Source: Mytilus californianus (lineage: Eukaryota). From it: a stretch of DNA of 64,000 nucleotides. Shown one piece after another: positions 1 to 64,000 of this stretch (position 1 is the stretch's first letter; each line of letters begins with the position of its first letter). Position numbers and translations under genes: made by a program. The stretch is taken from contig NW_026262581.1 of the NCBI RefSeq assembly GCF_021869535.1, forward strand, positions 35,402,001-35,466,000, written 5' to 3'. Below the pieces are notes generated by a model. That model was not told the origin of the DNA. It worked only from the letters and a program-made list of their open reading frames with translations, and ran no database searches.

Positions 1-154
1 ATCTATAATTCAAGAGGAAGTGAAAATCCTTTTCTAATAAAAACTAAAAATCACATATCAATGAGTCTCAATTTTGAAATATGATGTTCTAGTAAGCGTT
101 AGAAATATATGACTGTTATCTCTTCGAGATTATTTTTTTCCCTTCTTTTTCCAG

Positions 155-309
155 TTAGCACCGAATAGAAAAACGTCTGAAGTAGGTACCTTTCCACAAG
201 TCCGCTGGGCACAGACAGCCAATCATGGGAAAGTTCCAAACAATCGATTAAAAAATGTCTTTATGGCTGTTGCATTAGACCTTCCAGATTATGCATCACC
301 ACGTGGGAC
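155..309 (+). CDS. SIAE: Sialate O-acetylesterase-like gene, internal exon (LAPNRKTSEVGTFPQVRWAQTANHGKVPNNRLKNVFMAVALDLPDYASPRG)
   Basis: Pyrimidine tract + AG at 153-154 and GTATGT donor at 310. The translation matches my recollection of the vertebrate SIAE C-terminal region (FPQIRWHQTA..VPN...NTFMAVAMDL.D..SP.G). 155 nt, ends phase 2. The gene 5' part is outside the window. Confidence 0.9.
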
Positions 310-653
310 GTATGTATTCTTATCCATTCAGTATATTCCTGTTTCAAAATAAAATAACATCACAGGACTCCATTTTCCAAACCCTATCCTGACATGTTAA
401 CTGTGGTATTCTATTTAACCTACCACCGTACGATTTATTTTCAAATTGGTATCAATTTGGTACTTATCATATACCATACATATGCCAGCCATACGAGTGG
501 ATTGATTTTTAGATAATTACCTATGAATAATTCGTTTACCAAGTAGTCTTTTCGAGAAACATATGCGGTTCACATGTTGTAATGTACTATTATATTTATT
601 TATTTATGCATTTCTCTGAGCTGAGTGTTCCTGCTTTTGTTTATACTGTGTTC

Positions 654-975
654 CTGTCACGTAGTGTTGTCATTTTAGCGATATTTTTTGACTTTGCCAT
701 ATAAGCGGGAGGTTTGGCTAGCCATTAAACCAGGTTCAACCCACCATTTTTCTTTAAATGTCCTGTACCAAGTCAGGAATGTGGCAGGTGTTATCAAATA
801 GTCCGTTTCTATGTATGCTGGCGTTTGTTTTTGTTGCAGTTCAGTGTTTCTGTTGTTCCGTTGTTTTCCTCTAATAGTAGATGTGTTTCTCTCGGTTTTA
901 GTTTGTAACCCGGATTAGTTTTCTCTTAATCGGTTTATGAATTTTAAACAGCAGTAAACTACTGTTGCCTTTATT
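654..975 (+). repeat. Interspersed repeat family R1 (about 320 bp), copy in SIAE intron
   Basis: Highly similar to 26781-27102 (ctgtcacgtagtgttgtcatttt...gggaggtttggctagccattaaaccaggttcaacccacc...actgttgcctttatt). Confidence 0.8.
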
Positions 976-1025
976 TATACTATATGTAGTAAAAACTCAT
1001 TAAAGATACCAAGCTTGTACTTTGG

Positions 1026-1071
1026 TACGCAAGATGCGTGTTTCGTCTACATAAGATTTATCAGTGACGCT
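1026..1071 (-). ncRNA. Degenerate type I hammerhead ribozyme core in a retrozyme-like repeat (about 1000-1345)
   Basis: Minus strand reads gcgtca-CTGATAA-atcttatgtagac-GAAA-cacgca-tc-ttgcgt. The topology is that of a minimal type I HHR, but core G8 is changed to A. Confidence 0.65.
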
Positions 1072-2067
1072 ATAATCAATACAGTTAGAAGCCAAACAAA
1101 TACAAAGTTGAAGAACATTAATAACCGAAAATTTTGAAAAGGTGTGCATAATACGGCAAAGGCAAGTTATATATACCTGAGGTAGAAAAACGTTAGTGTT
1201 TCGAATATTTAGATATTTTAAAAACAGAAAATTTGCAGAAATGAACATATCAATGATATTTCATGTTAGTACTAAAGTGCTGACTACTGGGCTGGTGGTA
1301 CCCTCGGGGACGAAATGTCCACCATCAGTGACATCGACGTATTATTATAATTAAACCAAAGGATGTATTTGATGTTTATAAACTCTTGAATGACGATATT
1401 AACAATGATTATGTAAACAGGGCTTCAAACATACGTAATCTTTTTTATGACCTTGGATTACATTATGTTTGTTATATCAAGATACTTGCACAATATCAAC
1501 AGATATAAATAAGAAGATATGGTATGAGTGCCAATGAGACAACTATCCATCCAAGTCACAATGTGTAAAAAGTAAACAATTATAGGCCAAAGTACGCCCT
1601 TGGTGCTATTAAAACTCGCATTGAAGATAAACACTTGCAGAACTGTTCAAGAATGTTATAAACTTTGTTTTTATTGTAGATTGAAATTTTCAATTTGTAT
1701 TACAACATATCTTGATTATGAAAATACAGTTTGACTATTAACAAATATACGTAGTGGATTTTCTTTTTTTGGCCTGATAATCATAAAAATTTGTAATTAT
1801 TTCAATTGTTTAAGTAAGCCTTTCGTTGTATTTTTTTTATAACTGCATAGAATATTAGATCTCATATAGTTCTATAAGTTTACATTTGTTATAGTATTTA
1901 CTATTGTTCTCTGCTGCCTATCCATGTTTTATATTTTGTAATATATGTTGTTTATGTTAACGATTATTCACACAGAAGCATCGACCAAGTGGTTTTAAAA
2001 AACAAATTAAGATACCAGGCTTATTACATGTATGTTGTACGCTAGGCACGCGTTGCTTATTATGTTG

Positions 2068-2112
2068 TACGCTAGGCGCGCGTTTCGTCTACATCAGACT
2101 TATCAGTGACGC
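2068..2112 (-). ncRNA. Degenerate type I hammerhead core in a retrozyme-like repeat (about 2010-2380)
   Basis: Minus strand reads gcgtca-CTGATAA-gtctgatgtagac-GAAA-cgcgcg-cc-tagcgt. It has G8A and an altered cleavage triplet. A small tandem duplication lies at 2031-2080. Confidence 0.65.
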
Positions 2113-2889
2113 TTGAATCAAAACAGTTGGAAAGCCAAATTAAATACCAATTTGAAGAGCATTAGTAACCAAATATTCCAAAAGTTTTGCCAAATACCGC
2201 TCAGTTAATCTATACCTGGGGTTAAATAAACCTTAGTATTTTTAATATTAAAAAATTATATAAACAGTATTTACAAAAATGAACATAATTATCAACGATA
2301 TTTCATGTCACTACAAAATTGCAGACTACTGGGTTGGTGTTATCCTCAGGAACGAAACGGCTACCAGCAGTGGTATCAAACAGTGAGATCAGAACATTAT
2401 AAATGTCCATTTTTGAAAACATCTACACATATCATATAGTTGACGGTTATCATTTGTCGTTCTTTATAGACGTGTCGGTATAAATTCTCTTTTACTGAAT
2501 AAAAAGATCATTGATTTATGAAAGTAGGTCAAATAATTATGTGTCATTTTAAAGGAGTAATGACGTGATTAGAAGTTAGTGGAATATAAGACCCACACAT
2601 TTTATGGAAACGAGAATGACCATTGTTGTGAATTGGCATGTAACTTTTCTATCAAATACCTTGTATTGATTCCCGATTAACTGTGTTTGCCCATGGCCTT
2701 TCTGTGCAGAGCTAACCTCGATTCTATACCATGGTCAATACAGAAACAGGCGTTGATATTTGATAAACTGAACTATGACCATGATGATAAGTATGCACTA
2801 GGAACAATATCTATGCACTTATTTATATGTTCACACCATCAAGTCTCTCTTGATGCTTTGAATGATTTATATAACTTTAATTTTCACAG

Positions 2890-3088
2890 CATTCACCCTC
2901 GTCTGAAGCATGATGTAGCAGCTCGTTTAGTTTTAGGAGCTTTAGCGGTTGCTTATAAAAGAAGTGGAATTGATTATCAGGGGCCGTATCCCTCATCATA
3001 TACCTTGCATCGTCATAGCAATACTCTTATTATAGAATACGACAATGGAAGATCACCCATTGATGTAAGGAGCTCAACAGGATTTCAA
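2890..3088 (+). CDS. SIAE: SIAE-like gene, penultimate exon (T-IHPRLKHDVAARLVLGALAVAYKRSGIDYQGPYPSSY...STGFQ)
   Basis: ttttcacag acceptor and GTGAGT donor at 3089. Phase 2 in, phase 0 out. Carries the catalytic-His IHPR motif that follows the DxxSP.G segment in SIAE. Confidence 0.92.
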
Positions 3089-4872
3089 GTGAGTTATTAA
3101 AATGTTTAGGTTAACTGCTAGGAAACTAATTTTATAGGTTAACTTCATAAACACTCAACCGGAAACATCATCTGATAAAAAAGTTCAACAACACTTGCAA
3201 ATACTCAGATTATCAATAATCTCGAAATTATTCATATTTTTCTAAATACACAAATGAAAAATGTCCACTAAAGGATGTTCGTTACTCTTGTTTTTGACTT
3301 TTTGTCAGATATTCGGAATCATCTAGTTTTATCAATGTAGTGCCAATATTAATTTTGCCCGCTAACTACTACTTTTCTTTTCATAATTTCATTTTGATAG
3401 TTTGTAAATCATTTTTGAAATTCTTATAAAATCCTTGTTATTTTTTCATATTTATTGAAAGTAAATAGTTGGTAATGTTAAATGTATAAAAAATCTAGAG
3501 AGAATAATTTCCCGCCGAATTTACAATTGATTTTATGTAAAAAAAAAAAAAACAAGGACACGCATCTGTCATTTTTTCTACTTTTCAAGTTCCTTTATTT
3601 ATATACTATCAATTTATAGCAGTCTTTTTAAAATCTTGTTTTTTGAACAGAGGGGGGACATCCTCAAATTAACTATTACAAAATCCAACTTTAATGTTAT
3701 CTACTATTATTACTGGCAATTGTCATGGTAATCTTTATATCAACATTTATGAGAAACATGAAGATATGTCCAGTTTAACTGTCATTTTGCTATTCTTTGA
3801 AGGTATTATATAGTATACTACATCTCACTAAAATATACAAGTCTCATGTAGTTGGCTATATATGATAGAGTTTGAAGTTTCTAGAAAGAGATAACATTTT
3901 CAACAGAGATGAGCATGTTATAAATTGTTCAAAACTAACAAAAGTTTATACTAGATATATGGATTAATCTAAATTAAATTATACCACTGACGGGAGTGTA
4001 CGTATTTTAAATGAAGCTTTTGATAATAATAAATAATATCATTTATAAGATAGACAAGAACTTTAAGAGGACTTCACATGTCTTGTTAACTTCTAATACT
4101 CATTGGTTAGTCATTGCGTCTTGAATTATGATGATCTATTTACAGGTCGAAACATAAATAAGATTTTGATTTATTTTATTTTCGATGTTGACATTTCCTT
4201 ATGGGTTGTACAAGATCGTGTTTTCTGTACTGTTCACTGATTGCTATATACAATACTCGGTCGTTGAGTGTAAGAAGACTGATTTCTTTATCAGAAGATT
4301 GAAAACTTGAAGCTTGATGTCAGTAATAGATAACATTTCCGAAACGTTAGTATATATATCTGTGTTTTTGCTCTTCAAAATTCATAAACCTTGTCATCGG
4401 TTGCCTTTATTTACATATAACAATCTTTATAAAAATAAGAAGATGTGGTTTGATTGCCTATGACACAACTATCTTCTAGAGACCACATGACTAAGATGTA
4501 AGAAACTATAGGTCAACGTACGTCCTTTAACAGTAATCAAAACCCATACCGAATTATAAGCTATATCAGTGGCTTTGTCCTTAGGAGTTAATGGCAGATA
4601 TTTGACAGTTTAGATTCAATCTTTACCTTTTTACCCTCTGGCAATTTTAATGTTGGTTTTTGTCTATTGTTAAATACTTTGTGTGGTTCTATAATCTGAT
4701 TAAAACAGCAAGATTCAAGACAGTACAAAAGGCAACTTGAATATGCTGCCAATTAATAAAATTGATATGAATTATTAGTCGTGAAATCAACATTAATGTA
4801 ACCACAATGTCTTATATTTATGATAATTATATATATATCGTATTACTTTATCGTTTAATTTTTTTATTTCAG

Positions 4873-5127
4873 ATATGCTGTACAACAAGACATAAAGTTT
4901 GTCATGCGTATGCAGAGGATAATGGTTGGATCAATGCACCAATTAAGAGTCATGATACATCAAGTATAACTTTGGATACATCAAAATGCAGCCTGAGTCA
5001 TCATTCTATTGGTGGTTTGCGATATGAATGGAGTGAAAGTCCGTGTGATTTTAAGCAATGTGCTATCTATGGGGCATCAAACTACCTTCCCTCTCCACCT
5101 TTTATTGTAACAAGACTTTTTCAATAA
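4873..5127 (+). CDS. SIAE: SIAE-like gene, last exon (ICCTTRHKVCH...LRYEWSESPCDFKQCAIYGASNYLPSPPFIVTRLFQ*)
   Basis: tttttatttcag acceptor, phase 0. The LRY.W...PC..KQC..Y....LP.PPF pattern is typical of the SIAE C-terminus. TAA overlaps AATAAA at 5123-5128. Confidence 0.92.
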   Translation: MCCTTRHKVCHAYAEDNGWINAPIKSHDTSSITLDTSKCSLSHHSIGGLRYEWSESPCDFKQCAIYGASNYLPSPPFIVTRLFQ

Positions 5128-5950
5128 AAGTGTATCCTGAAAATGTTTTTTCTTGCGATGACATCAAAGTTCACGCACCTGCTCCCCCGTGTGAATATGA
5201 CGTAAAAAATCACATCTTATACTATTAACATTTGAATATGATACAGAACATAAATTGAAAAAAAGAATTGTATGACAATAGATACCTACCACATGTAGCA
5301 CGTGACAAAAATATTCAATTTTATTGCAGATTGGATAACAAATGTTTTACATGTACTTTGTTCTTTCTTTAGGACATATGCCCCTTATACGGATAGCATG
5401 CGGCGTATTACAGTTTTCAGTTGAATATCATTTACACTATTTATTACATAATTGTAAATATCTGTAGAGCAGCGATTGGATCTGAATAATGTTCACTTTG
5501 TATTTTAATCCCTTTCTCTGAATCTACATATCAATTAATGCCGAACAAATAACTTTCAGTTCCTACGCAAACTTTTCAAAAAAGGGTTTATTTCTTCACA
5601 AATACTTATATACGACGATTTAGCATAAATTAAATCCAGAGTAGATTAAGGAAACTATCTGAAACAATTAACAATTCGTAAGTGTTTAATTTTACATTTA
5701 ATTCATGTATGATTATACCAGCCTTAGACCAAAAATATTAAATACATTTTCTATCTATCATGTAAACATATCTCTGACGACGTCTTTGGGTATTTATGCT
5801 GAATGTCTAGTAAATGTTTCTGTTTCGGCACGTATATAAGGATATTTTGAGGGTTAAAACTCTAAATAATATATCACACATCTCCACATCTACTGTTTCA
5901 AATATTTGGCGTTAACTTCCAGGCCTCTAGGCCAAAATACAGACCAATAA

Positions 5951-6600
5951 ATATAAGAAGATGTGGTATGAGTGCCAATGAGACAACTCTCCATCCAAGT
6001 CAAAATTTATAAAAGTAAACCAGTATAGGTCAAAGTACGGTCTTCAACACGGAGCCTTGGCTCACACCGAAAAGCAAGCTATAAAGGGTTCCAAAAGTTA
6101 CTAGTGTAAAAATATTCAAACGGGAAAACCAACGGTCATATATATAAAAAAACGAGAAACGAGAAACACTTATGAACCAAATCAACAAACGACAACTACT
6201 GAACATCAGATTCCTGACTTAGGACAGGTGCAAACAATTGCAGCGGGTTTAAACGTTTTAATGGTACCAAACATTTACCCTTATCTGAAACAATAGTGTA
6301 ACATCACAACATAGAAAGACACACTATAAAATATCAATTGAAATGGCTTAACTCAATCAAAAGACATATTAACACCAGTGAACATACACTGAACAAATAA
6401 ATTTGATCTATGATACAATGTAAATACAAAATAAATAAATTAAGGAAAGAATAATTAAAGTAACATGTTATACCGCTGTGAAATGTTAAACCATTTAAGA
6501 AAAACAATATGCTTGAACAAAAATATCAGCCATTTGCAATTACTTTAAACACAAGTAAATGAAAATATTTTTGTTGTTAGGGAAACGTGTACAGTTCAAA
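5951..6600 (+). repeat. Interspersed repeat family R2 (starts ataagaagatgtggtatgagtgccaatgagacaac) with a 3' extension
   Basis: Near-identical over about 650 bp to 47901-48552. Shorter copies lie at 1505-1600 (+), 53668-53969 (-) and 51113-51636 (-). Confidence 0.85.
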
Positions 6601-7687
6601 TGGAGGAAGGAAATAGTTTTACAAAATAAATAATATTGATGTTCATAGTACGAAGAAGTGAAAATTTATAGTAATACCAAACACTTATCAAAGCTGATAT
6701 ATAGACCAGATATAACCCGGAATAACATTAAATAACAAAAAAGCATTACAATTAGTATCAACAGGTCAAATAAACAAGAAAGTACGATTTGAGAGTACTC
6801 GCAGTTACTGACAGCTAGTTAAAAGCCAAAAACAATTAATAATAAAAAATCATGCATCAGAGACTAAAATCAACTAAAACATATCCCAGGGATTTAGTAT
6901 TTTAACGTCATGGACCGTCAAAGAAGTCATGACTTGTGCAATGCCAAAAATAAATGTATCGACAGGCAGGGGGCTAGTTACGAGTTAACCTCTTTACTTT
7001 ATTTTAGATAAACAGTCCGGAGCCTAGTTTTCGAAAACATCATTTGACAGATCTTAAGATATATTTAATCACATACTTTAGGACTATCTTTTAAAAACCA
7101 TCCCAGGTTACATCTTATACTATAAAAAAATCTGTCCTAATATAGTCTTAATCGGGATGGTCTTACGACTTGCTTATGTTAACTTATGTTCTATTAATCA
7201 TCAGTCTGTTCTCTTTTATATCAAAATAATACATTTAATTATTCTCTTTTTGTATCCTCTTTATATTTAATTAATATACCAGTCTTCAATTCGACTCTCA
7301 TGTTGCATTCATCTCTTCTATTTTAGTGGTATTTGCGTCTTAATGCAGAAAAGCGTACAAGAAAATAAACATCGCAATGATACGTGTCTTATTCTGACGA
7401 CAGAGGATGGACAATTTAGCAAAACTGTTACTTCAGATCTTAGTTGTCTATTTACTCACTTCAAATACAACTTGGTAATTATCGATTTCAAATGCACTCA
7501 GGTGGGACCTGTGACTTAATCGGGAATATATTAATAAGCTTAGAAATAAAGCATACTCTTGGGTAGACTTCGAAGAGGGATTAGAGTGAAAGGTCAAACC
7601 ATTGCAAGAAACGAAAACTGACAAAACGAGACAATAAGCAGAGACCAACATCAATGTGAAAGACTTAAAACACAAATATAAAAGGAA

Positions 7688-7960
7688 AACAAGAATGTGT
7701 CCATAGTACACGGATGCCCCACTCGCACTATCATTTTCTATGTTCAGTGGACCGTGAAATTGGTTCAAAACTCTAATTTGGCATTCACATTAGAAAGATC
7801 ATATCATAGGGAACATGTGTACTAAGTTCTAAGTTGATTGGACTTCAACTTCATCAAAACAAAAACTACCTTGACCAAAAACTTTAACCTGAAGCGGGAC
7901 AGACGGACGAACGGACGCACAGACCGAAAAACATAATGCCCCTAGGTGGGGCATGAAAAT
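7688..7960 (+). mobile_element. Short non-autonomous Helentron/pearl-like element (about 270 bp) with GACG microsatellite and 3' hairpin
   Basis: Starts aacaagaatgtgtccatagtacacggatgcccc, carries ggacagacggacgaacggacgcacagac, and ends atgcccctaggtggggcat. Further copies at 23090-23372 (-) and 48890-49197 (-). The class is assigned from architecture only. Confidence 0.7.
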
Positions 7961-9309
7961 GCTTCTTATATAAATATATATACAAGAGTCTAGAAAACAA
8001 ATTAAAGAAGAGAAGAATGATTGAATACTAAGTATTATGGAGGTAGGATCGGAAATGAAAATTTTAGATTCAGAACTATACACCGATCTAATATTAACAA
8101 TAAAAAAGTATAACAAAAATATCGAACTCCAAGGTAAATTTAAAAAGGGGGGAAGTCCATTAAAACATAAAAAACAACTGTCATATTCCTGATTTGGTAT
8201 AGGCATTTTTCTAAGAAAACGGTGGGTTGAACCTGGTTTTATAGCTAGCTAATCTTCCACTTGTATGACAGCTGTTAATAGTTCCACTATATAGACCAAA
8301 TTGAGTAGACAGTCCAAACTGGCATAATAGCTTAATCTGACAATAATTAGGATCCAGCAGTCATTATTGTGTAAACATACATCACATACATGTAACACAG
8401 CCGACTGAAATATTTAAACAAACGTACAAATAAATCTAACAAAGTTACCAACAAAAGTGTTTTTGTAGTTGATAGCATATTTGACAAAGACGCAAACAAA
8501 AAGAAATCGCACCTTTGGGCCGACTTGCAACAGGAACGCCCAAATCCAGAAAAGCCAATAGATGGATGACTAAATCTCGAGTAGGCAAGATGACTGTGTA
8601 AAATGTCTATTTTAAGCAACCGGTCAATATTGACATGTTTTTGACAATTTAGCATTCAATCATTTATGTTATACATTGTATTAAGCTAAAATATTTAAGA
8701 ATTAATCTATTTTTGCCATCTGTTGGTCATATCTTTTCCTTACTACAAGAAATTATTGATCACAGATCCATTTATCAGTGAGTGGTCCTCTGTTTTCTAC
8801 TTTTTACCAACCTGGATGATGCACAATAGTTTTGACAATGGGCATGCGGTGTCTTAAGAGTTTGACAATTAAATTTCTGATCTGGCGCAAAAAAATAAAT
8901 AATAAAAATCAAGTGTGGCTTTCCTAAAATTACAATTGAAATAATTGAGAGCAAAAACAACCCCTCCTTATTCCCTTTTAGGCGAAGTGCTACTAGATCA
9001 GCTACATGTCTTACATGCTAACAAAAAATTGTTTAATTGAAATTAAATATTAAAAGGCATCTACAAATCAATGTCCATATAAGTCGAACGTTTGACTCTT
9101 TAAGCTATCTTTTACATCAAGTATTTAATTTTAATCTAATCTGAACAAAGTTCTCTGATCAAATTGCGCAATGAATTTTCTTATATAATTTTAAGAATTA
9201 AAAATATGTGATTATTCTACGCGATCGGTTAAATATTGGCAACACAAATTAAAAGATAATAAGGATACATAATTATTCATAAAAACAATAAACATGTTAC
9301 AATTAACGT

Positions 9310-9752
9310 GGAAGCTATTAAACCAAGAGTTTCAAGTGGTGAAGTTGAAATCATCCCTTCGTAAATTTTATGGACGCCATTACGAGTTGGTTGACCGTTA
9401 CGGAATATCCGTTTCACAGATGATAGCGGATATGTTCCTAATGTCGTGACTACAATCCCGTCCTCTTTCCAGAATATGACCTACCGAATTAGACTTATTA
9501 ACGGGTTTGTACTAACATGAGCAACACGACGGTTGCAACATGTGGAGCAGGATCTGTTTACCTTTCAGGAGCACCTGAGATCACCCCCAGTTTTTGGTGG
9601 GGTTCGTGTTGCTCAGTCTTTAGTTTTATATGTTGTGTTTTGTGTACTATTGTTTGTCTGTTGGTCTTTTTTTTCTTTTTTAACCATGGCGTTGTCACTT
9701 TATTTTCGACTTATGAGTTTGAATGTCCCTTTGATATCTTTCGCCTCTCTTT
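9310..9752 (+). mobile_element. Penelope-like element, 3' fragment (end of RT thumb + 3' UTR)
   Basis: Aligns by eye with 14918-15356 (ggaagctattaaaccaagag...ggagcacctgagatcacccccagtttttggtggggttcgtgttgct). Confidence 0.85.
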
Positions 9753-11699
9753 GTTTGTGACGTACTAGTATTTAGCTGTGTAAAAAGGTATTAACAGAAA
9801 TACTGAACTCCAAGTTAAATTAAACAAAGGAGGACGTCCATAAAACCTGACAAAATAAAACGTTATGCTCATTCAACCAATGGACCGAATGAAAAACTAT
9901 CATATTTCATTCCTGACTATGAAGAGGCAGCTTCCGAAGAAATTAGGTTAACAAAACTAATGTGATACTTTCCAGCTATATAGAATATTTGTAAAATTGA
10001 TTAATACTGATACATAACGTAATAAATGTTTATTGTATCAGCATGTATGTTATGTGACAGATTTATAATTCCTTGTTTACATATCTACATATATTTTTTT
10101 GTTGAAAAAAGACTAAGTTCCGAGGTCTGGAAAAATGAGAAATCATTTCTCCAACTCCTCCATAATAGTAGGTGCACAACTTCAACATATGTGCAAATCT
10201 TCCTGTTTCAGCGAACTATGTCGAAAAATGTAGAAGGAACCCACTTTTCTTTTGAATCCGCCTACCCATATCACCATACCTTTAACCGGTTTTGGGCTTC
10301 GTCTAATCCGGCCTTAAACAGTATAACCTCAATGTTCAACATTTACATCCGACACCATTGCTTATTTTTCAGTGTCATTTTGAAAGAATAACACAAAACG
10401 GTTTATATACAGTTGTTAGATTTTAATCCAATTGGAACCAATTAACAATCAATCGTACATTGTCTTCAACGGGTCAAGACCATAAATGTATATGGAAAAT
10501 ATGCTACAAATATTTACTATCTATACATCCTTTATCATTCATTATCAAACTGACCATGCATACAATCATGGTCAATATAATAAAAAGCATAAGTTTCGAA
10601 CGTTGTCAAATTTCTAAGAGGAAGAAATTTTAAAAGTTTAAAATCAATAGTAAATCTCAACTTTGCAAAAAGTTTCACATTAAAAAAAAGAGTGTTAAAC
10701 AATGAAAATAGCATTTTTTATTATCTCTCAGAAACATTTTCTTTGTAAGAAAAAATAAATATGTGTGCTATTTCATTCCACAGATTATTTGCCAACCAAT
10801 AGTTTGAAAAACTATTACCCCGGTAAATAGTTTTGCTATCATATTTTTCGAACTTTTTCATACTTATTTCTGATTTGAAAAAAAGACGTATTTGACTATT
10901 GATGATTGGACTTTTCACATCGTAAAGATAACACTGAAATATCAAAAACTGAAAATCAATCTATTCTTTATAATCAGATAACTGTATGTGTATGTCTGCG
11001 TCATCCTCCAAATCTGTTTTCGAATTGATAAATTACTTATCAGAAGTAACGTTTATAAAATATTTACATGAAAAATGACATATTAAGATGACAACAGCAT
11101 TACAAAAACATCAACGGTACCACTTTAACTGCAATGAATAACTGCACTGGATATGCAATTCTACAACTAATGTTTCTCCAGTACACCTGATGTTCCAAAA
11201 TGTATGGTCTGAGATTGATTTTTGCATGTTTATGTTAAAATACAAACATTCATAGTTCATTTTTTTCCCAAAAAAAACCCACAATTTTTAAAAAGAAAGA
11301 GATGTGTTCATCCGTTATTTTGATACACGTCCCTTCGTTTATACGTCTTTGAGAAAATTTTCCTCACTACAAATGCTGACAGAAAAAAAATCTACCATTG
11401 ATTTTGACTTGCAATTATGTGATATTATTCTTGAACAGCACAACCCGATGGATTGCAAAAAAATTTTAATTAAAGAACAGAAAACCTACTGTTTAAACAT
11501 TTGAGGTCCCATATCGCTTTTGGCACTAAATTACATCGCAGTGTGTTCGTCGTGCAGCTATAACCACATTCAATCCATAATTCATAATAGAGTCATAATA
11601 CGAAATATGGTCATACATTTTAACTTTTTGATAGAAAAGTAAACGGTCGTCATTTTCTTTGTTTTTTTATGCCGCACCTGCATAAGCTTGTGTGTGCTT

Positions 11700-13143
11700 A
11701 GATGAATAGAAGGTTGGTTTCTTTTGCAACTGATTTCAATTACACGTAATGCAAATACGTGCACGAGTTTTTCAATTGCTTTATGCAGATGTTTAGTGTT
11801 TAGGTATCTGTCTGCCTTAAAAAGATTTAGTAGTGAGCACCTGTTTTCGGCATTTTGTGTTGCTTTTACATCCTTGTTCAAGTTAATGATAATCCTTTTG
11901 GTAGTTTGATTATGCAGGTTCTTTATTGTCTATTTTCTTCTTTGACAGATGGTCCAAGTAGTCGAAGAGTTGTGCGCATGTAACACCATTTTACATCACC
12001 ACATTGTGTACCTGTATCAAGTCATGCTACCTTGACCATATATTGTACGTTGAAGTGTGTTTGTTTTGTACGTCGAAATTTTTGTTGGAGAAAACGGATG
12101 TTGTTGGTTCGGTTATGAATAGTAGGTTGGTTTCTTTTGCAACTGCTTTCAATTCGACGTAATTCAAATACGTGTACGAGTTTTTCAATTGCTTTATGCA
12201 GATATTTAACGTTTAAGTATCTGTCTGCCATAAAAAGATTTTGATATAAATGTAAGCAACCACGCAATTTAAATGAAGCCAACTTATTTTTGAATAAGTT
12301 CATATCTAAGAAATGCATAATGGTTTTTCGAACATGCATCAATAAAATTGAGAATGGGGAATGTTTTAAAGAGACAACAACCCGACCAAAGAGCAGACCA
12401 CAGCCGAAGGCCAACAATAGGTCTTCAACACAGCGAGAAAATCTCGCACCCGGAAGCGTGCTTCAGCTGGCCCCTAAACAAATATGTGTTCTAGTTCAGT
12501 GATAATGGACGTCATACTAAACTGCAAAACATATAAATGAACTAAAATTAAAAATCAAACAAGACTAACAAAGGCCAGAGGCTCCTGACTTGGGACAGGC
12601 GCAAAAATGCGGCGGGGTTAAACATGTTTTGTGAGATCTCAGCCCTCCCACTATACCTCTAGCCAATGTAGAAAAAAATAATACACAGCAATACGCACAG
12701 TAAAACTCAGTTTAGAAGAAGTCCGAGTCCGATGTCAGCATAGGTAACAAAAGAAAAAGAAACTTAGCAAAATGACAATAATACATAAATTAACAAAGGA
12801 CTACTAGCAGTAACTGACATGCCAGCTCCAGACCAAATATACATTTAAAAAGATTCATGTAGTAGCGAGCACCTGTTTTCGGCATTTTGAGATGTCTTTT
12901 ACATCCTTGTTCAAGTTAATGATAATCCTTTTGGTAGATTGATTGTGCAGGTTCTTTATTGTCTATTTTCTTCTTTGACAGATGGTTCAAGTAGTCGAAG
13001 AGTTGTGCGCATGTAATACCATTTTACATCACCACATTGTGTGCCTGTATCAAGTCATGCTACCTTGACCATATATTGTACGTTGAAGTGTGTTTGTTTT
13101 GTAAGTCGGAATTTTTGTTGGAGAAAACGGATGTTGTTGGTTC
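11700..13143. repeat. Local direct duplications (11700-11835 vs 12115-12245; 11836-12112 vs 12867-13143) interrupted by repeat R3
   Basis: Blocks such as gagcacctgttttcggcatttt...ggagaaaacggatgttgttggttcg occur twice with few mismatches. Confidence 0.8.
12341..12834 (+). repeat. Interspersed repeat family R3 (ataaaattgagaatgg...gagacaacaacccgacc)
   Basis: A second copy at 50884-51990 is split by a nested R2-type insertion. Confidence 0.8.
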
Positions 13144-13688
13144 GTGGGGTCTGTTGTGTTGCATAAGAATTTTGGTAATTCAATACATGTATTTATAGTG
13201 GAAAATAAAGAAGCAGAAGATACCGGGGGCGCTTTCAAAGCTCATAAGTCTGACAACGCAATGGGAAAAAAAACGAAACACGACAAAAAACAAACAAATG
13301 ACATATTCACAAAAAATTACTCAGAAAACTAAAGTCTGAGAGCAAAGAACTTAGTAGTTTGAATTGTTAATCATTTTTGAAAAAGATTTTGAATACATCT
13401 TAAATTCTACGCATTGTTTTGAAAAAAGAGGCAGAGGAAACCCAAAGAACAATAAAAAGCAATAAATCAAAGAAAAAATGACAATACCTACTTTAAGACG
13501 AGCTTTTGTGTTTCCATATGAAATCAATCAAACAAAAATATGGAACGAGTTTTACGTCTTGTAATAAAACCTAAAAAAACAGTATGATACTTTACTTATT
13601 CAGCTTTGTTTATCCTTATGTTTTATGTCATTTCGAATGTACGCTTGACTAAGGTAGTTTAATGTGAAAATAAACCTCTGATGGCATT

Positions 13689-14245
13689 AAAGAGGGACGA
13701 AAGATACAAGAGGGACAGTCAAACTCATAGATCGAAAACAAACTGACAAATTCATGCAATTTTGCTACTGGGCGGATAATGTCCTCGGGGACAAAATGTC
13801 CACCAGCAGAGACATCGATCCAGTGGTTATAAAAGAGGTACAAAAAATACCAGAGAGACAGTTAAACTCATGGATCAAAAACAAACTGACAAATTCATGC
13901 AATTTTGCTACAGGGCGGATGATTTCCTCGGGGACAAAATGTCCACCAGCAGAGAAATCGACCCAGTGGTTATAAAAGAGGTACAAAAAATACCAGAGAG
14001 ACAGTTAAACTCATAGATCAAAAACAAACTGATAAATTCATGCAATTTTGCTACAGGGCGGATGATTTCCTCGGGGACAAAATGTCCACCAGCAGAGAAA
14101 TCGACCCAGTGGTTATAAAAGAGGGACGAAAGATACCAGAGGGACAGTCAAACTCATAGATCGAAAACAAACTGACAAAATTCATGCAATTTTTCAACTG
14201 GGCGGATGATGTCCTCGGGGACAAAATGTCCACCAGCAGAGACAT
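13689..14245 (+). repeat. Chimeric tandem array, about 143-bp unit, about 3.9 copies
   Basis: The anchor aaactga(c/t)aa recurs at 13741, 13883, 14026 and 14169. Each unit is an inverted Penelope 3' end plus a segment of the HHR-bearing repeat. Confidence 0.9.
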
Positions 14246-14305
14246 GAATATGATTTGGATTCAAAAATATTCCAAAGACAAACATTGAAGTCATCCCTTC
14301 GTTTG

Positions 14306-15356
14306 GGGAGGGATAAATCCTACTTTGTAAAGAATCACTCTGATTCAAACAAAAAAGTCTCTGAAACTGACATTATCAAGATGCTTGATTTCTTGATTGA
14401 CAACATATTTGTTACGTTTGGAGGACGTGTTTTTCAACAGACTGTCGGAATTCCAATGGGAACCAATTGTGCCCCTCTTCTTGCCGACTTGTTTCTTTAT
14501 TATTATGAGGCTGACTTCATACAGGAGCTTCTTAGGAAGAGAGATAAGAAGTTAGCAATATCCTTTAACTCTACGTTCCGCTATATAGATGATGTTCTCT
14601 CACTAAATAATACAAAATTTGGTGACTATGTTAAACGAATCTATCCCATCGAACTAGAGATAAAGGATACTACAGATACAGTTAAGTCTGCCTCATATCT
14701 TGACTTACATCTAGAAATTGACAATGAGGGTCGGTTGAAAACAAAACTTTACGACAAAAGAGATGATTTCAGCTTCCCAATTGTGAACTTTCCATTTCTA
14801 TGTAGCAACATTCCAGCAGCGCCTGCATACGGAGTATATATCTCCCAATTGATACGATATTCCCGGGCTTGTGTTTCCTATCATGATTTCCTTGATAGAG
14901 GATTGCTGCTCACAAGGAAGCTATTAAACCAAGAGTTCCAAATGGTGAAGTTGAAGTCATCCCTTCGTAAATTTTACGGACGCCATCACGAGTTGGTTGA
15001 CCGTTATGGAATAACCGTTTCACAGATGATATCGGATATGTTCCTTATGTCGTAACTACAATACCCTTCCCTTTTCACGAATATGACTTACCGAATTAGA
15101 CTATTTACCGGATTTGTAATAACATAAGCAACACGACGGGTGCCACATGTGGAGCAGGATCTGCTTACCCTTCCGGAGCACCTGAGATCACCCCCAGTTT
15201 TTGGTGGGGTTCGTGTTGCTTAGTCTTTAGTTTTCTATGTTGTGTCATCTGTACTATTATTTGTCTGTTTGTCTTTTTATTTTTGGCCATGACGTTGTCA
15301 GTTTGTTTTCGATCTATGAGTTTGACTGTCCCTCTGGTATCTTTCGTCCCTCTTTT
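14306..15356 (+). mobile_element. Penelope-like retroelement, 5'-truncated (RT C-terminal half + thumb + 3' UTR)
   Basis: ORF 14255-15055 contains GIPMGTNCAPLLADLFL, FRYIDD and LYDKRDDFSFPIVNFPFL, which are PLE-type RT motifs. It has no stop or frameshift and terminates at SDMFLMS*. Confidence 0.92.
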
Positions 15357-18300
15357 AACAGAAAATGAACGTTTATTGTTACCAAAATTGGAGAAATGCG
15401 TTAATTCTTCAGGTAAAACCTTTCAGTGTTTTGTATATTTTTGACGAAATCACAAATCTCCATTGCAAAGGGTCCGTTGTGACGTTGAAAGTAGCCATTG
15501 ACCTAACGAATGATCAATAGTTTTGTCGCAATTTTGTAACACACAGCAGGATTGGCCAACCAAATTAGCGCATTTTTCGTATCACTCATCCATATCATAT
15601 TCTGTTCAGTGTGATACGAGAAATATTTCTTCATGAAGAAAATATACGACCATAAGAGAATTACCATTACCAGACGGTTAATGTTTCTGATATTATACTA
15701 ACACTGTCTGTCCGATCATTTCTGAACAAAAACAATATTTACCTTAGCAAAAACAAAAAAGTTTCCCTGTGTGTTTTCTTGATTTGTTAAATGTATGTGG
15801 TCGGTTGATAGGGTGCGTAAACTGATGTAGACAATATATATTTCAATACCTTATTGCACTCGGTCATAATTTCTCAGTGAAACTTGTAAAAAAAACATTT
15901 TTAAATATTAATGAGTTAATTTACATTATAAATTGTCCATTTATTACTATTCAATGTGTCTCAAAACTGGCCACCAATACAGGTCTTAATACTGAAACAT
16001 AGGTCTAATACAGAATTTAAGCTGGTCTAATACATGATTTTATCTTCTGGTTAGAAAGTGTGTATTACGCGAAGTGTTAGACGTTCAAGAAGTTTGATGT
16101 TGAAGTTGGTTTTTTTTTTTCATTTCTTGTAATAAAATTTTCTTTGATTATATACAATTATGGTCCGTAGAAAGGGTGAATGTGTGAGCGCATATTAAGG
16201 TTTTTCTTGTCGTATAACACTCATAGGTTCTGTAATACGACAAAAGAAAAACTTAAAATGCATTATTTGACTAATATGCAGGAAAACAAGATTTGCGGAA
16301 ATTGTATCCCAATTTACCGATCATATTGATGTGGGATATTCTTTTCTCATGCGTTTAGGCATAACGGCTCAATTATAAGGTGAAATAACTAGATATGAAC
16401 GTTAGTTGTCACTTGCACTATCCAGTTGAATTAGAATTTTACTATAATTGCATGAAGCAAAAAAAAAACAATTGTTTCGGTGTATGAAAAAAAAAGTTAT
16501 TTGGTAAGTAATTTATCATATTATTAATATTAACTTTATAAAAGGGGGTGAAATGTTTTTCTCTGATTTTATGACATTTTAACCGCAAAAAGCAAATTAT
16601 TTTTTCAGCAATTTGAAATGAACTGATTCAGACTAATTATTTTTCTCTTTTTTGCCTGGCAATACACTTTTTAATTTTGAATCCTTGAAGCACTTTTTAT
16701 TGAAAATTGGTATCTTCCGGGTTGTTTTTTCAAATGAGTTACCTATCGTTCTGAAAGAAAAAAAAACACCATATAACGTATGTAACGAAAATTGTCATCT
16801 CTAACAATCTATTTCCCTTGGAGCCCAGCCTGAAGAGAAATAACCTATTAGGGTAGACAAACTTGAATATACACCGCTTCTAAGCGGTCACAATTGTTTT
16901 ATTTAACCAAACTAACAGTAAAAGAGAATTTTGAACCACTGAATATACATATTAAAGAAGCTCTTATAATGCTTCGCATGTACATGAAATGTAGACTGTT
17001 TCTGTAAAATATTGCTGGTCCTGAAAAGGGCCGTACATGAAAGCTATCCTCGGCACTAGAAGAATTTCCAATACTTGTTTCCACGTAACTGCATGTACTT
17101 CTAACCTGACCTATGCCATCTTGTTTACATACTTCGGTGACGTCATTTTCCGTGATGGGGTGATGGGAGATGACTCGTGTATAAATCGAGAGTCTCAAAG
17201 GGTTATTCACCGGTAAATAAAAGTGCTATTCATCGCAAATTGTAGAAACACCAAAATGTGTGTCAGGTGATAGTAATTTTGTCCTTATACTGTCATATTG
17301 GGTCTCGATAAAAGCTGTTGGTGATTTACAGTCAGGTGTAAGAAAATAGATGTTTGTATTGATCCTGTATTAGTCATATCTTTTGTGAATACTTGAGACA
17401 TTATTTTATAAAGGTGACATGCAATGGGTGTTTTCATATTAAATCTGTATTATGTCCTCGTACAGTCGTATTTGGTCTTGATAAGCTGCATTGGACCTCG
17501 GCTACGTCTCGGGCTAATACACGTATTTGTCTTAATAAAATAATACATAACAATACAGATGACAATGAGACAATTTTGATAAATTCGTAAGGAGATACTT
17601 TTATTAAATATACAAGTATTACATTTTAGAAATTTTGGATGATCATTTATCATCATTCAAGTGTTATTTGACCCTTTAAAGAGTTGCTTTTTAAGACGAT
17701 GCCAACTGATGTTCATTGCAATTTTCGGTTTATAATTGTATTTATGTGATCAGTTGATGATCAGCAAAATGCATATGTATGTTAACATATGTATTCATCA
17801 GGAACGCTCAAAGCCGAATATTTGAAAGCCTGTAAAAGAACCTAAACAGTTGAAACAGTTATAACCAAAAAGGACCTAAAAAAATAGCAAAATCTATCTA
17901 TGGCTAAACGTGTATCTTGAGCAGTAAAATTAGTACTGATAATATTAATAAGCGGTTTGGTGACATGTAAGCTGCTGACAGCTAGTTAAGATTACTTATT
18001 ATTTTGCAAATGATAAAAACATATAAAATCTAAACATTTGTTCTTTGTCCTTTCGAAAACTTTTTTTCTCATATACCTTAATGCCTTGTGAGTGTTTTTT
18101 CTCTGATTAAATATTGTAAATTAATGGCAATGTTTTGGTAAGTAAAACATATTATATGAAATAAGCAGTTCAGAAAAGTATGGAAACCTTAAACCGACAG
18201 GAACATCTACGTTAATGATTTACAAGAAGTGATTAATCTATCGTAAGTTGCGAAATTGTATGATTCGATCTGTATTTATATAGAAATCTCATTAGTCTTT

Positions 18301-19494
18301 CATGTGAGGTGTGGCGTGGCTATGGTACAGTCTTGTTCAGATAGTCAAAGGTCTGAAAAGAAACAAAATCATAATCTTTTACAATGGAAATTTCCAATCC
18401 ATTATATATTTAAATTTATTCTACATTGAATGGTACTGGATAATATTATGATTCTTCGTGCAATTAAACCGTTTAAGACACTTTGATTTTTTTTTGTTAA
18501 ACCACAAGTGTTATTAATATTTTAAAAGTATTAGTCAAGTCCCTTAGCTTAACAGATAGCGAACCTTTTTTTCTAAAGTAATGAACTTAAAATTATAGTT
18601 TACATCTCTTCTATCTAAGCTAGTGAGGTAACATTTAAGGGCACAACTGACACATCAACATAAGGCTCGATTGCAAATAAGACAACTATCATATAAAGAC
18701 TAACATACAGCTATGTACACACATATCTTCTTCAACATTGAGCAAAACCCATACCATATACACTTGTAGTTAGTACAAAAGTGCCCAAGATAACAAAATG
18801 TAAAACAATTCACCAGAGAAAACCAACGACCATATTTAAGCTAATAACTTTAAATGTGAAATTACTACCGCAGACAGCAACCAACGACACCCACTGGATT
18901 AGGGGCTCCTTGCTTGTGACAAACATTAAGAATGTGGAAGGGATAAACATGTTTCTAAACACAAAATCAGATCGTTACTAATGAAGTATATATGTATATA
19001 CAAATAATTATATGTTTTTGGGAACTTAAGATATACTCTTTTATTACGCAAGTGTGAAAAATCATTTATATCTCAAAATTACCGGGAGAAAGATATCTAC
19101 AATCGATGGTCGTGATTTTGAAAATTTGTTAATAATTTTCCAAATTTGTTAGAAATTTGATTTGTTTTGATTGGATACTCTAGGTATACAAACTGATTTG
19201 ATTCGAACGTTACTATAATGTAGACCAATCGCGCTTCTAGCGTAATATATTATAAGCCAAGTTTATTTGATATAGTTTTTACAAGGGTGTCACCAGTTCT
19301 GTAGTCAGTACATCTGTGTTGACATGAAATGATACGATAATATTCTGTAAATTTTCTTCTCTTCAATTTTGATTTTTCGACAAACTTAAGTTTTTCGACC
19401 CTAGACATCGCATTAGTCTATTTGGCACAACTTTTCTAAATTTCTGGTTTTCAATGATCTTCAATTTTGTATTTGATTTTGTTGTTCCAACTGA

Positions 19495-19625
19495 TTTGAG
19501 TGCCACTGACGAGTCTGGCGTAACATATTATTAGCCTAGTTTAATTGATAGAGTTTTTACAACCGCTGGTTCGACGCCACTTCTGGTTGACGTTTCGTCC
19601 CCCTTGGGTGTCATCAGTCCTTGGC
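19495..19625 (+). repeat. Retrozyme-like repeat remnant with the hammerhead core deleted
   Basis: gagtgccaCTGACGAgtctggcgta: stem II, GAAA and stem III are lost between two gtct direct repeats. A more decayed copy lies at 19205-19245. Confidence 0.55.
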
Positions 19626-21424
19626 GGATACGTTATAAATATAATGTTTTGGGCTAACATTCTGGCTGATATTACCATTTTCAGCGTCGGCTGAACAACG
19701 ATGCATCTAAGGTAAATTCGTCTTTTGAAAAAAGGGTAGGGATATCCAATTAATTTTGAAGTCCGAATTATATTAAAAATATCAAGACACGTATCAATTA
19801 AATTTGTTTCTTGTACGTTTGATCTGTATGATGATAATTGGCGTTTACGAAAATTTTGAAATAGTAATGTTCAATTGTTTTTAAACTGTACATTTTACAC
19901 TTATGCAACTTGTGACCATCGAGACGCATATATGTGTAGGCTACATAAATAATATTTACCATTAGTGCGAAAATTAGCCAATATTTATCTAAATTCTTGT
20001 GATATAACCGGTGAACTAATTTGTCATTTGCTACAATATTAGCCGTTTTCTTTTTCAACAAAATTCTATATAAATATTGAAAAAATAATAATTTCCGAAA
20101 CTTAAAATATACGCTTTTATAACGCAATGTTATCATAAATAGTACGTATATCAATTTTCTACATGCATTTATCAACCAATTTTACAATTTTTGTTTTGAC
20201 TCAGGACGTTCCAAAAGTCAACTACTAGTCCTACTAAAAATAGTACTCTGGTTTTCTGAGTTTCTTTTAAAAAAAGCATACTATGTAGCACATCTGCCCT
20301 AAATTTGAAGTACAACTTCACGGACAAGTGAATGCACCCACAAATAGTTTCAAATGTATTTCTCCTTCAAAAAAAAAATCATTAATGTAACTGTATTCAC
20401 TATTCTTAGTAAACAACAACATTAAAAAGTAGTATGTTTTGTCTGAGTAGGTCTACTTTTACATATGTTCACAATCTACACCACAAGTATACCCGAATAA
20501 TTCAGGCCTCCTTGTAAAGGATCTCTCCTTCTCGACATCGTAGAGCAGTGGAATATTACGAATGAATTTTTCGTCTTATTATAATAACTTCATATCTCCG
20601 TTTATTACCGTATTCTGTTTAGCACCAAGCATTTAATTAAGCGATTATTACAAGTTGTTTTTTCGTTCAAATTGTGTAAAACTATGAAAGTGTATAAAGG
20701 CCAAAAGGAAAATACTTTAAACTCAAACATGATAAATGGTAGACATGATAAACAGCTGTCATCTGTGAACACAAATTTCATACTTGGGCTTCGTAAAAAG
20801 AATGAAAAGAAGCTAGCACTATGCTTCAACTCCGCGTGATTAAATAACTGTTAGGCATCAAAAATCTATTACAGTTTGAATTTGCATTTCGCTGGTTTTA
20901 TCGAAGACTAAATTAGATAGTTGCTGACATTCAAACAAGTAAACGATACTATACATTTCTTTGAACAGGCACATTTGCAGATGAAACCACGACATGCTAG
21001 TGAAAATCGGGAGATGCTAAAATGACATTACGTACTTCATTATCGAGAGTGTACACGATTTGTGAGTGTTAATAATCACGTTTTTCTCACTATGTGTGTG
21101 CTTTTTCAAATGAGAAAAATGTAGCACAAAAGCTAGTGAAATAGTCCTGTATTTAACATTACAACATCAGAAAATGTAAATGACTGACAAATGTGAACAA
21201 TCATTAATGAAAAGGTAATTGAAGGTTTATATATGGTGAAAAAACTCATCAAAGATAAAAGTCTCGGGAAATAGACTGTTGTATCCCCTCCCCAACACCA
21301 TCTATTTATCTTTCAATAATATCTTACACTTCACATCATAAGACATTAATGTAAAAATATAATAGAATTGATCATTTATAAAAATTACATTCAAACATCT
21401 CGAATAGGTTTGCTAGGGTATAGA

Positions 21425-21800
21425 AACATGGTCGTCCATTGACTTCCCCCATCAGGCTGTAAAACCCATGCTTTTAAGAGCGGTGTCCATTTGTTTGATG
21501 AGGATGCATTATATCTAATCAACATACGATAGGAATGGGAAAGTTAAATCCGATACGTCAGCTAAGGAGAACGCCACTCCCTCTGCACGCTTAAAAGCCC
21601 TTGCTTTCTCTGAAGGGTCCATAGGTGGCATGTTGTAAGGCAAAATTTCTGCCCCTATCCATCATAAACTCATTTATCAGTAGCAGTCGAAATTCCCACT
21701 CTATCTCGATCATCCCTCTATGAAAAACCTAACTATAAGATTTATTGTTTATTTGTTAAACATGAAATATTTGCCACTGGACGTTCAATAAACAACAATT
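21425..21800 (-). repeat. Interspersed repeat family R4 (cgtccagtggcaaatatttcatg...cggatttaac)
   Basis: Related copy at 45085-45405 (-) and a fragment near 60005-60060. Confidence 0.6.
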
Positions 21801-21814
21801 TATCATGATTATAA

Positions 21815-22032
21815 CTATACATACTTTGTTTCGCAAGTAAAGAGAGAAAGCGAACCGCATGGGCTATCATTCCACAAAAAACCCAACTTAGCATGCACAT
21901 TTACACAATCTTCCATATTATCATTATTGTTTGGTTCTCCACCAGCCCAATTAGATAGAGTGATATTTCTATTATCACTCGTCCATACAAAAGTTCCTTC
22001 ATTATCTGTGTCTGTTCCACCGAGCCAAAAAG
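21815..22032 (-). CDS. C-type lectin, last exon (T-FWLGGTDTDNEGTFVW...NWAGGEPNNNDNMEDCVNV...LWNDSPCGSLSLFTCETKYV*)
   Basis: Canonical CTLD second half with WLGG, W, EPN, EDC, WND and C..C. Phase-1 acceptor (ttcattcaaag) at 22033. Stop TAG at 21815-21817 with AATAAA hexamers near 21742-21755. An alternative GTATGT donor at 21824 could lead to another terminal exon. Confidence 0.93.
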
Positions 22033-23757
22033 CTTTGAATGAAATCAAAATTGAAATCGATGACTGTAATTTGTATAAATTATCATTTGTTATTACCATA
22101 TAGTTATTTTTAAATGTATATATAAATCATATTAAATACTTCTTCTAAAATTTCCATAATTAGGAACCATGTACTGTAATTGATAACAATGGCTTCTGGT
22201 GATTTTTGTGACAGTTTATATTTTATACGCAGTTTTTATCGAACTAATTGCATCCTTTGTTAATTTAACGCATATGCATGAGCATTACAAAATACTGTAA
22301 GAGGATAATATTTGAATAAAAGGTATTGTCAAGATTAAAGAGTGCGTAATCGCGAAGACATTTAATAACCCTTTCCCTCCGACACGTTTTATTTCAAACA
22401 CGTATATAATTCTCTTACAGTGCTTTAATTGTTTAAAAATCGGAAAACACACGTATGTCCATCAAAACTTATATTAACCATGATCTAATTACATCCTTCA
22501 TTATATCTAGCATCGTCCTGGCAAGTTAAAAGTACTTTTGATCCAACGGCCACTTATATCTTTCCACAAATGCATACCTTTGCATTGGTAGTTTAACGTT
22601 AATTAATATCTAATTTATTGATAAACATGCATGGTCAATATTAATATTTTCCAGCGTTTCGATCAATATAGCTGGAAATGTACAAAGACTCGGTTAGTTG
22701 TCCATTTTTTTGTTGTTGATTTTTCAGTATACCGATATGGATAGCAAACTACACATTGCTAGAAAACAATAATTATTGATGCCAATATAAACAAACGTTA
22801 ATAATGTAATACAGATAGACCGGAAATACGAAAAAAAATTTGCAAAACATTGTTTAACAAAATTTTAATCTGCTAACCGAGTCCCTGTGGAAAAATGTTG
22901 TATTGTCGGCAGGCAATCGTTAATTTTCGAAAGGACTATTTTTAACTGGCCAATCAGGGGGTCTTGTTGTCATATTTAAGGTGGGTTCGTTTGCAGTTTT
23001 TCCTGGTCTGCCTTGACTATCATTGAGGTGAAATTTGTCAAACGTACAGCTTCTTTTATGTTATTGAATAATTTCAATTGATTACTGTTTTATGCCCAAC
23101 CTACGATAGTAGAGGGGCATTATGTTTTCCGGTCTGTGTGTCCGTTCGTTCGTCCGTCCGTTCGTCTGTCCCGCTTCAGGTTAAAGGTTTTGGTCAAGGT
23201 AGTTTTTGATGAAGTTGAAGTCCAATCAACTTGAAACTTACACATTTTCCATATGATATGATCTTTCTAATTTCAATACCAAATAAGAGTTTTGACCACA
23301 ATTTCACGGTCCACTGAACATAGAAAATGATAGTGCGTGTGGGGCATCCGTGTACTATGGACACATTCTTGTTATGTTTATTTCACGATATCTAACGATT
23401 ATGTTTAATATACAATTATATCTGGCGTCCATCACGCACGACGGGCTGTCAGCAAACTTGAATTTGCGTTTGAATTATTTATTTTTCTGTCATGTGTACG
23501 ATGTAGGTGTTATTGGCGTTCTGTCAATGGCAGAAAAGGGTGACTGTCATTTGTGTGTCTGTCGTCTAAGGTATAGATAATACATTATATTTATTATACT
23601 AAAGGAACGATATTATCGGGGTCTCAAACTAAAAGATATATAGTTTAGATTGTGCAGGTAGTTCTGTTGTTAGCATATTAGCTTTTACATTCATTTTTCT
23701 TTTTTCGTTTATGTAAAAATGCATTGTGTGTGCACTATTGAAAATTATTCCAATTAT

Positions 23758-24543
23758 AATAAAGAGCTGCGCCATGAGCGCATGATACGCCCGTCGCTTT
23801 TTCAAAGAATAAAGTTCCAGAACTACTCAATGTCATATCAGAAATTTATATAAAAAAAGAACTAAAGGGAGTTTATTTTAATAGATATAAACCAATCACC
23901 ATTGCTCAAAGCACTTTTGAGTTATTGTCCGAAAAGTCCATATTTAGTATGGACAGTATTTCTGGATCTTTGTAACGCTTTTGATTTTCTAAATCATGAA
24001 CAATTTACTGATCCTTCATAAATAACAAAAATACTTTTCTTACACTTCACTACATTGGTTTTCTTCATATTTGGCCGATAGACATCAGGTCGTATCCATT
24101 CCAAAACTTTATTGACCCAAGTTTCTTAATAATTTCTGAATTAACAGAGAATTTAATAAAAGACCTTAAAATATAGATCGTGCATTAATTGTTTTCTCTC
24201 TAAAAAGGTACAACTCAGAAATGTATTCAAAAGCAACGAGAACATCTTAAATCAACAAATTAATAACACATCCTAAACCTAGATTTGAATCGTTTTGGTG
24301 TTAGTATCTTTTTTTTTAATTTTCTTTGGACAGTCACAGAAAGAATGTGGCGGGGTAAAACAAACATGTTCGTGAGAGCTCAAATTTGATAACAAATTTC
24401 TTGAAGCTATTATTTGTGGTTCCTGAGATAAATGCGACGGAAATTAAATAGGACAGAAGGACATACGGACGGACGGACATAAGGACGGATGGACAGACAG
24501 GCTAAAACAGAATACCCCCTCCTTCGGAGTATGGGTATACAAA
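23758..24543 (+). mobile_element. Helentron/pearl-like non-autonomous element in a lectin intron
   Basis: 5' hairpin gctgcgccatgagcgc, 3' (GGAC)n microsatellite, then a terminal hairpin ataccccctccttcggagtatgggtat. Confidence 0.6.
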
Positions 24544-24658
24544 TAAACTGTTAACTTATCAATAATAATATCATCATACGAATGTATTATAAAACTTATC
24601 AAACGCTTGTGATAAGCGTTTGACATAATATTTATTTGCTCTAGTAAATATAACTTAC

Positions 24659-24752
24659 TGCCACTCCTAGATCTAGCTATGTCACTGATATAATCTATCT
24701 CTGATTGTGTTACAGGTTCTGAAAGTTTAGCGCCGAGGTACATACAGCTTGC
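24659..24752 (-). CDS. C-type lectin, middle exon (ASCMYLGAKLSEPVTQSEIDYISDIARSRSG)
   Basis: tgtttcag acceptor and GTAAGT donor. 94 nt, phase 0 in, phase 1 out. Matches the CTLD helix pattern C...GA.L.......E..YI. Confidence 0.9.
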
Positions 24753-25399
24753 CTGAAACAAAGTATACATCTTAAAATAATAACACACTTTGTGTGGTGT
24801 TTTACTGTAGTTGTAGTAAAACAACGTAATTCAAAATTATTGAAACGTAAAGCAAGGGTATTTAAAAAATCAAGTTTATATTTGATACCGTAAACGTGTT
24901 TTAGATTAACATTTAACAGGTACGCACAAGACCACACTTTTGGAAGATAAAATGTTCGAGAGCACAAAAACAGAAAGGGCCTTAACAGAACATCCAAAAT
25001 CTTCTACGGTCAAATGTCGTTTTGTGGTCAATCATATAATTAAGATAAACTCTAAAAAGGCTTAAATTAGTTTCTTAAACTTTTATTATGACGCGAATAG
25101 ACAAAGCAGGTTGTAATTTAACGATCGGTAATACTAAACAAGATAACAAAATTTTGAGAAAAAAAACAGTATGTCCGGGCTTAGATGATAGCTTATCACA
25201 TTCTGATTTTGAAAATACAATGTTTGAGGCACTTTTTTCATCAATTAAGGGAGACAATAAGCTACTTCCGGTTACATCAAAGTCACCTCCGGTGTCAAAT
25301 AATAGCTTATTTTACTCTGATTCTAAAAATATATATTTTCCATATACTTTTGCTTTAAATAAGGGAGATAAATAGCTTCTTCCGGTTTAAAAAGATCAC

Positions 25400-26050
25400 T
25401 TCTGGTTGACATTTTCAAGGTCATATGTCTACTAACCTAACGCAAAAGATCCCATGGCTTTATCATGTATAAATATGAATCAACAGCAAAGGTCAAAATC
25501 TACAACGTCAATTTTACCTTTGACCTCGAACTGAATTTCAAGGTCATAAAGCAAGGACCTCAAATCAAATGACCCTTAGTCTCCACTATGTAAGGGAAAT
25601 GAGTTCTATCCCAATACAGCTTATTTTGAGTATTAGAGGGGATGAAATCCCCATCAAATGTCAACGCACCCTTTTTACCAAAATATGTATGTTACGGCAT
25701 GTCGCAAATATCAGTTTAGTAAAAATATTTTGACGATATCTCATACGGTTTCTAAAAAGAAGCAATATTAAGCCAAAATAAAAATTTATAATTTAACCTT
25801 GACCTTTGACCTTGACCCTATTTTCTTTTTGGTGGACCAAGGACCTCAATTCAAAAGACCCTGGGTCTCTATCACTTATGGTTTACCAGTTACAGTTACA
25901 TTTCACTTATTTTAAATACAGAAGTGGGAAGAACTCTCATATGGAGTCTCAGGAGCGCTGCGGTCAAAATTATTCTTAAGATCCTGAGGATATAATGAGC
26001 AAATTGGTGAAATAATTTTGTCGTAATCTTTAACGGTTGCGAATAATAAT
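25400..26050 (+). mobile_element. Degenerate pearl/Helentron-like element with gacctttgaccttgacc motifs
   Basis: Repeated tcaaggtca/tgacct motifs and duplicated ggacctcaa(a/t)tcaaa(a/t)gaccc cores; ends gaataataat. Confidence 0.45.
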
Positions 26051-26328
26051 CAGAACAAATTCAATAGGTCTTTGCACAGAAAAGTTGAAAGCCTAATTAT
26101 CATTAAAAAATCAATAGGTCTTTCCATAGAAAAGTGGAAAGACCTAATAATGTAATGATAAAATTGACAAATAATACGGTTAGTCCTGCAATTATTTATG
26201 TTACTATACAAATATGAGTGTAAAGATGAATAATGCAATAATGAAATATTAATATACAAGTATCGATTTTATGAATCCTACTTCTTTAATTATCCAACAG
26301 TAATATGTTATCTTAAGGTACTACGTAC

Positions 26329-26414
26329 CTTGGCAGTTTCCCAGTCCTCAGATGTTGTGCTGAAGAAATAGCAATTTGAACCCGGAAGATAAAGCCATCC
26401 ACTTTCACACGGAG
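26329..26414 (-). CDS. C-type lectin, first CTLD exon (x-PCESGWLYLPGSNCYFFSTTSEDWETAK); absent from the ORF track
   Basis: tattttacag acceptor and GTACGT donor. 86 nt, phase 1 in, phase 0 out. C..GW......CY.F......W..A is the long-form CTLD start. Confidence 0.92.
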
Positions 26415-26780
26415 CTGTAAAATATATAACAAACTTTAAGAAATAAATGCAAACAATGAATAAGTATTTGTTTTACGATATAATCATAGTAATATATGAC
26501 GACAAACAAAACAAAAACGATTTGAAACACAAACATAAGAAATATGCATCGATAAAAAATGTCCCAAAAAGCAAATTATAGAATTGCCTTTCCATAACAT
26601 CATTGTCATGAAAATTGTTTGGACGAGTATTGTGAAAATAATTGTATAAAGTTCGAGATTGCATGTTAGTTACGTAAGCGCGTCACTGTTTGTAGTGTCT
26701 GTCGTTGATGGAATATGTCGTTGTTGTTCTGCGGTTTGCATGTTGTGTCGACTATCATATTATGTGTTTGTGCTATATTT

Positions 26781-27102
26781 CTGTCACGTAGTGTTGTCAT
26801 TTTACCGATATTTTTTAACATTGTCATAAAGCGGGAGGTTTGGCTAGCCATTAAACCAGGTTCAACCCACCATTTTTTCTTAAAATGTCTTGTACCAAGT
26901 CAGGAATATGGCAGTTGTTATCAAATAGTTCGTTTCTATGTATGTTGGAGTTTGTTTTTGTTGCACTTCAGTGTTCCTGTTGTTCCTTTGTTTTCCTCTT
27001 ATAGTTGATGTGTTTCCCTCGGTTTTAGTTTGTAACCCGGATTTGTTTCCTCTCAATCGATTTATGACTTTTGAACACCGGTATGCTACTGTTGCCTTTA
27101 TT
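26781..27102 (+). repeat. Repeat family R1 copy
   Basis: Matches 654-975. Confidence 0.8.
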
Positions 27103-28483
27103 CAGATAAACGAAAACACCTAATGAGCGTTATCGATTCTTATTAAGGCTTCATTCCCGTCTACTTTGTATGCAATGGGTTTTAACTTATTCAAGAATAG
27201 CAATTCAAGATTTCTTCAAAATATTATTTATTCTTTGCAGTGGATTTCTACTGAATATAGGCAACAATGTTAGATGTATGAAAAATCTCGAGAAAATCAC
27301 TTCCCGCCAAATTTTCAATGGCTTATATCTCGAAAACAAGCACACGGGTCCTTCAATTTTTTCTGCTTTTTAAGTTCCTTTATTCATATACTTTCAATTT
27401 ACAAGTCTTTTAAAAAGCTTGTTATTTTGAAACAGAGTAGCGAACATCCTTAAGCTAATTTGTTGGTCGTGAAAATGAAACTTGTTAAATATTAGCGTCA
27501 ATACAGAAGTGCTGACTACTGGGCTGGTGATACCCTCAGGAAAAAACCTCCACCAGCAGTGGTATCGACTCAGAGGTTGTGAATAAACTCATCATAGTTA
27601 CCAGGTTAATTTTGAGGTTGCCAGACGCGCCTTTCGTCTTCAAAAGACTTCTCAGTTATGCTCGAATGAAAAAAAGTTAAAAAGACCAATGAAAGTACGA
27701 AGTTGAAGAGCATTTAGGACATAAAATTGCGAAAGGTTTCAAATTCAAATTATAAAATTCCCCAATATTTGACGCTGAACGTTAAGCAATTCTTAATCAA
27801 TAACCCCAGCCAATTTCGTTGTTTTAAATTTTTCTACAGCTTCTAATGTACACTTTAACACCATGACAGGATTTCCTAAATGCTTGTATTTTTCAGCAGC
27901 ATAAAGGTATAAATGCATTTTAATACAAATATTGCTGACTTCTGTTTTTTTTGGGAGAGGAAGAGGACTTTCTTTGTACAGGGCATGTCTTAAATTTGTG
28001 ATATATTTAGATAACTTTAATAAATATATCATAAGGTTAATGATAAATGAGATAACACATCGAAAATATATTTTCGCTTTCCCCTGCTCTTAATTCTTTT
28101 TTTTTTGTTATTTATTTTCCAAATCCTTGCTCATGTCTGGAGTCTGCTCCTACAGTAGTTAAACATAAGAATTTTATCTACTTAGCAAAAGTTATGATTT
28201 ATCTAAAGAATAGAAAAACAAAGGATATGGGGTATCCATCCATGACAAAAAATCAGTGCATGCGCAGCAAATAACACACAAAAAGCAAAGGAACAGCGCT
28301 TTAATTGCCATTCTTCATCTCAAAGTCACAGTGAGGCCTTCAACACGGAGCAAAAAAACCCCTCACCTCACTGCAAGTTTAAGACGGCCCTAGCACCTGT
28401 TGGAGCGGAATACTTTGCAAACTGAAATAATTCGGGTAGACATTGAAAGATGTAACACAAATTTAAAGCTACAATCGTCCTAC

Positions 28484-28532
28484 CTTGTGTAATCATGATA
28501 ATAATCAGGAACGTAAACATTTTGTAACTCAT
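28484..28532 (-). CDS. Signal-peptide first exon, copy A1 (MSYKMFTFLIIIMITQ + G), intact
   Basis: ATG at 28532, hydrophobic core FTFLIIIMI, phase-1 donor AG|GTAGG, and TATAAATA 61 nt upstream. Confidence 0.72.
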
Positions 28533-28592
28533 GTCGACAGTCATATATGCGCAACGTGCATTCATCATTATCGTACACGATCTGTGGTTCCT

Positions 28593-28600
28593 TATTTATA
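28593..28600 (-). promoter_or_regulatory. TATA box (TATAAATA) of copy A1
   Basis: Consensus TATA at a plausible distance from the signal-peptide ATG. The same box is present at 31198-31205. Confidence 0.55.
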
Positions 28601-29334
28601 TCATAAGATGTTTTATGCAATTAAATTATTAAATTCATTTAATGTGTGCAACAGGAGAATGAAATTGTTAAAAAAAGTAAAATCACAAAAATACTGAACT
28701 CCGAATACTTAAACGATTCTTTAGATACAATTTTATTCCGTCTCATGACATAGTTAATGTTATATAAATCGCATTATTTTAAAATGTGTGTATACAAATT
28801 TGCAAAGCATGTTAACAAAAAAAACCATTGACTTCAAAAAATGAAAACAACTTGTTATAAATTTAATATGTCCGAAGTGCTTTTCTGGAGAAGTTTTTGC
28901 ATATTAATTATAAATAATTCGAAAAACAACGCATTACGATTAACGTCGACATGTAATATAAATTGTTAATTCAAAATTTCAAAGAACACATGTTTTCAAT
29001 AGAATGTTTGAAGAAAACAAAGGTTCAAACTTTCTCAGACAAAGTCGGCTTCAGATGAATAAAGTTATTTTCTTTAGGTTCCGTTTTGGTCATATAGCTT
29101 CTTCAGTTTATAGGCATTTATTACTTCCGGCTTTCCAATGTTTAGGTTTAATGATTTCTGATGAAGACAAATCTAGTAAAGCGCTCAAGGCGCACGAAAT
29201 ATATAAAGTGTTATTTCTTTCTACCTCTTTACCTTACAACAACATATAACCCATACTCCACACCAAAATTTCACTTTCCATATATGCTTTATTAGATTGT
29301 CTTAACATATATTTAAATATCATATCATAATTAC

Positions 29335-29448
29335 CGTAACAACACTTCTTATGATGACAGCACCCATGCCCATTGACCGATGTTTCTGTAGATAAACATT
29401 CCCTTTTACACGTTCCATTCAGAGCAGAACATCGTGTGCCATGCACGT
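29335..29448 (-). CDS. Beta-defensin-like Cys-rich module exon B1 (D-VHGTRCSALNGTCKRECLSTETSVNGHGCCHHKKCCY-x)
   Basis: ttccttag acceptor and G|GTAATT donor. 114 nt, symmetrical phase 1-1. Cys spacing C-x6-C-x3-C-x11-CC-x4-CC resembles the big-defensin C-terminal beta-defensin domain. Confidence 0.8.
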
Positions 29449-29867
29449 CTAAGGAATACATTCGAAAAAGGTAATTAAACTAGTTTGTTGGTCGTAATAA
29501 TGAAACTTATTGAATGTTAGCGCCTTGTATAACTTTTCTTTTTCTTAAATTGTCCGTTAAACTAGAGGGATTTTTTTACAGAATGTTGGATATTTGATTA
29601 TCTGTGGAATGTTTGAACAATTTTATTATTTATAAATTAGTATTCTTGTGTTCAATTAACAAGGACTCGCGGAATCCAAGTCCGATAAAATTTGTTCAAT
29701 TGACTGTTTTCCTCTGGATTGTTACCTCTTGCGGAAGCACGTTTAAAATCCGACACCATATATCAATTACGTTTAAAGTGTGATATATTCATATTTCATT
29801 CACATGATTTTGTTCTGAATATTCAGACATGCAATAAACTCATCATAGAAACCAGGATTAAAATTTT

Positions 29868-29916
29868 GTACGCCAGACGAGCGTTTTGTCTTTAAATGAC
29901 TCATCAGTGACGCTCA
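29868..29916 (-). ncRNA. Degenerate type I hammerhead core (G12A); duplicated at 36130-36177
   Basis: gcgtca-CTGATGA-gtcatttaaagac-AAAA-cgctcg-TC-tggcgt: everything is in place except GAAA>AAAA. Confidence 0.65.
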
Positions 29917-31088
29917 AATCAAAAAATTTAAAAATGCCAAATAAAGTATGAAGTTGAAGAGCAATAAAGACAAAATTCAGAAACGTTTTGCCAAATACAG
30001 CTACGGTAATTTATTCATAGGGTAGAAGATCCTTAGTATTTCGAAAAATTTAAAGTTTTATAAACAGTTAATTTATAATTATGACCATATCAATGATAAT
30101 TCATGTCAATACAGAAGTGCTGACTACTGGACTGGTGATACCCTCAGGAAGAAACCTCCACCAGCAGTGGCATCGACAAAAGTGGTTGTAAATAAACTCA
30201 TCATATAGATACTAGGATCAACGTTGAGTACGCCAGACGCGCCTTCAAAAGACTCATCAGTGATGCTCGAATGAAAAAAGTAAAGAAAGGCCAAAAAAAG
30301 TCCGAAGTTGAAGAGTAGTGAGGACTCAAAATTACGAAATGTTTCAAATTCAAATTTTAAATTCCGCAATATTTGACGCTGAACGTTAAGCAATTCTTAA
30401 TCAATTATCCCAGCCAATTTCGTTGTTTTAAAATTTTCTACAGCTTCTAATGTATACTTTAACACCATGACAGGATTTCCTAAATGCTTGTATTTTTCAG
30501 CAGCATATAGGTATAAATGCATTTCAATACAAATATTGCTGACTTCTGGTTTTTTGGGGAGAGGAAGAGGACTTTCTTTGTACTGGGCATGTCTTAAACT
30601 TGTGATATATCTAGATAACATTCATAAATATATCATAAGGTTAATGATTAATGAGACAACACATCGAAAATATATTTTCGCTTTCCCCTGCTCTTAATTC
30701 TTTTTTTTTTGTTATTTATTTTCCAAATCCTTGCTCATGTCTGGAGTCTGCTCCTACAGTAGTTAAACATAAGAATTTTATCTACTTAGCAAAAGTTATG
30801 ATTCATCTATAGAATAGAAAAACAAAGGATATGGGGTATCCATCCATGACAAAAAATCAGTACATGCTCAGCAAATAACACACAAATAGCAAAGGAACAG
30901 CGCTTTAATTGCCGTTCTTCATCTCAAAGTCACAGTGAGGCCTTCAACACGGAGCAAAAAAAAACCTCACCTCACTGCAATTTTAAGACGGTCCTAGCAC
31001 CTGTTGGAGTGGAATACTTTGCAAACTGAAATAATTCGGGTAGATATTGTAAGATGTAACACAAAAGCAAAAGCTACAATCGTCCTTC

Positions 31089-31137
31089 CTTGTGTAATCA
31101 TGATAATAATCAGGAACGTAAACATTTTGTAACTCAT
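31089..31137 (-). pseudogene. Signal-peptide first exon copy A2, splice donor mutated GT>GA
   Basis: Same 49-nt coding segment as A1. The donor reads AG|GAAGG (31088-31087). TATA is intact at 31198-31205. Confidence 0.7.
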
Positions 31138-32509
31138 GTCGACAGTCATATATGCGCAACTTGCATTCATCATTATCGTAAAAGATCTGTGGCTCCTTAT
31201 TTATATCATAAGATGTTTTATGCAGTTAAATTATTAAATTCCTTTAATGTGTGCAACAGGAGAATGAAATTGTTAAATGATTCTTTAGATACAATTTACT
31301 TCCGTCTAATAACACAGTTAATGTTATATTAATCGCATTATTAATGTTAGTATACAAATTTACAAAGCGTGTTAACAAAAAAAACCCATTGACTTCAAAA
31401 AATGAAAACAACACGTTATTAATTTAATGCGTCCGAAGCGCTTTTCTGGAGAAGTTTTTGCATATGAATTATAAATCATTCGAATAACAATGCATTACGA
31501 TAAAGCGTCGACATATAATAAAAATTGTTAATTTAAAATTTCAAAGAACACATGTTTTCAATATAATATTTGCAGTATTCATGACGTGTCGCAACAATAA
31601 CTTCACTTGAAACGCTTGAAATAATCAATAAGATATGCAACTGCATAAGACGTTTGTAAACATCAACAACAAAAGGACTAAAACAAAACAGTCAAATCTT
31701 CAATCTACTGGCATGATTTATCATTCTATGTGCATAGCAGTATAAAAAATGTTAAATCATACTTTTCAAATGAGATTTTTAGATAATCTCCTTTTAAGGT
31801 AAATTTCTGAAGAAACAGCTCGGCTAGAGTACGGTTAATTGTTTGTAATAACATAAAGGTTTACAGTACCAATTTTACTGACAAATACTCATTTCAAAAA
31901 TTAATGGTATTAGTGAGACTCGGGCCCAAACATATTTGAAAATCAAAATTCAAACGTTGATAGGCTTCATCTGCACATGTGTGTCTTACTCTGATACTCA
32001 GCTAGAAATCAGATATGGGAATAATTAGAAGTTCATGAAACGCTAACGAGGTAAACTAAATAACCTGTGGATCAAACTTGACAGATAGACCTTTGAAACG
32101 CTATAGATTGTTATCTGGACTGTTTAACATTCGTTCGTATAAATTTATTAAAAATTCCGCATACGAAGTATGGTATTATTGATGCTTATATGTTCAAAGC
32201 AACTGCTTTCGAAAGTTGAAAAAAATGAAAATGATACTTTAAAGATTGTGTGCGTCCTCTGCGATTTCTGATCAACCCACATCAAGAACGTTAAAACCCA
32301 AACAAATGAATAATGTTTAAACACAAGTTGCTTTTTAAAAAAAAAGTCAATACGTGAACCTAAGAACTTTTTTATGCTAATTATTATTTCAACTGAATTG
32401 TAAATGGTATCTCAGTATTTTCATTACCATGTGTGTGTGGAGGATAATATTTTCTTTTTATTGTAAATCAGGACAATTATGGCATGTTGAGAGTGATGTT
32501 AAATATAAA

Positions 32510-32630
32510 GAAGGGAGATAAGGAATGTTTTTATTTCAATAGTTCATTCCTGGATGGTGTTAGCTTTCATTTTTACCAGTTTGACTACTACCAATGGATG
32601 ACACTTCTAGGGTGTTTATTGGTAGAGGTA
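32510..32630 (+). pseudogene. Highly decayed Penelope-like RT fragment inside the W block (also about 34385-34505 and 39890-40015)
   Basis: ggagataaggaatgttttta...ttcctggatggtg...tctagggtgtttatt resembles YDKRDDF...FPFLDG...SYGVYI. Resemblance is by eye only. Confidence 0.35.
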
Positions 32631-32966
32631 ATATTTCACCTAGAATCCTTCAGTAAATTTATATATTTTTCTTTTTAAAATACATATTATGGAGCAATAA
32701 CGATATTTTGTTTCATAAAATGTGGAAGTTTTATTCCTACCAAATAAGACAAAATCTACTTGCTTCCCATTTTATTTTGTGCCGTAAAATCTTCTTCATC
32801 TCAAAGTCACAGTGAGGCCTTCAACACGGAGCAAAAAAAAAACCTCACCTCACTGCAAGTTTAAGACGGCCCTAGCACCTGTTGGAGCGGAATACTTTGC
32901 AAACTGAAATAATTCGGGTAGATATTGTAAGATGTAACACAAAAGCAAAAGCTACAATCGTCCTAC

Positions 32967-33015
32967 CTTGTGTAATCATGATAATAATCAGGAACGTAAA
33001 CATTTTGTAACTCAT
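32967..33015 (-). CDS. Signal-peptide first exon copy A3, donor intact, TATA mutated (TATGAATA at 33076-33083)
   Basis: ATG at 33015 and AG|GTAGG donor at 32966. It is the nearest upstream intact donor for exon B1. Confidence 0.6.
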
Positions 33016-34843
33016 GTCGACAGTCATATATGCGCAACTTGCATTCATCATTATCGTAAAAGATCTGTGGCTCCTTATTCATATCATAAGATGTTTTATG
33101 CAGTTAAATTATTAAATTCCTTTAATGTGTGTAACAGGAGAATGAAATTGTTAAATGATTCTTTTGATACAATTTACTTCCGTCTAATAACACAGTTAAT
33201 GTTATATAAATCGCATTATTAATGTTTGTATACAAATTTACAAAGCGTGTTAACAAAAAAAAACCCATTGACTTCAAAAAATGAAAACAACACGTTATTA
33301 ATTTAATGCGTCCGAAGCGCTTTTCTGGAGAAGTTTTTGCATATGAATTATAAATCATTCGAATAACAATGCATTACGATAAAGCGTCGACATATAATAA
33401 AAATTGTTAATTTAAAATTTCAAAGAACACATGTTTTCAATATAATATTTGCAGTATTCATGACGTGTCGCAACAATAACTTCACTTGAAACTCTTGAAA
33501 TAATCAATAAGATATGCAACTGCATAAGACGTTTGTAAACATCAACAACAAAAGGACTAAAACAAAACAGTCAAATCTTCAATCTACTGGCATGATTTAT
33601 CATTCTATGTGCATAGCAGTATAAAAAATGTTAAATCATACTTTTCAAATGAGATTTTTAGATAATCTCCTTTTAAGGTAAATTTCTGAAGAAACAGCTC
33701 GGCTAGAGTACGGTTAATTGTTTGTAATAACATAAAGGTTTACAGTACCAATTTTACTGACAAATACTCATTTCAAAAATTAATGGTATTAGTGAGACTC
33801 GGGCCCAAACATATTTGAAAATCAAAATTCAAACGTTGATAGGCTTCATCTGCACATGTGTGTCTTACTCTGATACTCAGCTAGAAATCAGATATGGGAA
33901 TAATTAGAAGTTCATGAAACGCTAACGAGGTAAACTAAATAACCTGTGGATCAAACTTGACAGATAGACCTTTGAAACGCTATAGATCGTTATCTGGACT
34001 GTTTAACATTCGTTCGTATAAATTTATTAAAAATTCCGCATACGAAGTATGGTATTATTGATGCTTATATGTTCAAAGCAACTGCTTTCGAAAGTTAAAA
34101 AAAATGAAAATGATACCTTAAAGATTGTGTGCGTCCTCTGCGATTTCTGATCAACCCACATCAAGAACGTTAAAACCCAAACAAATGAATAATGTTTAAA
34201 CACAAGTTGCTTTTTAAAAAAAAAGTCAATACGTGAACCTAAGAACTGTTTTATGCTAATTATTATTTCAACTGAATTGTAAATGGTATCTCAGTATTTT
34301 CATTACCATGTGTGTGGAGGATAATATTTTCTTTTTATTGTAAATCAGGACAATTATGGCATGTTGAGAGTGATGTTAAATATAAAGAAGGGAGATAAGG
34401 AATATTTTTATTTCAATAGTTCATTCCTGGATGGTGTTAGCTTTCATTTTTACCAGTTTGACTACTACCAATGGATGACACTTCTAGGGTGTTTATTGGT
34501 AGAGGTAATATTTCAACTAGAATCCTTCAGTAATTTTATATATTTTTCTTTTTAAAATACATATTATAGAGCAATAACGATATTTTGTTTCATAAAATGT
34601 GGAAGTTTTATTCCTACCAAATAAGACAAAATCTACTTGCTTCCCATTTTATTTTGTGCCGTAAAATCTTCTTCATCTCAAAGTCACAGTGAGGCCTTCA
34701 ACACGGAGCAAAAAAAAAACCTCACCTCACTGCAAGTTTAAGACGGCCCTAGCACCTGTTGGAGCGGAATACTTTGCAAACTGAAATAATTCGGGTAGAT
34801 ATTGTAAGATGTAACACAAAAGCAAAAGCTACAATCGTCCTAC

Positions 34844-34880
34844 CTTGTGTAATCATGATAATAATCAGGAACGTAAACAT
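34844..34880 (-). pseudogene. Signal-peptide exon copy A4 with an 84-bp deletion removing TATA and MSYK
   Basis: aaacat is joined directly to aagatg via CAT microhomology. Relative to A1, 28521-28604 is missing. The second ATG (MFTFLIIIMITQ) and the GT donor remain. Confidence 0.7.
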
Positions 34881-35610
34881 AAGATGTTTGATGCAATTAA
34901 ATTATTAAATTAATTTAATGTGTGCAACAGGGGAATGAAATTGGTAAAAGAAGTAAAATCACAAAAATACTGAACTCCGAATACTTAAACGATTCTTTAG
35001 ATACAATTTTATTCCATCTCATGACATAGTTAATGTTATATAAATTGCATTATTTTAAAATGTGTGTATACAAATTTGCAAAGCATGTTAACAAAAAAAA
35101 CCATTGACTTCAAAAAATGAAAACAACTTGTTATAAATTTAATTCGTTCGAAGTGCTTTTCTGGAGAAGTTTTTGCATATTAATTATAAATAATTCGAAA
35201 AACAACGCATTACGATTAACGTCGACATGTAATATAAATTGTTATTTCAAAATTTCAAAGAACACATGTTTTCAATAGAATGTTTGAAGAAAACAAAGGT
35301 TCAAACTTTCTCAGACAAATTCGGCTTCAGATGAATAAAGTTATTTTCTTTAGGTTCCGTTTTGGTCATATAGCTTCTTCAGTTTATAGGCATTTATTAC
35401 TTCCGGCTTTCCAATGTTTAGGTTTAATGATTTCTGATGAAGACAAATCTAGTAAAGCGCTCAAGGCGCACGAAATATATAAAGTGTTATTTCTCTCTAC
35501 CTCTTTACCTTACAACAACATATAACCCATACTCCACACCAAAATTTCACTTTCCATATATGCTTTATTAGATTGTCTTAACATATATTTAAATATCATA
35601 TCATAATTAC

Positions 35611-35724
35611 CGTAACAACACTTCTTATGATGACAGCACCCATGCCCATTGACCGATGTTTCTGTAGATAAACATTCCCTTTTACACGTTCCTTTCAGAG
35701 CAGAACATTGTGTGCCATGCATGT
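35611..35724 (-). CDS. Beta-defensin-like module exon B2 (D-MHGTQCSALKGTCKRECLSTETSVNGHGCCHHKKCCY-x); no upstream first exon found
   Basis: Same splice sites and 114-nt length as B1, with 3 substitutions. Confidence 0.7.
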
Positions 35725-36219
35725 CTAAGGAATACATTCGAAAAAGGTAATTAAACTAGTTTGTTGGTCGTAATAATGAAACTTATTGAATGTTAGCGCC
35801 TTGTATAACTTTTCTTTTCTCTTAAATTGTCCGTTAAACTAGAGGGATTTTTTTACAGAATGTTGGATATTTGATTATCTGTGGAATGTTTGAACAATTG
35901 AATTATTTATAAATTAGTATTCCTGTGTTCAATTAACAAGGACTCGCGGAATCCAAGTCCGATAAAATTTGTTCAATTGACTGTTTTCCTCTGGATTGTT
36001 ACCTCTTGCGGAAGCACGTTTAAAATCCGACACCATATATCAATTACGTTTAAAGTGTGATATATTCATATTTCATTCACATGATTTTGTTCTGAATATT
36101 CAGACATGCAATAACCAGGATTAAAATTTTGTACGCAAGACGAGCGTTTTGTCTTTAAATGACTCATCAGTGACGCTCAAATCAAAAAATTTAAAAATGC
36201 CAAATAAAGCACGAAGTTG

Positions 36220-39200
36220 AAATTTGAAAACTTTCTTCTTATATGATTTGGCACCTTTTTTTTAAATTTATTTATTTCCTTATTTGTAATATGAATAACA
36301 GTGTGTTTAAGCAGTATCCACTAATCTTCTTTCTTTTGGTACCTCGTCTGTCTGTATCTCAGCAGATGAGAAAAACACAGCATTTCTAACATACAATGTA
36401 GCATTTTCAACCATCAAACTGTTGTGTTACTTTAACGCATTCGTATTATGTGGCCAAAATGCTTCCTTTATTCTTTTTGTCATTAAATGTTGCACCATTG
36501 TATGTCCTGTGTGTCTCTGATATTTGTGATAAAGATGGCAGCGGTTATGGTTACTGGAGCAGATCAGTAATGGTAATTGGGATTTTGTTATAGGTAGACC
36601 GTAAAACAACAAAGCTGTGTTCTTTAATGTAGCACAACAGTTTAAGGAAAGGAACTGTTTATGTTAAAAATGGTGTAGCTTTGTTAAGTTAAAGAAAATT
36701 TAATGTTAGTCACCACTGTCTTCTTTTTTTTCGGTTTCCATTCGTCAGATTTTCATTTTATAGGAATTTTAGTTCCTTTGTTGAATATATCTGCGAAGAT
36801 CCGTATATTGTATAATTCTCTTGTATGTAAGTAATTTTGCGGTTCATTTAACGATATCCATTCTTTTCATTTGATTTTTGCCTGCAGGTATTTCATACAA
36901 CTACAAATAGATTACTTTATGTAGTTGTATTTCTAAGGAATGTAACAGAAAATTTATTAGTTTTAATTTATAATTTATAAAGTTTATTAAAAGTTCATTA
37001 ACCTTTGCTTATGATACTAAATAAGAATAGCATTGATGTCTCAAGATGTCAGTGGTTGTCTTAAGTTGTATTTTAATATTTTGTCCCTTTGGGAATTTTG
37101 GTGTGAATTACAAATGTTTGATGGCCTCTGTTTCATTTTAATATCTCAAAAATATGTGTTCAAGAACTCTAACTTGACTTAGTGTTTCTCTCCATCGTTC
37201 ATAGGCCAGTAAAAAATGGAAATACATAACAGTGTTTGGTTCTATTAATAAGGTATAGTACATAAAATTTACTTTTATTAAACTTTGGACATACAATTGA
37301 ATACAAATAGCAATAATGTTGCAAGTACGTGCCATAATATTTAAAGAAACAAAAATATATTTTGAATATTAAGTATATTCGGATGTATTTCAGAGGATTT
37401 ATACTTAATTACTTACGAATAATTCAGAAAACTATTATTGAATATTGGACTATCAAAATTTTTGTTCTAAATTGAATTTGTTTTTTCAATTTTCAAACAA
37501 AAGCAGAAATATATTTTCTTTTTTAGCACTTTGAACTATCATAAGTCGTTCCTACAGTGTACGTTTCATTTCCGGTATATTGAATAATATATAAATTGAA
37601 AAATGCACCAGCAAGTATTATTATTTATATTAGGAAAATCAAGAATATCCCGAATCTTGAGTACAATATCTGGTGTAATAGAAAGAGCTGCTTTCACTGC
37701 ATTTTTTTAACTTTTTTTTTATTTAAGCGTCACTGCTGAGTCTTTTATAGACGAAACGCGCGTCTGTCGTACACAGTATTTATGTTGATTTTATTCACTG
37801 TATGAGGGTTTCCACGTTTGAATCCTCTCATTAACAATCAGAAATAAAAATTGCTTCAACTGAGAAATAAAATAAAAGAACGATCTAAAAGTGTAAAATA
37901 TGAGTACCAATTGTTCTTTATTTAATCCACACATTGATCATCTACAAAGAAATGTGCAGATTGTATTAGCAGATAATGTTCTTCTACAAGACATTTTGGA
38001 CTTAAATAACCCTGAACAACACTGTTTCATTTCGTTTTTTACCATTTTAAAACCAAAAACTGAAAAACCGATAAAATTTTAATAACAGATGCTAGCAATT
38101 TAACTGAAAAAGCATTAGGGAGACTCACACATGTGCAAAGAACATTCTTTTTACGAGAACTGTTCATGTTAAGCCGTATTATTGAACTTATGCCCTCCTT
38201 TTTAAGGGTCAGTTGAATCCTGCCATTTTTTTATGAAGCATTTGCAGAGATTCTACTGCATTTTGGGATTCAACATATCTACAAATAACGTAATACTAGA
38301 TTACTTCCCAGTGGTTTGATTAAGTAATTACTTAATCCCTTACCCTATCCCCTTTGGCTTGGTCAAGTGTATCATATTCCACTTTTTTCGAATGAAGTTG
38401 ATGATATATCTTGTTTAGGGTAAATGCAAAAAGCGTTTAGGCCTCATAATACTTATAGCGTTATTTTAAGTTATGACACTCGGATGAAGTCGCTGCTGTT
38501 TGGTTTTTGTCCCCGAGGTTGTTATGCATTACATCAATTTTCGTTGATAATATTAAAATTTAAAACAAAATAATAAAGAATCTAATGTTACCAATCCCTC
38601 AGGCAAGATAGAACAAATATGGTTCTGGCTATTTAATTAGGTCTTTATTGTCGCTCAGCTCTGCAGTGTTTATACATTACTTGTTTCTTTTTTCTTCTTC
38701 AGTTTTTGTTTCCAGTATACCCGATGAGGTTATTCCAGAAAAGCTCTTTAGAAGCCAAAAAAGTTATTATGTCAATTTATTTGAAAGACTCTGTACATTT
38801 ACTTTCAACTTTTCTAAGTTATTGTTGAAGTTAAATCTTGTTCTAATGCATATACTTTTGTCTACTGACTTCATATTAACGTGACTTTTGTAAAACAAAA
38901 TTGGTATTTTTTGTAGTTTGTTTGCTGTTTGATTAAAGAATATTTCTTGTGTCATAACAGCATATTTAGAAATGAAAAACATAACAAAAATTCATATAGA
39001 CAATTGTAAAATGAATTACTTTTTCATATATGGAGACATAGACACGAACACATTACAAGTTGCAATTTCTTTTATCGGGAAATATGTAAGAAGGATGATT
39101 ATTGAATAATTTTGTTTCAAAATTGAATTCAAGGAACCTTAGTCTTCTTTTCAATTATATAGAACACTTTTCAATATTTCTTTTCGGAATTTTTTTTCAA

Positions 39201-39358
39201 TAAAATTCTTCGACTGCGGTTTAAATAACCCTGCAAGAACGTTAATTTTCATAGATTTATTGATGTCTTAATATATTAATCTGATCACTTCAAAATTATA
39301 GATAAATACTGTATACCAACAAAACGTTTACATCACTGTGCAAAACGCATACATGGAT
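36220..39358 (+). repeat. Long inverted repeat, left arm (about 3.14 kb)
   Basis: Reverse complement of 40450-43591. The ORF track shows mirrored pairs (36427-/43199+, 37138-/42474+, 37900+/41726-, 38648+/40924-, 38767-/40826+). Confidence 0.95.
37727..37770 (+). ncRNA. Near-intact type I hammerhead core (A6C); mirrored at 42038-42081 (-)
   Basis: gcgtca-CTGCTGA-gtcttttatagac-GAAA-cgcgcg-TC-tgtcgt. Stem II, the palindromic stem III and the GUC triplet are intact. Confidence 0.7.
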
Positions 39359-40449
39359 GTGTGTCTTACTCTGATACTCAGCTAGAAATCAGATATGGGA
39401 ATAATTAGAAATTCATGAAACGCTAACGAGGTAAACTAAATAACGTGTGGATCAAACTTGACAGATAGACCTTTGAAACGCTATAGATCGTTATCTGGAC
39501 AGTTTAACATTCGTTCGTATAAATTTATTAAAAATTCTGCATACCAAGTATGCTATTATTGATGCTTATATGTTCAAAGCAACTGCTTTTGAAAGTTGAA
39601 AAAAGATGAAAATGATACTCTAAAAATTGTGTGCGTCCTCTGCGATTTCTGATCAACCCACATCAAGAACGTTAAAACCCAAACAAATGAATAATGTTTA
39701 AACACAAATTGCTTTTTAAAAAAAAAGTCAATACGTGAACCTAAGAACTTTTTTATGCTAATTATAATTTCAACTGAATTGTAAATGATATCTCAGTATT
39801 TTCATTACCATGTGTGTGGAGGATAATATTTTCTTTTTATTGTAAATCAGGACAATTATGGCATGTTGAGAGTGGTGTTAAATATAAAGAAGGGAGAAAA
39901 GGAATGTTTTTATTTCAATAGTTTATTCCTGGATGGTGTTAGCTTTCATTTTTACCAGTGTGAAAGGTCAAACTACTACCAATGGATGACACTTCTAGGG
40001 TGTTTATTGGTAGAGGGAATATTTCACCTAGAATCCTTCAGTAATTTTATATATTTTTCTTTTTAAAATACATATTTCAGAGCAATAACGATATTTTGTT
40101 TCATAAAATGTGGAAATTTTATTCCTACCAAAAAAGACAAAATCTACTTGCTTCCCATTTTATTTTGTGCCGTAAAAAACCATTTGGGTAAACTGTGGTG
40201 TTCAAACATTTCACAAAAATATAATCACAATCTCCGGTTCATACAAATATATCTGCATGCAGTCTATTAACCACAGTCACGTTGATTAATTTGTGAATTG
40301 TTATTATTAGATTCATTTAAGGCTACATTTTAAGCTTGACTGCTAAAATCAATAGTTACATTTATTTAATATTGCATGTTTAATATATTAGTTTGAAAGA
40401 TCATATCATAAAGGGAAAAAAGTATTGTTGTATTATAAGCATCGTGTGT
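39359..40449. repeat. Spacer of the inverted repeat; 39359-40175 is a third, truncated copy of block W
   Basis: gtgtgtcttactctgatactcagctag...ttttgtgccgtaaaa matches 31980-32790 and 33857-34668 in the same orientation. Confidence 0.9.
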
Positions 40450-43400
40450 ATCCATGTATGCGTTGTGCACAGTGATGTAAACGTTTTGTTGGTATACAGT
40501 ATTTATCTATAATTTTGAAGTGATCAGATTAATATATTAAGACATCTATAAATCTATGAAAATTAACGTTCTTCCAGGGTTATTTAAACCGCAGTCGAAG
40601 AATTTTATTGAAAAAAAATTCCGAAAAGAAATATTGAAAAGTGTTCTATATAATTGAAAAGGAGACTAAGCTTCCTTGAATTCAATTTTGAAACAAAATT
40701 ATTCAATAATCATCCTTCTTACATATTTCCCGATAAAAGAAATTGCGACTTGTAATGTGTTCGTGTCTTTGTCTCCATATATGAAAAAGTAATTCATTTT
40801 ACAATTGTCTATATGAATTTTTGTTATGTTTTTCATTTCTAAATATGCTGTTATGACACAAGAAATATTCTTTAATCAAACAGCAAACAAACTACAAAAA
40901 ATACCAATTTTGTTTTACAAAAGTCACGTTAATATGAAGTCAGTAGACAAAAGTATATGCATTAGAACAAGATTTAACTTCAACAATAACTTAGAAAAGT
41001 TGAAAGAAAATGTACAGAGTCTTTCAAATAAATTGACATAATAACTTTTTTGGCTTCTAAAGAGCTTTTCTGGAATAACCTCATCGGGTATACTAGAAAC
41101 AAAAACTGAAGAAGAAAAAAGAAACAAGTAATGTATAAACACTGCAGAGCTAAGCGACAATAAAGACCTAATTAAATAGCCAGAACCATATTTGTTCTAT
41201 TTTGCCTGAGGGATTGGTAACATTAGATTCTTTATTATTTTGTTTTAAATTTTAATATTATCAACGAAAATTGATGTAATGCATAACAACCTCGGGGACA
41301 AAAACCAAACAGCAGCGACTTCATCCGAGTGTCATAACTTAAAATAACGCTATAAGTATTATGAGGCCTAAACGCTTTTTGCATTTACCCTAAACAAGAT
41401 ATGTCATCAACTTCATTCGAAAAAAGTGGAATATGATACACTTGACCAAGCCAAAGGGGATAGGGTAAGGGATTAAGTAATTACTTAATCAAACCACTGG
41501 GAAGTAATCTAGTATTACGTTATTTGCAGATATGTTGAATCCCAAAATGCAGTAGAATCTCTGCAAATGCTTCATAAAAAAATGGCAGGATTCAACTGAC
41601 CCTTAAAAAGGAGGGCATAAGATCAATAATACGGCTTAACATGAACAGTTCTCGTAAAAATAATGTTCTTTGCACATGTGTGAGTCTCCCTAATGCTTTT
41701 TCAGTTAAATTGCTAGCATCTGTTATTAAAATTTTATCGGTTTTTCAGTTTTTGGTTTTAAAATGGTAATAAACGAAATGAAACAGTGTTGTTCAGGGTT
41801 ATTTAAGTCCAAAATGTCTTGTAGAAGAACATTATCTGCTAATACAATCTGCACATTTCTTTGTAGATGATCAATGTGTGGATTAAATAAAGAACAATTG
41901 GTACTCATATTTTACACTTTTAGATCGTTCTTTTATTTTATTTCTCAGTTGAAGCAATTTTTATTTCTGATTGTTAATGAGAGGATTCAAACGTGGAAAC
42001 CCTCATACAGTGAATAAAATCAACATAAATACTGTGTACGACAGACGCGCGTTTCGTCTATAGAAGACTCAGCAGTGACGCTTGAATAAAAAAAAAGTTA
42101 AAAAAAAATGCAGTGAAAGCAGCTCTTTCTATTACACCAGATATTGTACTCAAGATTCGGGATATTCTTGATTTTTCTAATATAAATAATAATACTTGCT
42201 GGTGCATTTTTCAATTTATATATTATTCAATATACCGGAAATGAAACGTACACTGTAGGAACGACTTATGATAGTTCAAAGTGCTAAAAAAGAAAATATA
42301 TTTCTGCTTTTGTTTGAAAATTGAAAAAAAAATTCAATTTAGAACAAAAATTTTGATAGTCCAATATTCAATAATAGTTTTCTGAATTATTCGTAAGTAA
42401 TTAAGTATAAATCCTCTGAAATACATCCGAATATACTTAATATTCAAAATATATTTTTGTTTCTTTAAATATTATGGCACGTACTTGCAACATTATTGCT
42501 ATTTGTATTCAATTGTATGTCCAAAGTTTAATAAAAGTAAATTTTATGTACTATACCTTATTAATAGAACCAAACACTGTTATGTATTTCCATTTTTTAC
42601 TGGCCTATGAACGATGGAGAGAAACACTAACAGTCAAGTTAGAGTTCTTGAACACATATTTTTGAGATATTAAAATGAAACAGAGGCCATCAAACATTTG
42701 TAATTCACACCAAAATTCCCAAAGGGACAAAATATTAAAATACAACTTAAGACAACCACTGACATCTTGAGACATCAATGCTATTCTTATTTAGTATCAT
42801 AAGCAAAGGTTAATGAACTTTTAATAAACTTTATAAATTATAAATTAAAACTAATAAATTTTCTGTTACATTCCTTACTAATACAACTACATAAAGTAAT
42901 CTATTTGTAGTTGTATGAAATACCTGCAGGCAAAAATCAAATGAAAAGAATGGATATCGCTAAATGAACCGCAAAATTACTTATATACAAGAGAATTATA
43001 CAATATACGGATCTTCGCAGATATATTCAACAAAGGAACTAAAATTCCTATAAAATGAAAATCTGACGAATGGAAACCGAAAAAAAAGAAGACAGTGGTG
43101 ACTAACATTAAATTTTCTTTAACTTAACAAAGCTACACCATTTTTAACATAAACAGTTCCTTTCCTTAAACTGTTGTGCTACATTAAAGAACACAGCTTT
43201 GTTGTTTTACGGTCTACCTATAACAAAATCCCAATTACCATTACTGATCTGCTCCAGTAACCATTACCGTTGCCATCTTTTTCACAAATATCAGAGACAC
43301 ACAGGACATACAATGGTGCAACATTTAATGACAAAAAGAATAAAGGAAGCATTTTGGCCACATAATACGAATGCGTTAAAGTAACACAACAGTTTGATGG

Positions 43401-43591
43401 TTGAAAATGCTACATTGTATGTTAGAAATGCTGTGTTTTTCTCATCTGCTGAGATACAGACAGACGAGGTACCAAAAGAAAGAAGATTAGTGGATACTGC
43501 TTAAACACACTGTTATTCATATTACAAATAAGGAAATAAATAAATTTAAAAAAAAGGTGCCAAATCATATAAGAAGAAAGTTTTCAAATTT
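40450..43591 (-). repeat. Long inverted repeat, right arm
   Basis: Reverse complement of 36220-39358 with scattered substitutions and small indels. Confidence 0.95.
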
Positions 43592-44799
43592 TTCATAACT
43601 CTTTGTTCGTCATTTTTGTAGTCAGCACTTTCAATTTGCAGCAATCACATAATTTTACTTTGCATAAATAAGCACAATATGAAAGGTCCAAATATGTGCC
43701 TCAGATTTCTAATATCATGTCTATTATAAATAATGACCCGTTCTATTTTCGTCCCAATTACCTTATAAAGAACAAATATTCAAAATCGATTTATTTCCTA
43801 AACTAGGCCTTTTATAAAAAAAAATCTGAGATAAGAATTTTGTAGCAGTGCTCATATGCATGCTCTCTATGATGAAATGAACATTAGCTTAGTCTCAATT
43901 AAGCCGACTACGCTAATATAAAAATGAGAATGGTGAATATGTTCCATTTCCTTCCCCTAAATGCTTATTTAGAAATATGTAGGTAATGATGGAATTACAA
44001 TTTAGATACAAACAACCCAATTTTCCTGAATTTGACTGTTGTAATACCTTAAGCCAAACTAGCTTCAAGATATACACAGTAACAATTTAAAAATACATCA
44101 ACAAAAATCACGAAACAAATGCAAGTTTGTTTTTTAGAGACTTTTGACCTGCTAGTAAGTATTTCGTTCGTGTAAATCATAATCAATAAAAAAAACTTTT
44201 TCTGCATTGTATCTAATTAAGTGACGTCTTTTGTTTGTGACGTACTTGGTTTTGTGATAGTGTAACAAAAGCCGTCTAGTACATGTATTACACTAATATG
44301 GGATATCTTATCAGAATGTACATAATACATTATTATCACACTGATACATGTATACAGCTAGGTAACACGATAAATTTATCTGTTATCAGCTTGAATAAAA
44401 TGTAAAAGTTTTATCATTGCAAGTCTTTAAAAATCGGTGACGTAATAGAAAAGGGTGTTTAATCTTTTATAAAGGGTAGGCTTTATGTTTTATGCTATAA
44501 TTACTTTAATTTTTTTTTTTCTTGTGTCATTTTGGTAATATACGAAATTTATTAGGTATAATTTTCATGTACTTTTCAATTCAGCTGCTTTGAATAAATT
44601 AAACCAGGGAGAATAGAAACATTTTTGTTTATATTTGTAAACTATCGTTTGTCTTTTTCGGATGGCGCAGTTACTTCTATGGTAAATCAACCATTGTAAC
44701 AATAGAATTAAATGGCAGCCAAACAGTGTCAATTTTACATTTTACGTACGTCGCATTAAACTAATACACCGAACAATGAAATGATTTTCTCCTGCTTTC

Positions 44800-45020
44800 A
44801 AAGAGAGGTGAAAGATACCAAAGGGACATTCAAACTCATAACTGAGTCGAAAATAAACTGACAACACCATGGCTGAAAAAGAAAACGACAAACAGACAAA
44901 CAATAGTACAAAAACACAACATAGAAAACTAAAGACTGAGCAACACGAACCCGACCAAAAACTTGTGGTGATCTCAGGTGCTCCGGAAGGGTAAGCAGAT
45001 CCTGCTCCATATGTGGTACC
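44800..45020 (-). mobile_element. Penelope-like 3' UTR fragment
   Basis: Matches the reverse complement of 15145-15356. Confidence 0.8.
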
Positions 45021-45767
45021 GGACTTCTATCCAAAAAAAAGATCCATGTTAAAGATGGACGTCTGATTAGCAAAGCCGAATGTACAATTACGCAGTCACG
45101 TCATGTCGGAATTGGGAATTACTATTCGATGCCTCATGCAGATAGGGTGTCAAGGTTCCGTGCACGCTAAAACCATGGTAACAACTCTTTGAGGGTCGGT
45201 ACGTGACCTGTTGCAAGTCAACTTGAATTTCTGCCCGTATCCAGCATACCCTTATTTTCCAATACCAGCCCAAATGTTTAATCGTTAATCCCGGTCGTGC
45301 CACTTTGAACAGCATACCTATTAGATTTATATTCAATTTGTCCTCGTCTTGAATATGCATGAAATATTAGACACTGGTCGTTTTGCCAACAACAATCAAT
45401 CAATCATGTAGATGAATATGATAGTTGTCATCAATATGACAGTTGTTTTTCAGTCGTTTCGTTGGTTGACATAGTCGAGCGTTTAAATTTGTCATGTTTT
45501 CCCCTTTTTGAATTTACGTGGACTTCGACATTTTTGTTAATGCATTTTTAATACACACACACATGAAATAGTAAAGTTGCAAAATTTCAATGTCTTCATT
45601 CTTTCAATTTGACACATCGGCTTTTTTTTCAGATTTTACTTTGAAAAAAAGGAATGAAAAAAGGATTTTTTGTCGTATTATTAAATACCATTATACACGC
45701 AACTGTGGCATGGAAACAATCATGTATGTATGCGAAAGAGTAATTTGTTTAAGTATGACATATATAA

Positions 45768-47740
45768 AACAAGAGGCTCTCAAGAGCCTGAATCGCTCAC
45801 CTGTAATTTTTTGCTTAAATCTTTCATCAATGATTATTTTTGCTTTTCAATATATATTAATGAGTGGCTTAAAAATACCATTTAAATGTTCTTTGTATCT
45901 GTCATATTTTCTTCAAAAGCAAAAAAATACATTTTACCCCTATGTTCCATTTTAGTCATAGTGGCTATGTTTTTGGATGTACAAGGAAATAAAATACAAA
46001 ATTTATACTAGAAACTCTGAAACTCATTCAGCCCAAGTTTGGCTGAAATTGATTCAGCAGTTTCAAAGGAGAAGATGTTTTAAAGTAAGCAAACTAGATG
46101 GAACAAATTGTGAAAAATTGTCTTTAACGGACAATAACTCCTTAAGGGGTCAATTGACAATTTTGGTCATATTGAACTTATTTCTAGATCTTACTTTGCT
46201 GAACATTTTTGCTGTTTACAGTTTATCTTTATCTATAATAATATTCAAGATAATAACCGAAAACTGCCAAATTTCCTTAAAATCATCAATTCAGGGTTAA
46301 TAACCTAAAAAACAGATACCCGATTTGGCTGATAATTTCAGGGCAGGTAGACCTTGACCTAATGAATACTTTATCTTCATGTCTGATTTGCTCTAAATGC
46401 TTTAGTTTTTGAGATATAAGCCAAAAACTGCATTTTACCCTATGTTCTATTTTTAGCCATGGCGGCCATGTTTTCTTAGGAAACAAAAAATAAAACACAA
46501 ACTTTATTCTAGATAACCTAAGAATAATTCAGCTTAAGTTTAGTTTAATTTTGTTCAGTAGTTTCAGAGGAGAAAATTTTTAAAAGTTAGAAAACATGAT
46601 AAACAAATAGTGTAAAATTGTCCTTAAAAGGCAATAACTTCTTATGGGGTCAATTGACAATTTTGGTCATCCAACTTATTTGTTGATCTTACTTTGCTGA
46701 ACATTTTTGCTGTTTACAGTTTATCTTTATCTATAATAATATTCAAGATAATAACCAAAAACTGCAAAATTTCCTTAAAATTACCAATTTAGTGGCAGCA
46801 ACCCAACAATGGGTTGTAAGAATCATCTGAAAATTTCAAGGCTGATGGAACTTGACCTAATGAACATTTTAACCCCATGTCTGATTTGCTCTAAATGCTC
46901 TAGTTTTTGTACAAGCCAAAAACTGCATTTTACCCCTATGTTCTATTTTTAGCATTGGCGGCCATGTTTTTTGACAAAACAAAAAAATAAAACATAAAGT
47001 TTATTTTCTATACCCTAAGGATCATTCAGCTAAGGTTTAGTTGGAATTGGTTCAGTAGTTTAAGAGAAGAAGATTTTTTAAAGTTAGAAAACATGATACA
47101 CAAATTGTGTAAAATTGTCCTTAAAGGGCAATATCTCCTCAAAGGGTCAATTGGCAATTTTGGTCATCCAACTAATTTGTAGATCTTACTTTGTTGAACA
47201 TTTTTGCTGTTTACAGTTTATCTTTATCTATAATAATATTCAAGATAATAACCAAAAACTGCAAAATTTCCTTAAAATTACCAATTTAGTGGCAGCAACC
47301 CAACAATGGGTTGTTAGATTCATCTGAAAAATTCAAGGCTGATAGAACTTGACCTAATGAACATTTATACTCCATTTCAGATTTGCTCGAAATGCTTTAG
47401 TTTTTGAGATATAAGCTCAAAACTGCATTTTACCCCTATGTTCTAATTTTAGCCATGGCGGTCATGTTTTTGACGAAACAGAAAATAAAACACAAACTAT
47501 ATTTTAGATACCCTAAGGATCATTCAGCTTAAGTTTGGTTGGAATTGGTTCAGTAGTTTCAGAGGAGAAGATGTTTGAAATAGTTTACACCGGACGAACG
47601 ACGACAGACTCCGTCGTCGTCTGTCGTCGTCCGTCGTCGTCCGTCCGGTGTAAACTATTTCAAACATCTTCTCCTCTGAAACTACTGAACCAATTCCACG
47701 ACGGACGCCAAGTGAGGGCAAAAGATCACATTTCCTTCGG
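45768..47740 (+). mobile_element. Helentron/pearl-like non-autonomous element with an internal about 500-bp tandem core (about 3.3 units)
   Basis: 5' aacaagaggctctcaagagcc hairpin. The core anchor cattttaccc(c)tatgttc recurs at about 45930, 46431, 46927 and 47427. It ends with a GAC microsatellite then ggacgccaagtga. Confidence 0.75.
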
Positions 47741-47900
47741 AAAGACACAAATATTTGGAAAATTGGTAATAAATTTTGGGTTTGCAATAAAAAATATGAA
47801 TTTCAACACGTTTTTTGTATTAAATCATATGTTAATGACTATACTTGGTCGTAGCTTGCGACGTTTAACGTTTTTATGAAGAATCACATATAATATATAG

Positions 47901-48552
47901 ATATAAGAAGATGTGGTATGAGTGCCAATGAGACAACTCTCCATCCAAGTCAAAATTTATAAAAGTAAACCATTATAGGTCAAAGTACGGTCTTCAACAC
48001 GGAGCCTAAGCTCACACAGAACAGCAAGCTATAAAGGGCACTAAAAATTACTAGTGTAAAACCATTCAAACGGGAAAACCAACGGTCTAATCTATATAAA
48101 AAACCGGAGAAACGAGAAACACTTATGAACCACATCAACAAACGACAACTACTGAACATCAGATTCCTGACTTAGGACAGGTGCAAACAAATGCATCGGG
48201 TTTAAACGTGTTAATGGTACCAAACCTTCACCCTTTTTCTGAAACAATAGTGTAACATCACAACATAGAAAGACACACTATAAAATATCAACTGAAATAG
48301 CTTAACTCAATCAAAGGACATATTAACAGCAGTGAACATACACTGAACAAATAAATTTAACCTATGATACAATACAAATACAAAATAAATAAACTAAGGG
48401 AAGAATAATAAAAGTAACATGTTATACCGCTATGAAATGTTAAACAATTTAAGAAAAACAATATGCTCGAACAAAAATATCACCCCTTTGCAATTACTTT
48501 AAACACAGGTAAATGAAAATAATTGTGTTGTTAGGTATACGTGTACAGTTCA
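47901..48552 (+). repeat. Repeat family R2 with 3' extension
   Basis: Matches 5951-6600. Confidence 0.85.
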
Positions 48553-48619
48553 AATAGAGAAAGGAAATATTTTTACAAAATAAATAATAAAACTATTTAT
48601 CACTTATTTTCCGTTGCAG

Positions 48620-48864
48620 TGACATTTTCAGATTGTTGGTCAATATATTATGTAAATAATGACCACTCATATGAAATCACATGGAATGGGGATGAAATAT
48701 ATTCGCCTTGTCAAGTTACCTTCCATGGATATGACTCTGATAACGTACTCAATGAATATAAAGTGTGTATTCGAGCGTCCAATTGGAATATTACCGATGA
48801 TGGTTCTGGAGTTGAATTGATGTATTACATGGGAGATGACGTTTTAAATGACTATCTTGAAAAA
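48620..48864 (+). CDS. Uncharacterised single-pass membrane protein, ectodomain exon (x-TFSDCWSIYYVNNDHSYEITWNG...PCQVTFHG...YKVCIRAS...DYLEK)
   Basis: ttccgttgcag acceptor and GTAAGT donor. 245 nt, phase 1 in, phase 0 out. The signal-peptide exon was not located. Confidence 0.85.
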
Positions 48865-49601
48865 GTAAGTAGAAAGGATAAAATGTTGTTATTCCTCCAC
48901 CTAGGGGCATTATGTTTTTCGGTCTGTGCCTCCGTTCGTACGTCCGTCCGTCCGTTCGTCCGTCTGTCCAGCTTCAGGTTAAAGTTATTGGTCGCTTTAG
49001 GTTAAGTTTTTGGTCAAGGTGGTTTTTGGTGAAGTTGAAGTCCAATCAACTTGAAACTTAGTACACATGTTCCCTATGATATGATCTTTCTAATTTTAAT
49101 GCCAAATTAGAGTTTTGACCCCAATTTCACGGTCCACTGAACAGAGAAAATGAAAGCGCGAGTGGGGCATCCGTGTACTATGAACACATTCTTGTTTTTT
49201 AATGGTTTGCATAATAGAAACCGGAGTGAAAACTATTGCATTACATTATGCCATATCCATTCATTAGGACCCCCTAGTAGCCGCTATTCCATCGGTGATG
49301 CTGCAAGACATTATATTTATGGCTGACCCGCTTTTTTATCTAAAAGACACTTGAAAATGATTATTATAGAAGTAAATATCGCATGGACTGTATTTTTTTA
49401 AAGAGCGTTTATGCAACATGATACAAAGTCTACAGTTACTGTATATCTAGGCGAATTGTCAAGAACAGAATCAATATCCAAATAACAAAAGACAACCACT
49501 GACGAGGTTCCTGACTTGGGACTGAGATATGACTTCGCTCTTTTTACACTTCTCTTGCAGAGATTATAAGCCTTAGATTGATTTGTTTTGTATTTTTTTA
49601 G

Positions 49602-49749
49602 ACATACAGTAAACAAAGCATGTCTTCTGCAACAGAACAATGGTGTTCGGAGGGTAATAAGTATGTTGATGTAAAACTAAAGACGACCTCTTCAATTTAC
49701 ACACAGGGAAAAATTAAACTACAAGTCAGTGCACATATGACATACAACT
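49602..49749 (+). CDS. Membrane protein, second ectodomain exon (TYSKQSMSSATEQWCSEGNKYVDVKLKTTSSIYTQGKIKLQVSAHMTYN); absent from the ORF track
   Basis: tatttttttag acceptor and T|GTAAGT donor. 148 nt, phase 0 to 1, which bridges the flanking exons exactly. Confidence 0.82.
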
Positions 49750-49796
49750 GTAAGTTTTAGAGGAAGAGTAGAGAATAACATATTTACTTAACTTTA

Positions 49797-50815
49797 AAAA
49801 AGAGGGACGAAAGATACCAGAGGGACAGTCAAACTCATAGATCGAAAACAAACTGACAACGTCATGGCCAAAAATAAAAAGACAATCAGACAAATAATAG
49901 TACAGATGACACAACATAGAAAACTAAAGACTAAGCAACACGAACCCCACCAAAAACTGGGGGTGATCGCAGGTGCTCCGGAAGGGTAAGCAGATCCTGC
50001 TCCACATGTGGCACCCGTCGAGTTGCTTATGTTATTACAAATCCGGTAAATAGTCTAATTCGGTAAGTCACATTCGTGAAAAGGGAAGGGTATTGTAGTT
50101 ACGACATAAGGAACATATCCGATATCATCTGTGAAACGGTTATTCCATAACGGTCAACCAACTCGTGATGGCGTCCGTAAAAAATACGAAGGGATGACTT
50201 CAACTTCACCATTTGGAACTCTTGGTTTAATAGCTTCCTTGTGAGCAGCAATCCTCTATCAAGGAAATCATGATAGGAAACACAAGCCCGGGAATATCGT
50301 ATCAATTGGGAGATATATACTCCGTATGCAGGCGCTACTGGAATGTTGCTACATAGAAATGGAAAGTTCACAATTGGGAAGCTGAAATCATCTCTTTTGT
50401 CGTAAAGTTTTGTTTTCAACCGACCCTCATTGTCAATTTCTAGATGTAAGTCAAGATATGAGGCAGACTTAACTGTATCTGTAGTATCCTTTATCTCTAG
50501 TTCGATGGGATAGATTCGTTCAACATAGTCACCAAATTTTGTATTATTTAGTGAGAGAACATCATCTATATAGCGGAACGTAGAGTTAAAGGATATTGCT
50601 AACTTCTTATCTCTCTTCTTAAGAAGCTCCTGTATGAAGTCAGCCTCATAATAATAAAGAAACAAGTCGGCAAGAAGAGGGGCACAATTGATTCCCATTG
50701 GAATTCCGACAGTCTGTTGAAAAACACGTCCTCCAAACGTAACAAATATGTTGTCAATCAAGAAATCAAGCATCTTGATAATGTCAGTTTCAGAGAATTT
50801 TTTGTTTGAATCAGA
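49797..50815 (-). mobile_element. Penelope-like retroelement, 5'-truncated, antisense in an intron
   Basis: ORF 50099-50773 differs from the 14255 ORF at 5 of 224 residues. The full 3' UTR is present. Confidence 0.92.
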
Positions 50816-50883
50816 AGGTATGATCTAAAACACCAATGGTCGAATTGCCTACTTTTATAGAGAAGCCTTTTCAAACGAGGATT

Positions 50884-51990
50884 ATAAAAATTGAGAATGG
50901 AAATGGGGAATATGTCAAAGAGACAACAACCCGACCAAAGAGCACACAACAGCCGAAGGCCACCAATGGGTCTTCAACGCAGCGAAAAAATCCCGCACCC
51001 GGAGGTGGTCCTCAGCCGGCCCCTAAATAAAATTGTGTACCAGTTCAGTGAAAATGGACGTCACCCTAAACTCCAAAACATATAAATGAACTAGAATTTA
51101 AAAACATACAAGCTGTCAGTAACTGCGAGTACTCTCAGATCTGTACTAAGTGTCTTTTTGTTGTTTGGATGTACAAGTACCCGGCCACGTCCACTTGTAT
51201 TTGTAGTATTTGTATTTTTATCCATCTGATGAGTTAAGCCTCTTTCAACTGATTTTTATAGTTCGTTCTTATGTTGTACTGTTACACCACTGTCCCAGGT
51301 TAGGGGAGGGTTGGGATCCCGCTAACATGTTTAACCCCGCGACATTCTGTATGTATGTGCCTGTCCCAAGTCAGGAGCCTGTAATTCAGTGGTTGTCGTT
51401 TGTTTATGTGTTACATATTTGTTTTTTGTTCATTTTTTGTACATAAATTAGGCCGTTAGTTTTCTCGTTTGAATTGTTTTACATTGTCATTTCGGGGCCT
51501 TTTATAGCTGACCTCGCGGTATGGGCTTTGCTCATTGTTGAAGGCCAGTTGTGACCTATAGTTATTAATTTCTGTGTCATTTGGTCTCTTGTGGAGAGTT
51601 GTCTCATTGGCAATCATACCACATCTTCTTTTTTATAAGACTAACAAAGGCCAGCGGCTCCTGAGTTGGGACAGGTGCAAAAATGCGGCGGGGTTAAACA
51701 TGTTTTTTGAGATCTCAACCCTCCCCCTATACCTCTAGCCAATGTAGAATAAAGAAACACATAGCAATACGCACAGTAAAACTCAGTTTAAAAGAAGTCC
51801 GAGTCCGATGTCAGAATAGGTAACAAACAAAACTAAGCAGAATGACAATGATACATAAATGAACAAAGGACTACTAGCAGTTACTGACATGCCAGCTCCA
51901 GACCTCAATTAAACTGATTGAAAGATTATAACTTCGTCATATGAAAATCAAGTACAATCCCTCCCGTTAGGGGTTTAGTATCATACCATC
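50884..51990 (+). repeat. Repeat R3 with a nested R2-type insertion (51113-51636, minus strand)
   Basis: R3 catacaag|actaac is interrupted, and AAG is present on both sides (51110-51112, 51637-51639). Confidence 0.8.
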
Positions 51991-53667
51991 ATATCATATA
52001 GTTGACGATTGACTGTCATGATTTCGTAGCGGCATTTTTAAAGGAATATGTTGTGTTGAACTAAGTTGTGTTACAGTTTTACCCTGTATAACAGTCATTT
52101 CTGTTTCAAATTACTCTGAATCTTGGAGTCAACGTCACAATCGAAAATAAGTCTCCATTTTCAAGAACAGAATCCATAAAAGAAAACAACCACTGACGAG
52201 GTTGTCGACTTGCGACTGGAACATGAACATGTGGCGGGGTACATTATACATGTTAATTAGTTGTTTGTTGTTTTTTTTTGTTTTTTAGATTACAACCCTC
52301 GATCAGTTGAATAACACAAATTATATAATAGAATATATACAATAACATAAATACAGGAAAGCACATAACTCTAAACAAGAACTACAACCCCCACCCCCGG
52401 ATAAAACAGATACCACCAAAACGCTACTCCTGAATGTCCACAGTTGCTGGAAGCAAGCCCAAAGTACTTAATCTGTAGAATGAAATTCACCTACACTCTT
52501 ATATCGGTGGCTGTTCTCCAGAGTAGATTTCATACAATTAAAGTGAGTCGTAAATAGTATTATAGTACAGGAAGACAAAAGAGAGGCGAAAGATACTAAA
52601 GGGACATTCAAACTCATAAGTCGAAATAGTACAATGTCCGTAATAAATCTGCACAGAATGTCATCGAAGAAAAAAAGAAACTTTTTAGTCTTGCTTAAGG
52701 GTTTTCACCCTAAAAATATTAGATGCAATGATTTAAAAGCAACAGTAAATTATTAGGTTTATTGATATTTCTATTTAGCCAAAATAAAGAATGAAAGTAC
52801 ATGCTTAAACTTGTAAGTTTCATATATGACATTACCGAAAAAACTGGGTTGGAAATTGAATACATCTTTTCATTATACCATGCAGGTGGAATCGTACACA
52901 TACACATCTCTATATTACATGTAGAACAGTGTTCAGGCTTTGACCATTTTGTTTTATATCTATTTCCATGTTGTAATTTTGTTCAGTCATGACAATATTT
53001 GTTTATTGAAATCTGAGAAGCATGCATAACATGTGGTTTGAGTTATTACAATTCTTAATGCTTTCATTTACCATGTGTTCCTAATTATGCCTTGAATTGC
53101 GATATTATACCCACTCTGTAGGAGTAGGGTACAGGAGTGGGTGCTACATTGCATTCGCCTTATCTATCCGTCAGTTCGTCTGTTCGTCCAACAGATACTT
53201 TAGTCACACTGTTCTCAGGTACTACTGAACAGAATGATTTCACATTTGTTCAGCAGCTTGGCAGTGATAAGTTGTAACGCATGAGCACGTTTTGGATCTG
53301 TCAAAAACCTTCATTCTGTTTACCAATATGTTGAATGAACCTTAAATTTTTAATCACACTTTTCTTAGGTACAATTGAACAGAATGACTTCACATTCTGT
53401 CAGCAGCTTGCCAGTGATGAGCATGTGAGGACTTTATGAATTTGTCAGATACATTCTTCCTATTTGCCGATACTTCTGAATTGATATTTATATAAAAGGT
53501 ACAATACCAGTGACATATGAATAAAATGTTATATATTAGCGAAAAGCATTATATTGTCTTCAACAACAGCAAATACAAGTAAAATGTGCAAACTGAGATT
53601 AAAAAAGTTGAAAACAGTAAAATTAAAACACCAGAGATACATTTAAGAATAAAGACAAGTAGTTTAA

Positions 53668-53969
53668 ACCCGCTACATTTGTTTGCACCTGTCCTAAGTC
53701 AGGAACCTGATGTTCAGTGGTTGTCGTTTGTTGATGTGGTTCATAAGTGTTTCTCGTTTCTCGTTTTTTATATAGATTAGACCGTTGGTTTTTCCTGTTT
53801 GAATGGTTTTACACTAGTCATTTTTGGGGTCCTTTATAGCTTGCTGTTCGGTGTGAGCCAAGGCTCCGTGTTGAAGACCGTACTTTGACCTATAATGGTT
53901 TACTTTTACAAATTGTGACTTGGATGGAGAGTTGTCTCATTGGCATTCATACCACATCTTCTTATATCT
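53668..53969 (-). repeat. Repeat family R2 copy
   Basis: Reverse complement of 5951-6250. Confidence 0.85.
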
Positions 53970-54020
53970 AAGTACAATTAAAATATGAATATGATTAAAT
54001 AAACGTTTTTCTTTTTTTAG

Positions 54021-54203
54021 ATTATAAATCTATCGCATGGATTATTGGTGGAACAATTGGTGGAGTTGCTTTGCTTATAACAGTAGTTTCCATGGTAATA
54101 GTGATTTGCTGTCGACGACGACAGAATGCAGGGGTAGTGTACAATACACCGAATGTAGCTGGTAACACTATCTTAACACAATCCGGGTCACAACAACTGG
54201 CCG
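54021..54203 (+). CDS. Membrane protein, transmembrane exon (Y-YKSIAWIIGGTIGGVALLITVVSMVIVICCRRRQNAG...QQLA)
   Basis: ctttttttag acceptor and G|GTAAGG donor. 183 nt, phase 1-1. A hydrophobic span is followed by CC-RRR (stop-transfer, possible palmitoylation). Confidence 0.88.
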
Positions 54204-54306
54204 GTAAGGTTTTATTTTTTTTAATGTATTTATGGCTAGTTTTCTCTAAATTTGTTGCTCTCAAGAAAACAAAATTCTAAGAATGTTTAACCCTTGTGGG
54301 GTTTAG

Positions 54307-54349
<43 letters not shown>

Positions 54350-54623
54350 AAACATATTTTATTAATAATCACCTGTTACATCAACCCTAAGTTGCCCAGG
54401 GAAGCAACAATGGGGGCCCCAATTTTTACAGGATCATTTGTCAGGGAAAAAGCAAATGAGAAAACAAAACTCACATTATTAATAATTAACATCTATCTTT
54501 ATAAATATCATCTATCTTTGTACAAATAACATGTAGTATAATCTATCTATATATTTTTAATATCACACCAAATATAATCGTTTGAGTAAAGTATTCATTC
54601 TATCGGGTTTTTTTTTTTGTATA

Positions 54624-54712
54624 TGTAAGAGAATGATAATCCCTTTCTTCATGAATAAGTACGAGCGTTAGCGAGTACTTATCATGAAGTAAGGGATTAT
54701 CATTCTCTTACA
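54624..54712. repeat. 89-bp fold-back hairpin (MITE-like)
   Basis: tgtaagagaatgataatccct...agggattatcattctcttaca, with central gagcgttagcgag. Confidence 0.75.
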
Positions 54713-55860
54713 AACTGAGAATATTGTAAAGTGCTCAAGGCTCAAATGATCTATTCAAGAATTAGTTTCATTGTCAGTGCAATGTTTATAATTGATGCAT
54801 GACTTCCTTTTTCGGCATGTCATTTATGGATTAGTTTTAGTGATGTGAGGACTTTCTTATCATTTGGGAAATATTTTTAAAAAAAATGAGTTACAGATAT
54901 TAGGTGACACAACAGTAGAAAGAAAAGGTAGGAATTGTATGTTTCCTGATTGTGAGTATGAATGTAAATCATGTAATATTTCAGTGAGGAATTATCCTTT
55001 TTTTATTTACAGTTTAAATCAATTAATACATTTGAGTTACAACTAAATTTTATTCACAGCCAATAACTTGGTCCGGCTTTTTATATCAAATACTGTTTCA
55101 TTATATCAGGGAAATGTTCAAAAATAATGCCCTTAAAAGTTTTTAATATGTTCAAAATTAAATGCCTGTTTTTTTTTTTTTTATCGGAATACATGTATTG
55201 GAAATAACTATTCTCCCCAACCGCTGATCAAGTAATCAAAGTTTTGGAAAGCTAAAGATTTAGGTTATTTTTTATCTGAAAGATTTTTTTCTTTTTTTTG
55301 CATTGCTTTGGTATTGTTTAATTTTATAGTATTATTAATATTTTCATAATAAAATTCACGGTACCAATTTTACTGCACCAGTTTTTTTTTTTGTTTTTTT
55401 TTTGAGATTTTTGTTTGTTTCACAATTCAACTTTTAGTCAGTTTCAATCACTGTGTGATAAATCCTTTCAATCTGATAAATGTGCTTCGGGGCAGTTGTA
55501 ACTCATTTATAGAAACTCTTTGTTTTGAACTGTAAATAGACCCAAATAATAGGATAATCCCTTACTAAGAACATGATTTACATTCATTCTTCACCACTAA
55601 GAGGCATCCAATCCTACAATTTCATTGGTCGAGAGTACTTTGCTATATTCTAACTCTCAAAAGAGCTACCTGTATTTATTAGGCAGGTTCAATTTTATAG
55701 CACTTCACTCCGTTCATTTGTTATGTTAATTTCTATTACATTAAATTTCTGGTCGAGTGATCTTTTGCCACGTGATACTCGTTAAAAATTAACTTAAAGG
55801 AAGATTAATGTGTAGTTCTTTCATAAAAGTTGGAATTAAGATTTTGTTTCCCAAAAATGA

Positions 55861-58800
55861 TTTATTTCAAAGATATGGTAAGTAAATATTTGCTTATAAT
55901 ATGTACCTGTTGATACAACCTGTCCTTGTTACAAGTATATAATATACATAATTATACATAATTTACATACACAATAGAACATACATAGTATATAAAGGGA
56001 GTTGAGAGTAATGCATGATAATTTATTCAGTATTGAAGAGGTCATTACACTGGCCTGACCACGCAAAATTGTATATATTTATATACAAAAAGTGTCGCAC
56101 ATAGTAGAAAAGGCTTCATTGTTCGTATTTGGTTTAAGGGATTTGAACAAAAATTGCATTTCATGTTTTATCATATTGAAAATCATCCATTTACTTATCC
56201 CTTTCTTTTGATATTTTGCGATGTTTCTAGTTTTCCAAATAACCCATTTCGTGATAAGAAGCACCGTATCTAAAATTTGAGAATATGATGTATCTGCATT
56301 TATGACACCCAAAATGATACTCGTTTCCGATTGTTGTAATTTTTCGATACTCAATTTTGAACAAAATTTCCATATTTTCTCAAAAATTTCCCTCCAAACG
56401 TCTTCCACCAGTTTACAGTAAATAAAAAGATGAAACAGTGATTCTTTTTCATTACAAAAGTGACACTTTCCGTTTGACCGATTCATTTTTTGTAATTTTC
56501 TTCTGTGTAAATTATATTATGAAGTAGCTTCCATTGAAGTTGTTTAGGTTTCCTATTTGCTAAATTCTTATTCAAAGTGACCCAAATATCGCCCCATGGT
56601 AGTTCTTTCCCAAAATGTAAATTCCACTTAAACTGACTATTTGGAGTTATGTTATTCTCATAAAAGTATCTAATATCTTTAAGGCACAATTTTTTAGCAT
56701 CAACGACAACTCCATTTTTTGAAATTTGACAAGAATTTGTTATTTTCATAGGTCTATCCGAATGACTTTGCATGATGGGGTCTGTTTTTGTTAAAAGGTC
56801 AATTTGTTGAGGCGTTAACGAAGCTTTAATGCGGCTATATTGTGCTATCCAGTTCCTTTTATCTTTTAGGTTGTTAAAAATTTCAAAAGAAGTTTTAAAG
56901 GATTCATTTTTTAAGTCCCATATATCTTTTATTTTTTTTATTCCACTGGAGGCAAAATTTGCATAATATAAGGTATAAGGCCCCTTGAACTTGAATTTAC
57001 AATTGCCGAATATATTTTCTTCTAAAAGGTCCTCTTTCGTGACAAATTTTTGGGTTTTCTGTAAGTCAGTCCAGGAAATTAAAAGTTCTTTATAATATTT
57101 AGACATTTTTATTTGACTAAGACCTCTAGTGTCCGAACAAGAACATATAAAAAAGTCTGTATCATATTTTTCGTCTAGTGACGTTAACCAGTATTTACCT
57201 ATTGCATTCCATTTTTGTATTTTTGAGTTTACAATACTGTACATACTTTTAACCTGTTTTGATTTAATAAAGTCTCTTAAGTTTATCATTCCTATCCCCC
57301 CTTTTTCTTTCGGTAAACAGCACACTGTTCTTGCGATTTGGTTTGTTTCCCCGTCCCATATAAAGGACCATATGATATTATTTGTTTGTTTTTCGTATAT
57401 ATCTGGAATACCTCTCATTTCAATTTCGTATCCAATCTTAGACAATACAAAAGATTTAATAATTAAAACTTTTCCCGTAAATGTGAGATCTCTTGATTTC
57501 CAAACCTCCATACAGCTTTTTATTTTATTTATTTTTTCTAACCAAATTTGATCTAAGTCCACCCCATACCCATGTTGAACCCCTAATGCTTTCACAGGCC
57601 GCTTAGACCATTTAATTTTGTTAAATTTTTGTTTTCTATTTCGCCACTTGCCTAAATACATACCCACAGTCTTTTCCATATTCATTCTAGCCCCTGAAGC
57701 GTTTTCGTACAGTTTTAAAGTTTTAAATGTTTCTTCGATAGACTCCTCACTTTTATTAAAGAGTTGAGTATCGTCAGCAAAAATATATAGCTTTGTTTCA
57801 ATATAGTCCCCAGTTCTAGTTGGGAGTTTTATTCCTTCTATATTAGGGTTGTTTCTAATTGATGCTGCAAGTGGTTCTGCTTGCAGAATATATAATATAG
57901 GAGCAATTGAGCATCCTTGACGAATTGAACGAGTTATGCTTACAAATCTAGAAGTAAACCCATTCGTATGAATACACGTCTTAGCGTTAATGAAAAGCAT
58001 TTTTACCCAACTCCTGAATTTTTCCCCAAACCCAAATTTTAATAAACAAAAATCTATCCATTCCCACTCCGCCCTATCAAATGCTTTTTGTTGGTCCAAG
58101 AATAAGATCGCACCCTCCTCATTTTCTAATTCACAAAAATCTATTACATCTTGCAGTAATCTATTGCCTTGAAAAATGTTGCGCCCTTTGACAAACCCTT
58201 TTTGATCCAAATCTATTATTTGCGGTAGTACATTTTTTAACCTTTCCGCGAGTACTTTGGAAATAATTTTATAATCCGTGTTCAAGAGCGTTATAGGACG
58301 CCAATTTTTTATGGCTTCTCTCTCCCCAGACTTAAACATAAGCGTTATCATACCTCTGTATTGAGATTCACAGAGCAAATTGTTGTCGAAAATTTCCTTA
58401 ATAACCGCCACGAAGTCGTTGCTTATCAAATACCAATACGTTTTGTAAAAGTCATTCACAATTCCGTCTTCCCCAGGGGATTTATCAAGTTTCAAAATTT
58501 TAACGGCCTTACTTATTTCATCCAAAGTTATTTCCATTTCACACATTTTTTTACTTTCTTCACTTAGTTTATGATCTATATTCTGTAATAGATTTTCTGC
58601 AGCATCCCTATCCCACCCCTCGGACGTAAATAATTGTTTGTAGAAAGATACTTGTTCTTCTAGGATAGATTCTATATCAGCTTTATACCTTCCGTCTGAA
58701 CCTTTTATTCTAGTCCATAATTTTTCCGCGCCCCTCTTTTTTTCGAGTTTAAAGAAGTACCCTGTAGATTTGTCGCCTTTCTCGTACCAGTTAACCTTGG

Positions 58801-59333
58801 ACCTAATTCTGACTGCCTCTGCTTTTTTGGCATAATGATCTTTAATTTTTACTTTCAAATTATCTAATTCGTTTTCATCATTGATAGGATCCGTTCCTGT
58901 AATATTATCCAACCTTTTTTCCCATTCCCTTATTTGTTTTTCTGTTACGTTTAATTGCTTTGCAACTTGTATAGTAATAATTTTTATTTTTATCTTAGTA
59001 TCCTCCCACCATTCTAGATTATTTTTGAACTGATTTTTTTTTAGTTTCCAGTTTCCCAAAAGCTTTCGAACGTATTTCTAAATAAATCCGATTGGATAAC
59101 TGATGAGTTCATTTTCCACGTTCCGGGACCGCGTTCTGGTTCATTTGTTTTTAATTTCATGAACACACCGTCGTGGTCACTGAACGGAAAATAAACTATT
59201 TTTACCTGTTGTGATTTATATTGAAGCTCACTACTTATAAAGATATAATCAATTCGTGACCTTGAGTTACCCCGGCAAAAAGTATATTGTTTGTCTTTAG
59301 GGTATCGCTTTCTCCACACGTCTATGTCTAGGT
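55861..59333 (-). mobile_element. Tx1/L1-clade non-LTR retrotransposon, 5'-truncated: end of APE endonuclease, RT and C-terminal zinc knuckle
   Basis: APE motifs DVWR, SRIDY and SDHD (59041-59319). RT motifs KSPGEDG, NWRPITLLNTDYKI, DQQKAFD, QGC and FADD (56483-59059). CHFC..ESLFHLFIYC (56079-56486). Two 1-nt frameshifts. The 3' boundary is approximate (AATAAA at 55861-55866). Confidence 0.92.
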
Positions 59334-59423
59334 TAGTCTATGGAAAGGTATATACTATGAAATTTAGAGCGAGGGGCTTGCCCCGAGCTCTTAATTTCAT
59401 AGTATATACCTTTCCATAGACTA
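59334..59423. repeat. 90-bp fold-back hairpin bounded by TA, at the LINE 5' junction
   Basis: tagtctatggaaaggtatatactatgaaatt...aatttcatagtatatacctttccatagacta, with central GC hairpin ggggcttgcccc. Confidence 0.8.
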
Positions 59424-61529
59424 TCCAATTTAGCACATACTTACAACTCGAGTAATCTTTTAATTGGTCTATTGATAGTTTATTTTGGCTGACTACTTGT
59501 ATCACAGGTGTTTGTAAAACGGAGCTCATTAACGAATTTTGTAAATCTACTCACTAGTATCATTGTAAAATATGTGATTTCAAAAGGCCCTTCACTCCAG
59601 AATGAAAAGATGGTAGCTGCTGGTGTAAGTATGTATACTGATATAAAGCGGTGTTTTACTATACATGTTCTTCTTACAAGGTAAGATGACAAAATAAATT
59701 GACCAAAAGCAGGCAATAATTAAATTGCAGTGGAAGCTTTACATGTTTTGAAAACATTTTTTTAATTTCACAGTAAAACTAAAGATATAATAAATTTGAA
59801 ACATATAGATAGTTTGTCCCCAAAGATATAGTCTAGCAGATAGGCATTAAAAAGCAACTATAAATAGATCAGAGATTATAGGTTTTGTGTTTTTTTTTTA
59901 TTAGTTCAAAGTAAAAACAAAGATTTATCAGAATATGTTTATATATATAAATAATATAGGTGGCACATTATCTTCAGACATAATCACAGTTTTTCAATTC
60001 ATGACATCGTCCTGAACATGCATGAAATATTTGCCACTGGACATTAAGCAACCAATAATCAATAAATCAATCAATTCATGACGAAATAGATCACTTTCCT
60101 TAAGAAAGTTTAAAAAATTATCACCAACGTTCTTTAATTTGCCTTCACAAGGTTTCATAGTACACACTTTTCTGTGTACAAAGTAATTGCATGGATGATA
60201 CATTATCATAATTTTAAGATATCGTTGTACTCTAATCAAGGTATAAAGAACCATATGTATTACCCTTTATTTAAATGATAAAATTTGCAATTGTCAAAAA
60301 CATTTTTTAGATCCAAAGATTTTAATAGCAGGATATTTAAAAATCAATGTGAAAACTAATTACAAACTATTTAATTTAATTTGGAACACAGCATTTTATT
60401 TCAAAATAGCCAATGGCAATTTTTGTTTTAAATATCTTGATTACGATACAATGAAATCTTACCCTTGTGGTCATTCATGCGTAGTTACTTAGTACACAGG
60501 AAAAGTATGTACTATGAAAATTAGAAGGCAAATATAAGCAATTTGATTGGACGAGAAGTTGTAAGTATGTGCTAATAACTCATTATGCTCGACAAATGTT
60601 TTTAATTCAAGTGATCCTGTGTCGTCTCGAAAAGGCACCGGTTTTCGATCTCAATTTTTTATAAGAGCACAATTAAAATCTCCGAGAACGATATTTCTAT
60701 TATTGTTATCAATAAGTATATCTTTTTCAAAAAAGAATTTTCTGTCACCAGCCAAATTGGGAGCATACATATTGTAAATAAAAATCCCGTTATTACCTGG
60801 CGTTTTAACATGTACAGAAATTGTTCTACCATTACTATCACGTCCGGTTTCAGTGATTTCAAATTTAAATTTTGGGTTTAGATATTAATATATGCTAGAA
60901 AATGTCTAAATCATTCAAAACACTCACGTTTTTCTACCTCCAAGCATAGATGGCCTTCGCCAGATTTAGCCTACTTTTTAGAATTTTTATTTTCAATGCT
61001 CTTCAATTTCTTAATTGATTTGGTTTTCAAAATGTTTTGTTCGAGCGCCACTAATGAATCTCATGTTACAGTAGATAAATAGCTCGTACTAGTACTGTAT
61101 TATAAGCCTGGTACCTTTGAGGAGTCCATGAAATATAACTATTATTTCAAATCTATAAGTTGCAGTTGAAGACTATTTTGATACAACATTGCCAATTTTA
61201 GATGTTTCCGTTAAATGTTGCATTGAAGGGCATCTATAACCATTATATTAGATAAACATGATACGTTTGAAAAATAATGCATAGCTTCACTTTCAAAAGA
61301 ATTATCGTTTTAGTTTAGAATGTCCTTTTCTTCTTTTTTTTTATTATGAACATAACTTTATTTTCAAAGAATTATTGTTTTAGTTTAGAATGTCCTTATT
61401 ATCATTTTTTTTTAAATTATGAACAACTTTCTGAATATAGATCTAGTAATGCTGAACGATACTTTTTATATGTACTGTGCAATCATTAATTATTATATTT
61501 GGTTATATGAAATATATTATTTTATTCAG

Positions 61530-61654
61530 ATGGAGGATTCTCAAACCAAGGCTACTGGAACCACCAGGCACCACCGTCTTACTACCATTCAACAAATACA
61601 CCATATCCTGCAACACAGGAGACTAGCAGAGCAGGTGTACACCAAAAGCAATAA
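61530..61654 (+). CDS. Membrane protein, last exon (D-GGFSNQGYWNHQAPPSYYHSTNTPYPATQETSRAGVHQKQ*)
   Basis: ttttattcag acceptor, phase 1 matching the TM exon. Contains a PPSY motif. TAA lies within AATAAA (61650-61655); a second AATAAA is near 61679. Confidence 0.8.
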
Positions 61655-63020
61655 ATTACTGTTTTTTATTTGAACTGAAATAAACATCAAAATTAACATA
61701 AAATCTTAAAGCGTTCTCATCCCTCTCGGAACTTGTCAAGTTGTCCGTGTCGTTGCGTTACAAAAGCTGAATCGCAGTTGTTTCCGGTTTCACGTATAGA
61801 GGTTATACGCACGATTTGCTTCTCAATCGTCCGAAATTTGACGTTTAACGCCGAAAACTATAATTTTAAAAGATATTATGCGTATAGTTTGTTACGTATG
61901 ACGTGCAAAATGTTACTTTTTGAAATTATTTTGTCGGTATGTGATCTATTTGTAAAAGTGAGATCAATTTTATATATTTTTATAAACGGTACAAGTAGAC
62001 ACAGATCAGTGTGGATAGTATGTTTGAATGTTTGAGAGTTTTTTCTGACAAAAAGAGTTCTCTGTATTTCCCATAGGGTTCTTTGCTTAACTGTGTAGCA
62101 CTGTGACAGCCAACCTGTACCAAAAACTTTGATTTTGGATAGTAGCAAAAACTCAAAATTAGGACAGTTACACATTAGATGCATTTCTGCATGATGTGAT
62201 TTTAATATGCGAGATGGTATCTGAGAACCTGCATTCATGTACTATTTGTATGGTTCTATTTATGTTCCTTTGTTGTGGTCATTTCTTGCTTGGGTAACGG
62301 TTTGTCCACAAAAACTGTAAATTAGTTAAGGATCTTCCCAGTATCATTAGTAAACATGGTAAAAGATTTCGTTTAAATGTCGAAATTGTTTCTTAGAAGA
62401 TAACTTATGGTTTTAAGTAATGACAATACCTGGCATGACGCTTAGGGCTAAATGAGCTAGAAAGTACACTTCTGTGTTATTTTAGTTCTTTCTTCGAAAA
62501 TGTCTTCTCCAAGGCGAAGTCGAAGTTAAAAAAAAATAATTTGACCAGTTTGAAAATGATGTCAATTAAAGAACCTTTATGACATGCTTCAAAGACTCAT
62601 AATTCCTACAAAAGTCAACTAATTAAACTTCTTGTGGATACGAGCATCTACATAATATGTTCTAATTATCTTCAAAGTTTCCTGAAATTCTGTTGTATGG
62701 TTTCAGAGGAGTTGAGATGAAAAGAACAGAACTGATGGACAAACGGACTGACTGGTCAATAACATTATACTTATTTACTTTGTTGTGTTGGGTACTATAA
62801 CTTGTTATAAACGGTAATACTTGCTGAGCTTATAGTTATAAAGATTATATAGTTTAACTGTTATGATTTTTCAAAGAGCTTCTTGTGATTGGAATGTGTA
62901 TGATTTCGTGGCATTGACACAATAACGTGTGCAACGTTATGGCATTTTATTATATACTTAGTAGTAAATACGAGTAAATTATATGTGTAATACAATCGAT
63001 TGCAATCATGTGTATCAGCC

Positions 63021-63135
63021 AACCGTGATGATATCTATATCAGTCACGGTTGCAAAGGCTTTATCAAACCCCTAATCTGTATGACGTCACGTAATCAATA
63101 TCAGTCACGGTTACAAGGACTTTATCAAACCCCTT
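63021..63135. repeat. Small hairpin plus two about 61-bp tandem units
   Basis: aaccgtgatgatatctatatcagtcacggtt is quasi-palindromic, and tatcagtcacggtt...ctttatcaaacccct occurs twice. Confidence 0.55.
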
Positions 63136-64000
63136 ATATATGTTTTACGTCATGTCACATGAAAAAAACATTTTATTAATTGTACTTGAGCAGAGCTCTT
63201 TGGATTATATATTGGTGTCTCGGGTTAATACAGGTGTGATGTTGAAAAAGCCATATGATATTCTCTATTTATAACAACATCTTTACGTAAATATAATTAC
63301 CAAGTTTGTACTGGATTGAAATACATGAATGAGGTCTTATATCATCTTAAGCTGCATTCTTGATATATAAAAACTTATTAAAAACGTCTTTGGATTTTCA
63401 GTCGTTGAGTTACTATCTGGATCATTGACGTTTACCACCGTCTCCTTTTATTTATAGGAGAGCATTTCAAGTTTTTTTTTACTTATTTTTATACAGTTGT
63501 ATTAGGGTAAGGGTAAAATATTAATTCACAACAACATTTTGACTTAATATGATTTCTACTTTGAAAACATTGACTGTTTGTCTCGAACTCAAAACTTCAG
63601 ATCTGTAATTCTTGGTCTTTAGAAATTAAAAGAATTTGAACCTGAATGAATAAAACAATCCTTTCAACAGTTTGTTCATATTTTTTTTTATTTCCATTAT
63701 TTGAACAATTTGAAGATATTTAAGCTTTTTATGAAAACCAAAAATTTAGCAAAAACATTCCCGCCCTCTAAAAAAATATAGATACGATGATTGACATAAT
63801 CTTTCGACAAATAACATCTTGGGCCAAAATATTTGGATATCCAAAACCTTATACAAACGTTGAAGAGCTAATAAAACGGAAGAAGGACCCAAAATAATAA
63901 TCGGAACCCAGATGACGAATAAGAGCTGTGCATGAGGGATATTATTTGACATTATGTATGAAAAAATACCAAACATACATGTACATTACTTAATTTTAAG

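What the first reader, a model, noticed from the sequence alone, without database searches (positions are those of the whole stretch)
21815..33015. Candidate beta-defensin-like / C-type lectin fusion gene
Seen: the minus-strand exons A3 (32967-33015), B1 (29335-29448), CTL1 (26329-26414), CTL2 (24659-24752) and CTL3 (21815-22032) all have canonical GT-AG sites with compatible phases (1,1,0,1). Together they give 561 nt and 186 aa: MSYKMFTFLIIIMITQDVHG-TRCSALNGTCKRECLSTETSVNGHGCCHHKKCCYAPCESGWLYLPGSNCYFF...EPN...WND...CETKYV. The A+B junction completes a well-formed signal cleavage site (V-H-G at -3/-1). The alternative, A1 spliced directly to CTL1 (148 aa), would put Pro at +1 after TQA. Known: EPN/WND CTLDs bind mannose/glucose-type sugars with Ca2+, and big defensins carry a beta-defensin domain with C-x6-C-x3-C-x13-C-x4-CC-like spacing. 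Inference: a secreted protein joining a microbial-glycan sensor to a cationic defensin-fold module, a possible recognise-and-attack effector. I do not recall this architecture being described but cannot search.
Basis: partly seen in the sequence, partly recalled or inferred. Interest (0 to 1): 0.85.

Follow-up and report, generated by a model that had tools for sequence, protein, structure and literature searches.

The report
Mussel lectin with defensin-like head
This is a real, expressed California mussel gene, already in RefSeq as "perlucin-like protein", whose secreted sugar-binding lectin carries a small seven-cysteine module resembling a beta-defensin; no annotation or paper I could search describes that combination, and its function is untested.

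Summary
The five minus-strand exons exist at the stated coordinates with GT-AG sites and compatible phases, and give 561 nt and 186 aa.

- **Source and annotation.** The window is Mytilus californianus. RefSeq XP_052082186.1 ("perlucin-like protein", 192 aa) uses the same exons. It differs only in a start codon four codons upstream and a 16-nt extra 3' coding exon.
- **Transcript evidence.** A 225-nt contig from one public run joins signal exon, B1 and CTL1 at the exact boundaries with no mismatch.
- **Ancestral layout.** M. coruscus has a 90% identical annotated orthologue with a single A-B-CTL1-CTL2-CTL3 layout. The four A copies and two B copies in this window are therefore recent duplications.
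- **A mobile exon.** B is a 114-nt phase 1-1 exon. In M. galloprovincialis the same A-B cassette is joined to an unrelated 12-cysteine tail.
- **Defensin link.** This is suggestive, not proven. Pfam Defensin_beta_2 is the only family hit (13.6-22.5 bits, cut-off 22.2). The only PDB sequence hits are helianthamide and human beta-defensin 106. A phase-1 intron precedes the exon. The AlphaFold models of B are poor.
- **Function.** The "recognise-and-attack" role is untested, and the whole mature protein is acidic.

I found no paper describing this architecture. Two notes from this scan on the same window (duplicated first exons; shuffle-ready exon) agree with these results.

The parts
32967..33027 (-). 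Exon 1 coding part (copy A3). ATG at 33027 (RefSeq) or 33015 (reader). It encodes the signal peptide and ends in phase 1 with an intact GT donor.
   Evidence: It has the full promoter block collinear with M. coruscus. The 55-nt A part of the X1 transcript contig is identical in A1, A2 and A3.
29335..29448 (-). Exon 2 (B1). A 114-nt symmetric phase 1-1 exon encoding the signal-peptide end and the 34-residue seven-cysteine beta-defensin-like module.
   Evidence: The whole exon lies inside the spliced contig of run X1 (table 8, record 1). Pfam PF13841 is its only hit.
26329..26414 (-). Exon 3 (CTL1). Start of the long-form C-type lectin domain, with the N-terminal cysteine hairpin.
   Evidence: It is joined directly to B1 in the X1 contig.
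24659..24752 (-). Exon 4 (CTL2). Middle of the lectin domain.
   Evidence: The M. coruscus orthologous exon is 91/94 identical.
21815..22032 (-). Exon 5 (CTL3). It carries the EPN and WND motifs. The read-through stop is at 21817-21815. RefSeq instead splices from an internal GTATGT donor after 21825.
   Evidence: AATAAA lies 61 nt after the read-through stop.
18337..18352 (-). Coding part of the terminal exon used by the RefSeq and M. coruscus models. It gives the alternative C-terminus K-PLTI.
   Evidence: With this exon the six-exon CDS translates exactly to P0011.
31089..31137 (-). Copy A2 of the first exon. It is collinear with intron 1 and B1, but its donor reads GA in the reference.
   Evidence: DNA contigs of X5 and X6 laid here show the GT form (table 3, place 31087).
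28484..28532 (-). Copy A1 of the first exon. It is intact but lies downstream of B1 inside intron 2. It could give a plain 148-aa lectin if spliced to CTL1.
   Evidence: No read evidence for an A1-to-CTL1 joint was seen.
34814..34880 (-). Copy A4 of the first exon. It is 5'-truncated and has lost the first ATG region.
35611..35724 (-). Copy B2 of the defensin-like exon. The AG/GT sites and reading frame are intact. It has 3 nonsynonymous and 0 synonymous differences from B1, and no collinear first exon upstream.

Best explanation
This is a real Mytilus californianus gene for a secreted two-module protein of about 168 residues once processed.

How it is made. Transcription starts at a duplicated promoter and first-exon unit: A3, or A2 if its donor is intact in the individual. 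The signal-peptide exon is spliced to B1, a 114-nt phase 1-1 exon. B1 is spliced to three exons encoding a long-form C-type lectin domain, with an optional tiny sixth coding exon.

What the product looks like. The mature protein begins with a 34-residue, seven-cysteine, mildly cationic knot. Six of those cysteines follow the beta-defensin (trans-defensin) framework. The knot abuts the lectin domain with no linker. The lectin domain has a complete EPN/E/WND calcium site 2, so mannose/GlcNAc/fucose-type sugar binding is expected.

How it most likely works. It is a soluble pattern-recognition lectin whose N-terminal module adds a second surface. That surface could bind microbial membranes or LPS, or the unpaired seventh cysteine could form a covalent dimer.

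How it arose. The module is a mobile exon. The same signal-exon plus B cassette is joined to a different cysteine-rich tail in M. galloprovincialis, and the cassette has been segmentally duplicated in this window.

Shown: the gene model, the splicing, the lectin fold, the modular exon and its narrow distribution. Inferred: the defensin fold and homology, the sugar specificity and any antimicrobial or dimerising role.
For: Gene model and splicing:
- Exon arithmetic and splice sites check out.
- XP_052082186.1 is reproduced exactly, and locus L002 is identical to the window.
- The X1 contig of 225 nt lies as 26359-26414 | 29335-29448 | 28484-28538 with 0 mismatches. Unique intron bins of that run have zero depth, so the run behaves as RNA.
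- The M. coruscus orthologue CAC5419524.1 is 90% identical. Its locus has a single A and a single B upstream of CTL1.

Lectin domain:
- Lectin_C scores 69.5 bits against a cut-off of 22.6.
- AlphaFold gives pLDDT 80-96 over the lectin domain. Foldseek's top hits are SIGN-R1, DC-SIGN, CD23 and langerin CRDs at E about 2e-9.

B module:
- An exhaustive phmmer search of 1.84 billion representatives finds only three proteins, all Mytilus or mussel-like.
- The M. galloprovincialis paralogue has a homologous signal exon, a 114-nt phase 1-1 B exon and a different terminal exon.
- PF13841 is the only Pfam hit for all five B-family members, at 13.6-22.5 bits against a cut-off of 22.2.
- The only PDB sequence hits are helianthamide (E 0.034 and 0.074, six cysteines aligned) and beta-defensin 106 (E 9).
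- ESM Atlas structural neighbours of residues 25-60 include three beta-defensin clusters with TM 0.65-0.78.
- A phase-1 intron lies just 5' of the cysteine-rich exon, as in big-defensin and beta-defensin genes (PMC7203481).
- All seven cysteines are kept across species, while 5 of 6 substitutions in B are nonsynonymous.
Against: - Transcript support is one short contig at depth 5.4 in one run labelled only 'RNA?'.
- The one confirmed RNA-seq run (X10, 6% sampled) has zero reads on the exons.
- The window's B scores below the Pfam cut-off. Profile and single-sequence PDB hits are not significant.
- AlphaFold gives pLDDT 50 for B alone and about 60 in context, and Foldseek finds nothing for B alone.
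- ESM Atlas neighbours also include unrelated beta fragments.
- B has a seventh cysteine and an N-glycosylation sequon (NGT).
- B is an internal exon, unlike the terminal exon of defensin genes.
- B is only +2 to +3 in the lectin fusion, and the mature protein has pI 4.9-5.4. No processing site would free the module.
- Magnificamide shows that a beta-defensin fold need not be antimicrobial (PMC6835510).
Confidence: 0.62

Rival explanations
1. The gene model is right, but B is not a defensin relative. It would be a young, Mytilus-restricted cysteine-rich spacer whose cysteine spacing resembles defensins by convergence. Its job would be structural: a rigid stalk, or a covalent dimerisation piece using the unpaired seventh cysteine.
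For: - The B family has only three representatives in 1.84 billion proteins, and no standalone peptide form was found.
- The total cysteine count is odd in both architectures: 13 and 19.
- Pfam and PDB hits are sub-threshold.
- The AlphaFold models of B are poor.
- The whole protein is acidic.
Against: - Among 24,736 Pfam families the only hit for every B member is a beta-defensin family. Among 177,635 PDB sequences the only hits are two beta-defensin-fold peptides with all six cysteines aligned.
- The phase-1 intron position matches defensin genes.
- In the divergent copy on L003 the extra cysteine is the one replaced, by W, so the six-cysteine core is the conserved unit.
Confidence: 0.28
2. 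The main product of the locus is the plain 148-aa lectin made from the nearer first exon A1 spliced straight to CTL1. B1 inclusion from the upstream promoter would then be a minor isoform left over from the recent duplications.
For: A1 has an intact ATG and GT donor and about 440 bp of the ancestral promoter. It lies between B1 and CTL1.
Against: - The only transcript contig seen contains B1. All X1 depth in the A bin is accounted for by that single contig.
- RefSeq gives one model, with B.
- The ancestral single-copy layout in M. coruscus has no A exon between B and CTL1.
Confidence: 0.1
3. The protein is not an immune effector. The N-module would act as an enzyme or channel ligand, like sea-anemone beta-defensin-fold peptides. 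Alternatively, the protein is a shell-matrix or byssus lectin of the perlucin type.
For: - The best PDB sequence hit is helianthamide, an alpha-amylase inhibitor.
- Magnificamide lacks antimicrobial activity (PMC6835510).
- RefSeq names the protein perlucin-like.
- Expression is absent from the one sampled RNA-seq run, so it is tissue-restricted or low.
Against: - The segment of helianthamide that I recall (from memory, not checked here) as its inhibitory motif aligns to unrelated residues in B.
- EPN-type soluble lectins in bivalves are mostly treated as immune recognition proteins (general knowledge).
- No tissue data were obtainable either way.
Confidence: 0.12

Closest known systems
Molluscan single-domain secreted C-type lectins ('perlucin-like'), with vertebrate mannose-type CRDs (DC-SIGN, SIGN-R1, langerin, CD23) as structural references
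   Same: A signal peptide plus one long-form C-type lectin domain with six cysteines and EPN and WND motifs. Pfam Lectin_C scores 69.5 bits, and Foldseek's top hits are these CRDs.
   Different: It carries an extra 34-residue seven-cysteine N-terminal module on its own exon. None of the ESM Atlas or PDB structural neighbours aligns over that part.
[quoted passage not shown]
   Same: A six-cysteine framework ending in CC, mild positive charge, and a phase-1 intron directly 5' of the cysteine-rich exon (PMC7203481). Pfam Defensin_beta_2 is the sole family hit, and there is a weak full-length alignment to human beta-defensin 106.
   Different: - It has a seventh cysteine and an N-glycosylation sequon.
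- The exon is internal and symmetric instead of terminal with a stop.
- It lacks the big-defensin hydrophobic N-domain and any propeptide cleavage site.
- Scores are below the curated cut-off for the window's copy.
- It is covalently fused to a lectin domain.
Helianthamide and magnificamide (sea-anemone beta-defensin-fold alpha-amylase inhibitors)
   Same: Helianthamide is the best and nearly only PDB sequence match. All six cysteines and a G-x-C-K...C...E...G-x-G-x-C...CCY pattern align.
   Different: - E-values of 0.03-0.4 are not significant.
- The anemone peptides are free, acidic 44-mers.
- There is no evidence that B inhibits any enzyme.
M. galloprovincialis VDI09863.1 / VDI09862.1 (uncharacterised, 115-116 aa)
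   Same: A homologous signal exon and a 114-nt phase 1-1 B exon (67% identity in B) with the same splice-site context.
   Different: The third and last exon encodes a 51-residue, 12-cysteine acidic tail with no Pfam match instead of a lectin domain.
Bactericidal C-type lectins such as the RegIII family (functional analogy, from general knowledge)
   Same: One secreted polypeptide that both recognises microbial glycans and could damage the microbe.
   Different: In RegIII proteins the lectin domain itself does the killing. Here a separate module is proposed to do so, and nothing has been tested.

Membership tests
C-type lectin-like domain (Pfam PF00059), calcium-dependent mannose-type CRD | Sequence match to the family model above the curated cut-off | tested here: met
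   Lectin_C scores 69.5 bits against a cut-off of 22.6, over residues 76-183 and profile positions 2-107 of 107.
C-type lectin-like domain (Pfam PF00059), calcium-dependent mannose-type CRD | CTLD fold | tested here: met
   The AlphaFold model has pLDDT 80-96 over the domain. Foldseek gives at least 500 PDB CRD hits, the best being SIGN-R1 and DC-SIGN at E 2.4e-9 with TM by target 0.82-0.85.
C-type lectin-like domain (Pfam PF00059), calcium-dependent mannose-type CRD | Four core cysteines plus the long-form N-terminal pair; EPN, a downstream E and WND as calcium site 2 ligands | tested here: met
   Read directly from the translation. There are six cysteines in the domain, and EPN, E-D-C and WND are present and conserved in M. 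coruscus.
C-type lectin-like domain (Pfam PF00059), calcium-dependent mannose-type CRD | Calcium-dependent binding of mannose/GlcNAc/fucose-type sugars | not testable with these tools
   This needs recombinant protein and a glycan array with and without EDTA.
Beta-defensin / trans-defensin (Pfam PF13841, PF00711) | Six-cysteine framework with a terminal CC | tested here: met
   Cysteines sit at mature positions 3, 10, 14, 26, 27, 32 and 33. Six of them align to all six cysteines of helianthamide and of beta-defensin 106. The extra one is position 26, and it is W in the copy on L003.
Beta-defensin / trans-defensin (Pfam PF13841, PF00711) | Sequence match above the curated cut-off | tested here: inconclusive
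   PF13841 is the only hit for all five B-family members. B1 scores 17.8 bits, B2 16.5, M. coruscus 16.6 and M. galloprovincialis 13.6, against a cut-off of 22.2. Only the L003 copy reaches it (22.5 bits, partial profile).
Beta-defensin / trans-defensin (Pfam PF13841, PF00711) | Three-stranded antiparallel sheet with C1-C5, C2-C4, C3-C6 disulfides | tested here: inconclusive
   - AlphaFold on B alone gives pLDDT 50 and no Foldseek hit.
- In the full-length model B has pLDDT about 60 with three short strands.
- The ESM Atlas model's neighbours include three beta-defensin clusters (TM 0.65-0.78) among unrelated rows.
- Disulfide connectivity is not testable here.
Beta-defensin / trans-defensin (Pfam PF13841, PF00711) | Phase-1 intron immediately 5' of the cysteine-rich exon | tested here: met
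   The A exon ends in phase 1 six codons before the first cysteine. The same holds in M. coruscus and M. galloprovincialis. The criterion comes from PMC7203481.
Beta-defensin / trans-defensin (Pfam PF13841, PF00711) | The cysteine-rich exon is the last coding exon, and the product is a free small peptide | tested here: not met
   B has no stop and ends in phase 1. It is spliced to further exons in all three species. No standalone signal-plus-B peptide was found.
Big defensin | Hydrophobic N-terminal domain preceding the beta-defensin-like domain | tested here: not met
   The signal peptide is followed directly by the cysteine-rich module. There is no PDB sequence hit to big defensin structures at E up to 10.
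Antimicrobial peptide (functional class) | Direct killing or membrane permeabilisation of microbes | not testable with these tools
   Only charge could be computed. B is +2 to +6, and the whole mature lectin fusion is -4 to -8.

The most novel reading that the evidence does not exclude
B is a true beta-defensin-family exon that has become a free-moving symmetric (1-1) cassette in mussels. In M. californianus and M. coruscus it has produced a natural defensin-lectin chimera, in which a glycan-binding domain delivers a defensin knot to microbial surfaces. Elsewhere the same cassette has been joined to other partners. That would be a living example of the exon-shuffling route proposed for the origin of beta-defensins from big defensins, and a natural 'targeted defensin'.
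Probability: 0.25. Interest if true: 0.7.

Novelty: new variant of a known kind. Interest (0 to 1): 0.45.

Why it matters
**Immune diversity.** Bivalves build immune diversity by expanding and recombining lectin and antimicrobial-peptide genes. If the N-module is a working defensin-type domain, this gene is a compact natural design that couples glycan recognition to an effector knot in one chain. That would interest invertebrate immunologists and people engineering targeted antimicrobial peptides.

**Evolution.** The 114-nt phase 1-1 exon is found with two different 3' partners and is caught mid-duplication in this window. It is a concrete, testable case of defensin-like exon mobility, and it bears on how beta-defensins spread to new gene contexts.

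**Annotation.** The practical point is smaller. Current annotation calls this protein only "perlucin-like" or "C-type lectin domain-containing" and misses the N-terminal module.

Tried and rejected
- **Folding B alone.** AlphaFold2 on B with a five-sequence alignment gave pLDDT 50, and Foldseek against PDB found nothing. This is unusable, not evidence against the fold.
- **ESM Atlas replicates.** Structure searches for the M. coruscus and M. galloprovincialis proteins failed because the Atlas holds no model of them. Feature searches gave no usable hit.
- **More B relatives.** The word-indexed search found only the query. It found no standalone signal-plus-B peptide of 32-101 aa.
- **ESM Atlas shape search.** The two-domain model returned only plain lectin-domain matches, and none covered the N-module.
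- **RNA-seq run X10.** It had zero reads on any exon in the 6% sampled, so it gives no junction counts and no tissue information. Runs X5 and X6 turned out to be DNA.
- **Stretch limits.** The laid stretch had to stop at 32249, so A3 and B2 were not covered by reads.
- **Wrong tool.** The bacterial promoter and terminator scan does not apply to an animal genome, and I disregarded it.
- **Literature.** Searches for the accessions and for defensin plus C-type lectin fusions found nothing relevant. A M. californianus larval RNA-seq paper mentions perlucins but cannot be tied to this gene.
- **Big-defensin origin.** I considered and set aside a specific origin from big defensins. B has no hydrophobic N-domain and no sequence hit to them.
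- **Amylase inhibition.** I considered and set aside a helianthamide-type alpha-amylase inhibitor role. The similarity is confined to the cysteine scaffold.

Full report
**1. The observation**

A script confirmed their lengths of 49, 114, 86, 94 and 218 nt, AG/GT at every internal boundary, and a 561-nt frame of 186 codons ending in one stop. The window has no N and 32% G+C.

**2. Whose gene it is**

A protein search with the 186-aa model found a 184-aa Mytilus coruscus protein, CAC5419524.1. It is 90% identical over 180 residues and has the same three parts: signal, B and lectin domain. Its 90% cluster also holds XP_052082186.1, "perlucin-like protein [Mytilus californianus]", 192 aa.

The locus of that RefSeq protein (L002, GCA_021869535.1) is base-for-base identical to window 41027-10337. 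So the window is M. californianus.

The RefSeq protein is reproduced exactly from window exons 33027-32967, 29448-29335, 26414-26329, 24752-24659, 22032-21825 and 18352-18337.
- RefSeq uses an in-frame ATG four codons upstream.
That donor leads to a 16-nt terminal coding exon and a C-terminus of K-PLTI instead of KYV.

An AATAAA lies 61 nt after the read-through stop, so both 3' ends may be used.

**3. Transcript evidence**

One read-laying run was allowed, and I placed it on 26250-32249. In run X1 (same species label, 2017) a 225-nt contig at depth 5.4 lies as 26359-26414, then 29335-29448, then 28484-28538. It has no mismatch or gap, and 56 + 114 + 55 = 225 (table 8).

That is CTL1 joined to the whole of B1, joined to a first exon, exactly at the predicted boundaries. 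The 55-nt first-exon part is identical in A1, A2 and A3. The tool's placement on A1, which lies downstream of B1, is therefore arbitrary, and an upstream copy must be the source.

X1 is labelled only "RNA?". However, its unique intron bins have zero depth and its exon bins are fully explained by this contig, which is what an RNA library gives (table 2).

Caveats:
- It is one contig in one run.
- The only certified RNA-seq run (X10, 6% read) has no read on any exon, so expression is low or tissue-restricted.
- X5 and X6 are DNA.

**4. The duplications**

On the minus strand the order is B2, A4, A3, A2, B1, A1, CTL1, CTL2, CTL3.

The M. coruscus locus has one A, one B 1.2 kb downstream of it, then CTL1-3, with no A between B and CTL1. 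Block-by-block comparison shows three things:
- A2, intron 1 and B1 are collinear with M. coruscus.
- A3 is a 1.88-kb tandem copy of the promoter and first-exon unit.
- A1, with part of intron 1, was inserted after the B block, and that B-A junction was then copied upstream to give B2-A4.

The state of each copy:

| Copy | State |
|---|---|
| A3 | Intact |
| A2 | Donor reads GA in the reference |
| A1 | Intact |
| A4 | Lost the first ATG region |

All DNA contigs of X5 and X6 laid at 31087 show the GT form. They may derive from A3, or the GA may be a variant of the reference individual (table 3). An X5 contig of 1041 nt spans the B1-to-A1 block junction, so the rearrangement is not confined to the assembly (table 8).

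This agrees with scan note s1-307229.

**5. The lectin domain**

Pfam Lectin_C scores 69.5 bits. AlphaFold2 of the mature protein gives pLDDT 80-96 over the domain. Foldseek's best PDB matches are the mannose-type CRDs of SIGN-R1, DC-SIGN, DC-SIGNR, CD23, langerin and mincle, at E about 2e-9.

The six cysteines of a long-form domain are present, as are EPN, the downstream E and WND. All are conserved in M. coruscus. From the established rules for C-type CRDs, this predicts calcium-dependent binding of mannose/GlcNAc/fucose-type sugars. That is an inference and was not tested.

**6. The B module**

*Composition.* The mature B has 34 residues, with cysteines at 3, 10, 14, 26, 27, 32 and 33. Its net charge is +3 (pI 8.6) and it contains an NGT sequon.

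*Distribution.* An exhaustive phmmer search of 1.84 billion representatives found only three proteins:
- the M. coruscus orthologue;
- M. galloprovincialis VDI09863.1 (115 aa);
- a 95-aa read-through ORF from an unidentified sample.

Word-indexed searches added nothing and found no standalone signal-plus-B peptide.

*The M. galloprovincialis gene.* It has a homologous signal exon and a 114-nt phase 1-1 B exon with the same donor context. A NAGNAG acceptor explains its two annotated isoforms. Its single further exon encodes a 51-residue, 12-cysteine acidic tail with no Pfam match. B is therefore a modular exon with at least two different 3' partners, which supports scan note s1-307240.

*Selection.* Between M. 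californianus and M. coruscus, B has 5 nonsynonymous and 1 synonymous changes (ratio about 1.4), against 0.57 for the lectin domain. All seven cysteines are kept. The counts are too small for a formal test.

**7. Is B defensin-like?**

Evidence for:
- Pfam Defensin_beta_2 is the only family hit for each of the five B-family sequences. Four of them cover the whole 30-position profile. Scores are 13.6-22.5 bits against a cut-off of 22.2, and the window's B1 scores 17.8.
- Among 177,635 PDB sequences the only hits are helianthamide (E 0.034 for B1, 0.074 for the M. galloprovincialis B, 0.44 for the profile) and human beta-defensin 106 (E 9). All six of their cysteines align, which leaves position 26 as the extra cysteine. 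Helianthamide belongs to the beta-defensin family (PMC6835510).
- In the divergent copy on L003, exactly that extra cysteine is W.
- The ESM Atlas's own model of the RefSeq protein, searched over residues 25-60, has three chordate beta-defensin clusters among seven rows (TM by query 0.65-0.78).
- The intron before B is phase 1 and sits just 5' of the cysteine-rich region. That is the feature used to link big defensins and beta-defensins (PMC7203481).

Evidence against:
- No score is significant on its own.
- AlphaFold2 is unsure: pLDDT 50 for B alone and about 60 in context, with three short strands.
- Foldseek found nothing for the poor B-only model.
- The other Atlas rows are unrelated beta fragments.
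- B is an internal exon without a stop.
- The hydrophobic N-domain that defines big defensins is absent.

I put the probability that B has a beta-defensin-type fold at about 0.6. Specific descent from big defensins is lower and untested.

**8. Function**

The parts and their order are shown. The mechanism is inferred.

The most economical reading is a soluble recognition lectin with an added N-terminal knot. Against a simple cationic-peptide attack role:
- The lectin domain is strongly acidic (-6 to -11).
- The mature protein has pI 4.9-5.4.
- No linker or dibasic processing site would free B.
- B carries a glycosylation sequon.
- A beta-defensin fold does not imply killing, since magnificamide has no antimicrobial activity.

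The odd cysteine count in both architectures (13 and 19) suggests an intermolecular disulfide. A dimerising role is therefore a serious alternative.

**9. Novelty**

The gene and protein are already in public annotation, as a plain lectin. No searchable paper mentions the accessions or a defensin-lectin fusion. No structural neighbour carries the N-module.

I class it as a new variant of a known kind: a C-type lectin with a previously unrecognised, probably defensin-type, shuffled accessory exon.

Another unchecked note of this scan (s1-330742, a different piece of the same genome) reports a beta-defensin-like module fused to a serine protease. If that is real, the shuffling theme would be broader.

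**10. Verdict**

| Claim | Verdict |
|---|---|
| Observation | Confirmed |
| Gene model | Confirmed, and already annotated |
| Defensin-like fold | Plausible but unproven |
| Effector function | Speculative |

Interest is moderate.

Noticed in passing
window 21819-21824 and 18337-18354: There is an internal GTATGT donor eight bases before the read-through stop, plus a tiny terminal coding exon. These give two possible C-termini, KYV or K-PLTI. RefSeq and the M. coruscus annotation both use the spliced form. An AATAAA lies 61 nt after the read-through stop.
   Followed up: partly
window 31087-31088: The donor of first-exon copy A2 reads GA in the reference. All DNA contigs of runs X5 and X6 laid there show GT. 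Either those contigs derive from the near-identical A3 copy, or the GA is a variant or error of the reference individual.
   Followed up: partly
window 35611-35724: The second copy of the defensin-like exon (B2) has intact splice sites and frame. It has three nonsynonymous and no synonymous differences from B1. No first exon lies upstream in collinear orientation, so it looks like an orphan exon.
   Followed up: partly
L005:8001-12516 (M. galloprovincialis UYJE01002336.1): This paralogous three-exon gene has the same signal and B cassette joined to a 51-residue, 12-cysteine acidic tail of unknown family. A NAGNAG acceptor at the B exon explains the two annotated isoforms.
   Followed up: yes
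L003:3029-3145 and L004:264-380: A divergent B-like exon from an unidentified sample is 72-78% identical in DNA. It has W in place of the extra cysteine and appears to have lost one base before the final CC. It is the only B copy that reaches the Pfam beta-defensin cut-off (22.5 bits, partial profile).
   Followed up: partly
window 26650-27650 and 28650-28850 (introns): These are very high-copy repeats. DNA word depth reaches about 2 million, and RNA-seq reads in X10 nearly all run on into unlike sequence. They are transposon-derived transcripts from elsewhere, not expression of this gene.
   Followed up: no
window 36220-38000: The sequence upstream of B2 matches the M. coruscus region upstream of the gene, but in inverted orientation.
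   Followed up: no
L001:1-3871 (M. coruscus): The upstream neighbour in M. coruscus is a sialate O-acetylesterase-like gene (Pfam SASA, SIAE_C) on the opposite strand. I did not look for it in the window.
   Followed up: no

What the first reader, a model, noticed from the sequence alone, without database searches (positions are those of the whole stretch)
28484..34880. Four copies of the promoter/first exon, each in a different functional state
Seen: A1 (28.5k) has TATA, ATG and GT donor all intact but lies downstream of exon B1. A2 (31.1k), the natural upstream partner of B1, has an intact TATA but donor GT>GA. A3 (33.0k) has an intact donor but TATAAATA>TATGAATA. A4 (34.8k) has lost TATA and MSYK through an 84-bp microhomology deletion. 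Inference: promoter choice would decide the product, with A1 giving the lectin alone and A3 giving the defensin-lectin fusion. The locus may be caught mid-way through gaining or losing the defensin module, or may be a two-isoform switch created by duplication.
Basis: partly seen in the sequence, partly recalled or inferred. Interest (0 to 1): 0.7.

Follow-up and report, generated by a model that had tools for sequence, protein, structure and literature searches.

The report
Duplicated first exons of mussel lectin gene
A California-mussel immune gene that joins a defensin-like module to a sugar-binding lectin has had its promoter and first exon copied four times, leaving one old intact copy that could make the lectin alone and three young copies in different states of damage, but nothing yet shows which copies are used.

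Summary
Four copies of a TATA promoter plus signal-peptide exon (A1-A4) lie on the minus strand with exactly the lesions described. A2 has donor GT>GA, A3 has TATAAATA>TATGAATA, and A4 lacks 84 bp. The gene is the RefSeq 'perlucin-like protein' XP_052082186.1 of Mytilus californianus. Its annotated product is the fusion: signal exon A, 7-Cys beta-defensin-like exon B1, then a C-type lectin. M. coruscus has the same gene with one A and one B, with TATA, ATG and GT all intact. So the fusion is ancestral, the extra copies are lineage-specific, and the A2 and A3 lesions are derived. A is the native partner of B: paralogues on another chromosome are signal exon + B + a Cys-rich third exon (Pfam somatomedin-B in two loci), with no lectin. 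A1 is old (about 7% diverged). It came from a tandem A-B duplication whose second B exon was later deleted, and a 48-bp relic of that intron remains. It is fully intact and in frame with the lectin. A2, A3 and A4 are young (0-1.4%), and A4 is a chimeric breakpoint rather than a simple deletion. 'Losing the defensin' fits better than 'gaining' it. No lectin-only product is annotated or present in public protein sets, so the switch is unproven. The scan had already noted the fusion, the exon and the inverted duplication in this window.

The parts
28484..28600 (-). A1: intact TATAAATA (28593-28600), RefSeq-type ATG at 28542-28544, MSYK ATG at 28530-28532, signal-peptide exon ending at 28484 in phase 1, donor GT at 28482-28483. 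It lies between B1 and lectin exon C1.
   Evidence: It is about 6.7-7.2% diverged from A2/A3. There are no A1-specific changes in the 63 essential nucleotides.
31087..31205 (-). A2: intact TATAAATA (31198-31205) and ATG (31135-31137), but donor GT>GA (31087-31088). It is the positional orthologue of the single M. coruscus exon A, 1.6 kb upstream of B1.
   Evidence: (T>A at 31087 is private to A2, and M. coruscus and the paralogues have GT)
32965..33083 (-). A3: TATGAATA (33076-33083, derived G at 33080), intact ATG (33013-33015) and donor GT (32965-32966). It is the only copy upstream of B1 with a canonical donor.
   Evidence: It is 1.4% from A2.
34842..34880 (-). A4: truncated copy keeping Met5, the hydrophobic core and donor GT. 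TATA and MSYK are absent. It is a chimeric junction at 34880/34881 between an A1-type upstream flank and an A3-type downstream part.
29335..29448 (-). B1: 114-nt phase 1-1 exon encoding a 7-Cys beta-defensin-like module. It is the copy used in XP_052082186.1.
   Evidence: (Pfam Defensin_beta_2 E=0.0047, below threshold)
35611..35724 (-). B2: young duplicate of B1 with 3 non-synonymous and 0 synonymous differences. No first exon lies upstream of it, so it is an orphan.
26329..26414 (-). C1: first C-type lectin exon, with a phase-1 acceptor that accepts either A or B.
24659..24752 (-). C2: second lectin exon.
21825..22032 (-). C3: lectin exon with EPN and WND motifs. The RefSeq model splices at donor GT 21823-21824. 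Read-through would instead end at TAG 21815-21817.
18337..18352 (-). C4: terminal micro-exon coding part (completes the Lys codon begun in C3, then encodes PLTI and the stop) used in the RefSeq and M. coruscus proteins.
28209..28458 (-). Dispersed repeat of about 250 bp, starting 26 bp after exon A. It is present in every A copy and in M. coruscus. The breakpoint of the 1877-bp tandem unit lies inside it.
   Evidence: (1898 candidate places)
27450..27497 (-). Relic of the intron just upstream of a now-deleted second B exon in the A1 unit. It matches 29475-29522 at 41 of 48 positions.
30915..34880 (-). 1877-bp tandem unit (upstream flank, promoter, exon A, part of the repeat) present 2.1 times. 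It generated A2, A3 and the 3' part of A4.
   Evidence: (98.9% over 2091 bp)
34878..36221 (-). Young copy (97.3%) of 28602-29958, the block holding B and the A1-type upstream flank. It ends 2 bp before the position of the TATA box.

Best explanation
The locus is the 5' end of the Mytilus californianus 'perlucin-like' gene.

**Ancestral form.** As in M. coruscus, the gene had one TATA promoter plus signal-peptide exon (A), one beta-defensin-like exon (B) and a C-type lectin (C1-C4).

**History in the M. californianus lineage.**
1. A tandem duplication of the A-B module occurred about as long ago as the species split.
2. A deletion then removed the downstream B exon. This left A1, a complete promoter and first exon, inside the B1-to-C1 intron.
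3. Much later, tandem and complex microhomology-joined duplications produced A3, A4 and B2.

**Predicted outcome from sequence.**
- A3 (weakened TATA, good donor) splices to B1 and gives the annotated fusion.
- A2 (good TATA, dead donor) gives only unproductive transcripts.
- A4 has no promoter.
- A1 would splice directly to C1 and give a secreted lectin without the defensin module.

The duplication history and the competence of each copy are shown. Which copies actually initiate transcription is inferred. I put A1 activity at about 40-45%.
For: - The public protein XP_052082186.1 (P0004) is identical to window exons A, B1, C1, C2, C3 and C4.
- The M. coruscus orthologous locus L036 has a single A with TATAAATA, ATG and GT intact, and a single B. 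It is collinear with A2-intron-B1.
- Three paralogous loci on contig C2 have an A-like exon with TATA 0.9-2 kb upstream of a B exon and no lectin. Somatomedin-B exons lie downstream of B at the C2 70.0 Mb locus and at the degenerate C88 copy.
- Divergences: A1 vs A2/A3 6.7-7.2%, orthologous divergence 4.9-5.8%, A2 vs A3 1.4%, A3 vs A4 0 of 212.
- A 48-bp relic of the pre-B intron lies downstream of A1.
- GA in A2 and G in the A3 TATA are private derived changes at positions conserved in the orthologue and in the intact paralogues.
- The A1 lineage has 5.0% substitutions in its flanks but 0 in the 63 essential nucleotides (P=0.04), and 2 of 123 in the core (Fisher P=0.06).
- The phases of A, B and C1 are compatible.
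Against: - No transcript data could be examined.
- RefSeq's protein cluster holds only the fusion. Two word searches found no lectin-only or partial protein.
- A1 carries only about 410 bp of the ancestral upstream flank. The more distal flank shared with the paralogues was not co-duplicated.
- The constraint signal on A1 is marginal.
- The M. coruscus assembly is ONT-based and could have missed copies, although a 7%-diverged A1 would not collapse and no trace of it was found.
- The young copies may be specific to one haplotype.
Confidence: 0.7

Rival explanations
1. Selected two-isoform switch. A1 and A3 are both active promoters, and the animal regulates the ratio of lectin-only to defensin-lectin product.
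For: - A1 has kept TATA, ATG, open frame and donor over about 5% lineage-specific divergence.
- The frames are compatible.
- The fusion is annotated.
Against: - No lectin-only isoform is in RefSeq's cluster or the public protein sets.
- A3, the only canonical route to the fusion, has a damaged TATA. That looks like decay rather than regulation.
- The statistics for A1 constraint are marginal (P about 0.04-0.06).
Confidence: 0.2
2. Single-product gene with inert debris. Only the fusion is made, and A1, A2 and A4 are silent duplication relics inside introns and the upstream flank.
For: - Only the fusion model exists publicly.
- Mussel immune loci are known hot spots of structural and presence/absence variation (PMC10138031).
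- The young copies already carry lesions.
Against: - A1 is the oldest copy yet the only one with no lesion.
- It retains a TATA box that is lost in the pseudogenised paralogue on C2 at 49.96 Mb.
- An intact TATA plus ATG plus donor in frame with C1 would be expected to fire at least weakly.
Confidence: 0.4
3. Assembly artefact. The near-identical copies (A2/A3/A4, B2, inverted arms) are haplotypes or chimeric reads stitched in tandem.
For: - The young copies differ by 0-3%, which is in the range of allelic divergence in mussels.
- A 99% inverted duplication lies next to them.
Against: - The window has no gaps. The assembly is HiFi/hifiasm with purge_dups (PMC9710001), and the repeat units are at most 3.1 kb, shorter than HiFi reads.
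- A1 is 7% diverged, has distinct junctions, and cannot be an allele of A2.
- No second copy of the locus exists elsewhere in the assembly.
Confidence: 0.07

Closest known systems
Tandemly duplicated alternative first exons with their own promoters (for example the UGT1A and clustered protocadherin loci; from general knowledge)
   Same: Several promoter-plus-first-exon units lie upstream of shared downstream exons, and each has its own donor that would splice to a common acceptor.
   Different: Here the first exons encode the same signal peptide. The products would differ only because one unit lies downstream of a domain exon (B1). Two units are damaged, and use of more than one is unproven.
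Internal alternative promoters that give N-terminally shortened isoforms (general knowledge)
   Same: A1 sits in an intron and would skip an upstream domain exon.
   Different: The internal promoter is a duplicate of the gene's own promoter and signal exon, so the short product would still be secreted. Its origin is traceable: duplication of A-B followed by deletion of B.
Big defensin / beta-defensin C-terminal domain exon preceded by a conserved phase-1 intron (PMC7203481)
   Same: Exon B begins after a phase-1 intron directly before the Cys-rich region. It has a C-x6-C-x3-C-x11/12-C-x4-CC spacing and a full-length sub-threshold match to Pfam Defensin_beta_2.
   Different: It has seven cysteines. 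It ends in phase 1 with a donor, so it is an internal module. It is joined to a C-type lectin here and, in the paralogues, to a Cys-rich third exon (Pfam somatomedin-B in two loci). Pfam is below threshold and the AlphaFold model is unusable.
Perlucin-like C-type lectins of bivalves
   Same: Lectin_C domain (E=5e-19) with EPN and WND motifs. RefSeq names the gene 'perlucin-like'.
   Different: It has an extra N-terminal Cys-rich module. Its nearest lectin paralogue in the genome is only 45% identical in the last large exon.
Presence/absence and structural variation of mussel immune genes (PMC10138031 and the works it cites)
   Same: Lineage-specific, young, complex duplications at a secreted immune gene.
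   Different: Here the variation affects promoter and first-exon modules within one gene rather than whole genes. Population data are lacking.

Membership tests
C-type lectin (Pfam PF00059) | Lectin_C domain above the curated threshold | tested here: met
   P0004 scores E=5.1e-19, 69.4 bits against a cut-off of 22.6. Exon C3 alone scores E=1.6e-11.
C-type lectin (Pfam PF00059) | Ca-dependent sugar-binding motifs (EPN/QPD and WND) | tested here: met
   EPN and WND are read directly in exon C3.
Beta-defensin / big-defensin C-terminal domain | Profile match above threshold | tested here: inconclusive
   PF13841 Defensin_beta_2 gives E=0.0047, 17.8 bits against a cut-off of 22.2, covering profile positions 1-30 of 30. 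There is no hit when the full-length protein is scanned.
Beta-defensin / big-defensin C-terminal domain | Phase-1 intron immediately 5' of the Cys-rich region | tested here: met
   The acceptor is at 29449-29450 and the exon starts with two bases that complete a codon. The feature is described in PMC7203481.
Beta-defensin / big-defensin C-terminal domain | Three-stranded beta-sheet fold with three defined disulfides | tested here: inconclusive
   The AlphaFold2 model has pLDDT 48.9, so no fold search was run. There are seven rather than six cysteines.
Alternative promoter / first-exon gene | Two or more first exons, each with a core promoter and a functional donor, upstream of shared exons | tested here: inconclusive
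   By sequence, A1 has all the signals, A3 has a donor but a mutated TATA, A2 has a TATA but no donor, and A4 has no promoter. Only A1 is fully equipped.
Alternative promoter / first-exon gene | Transcripts observed from more than one first exon | not testable with these tools
   No RNA data are available. Only the fusion protein is public.
Lineage-specific segmental duplication | Copies absent from the orthologous locus of a related species, with graded divergence | tested here: met
   M. coruscus L036 has one A and one B and no relic of A1. K2P distances range from 0 to 7%.

The most novel reading that the evidence does not exclude
The locus is a gene caught in 'de-fusion'. An old duplicate of the gene's own promoter and signal exon (A1) has been kept by selection and lets the mussel secrete the lectin without its defensin-like module. 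Meanwhile the upstream copies that feed the fusion are being disabled one motif at a time (TATA in A3, donor in A2). The state of these copies may differ between individuals.
Probability: 0.2. Interest if true: 0.65.

Novelty: new member of a known kind. Interest (0 to 1): 0.42.

Why it matters
If A1 is active, this locus would be a dated, step-by-step natural example of how a multi-domain secreted immune protein sheds a domain. The steps would be duplication of the promoter and signal exon, deletion of one domain exon, then decay of the upstream promoters. It would also show that the structural variation known for whole immune genes in mussels acts on promoter modules inside a gene. The locus offers a direct test, because one 5'UTR SNP (window 28556, C in A1, A in A2/A3) and the splice partner identify the promoter used. 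If A1 is silent, the locus is ordinary duplication debris around an annotated gene.

Tried and rejected
- **Other first exon.** I looked for another first exon between A1 and C1. The only signal-peptide-like ORF (28195-28314) lies inside the dispersed 250-bp repeat and is broken in the A2 copy, so I rejected it.
- **Paralogue exon 3.** DNA conservation alone did not reveal the third exon of the paralogues. It was found only through the public protein P0002.
- **Structure of exon B.** AlphaFold2 on the five-sequence alignment gave pLDDT 48.9. I made no fold search because the model is meaningless.
- **Locus of the RefSeq protein.** An exact look-up of P0004 returned nothing, because the window's own genome is left out. 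I therefore could not read which A copy the RefSeq model uses.
- **Public isoforms.** Word searches with P0004 and with P0004:40-130 found no other orthologue, no lectin-only isoform and no transcript-derived fragment. This is absence of evidence only.
- **Breakpoint and repeat end.** The idea that the 1877-bp tandem unit ends at the terminus of the dispersed repeat was wrong. The breakpoint lies about 148 bp inside the repeat.
- **Relic of A1 in M. coruscus.** A sensitive search of the 4-kb M. coruscus-specific segment found none.
- **Enrichment of A2/A3 lesions.** The result depends on a definition chosen after seeing the lesions (joint P about 0.004 for 10 sites, 0.11 for 63 sites), so I do not lean on it.
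- **Spliced models.** Exons were searched one by one by reference, and the full-length comparison used the public proteins P0001 and P0004. The joined lectin-only model (A1 to C1) was not built or searched.
Full report
**1. Observation**

The region is AT-rich animal DNA (32% G+C) and the gene lies on the minus strand. A self-comparison of the window shows nested repeats:
- 27497-28672 matches 30105-31277 at 92.8%.
- 28602-29958 matches 34878-36221 at 97.3%.
- 30915-33003 matches 32792-34880 at 98.9%, a tandem unit of 1877 bp.
- A 3.1-kb inverted duplication lies at 36220-39358 and 40450-43591.

- A1 has TATAAATA (28593-28600), an ATG, a 16-codon signal-peptide frame ending in phase 1 at 28484, and donor GT.
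- A2 is the same but has donor GA (31087-31088).
- A3 has TATGAATA (variant base 33080) and a good donor.
- A4 lacks 84 bp that include the TATA box and the first four codons.

Exon A with its promoter occurs nowhere else in the genome at the DNA level.

**2. The gene**

Downstream of A1 lie three C-type lectin exons with canonical splice sites and compatible phases: C1 at 26329-26414, C2 at 24659-24752 and C3 at 21825-22032. Pfam Lectin_C matches, and EPN and WND motifs are visible.

Upstream of A1 lies exon B1 (29335-29448). It is 114 nt, phase 1-1, and has seven cysteines. It gives a full-length but sub-threshold match to Pfam Defensin_beta_2 (E=0.0047). A phase-1 intron directly before the Cys-rich region is the conserved hallmark of big defensins and beta-defensins (PMC7203481). 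An AlphaFold model of the module was too poor to use.

**3. Public annotation**

I searched a profile of the B exons against 1.84 billion representative proteins and got three hits.
- The best is a Mytilus coruscus protein (P0001, CAC5419524.1).
- Its cluster-mate is XP_052082186.1, 'perlucin-like protein [Mytilus californianus]' (P0004).

P0004 is identical to the window's exons A, B1 (not B2), C1, C2 and C3, plus a terminal micro-exon C4 (18337-18352).

The genome size (1.65 Gb in 175 sequences) agrees with the 1.65-Gb HiFi and Omni-C assembly described in PMC9710001. So the window is M. californianus and RefSeq annotates the fusion.

The model must start at a copy upstream of B1. A3 is the only such copy with a GT donor, but I could not read the model's coordinates.

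The protein cluster contains no lectin-only isoform. Word searches with the whole protein and with residues 40-130 found none.

Exons were searched by reference, and the public proteins served as the full-length comparison. The lectin-only joined model was left out.

**4. Comparative anatomy**

The M. coruscus locus (L036) is collinear with the window but has one A and one B.
- The single A is at 9989-10036, with TATAAATA, ATG and GT intact.
- The single B is at 11240-11350, followed by C1 to C4.
- A2, its intron and B1 are the positional counterparts of that single unit.

Hence the fusion is ancestral to both species and the extra copies are specific to the M. californianus lineage. GA in A2 and the G in A3's TATA are derived private changes.

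**5. A belongs with B, not with the lectin**

B-like exons occur at four other places in the genome.
- The three on contig C2 each have an A-like signal exon 0.9-2 kb upstream, with a TATA box at the same distance and a GT donor.
- The pseudogenised copy at 49.96 Mb has lost both the TATA box and the open frame.
- None has lectin exons within 10 kb.
- Their B exons also end in phase 1 with a conserved donor.
- The third exon is a Cys-rich domain. It passes the Pfam somatomedin-B threshold at the C2 70.0 Mb locus and at the degenerate C88 copy.
- A M. galloprovincialis protein (P0002) shows the spliced form.

So A plus B is a portable 5' module. In this gene it is joined to a lectin.

**6. History of the copies**

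Divergences (K2P):

| Comparison | Divergence |
|---|---|
| A1 vs A2/A3 | 6.7-7.2% |
| A1 vs M. coruscus | 7.3% |
| A2/A3 vs M. coruscus | 5.3-5.8% |
| Orthologous C3 region | 4.9% |
| A2 vs A3 | 1.4% |
| B1 vs B2 | 1.2% |
| A3 vs A4, 3' part | 0 of 212 sites |

Parsimony counts over promoter plus intron give 61 changes on the A1 lineage. The A2 lineage has about 36 and M. coruscus has 41. A1 is therefore at least as old as the species split, or it evolves about 1.7 times faster.

Directly downstream of the A1 unit, 27450-27497 is homologous (41 of 48 positions) to 29475-29522. That stretch ends about 26 bp before the B1 acceptor, after which homology stops and resumes at the sequence that precedes C1 in M. 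coruscus.

The simplest reading is a tandem duplication of the A-B module followed by a deletion that removed the downstream B exon. That deletion is what makes A1 a lectin-only first exon.

A4's upstream flank is A1-type and its downstream part is A3-type. It is therefore a breakpoint junction with 3-bp microhomology, not a deletion within one copy.

**7. Predicted function**

Predicted outcome for each copy, from sequence alone:

| Copy | State | Predicted outcome |
|---|---|---|
| A1 | All signals intact | Splices to C1 in frame; secreted lectin of ordinary perlucin-like architecture |
| A3 | Mutated TATA, good donor | Splices to B1, then C1; the annotated fusion |
| A2 | Good TATA, dead donor | Extends into the intron, meets a stop, and any cryptic donor is out of frame; unproductive |
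| A4 | No core promoter | Not expected to initiate |
| B2 | No first exon upstream | Orphan |

On the A1 lineage the flanks carry 5.0% substitutions. The 63 essential nucleotides carry none (P=0.04), and the 123-bp core carries two (Fisher P=0.06). This is a marginal sign of constraint.

B1 and the lectin both evolve fast between the two species (pN/pS about 0.7 and 0.6). All cysteines are kept, so B1 does not look abandoned.

**8. Verdict**

It still lacks any expression evidence, and public annotation shows only the fusion.

The gene is annotated and the type of event is known, so I rate this as a new member of a known kind with moderate interest. The test is simple and is listed under next steps.

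Noticed in passing
L028/L029 (C2:59.17 Mb), L030/L031 (C2:70.03 Mb), L032/L033 (C2:49.96 Mb), L034/L035 (C88:9.00 Mb): There is a small paralogous family built as signal exon + B-like 7-Cys exon + a Cys-rich third exon. The third exon passes the Pfam Somatomedin_B threshold at the C2 70.03 Mb locus and at the C88 copy. The C2 49.96 Mb copy has a stop in the signal exon and a degraded TATA box. The C88 copy has a stop and no donor. P0002 and P0005 from M. galloprovincialis show the spliced form.
   Followed up: partly
window 28209-28458 (also 30813-31062, 32792-32940 and 34669-34817 in part): A dispersed repeat of about 250 bp, with an internal stem-loop, sits 26 bp after exon A. The genome search gave 1898 candidate places at 83-90% identity. 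It is also present at the same spot in M. coruscus.
   Followed up: partly
window 36220-39358 and 40450-43591: A 3.1-kb inverted duplication at 99% identity. The right arm is collinear with M. coruscus, so the left arm is the inserted copy. It abuts the B2 block on one side and a truncated copy of the upstream flank (39357-40177) on the other.
   Followed up: partly
window 21815-21826 and 18337-18352: The lectin has two possible ends. Read-through of C3 gives YV-stop. The RefSeq and M. coruscus models instead splice from 21825 to a micro-exon that completes a Lys codon and encodes PLTI-stop, 3.5 kb downstream.
   Followed up: partly
L036 11674-15741: A 4-kb stretch between B and C1 in M. coruscus has no counterpart in the window. 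It is either deleted in M. californianus together with the second B exon, or inserted in M. coruscus. It contains pieces similar to repeats elsewhere in the window.
   Followed up: partly
window 45917-47585: A tandem array with a period of about 500 bp, with copies 79-85% alike.
   Followed up: no
window 14339-15356 and 49798-50815: A 1-kb inverted pair at 98.9% identity, part of a repeat family with further copies at 9310-9756 and 44797-45020.
   Followed up: no
L036 1-3871: The neighbour of the M. coruscus gene on the upstream side is a sialate O-acetylesterase-like gene (Pfam SASA, SIAE_C), according to the precomputed annotation.
   Followed up: no
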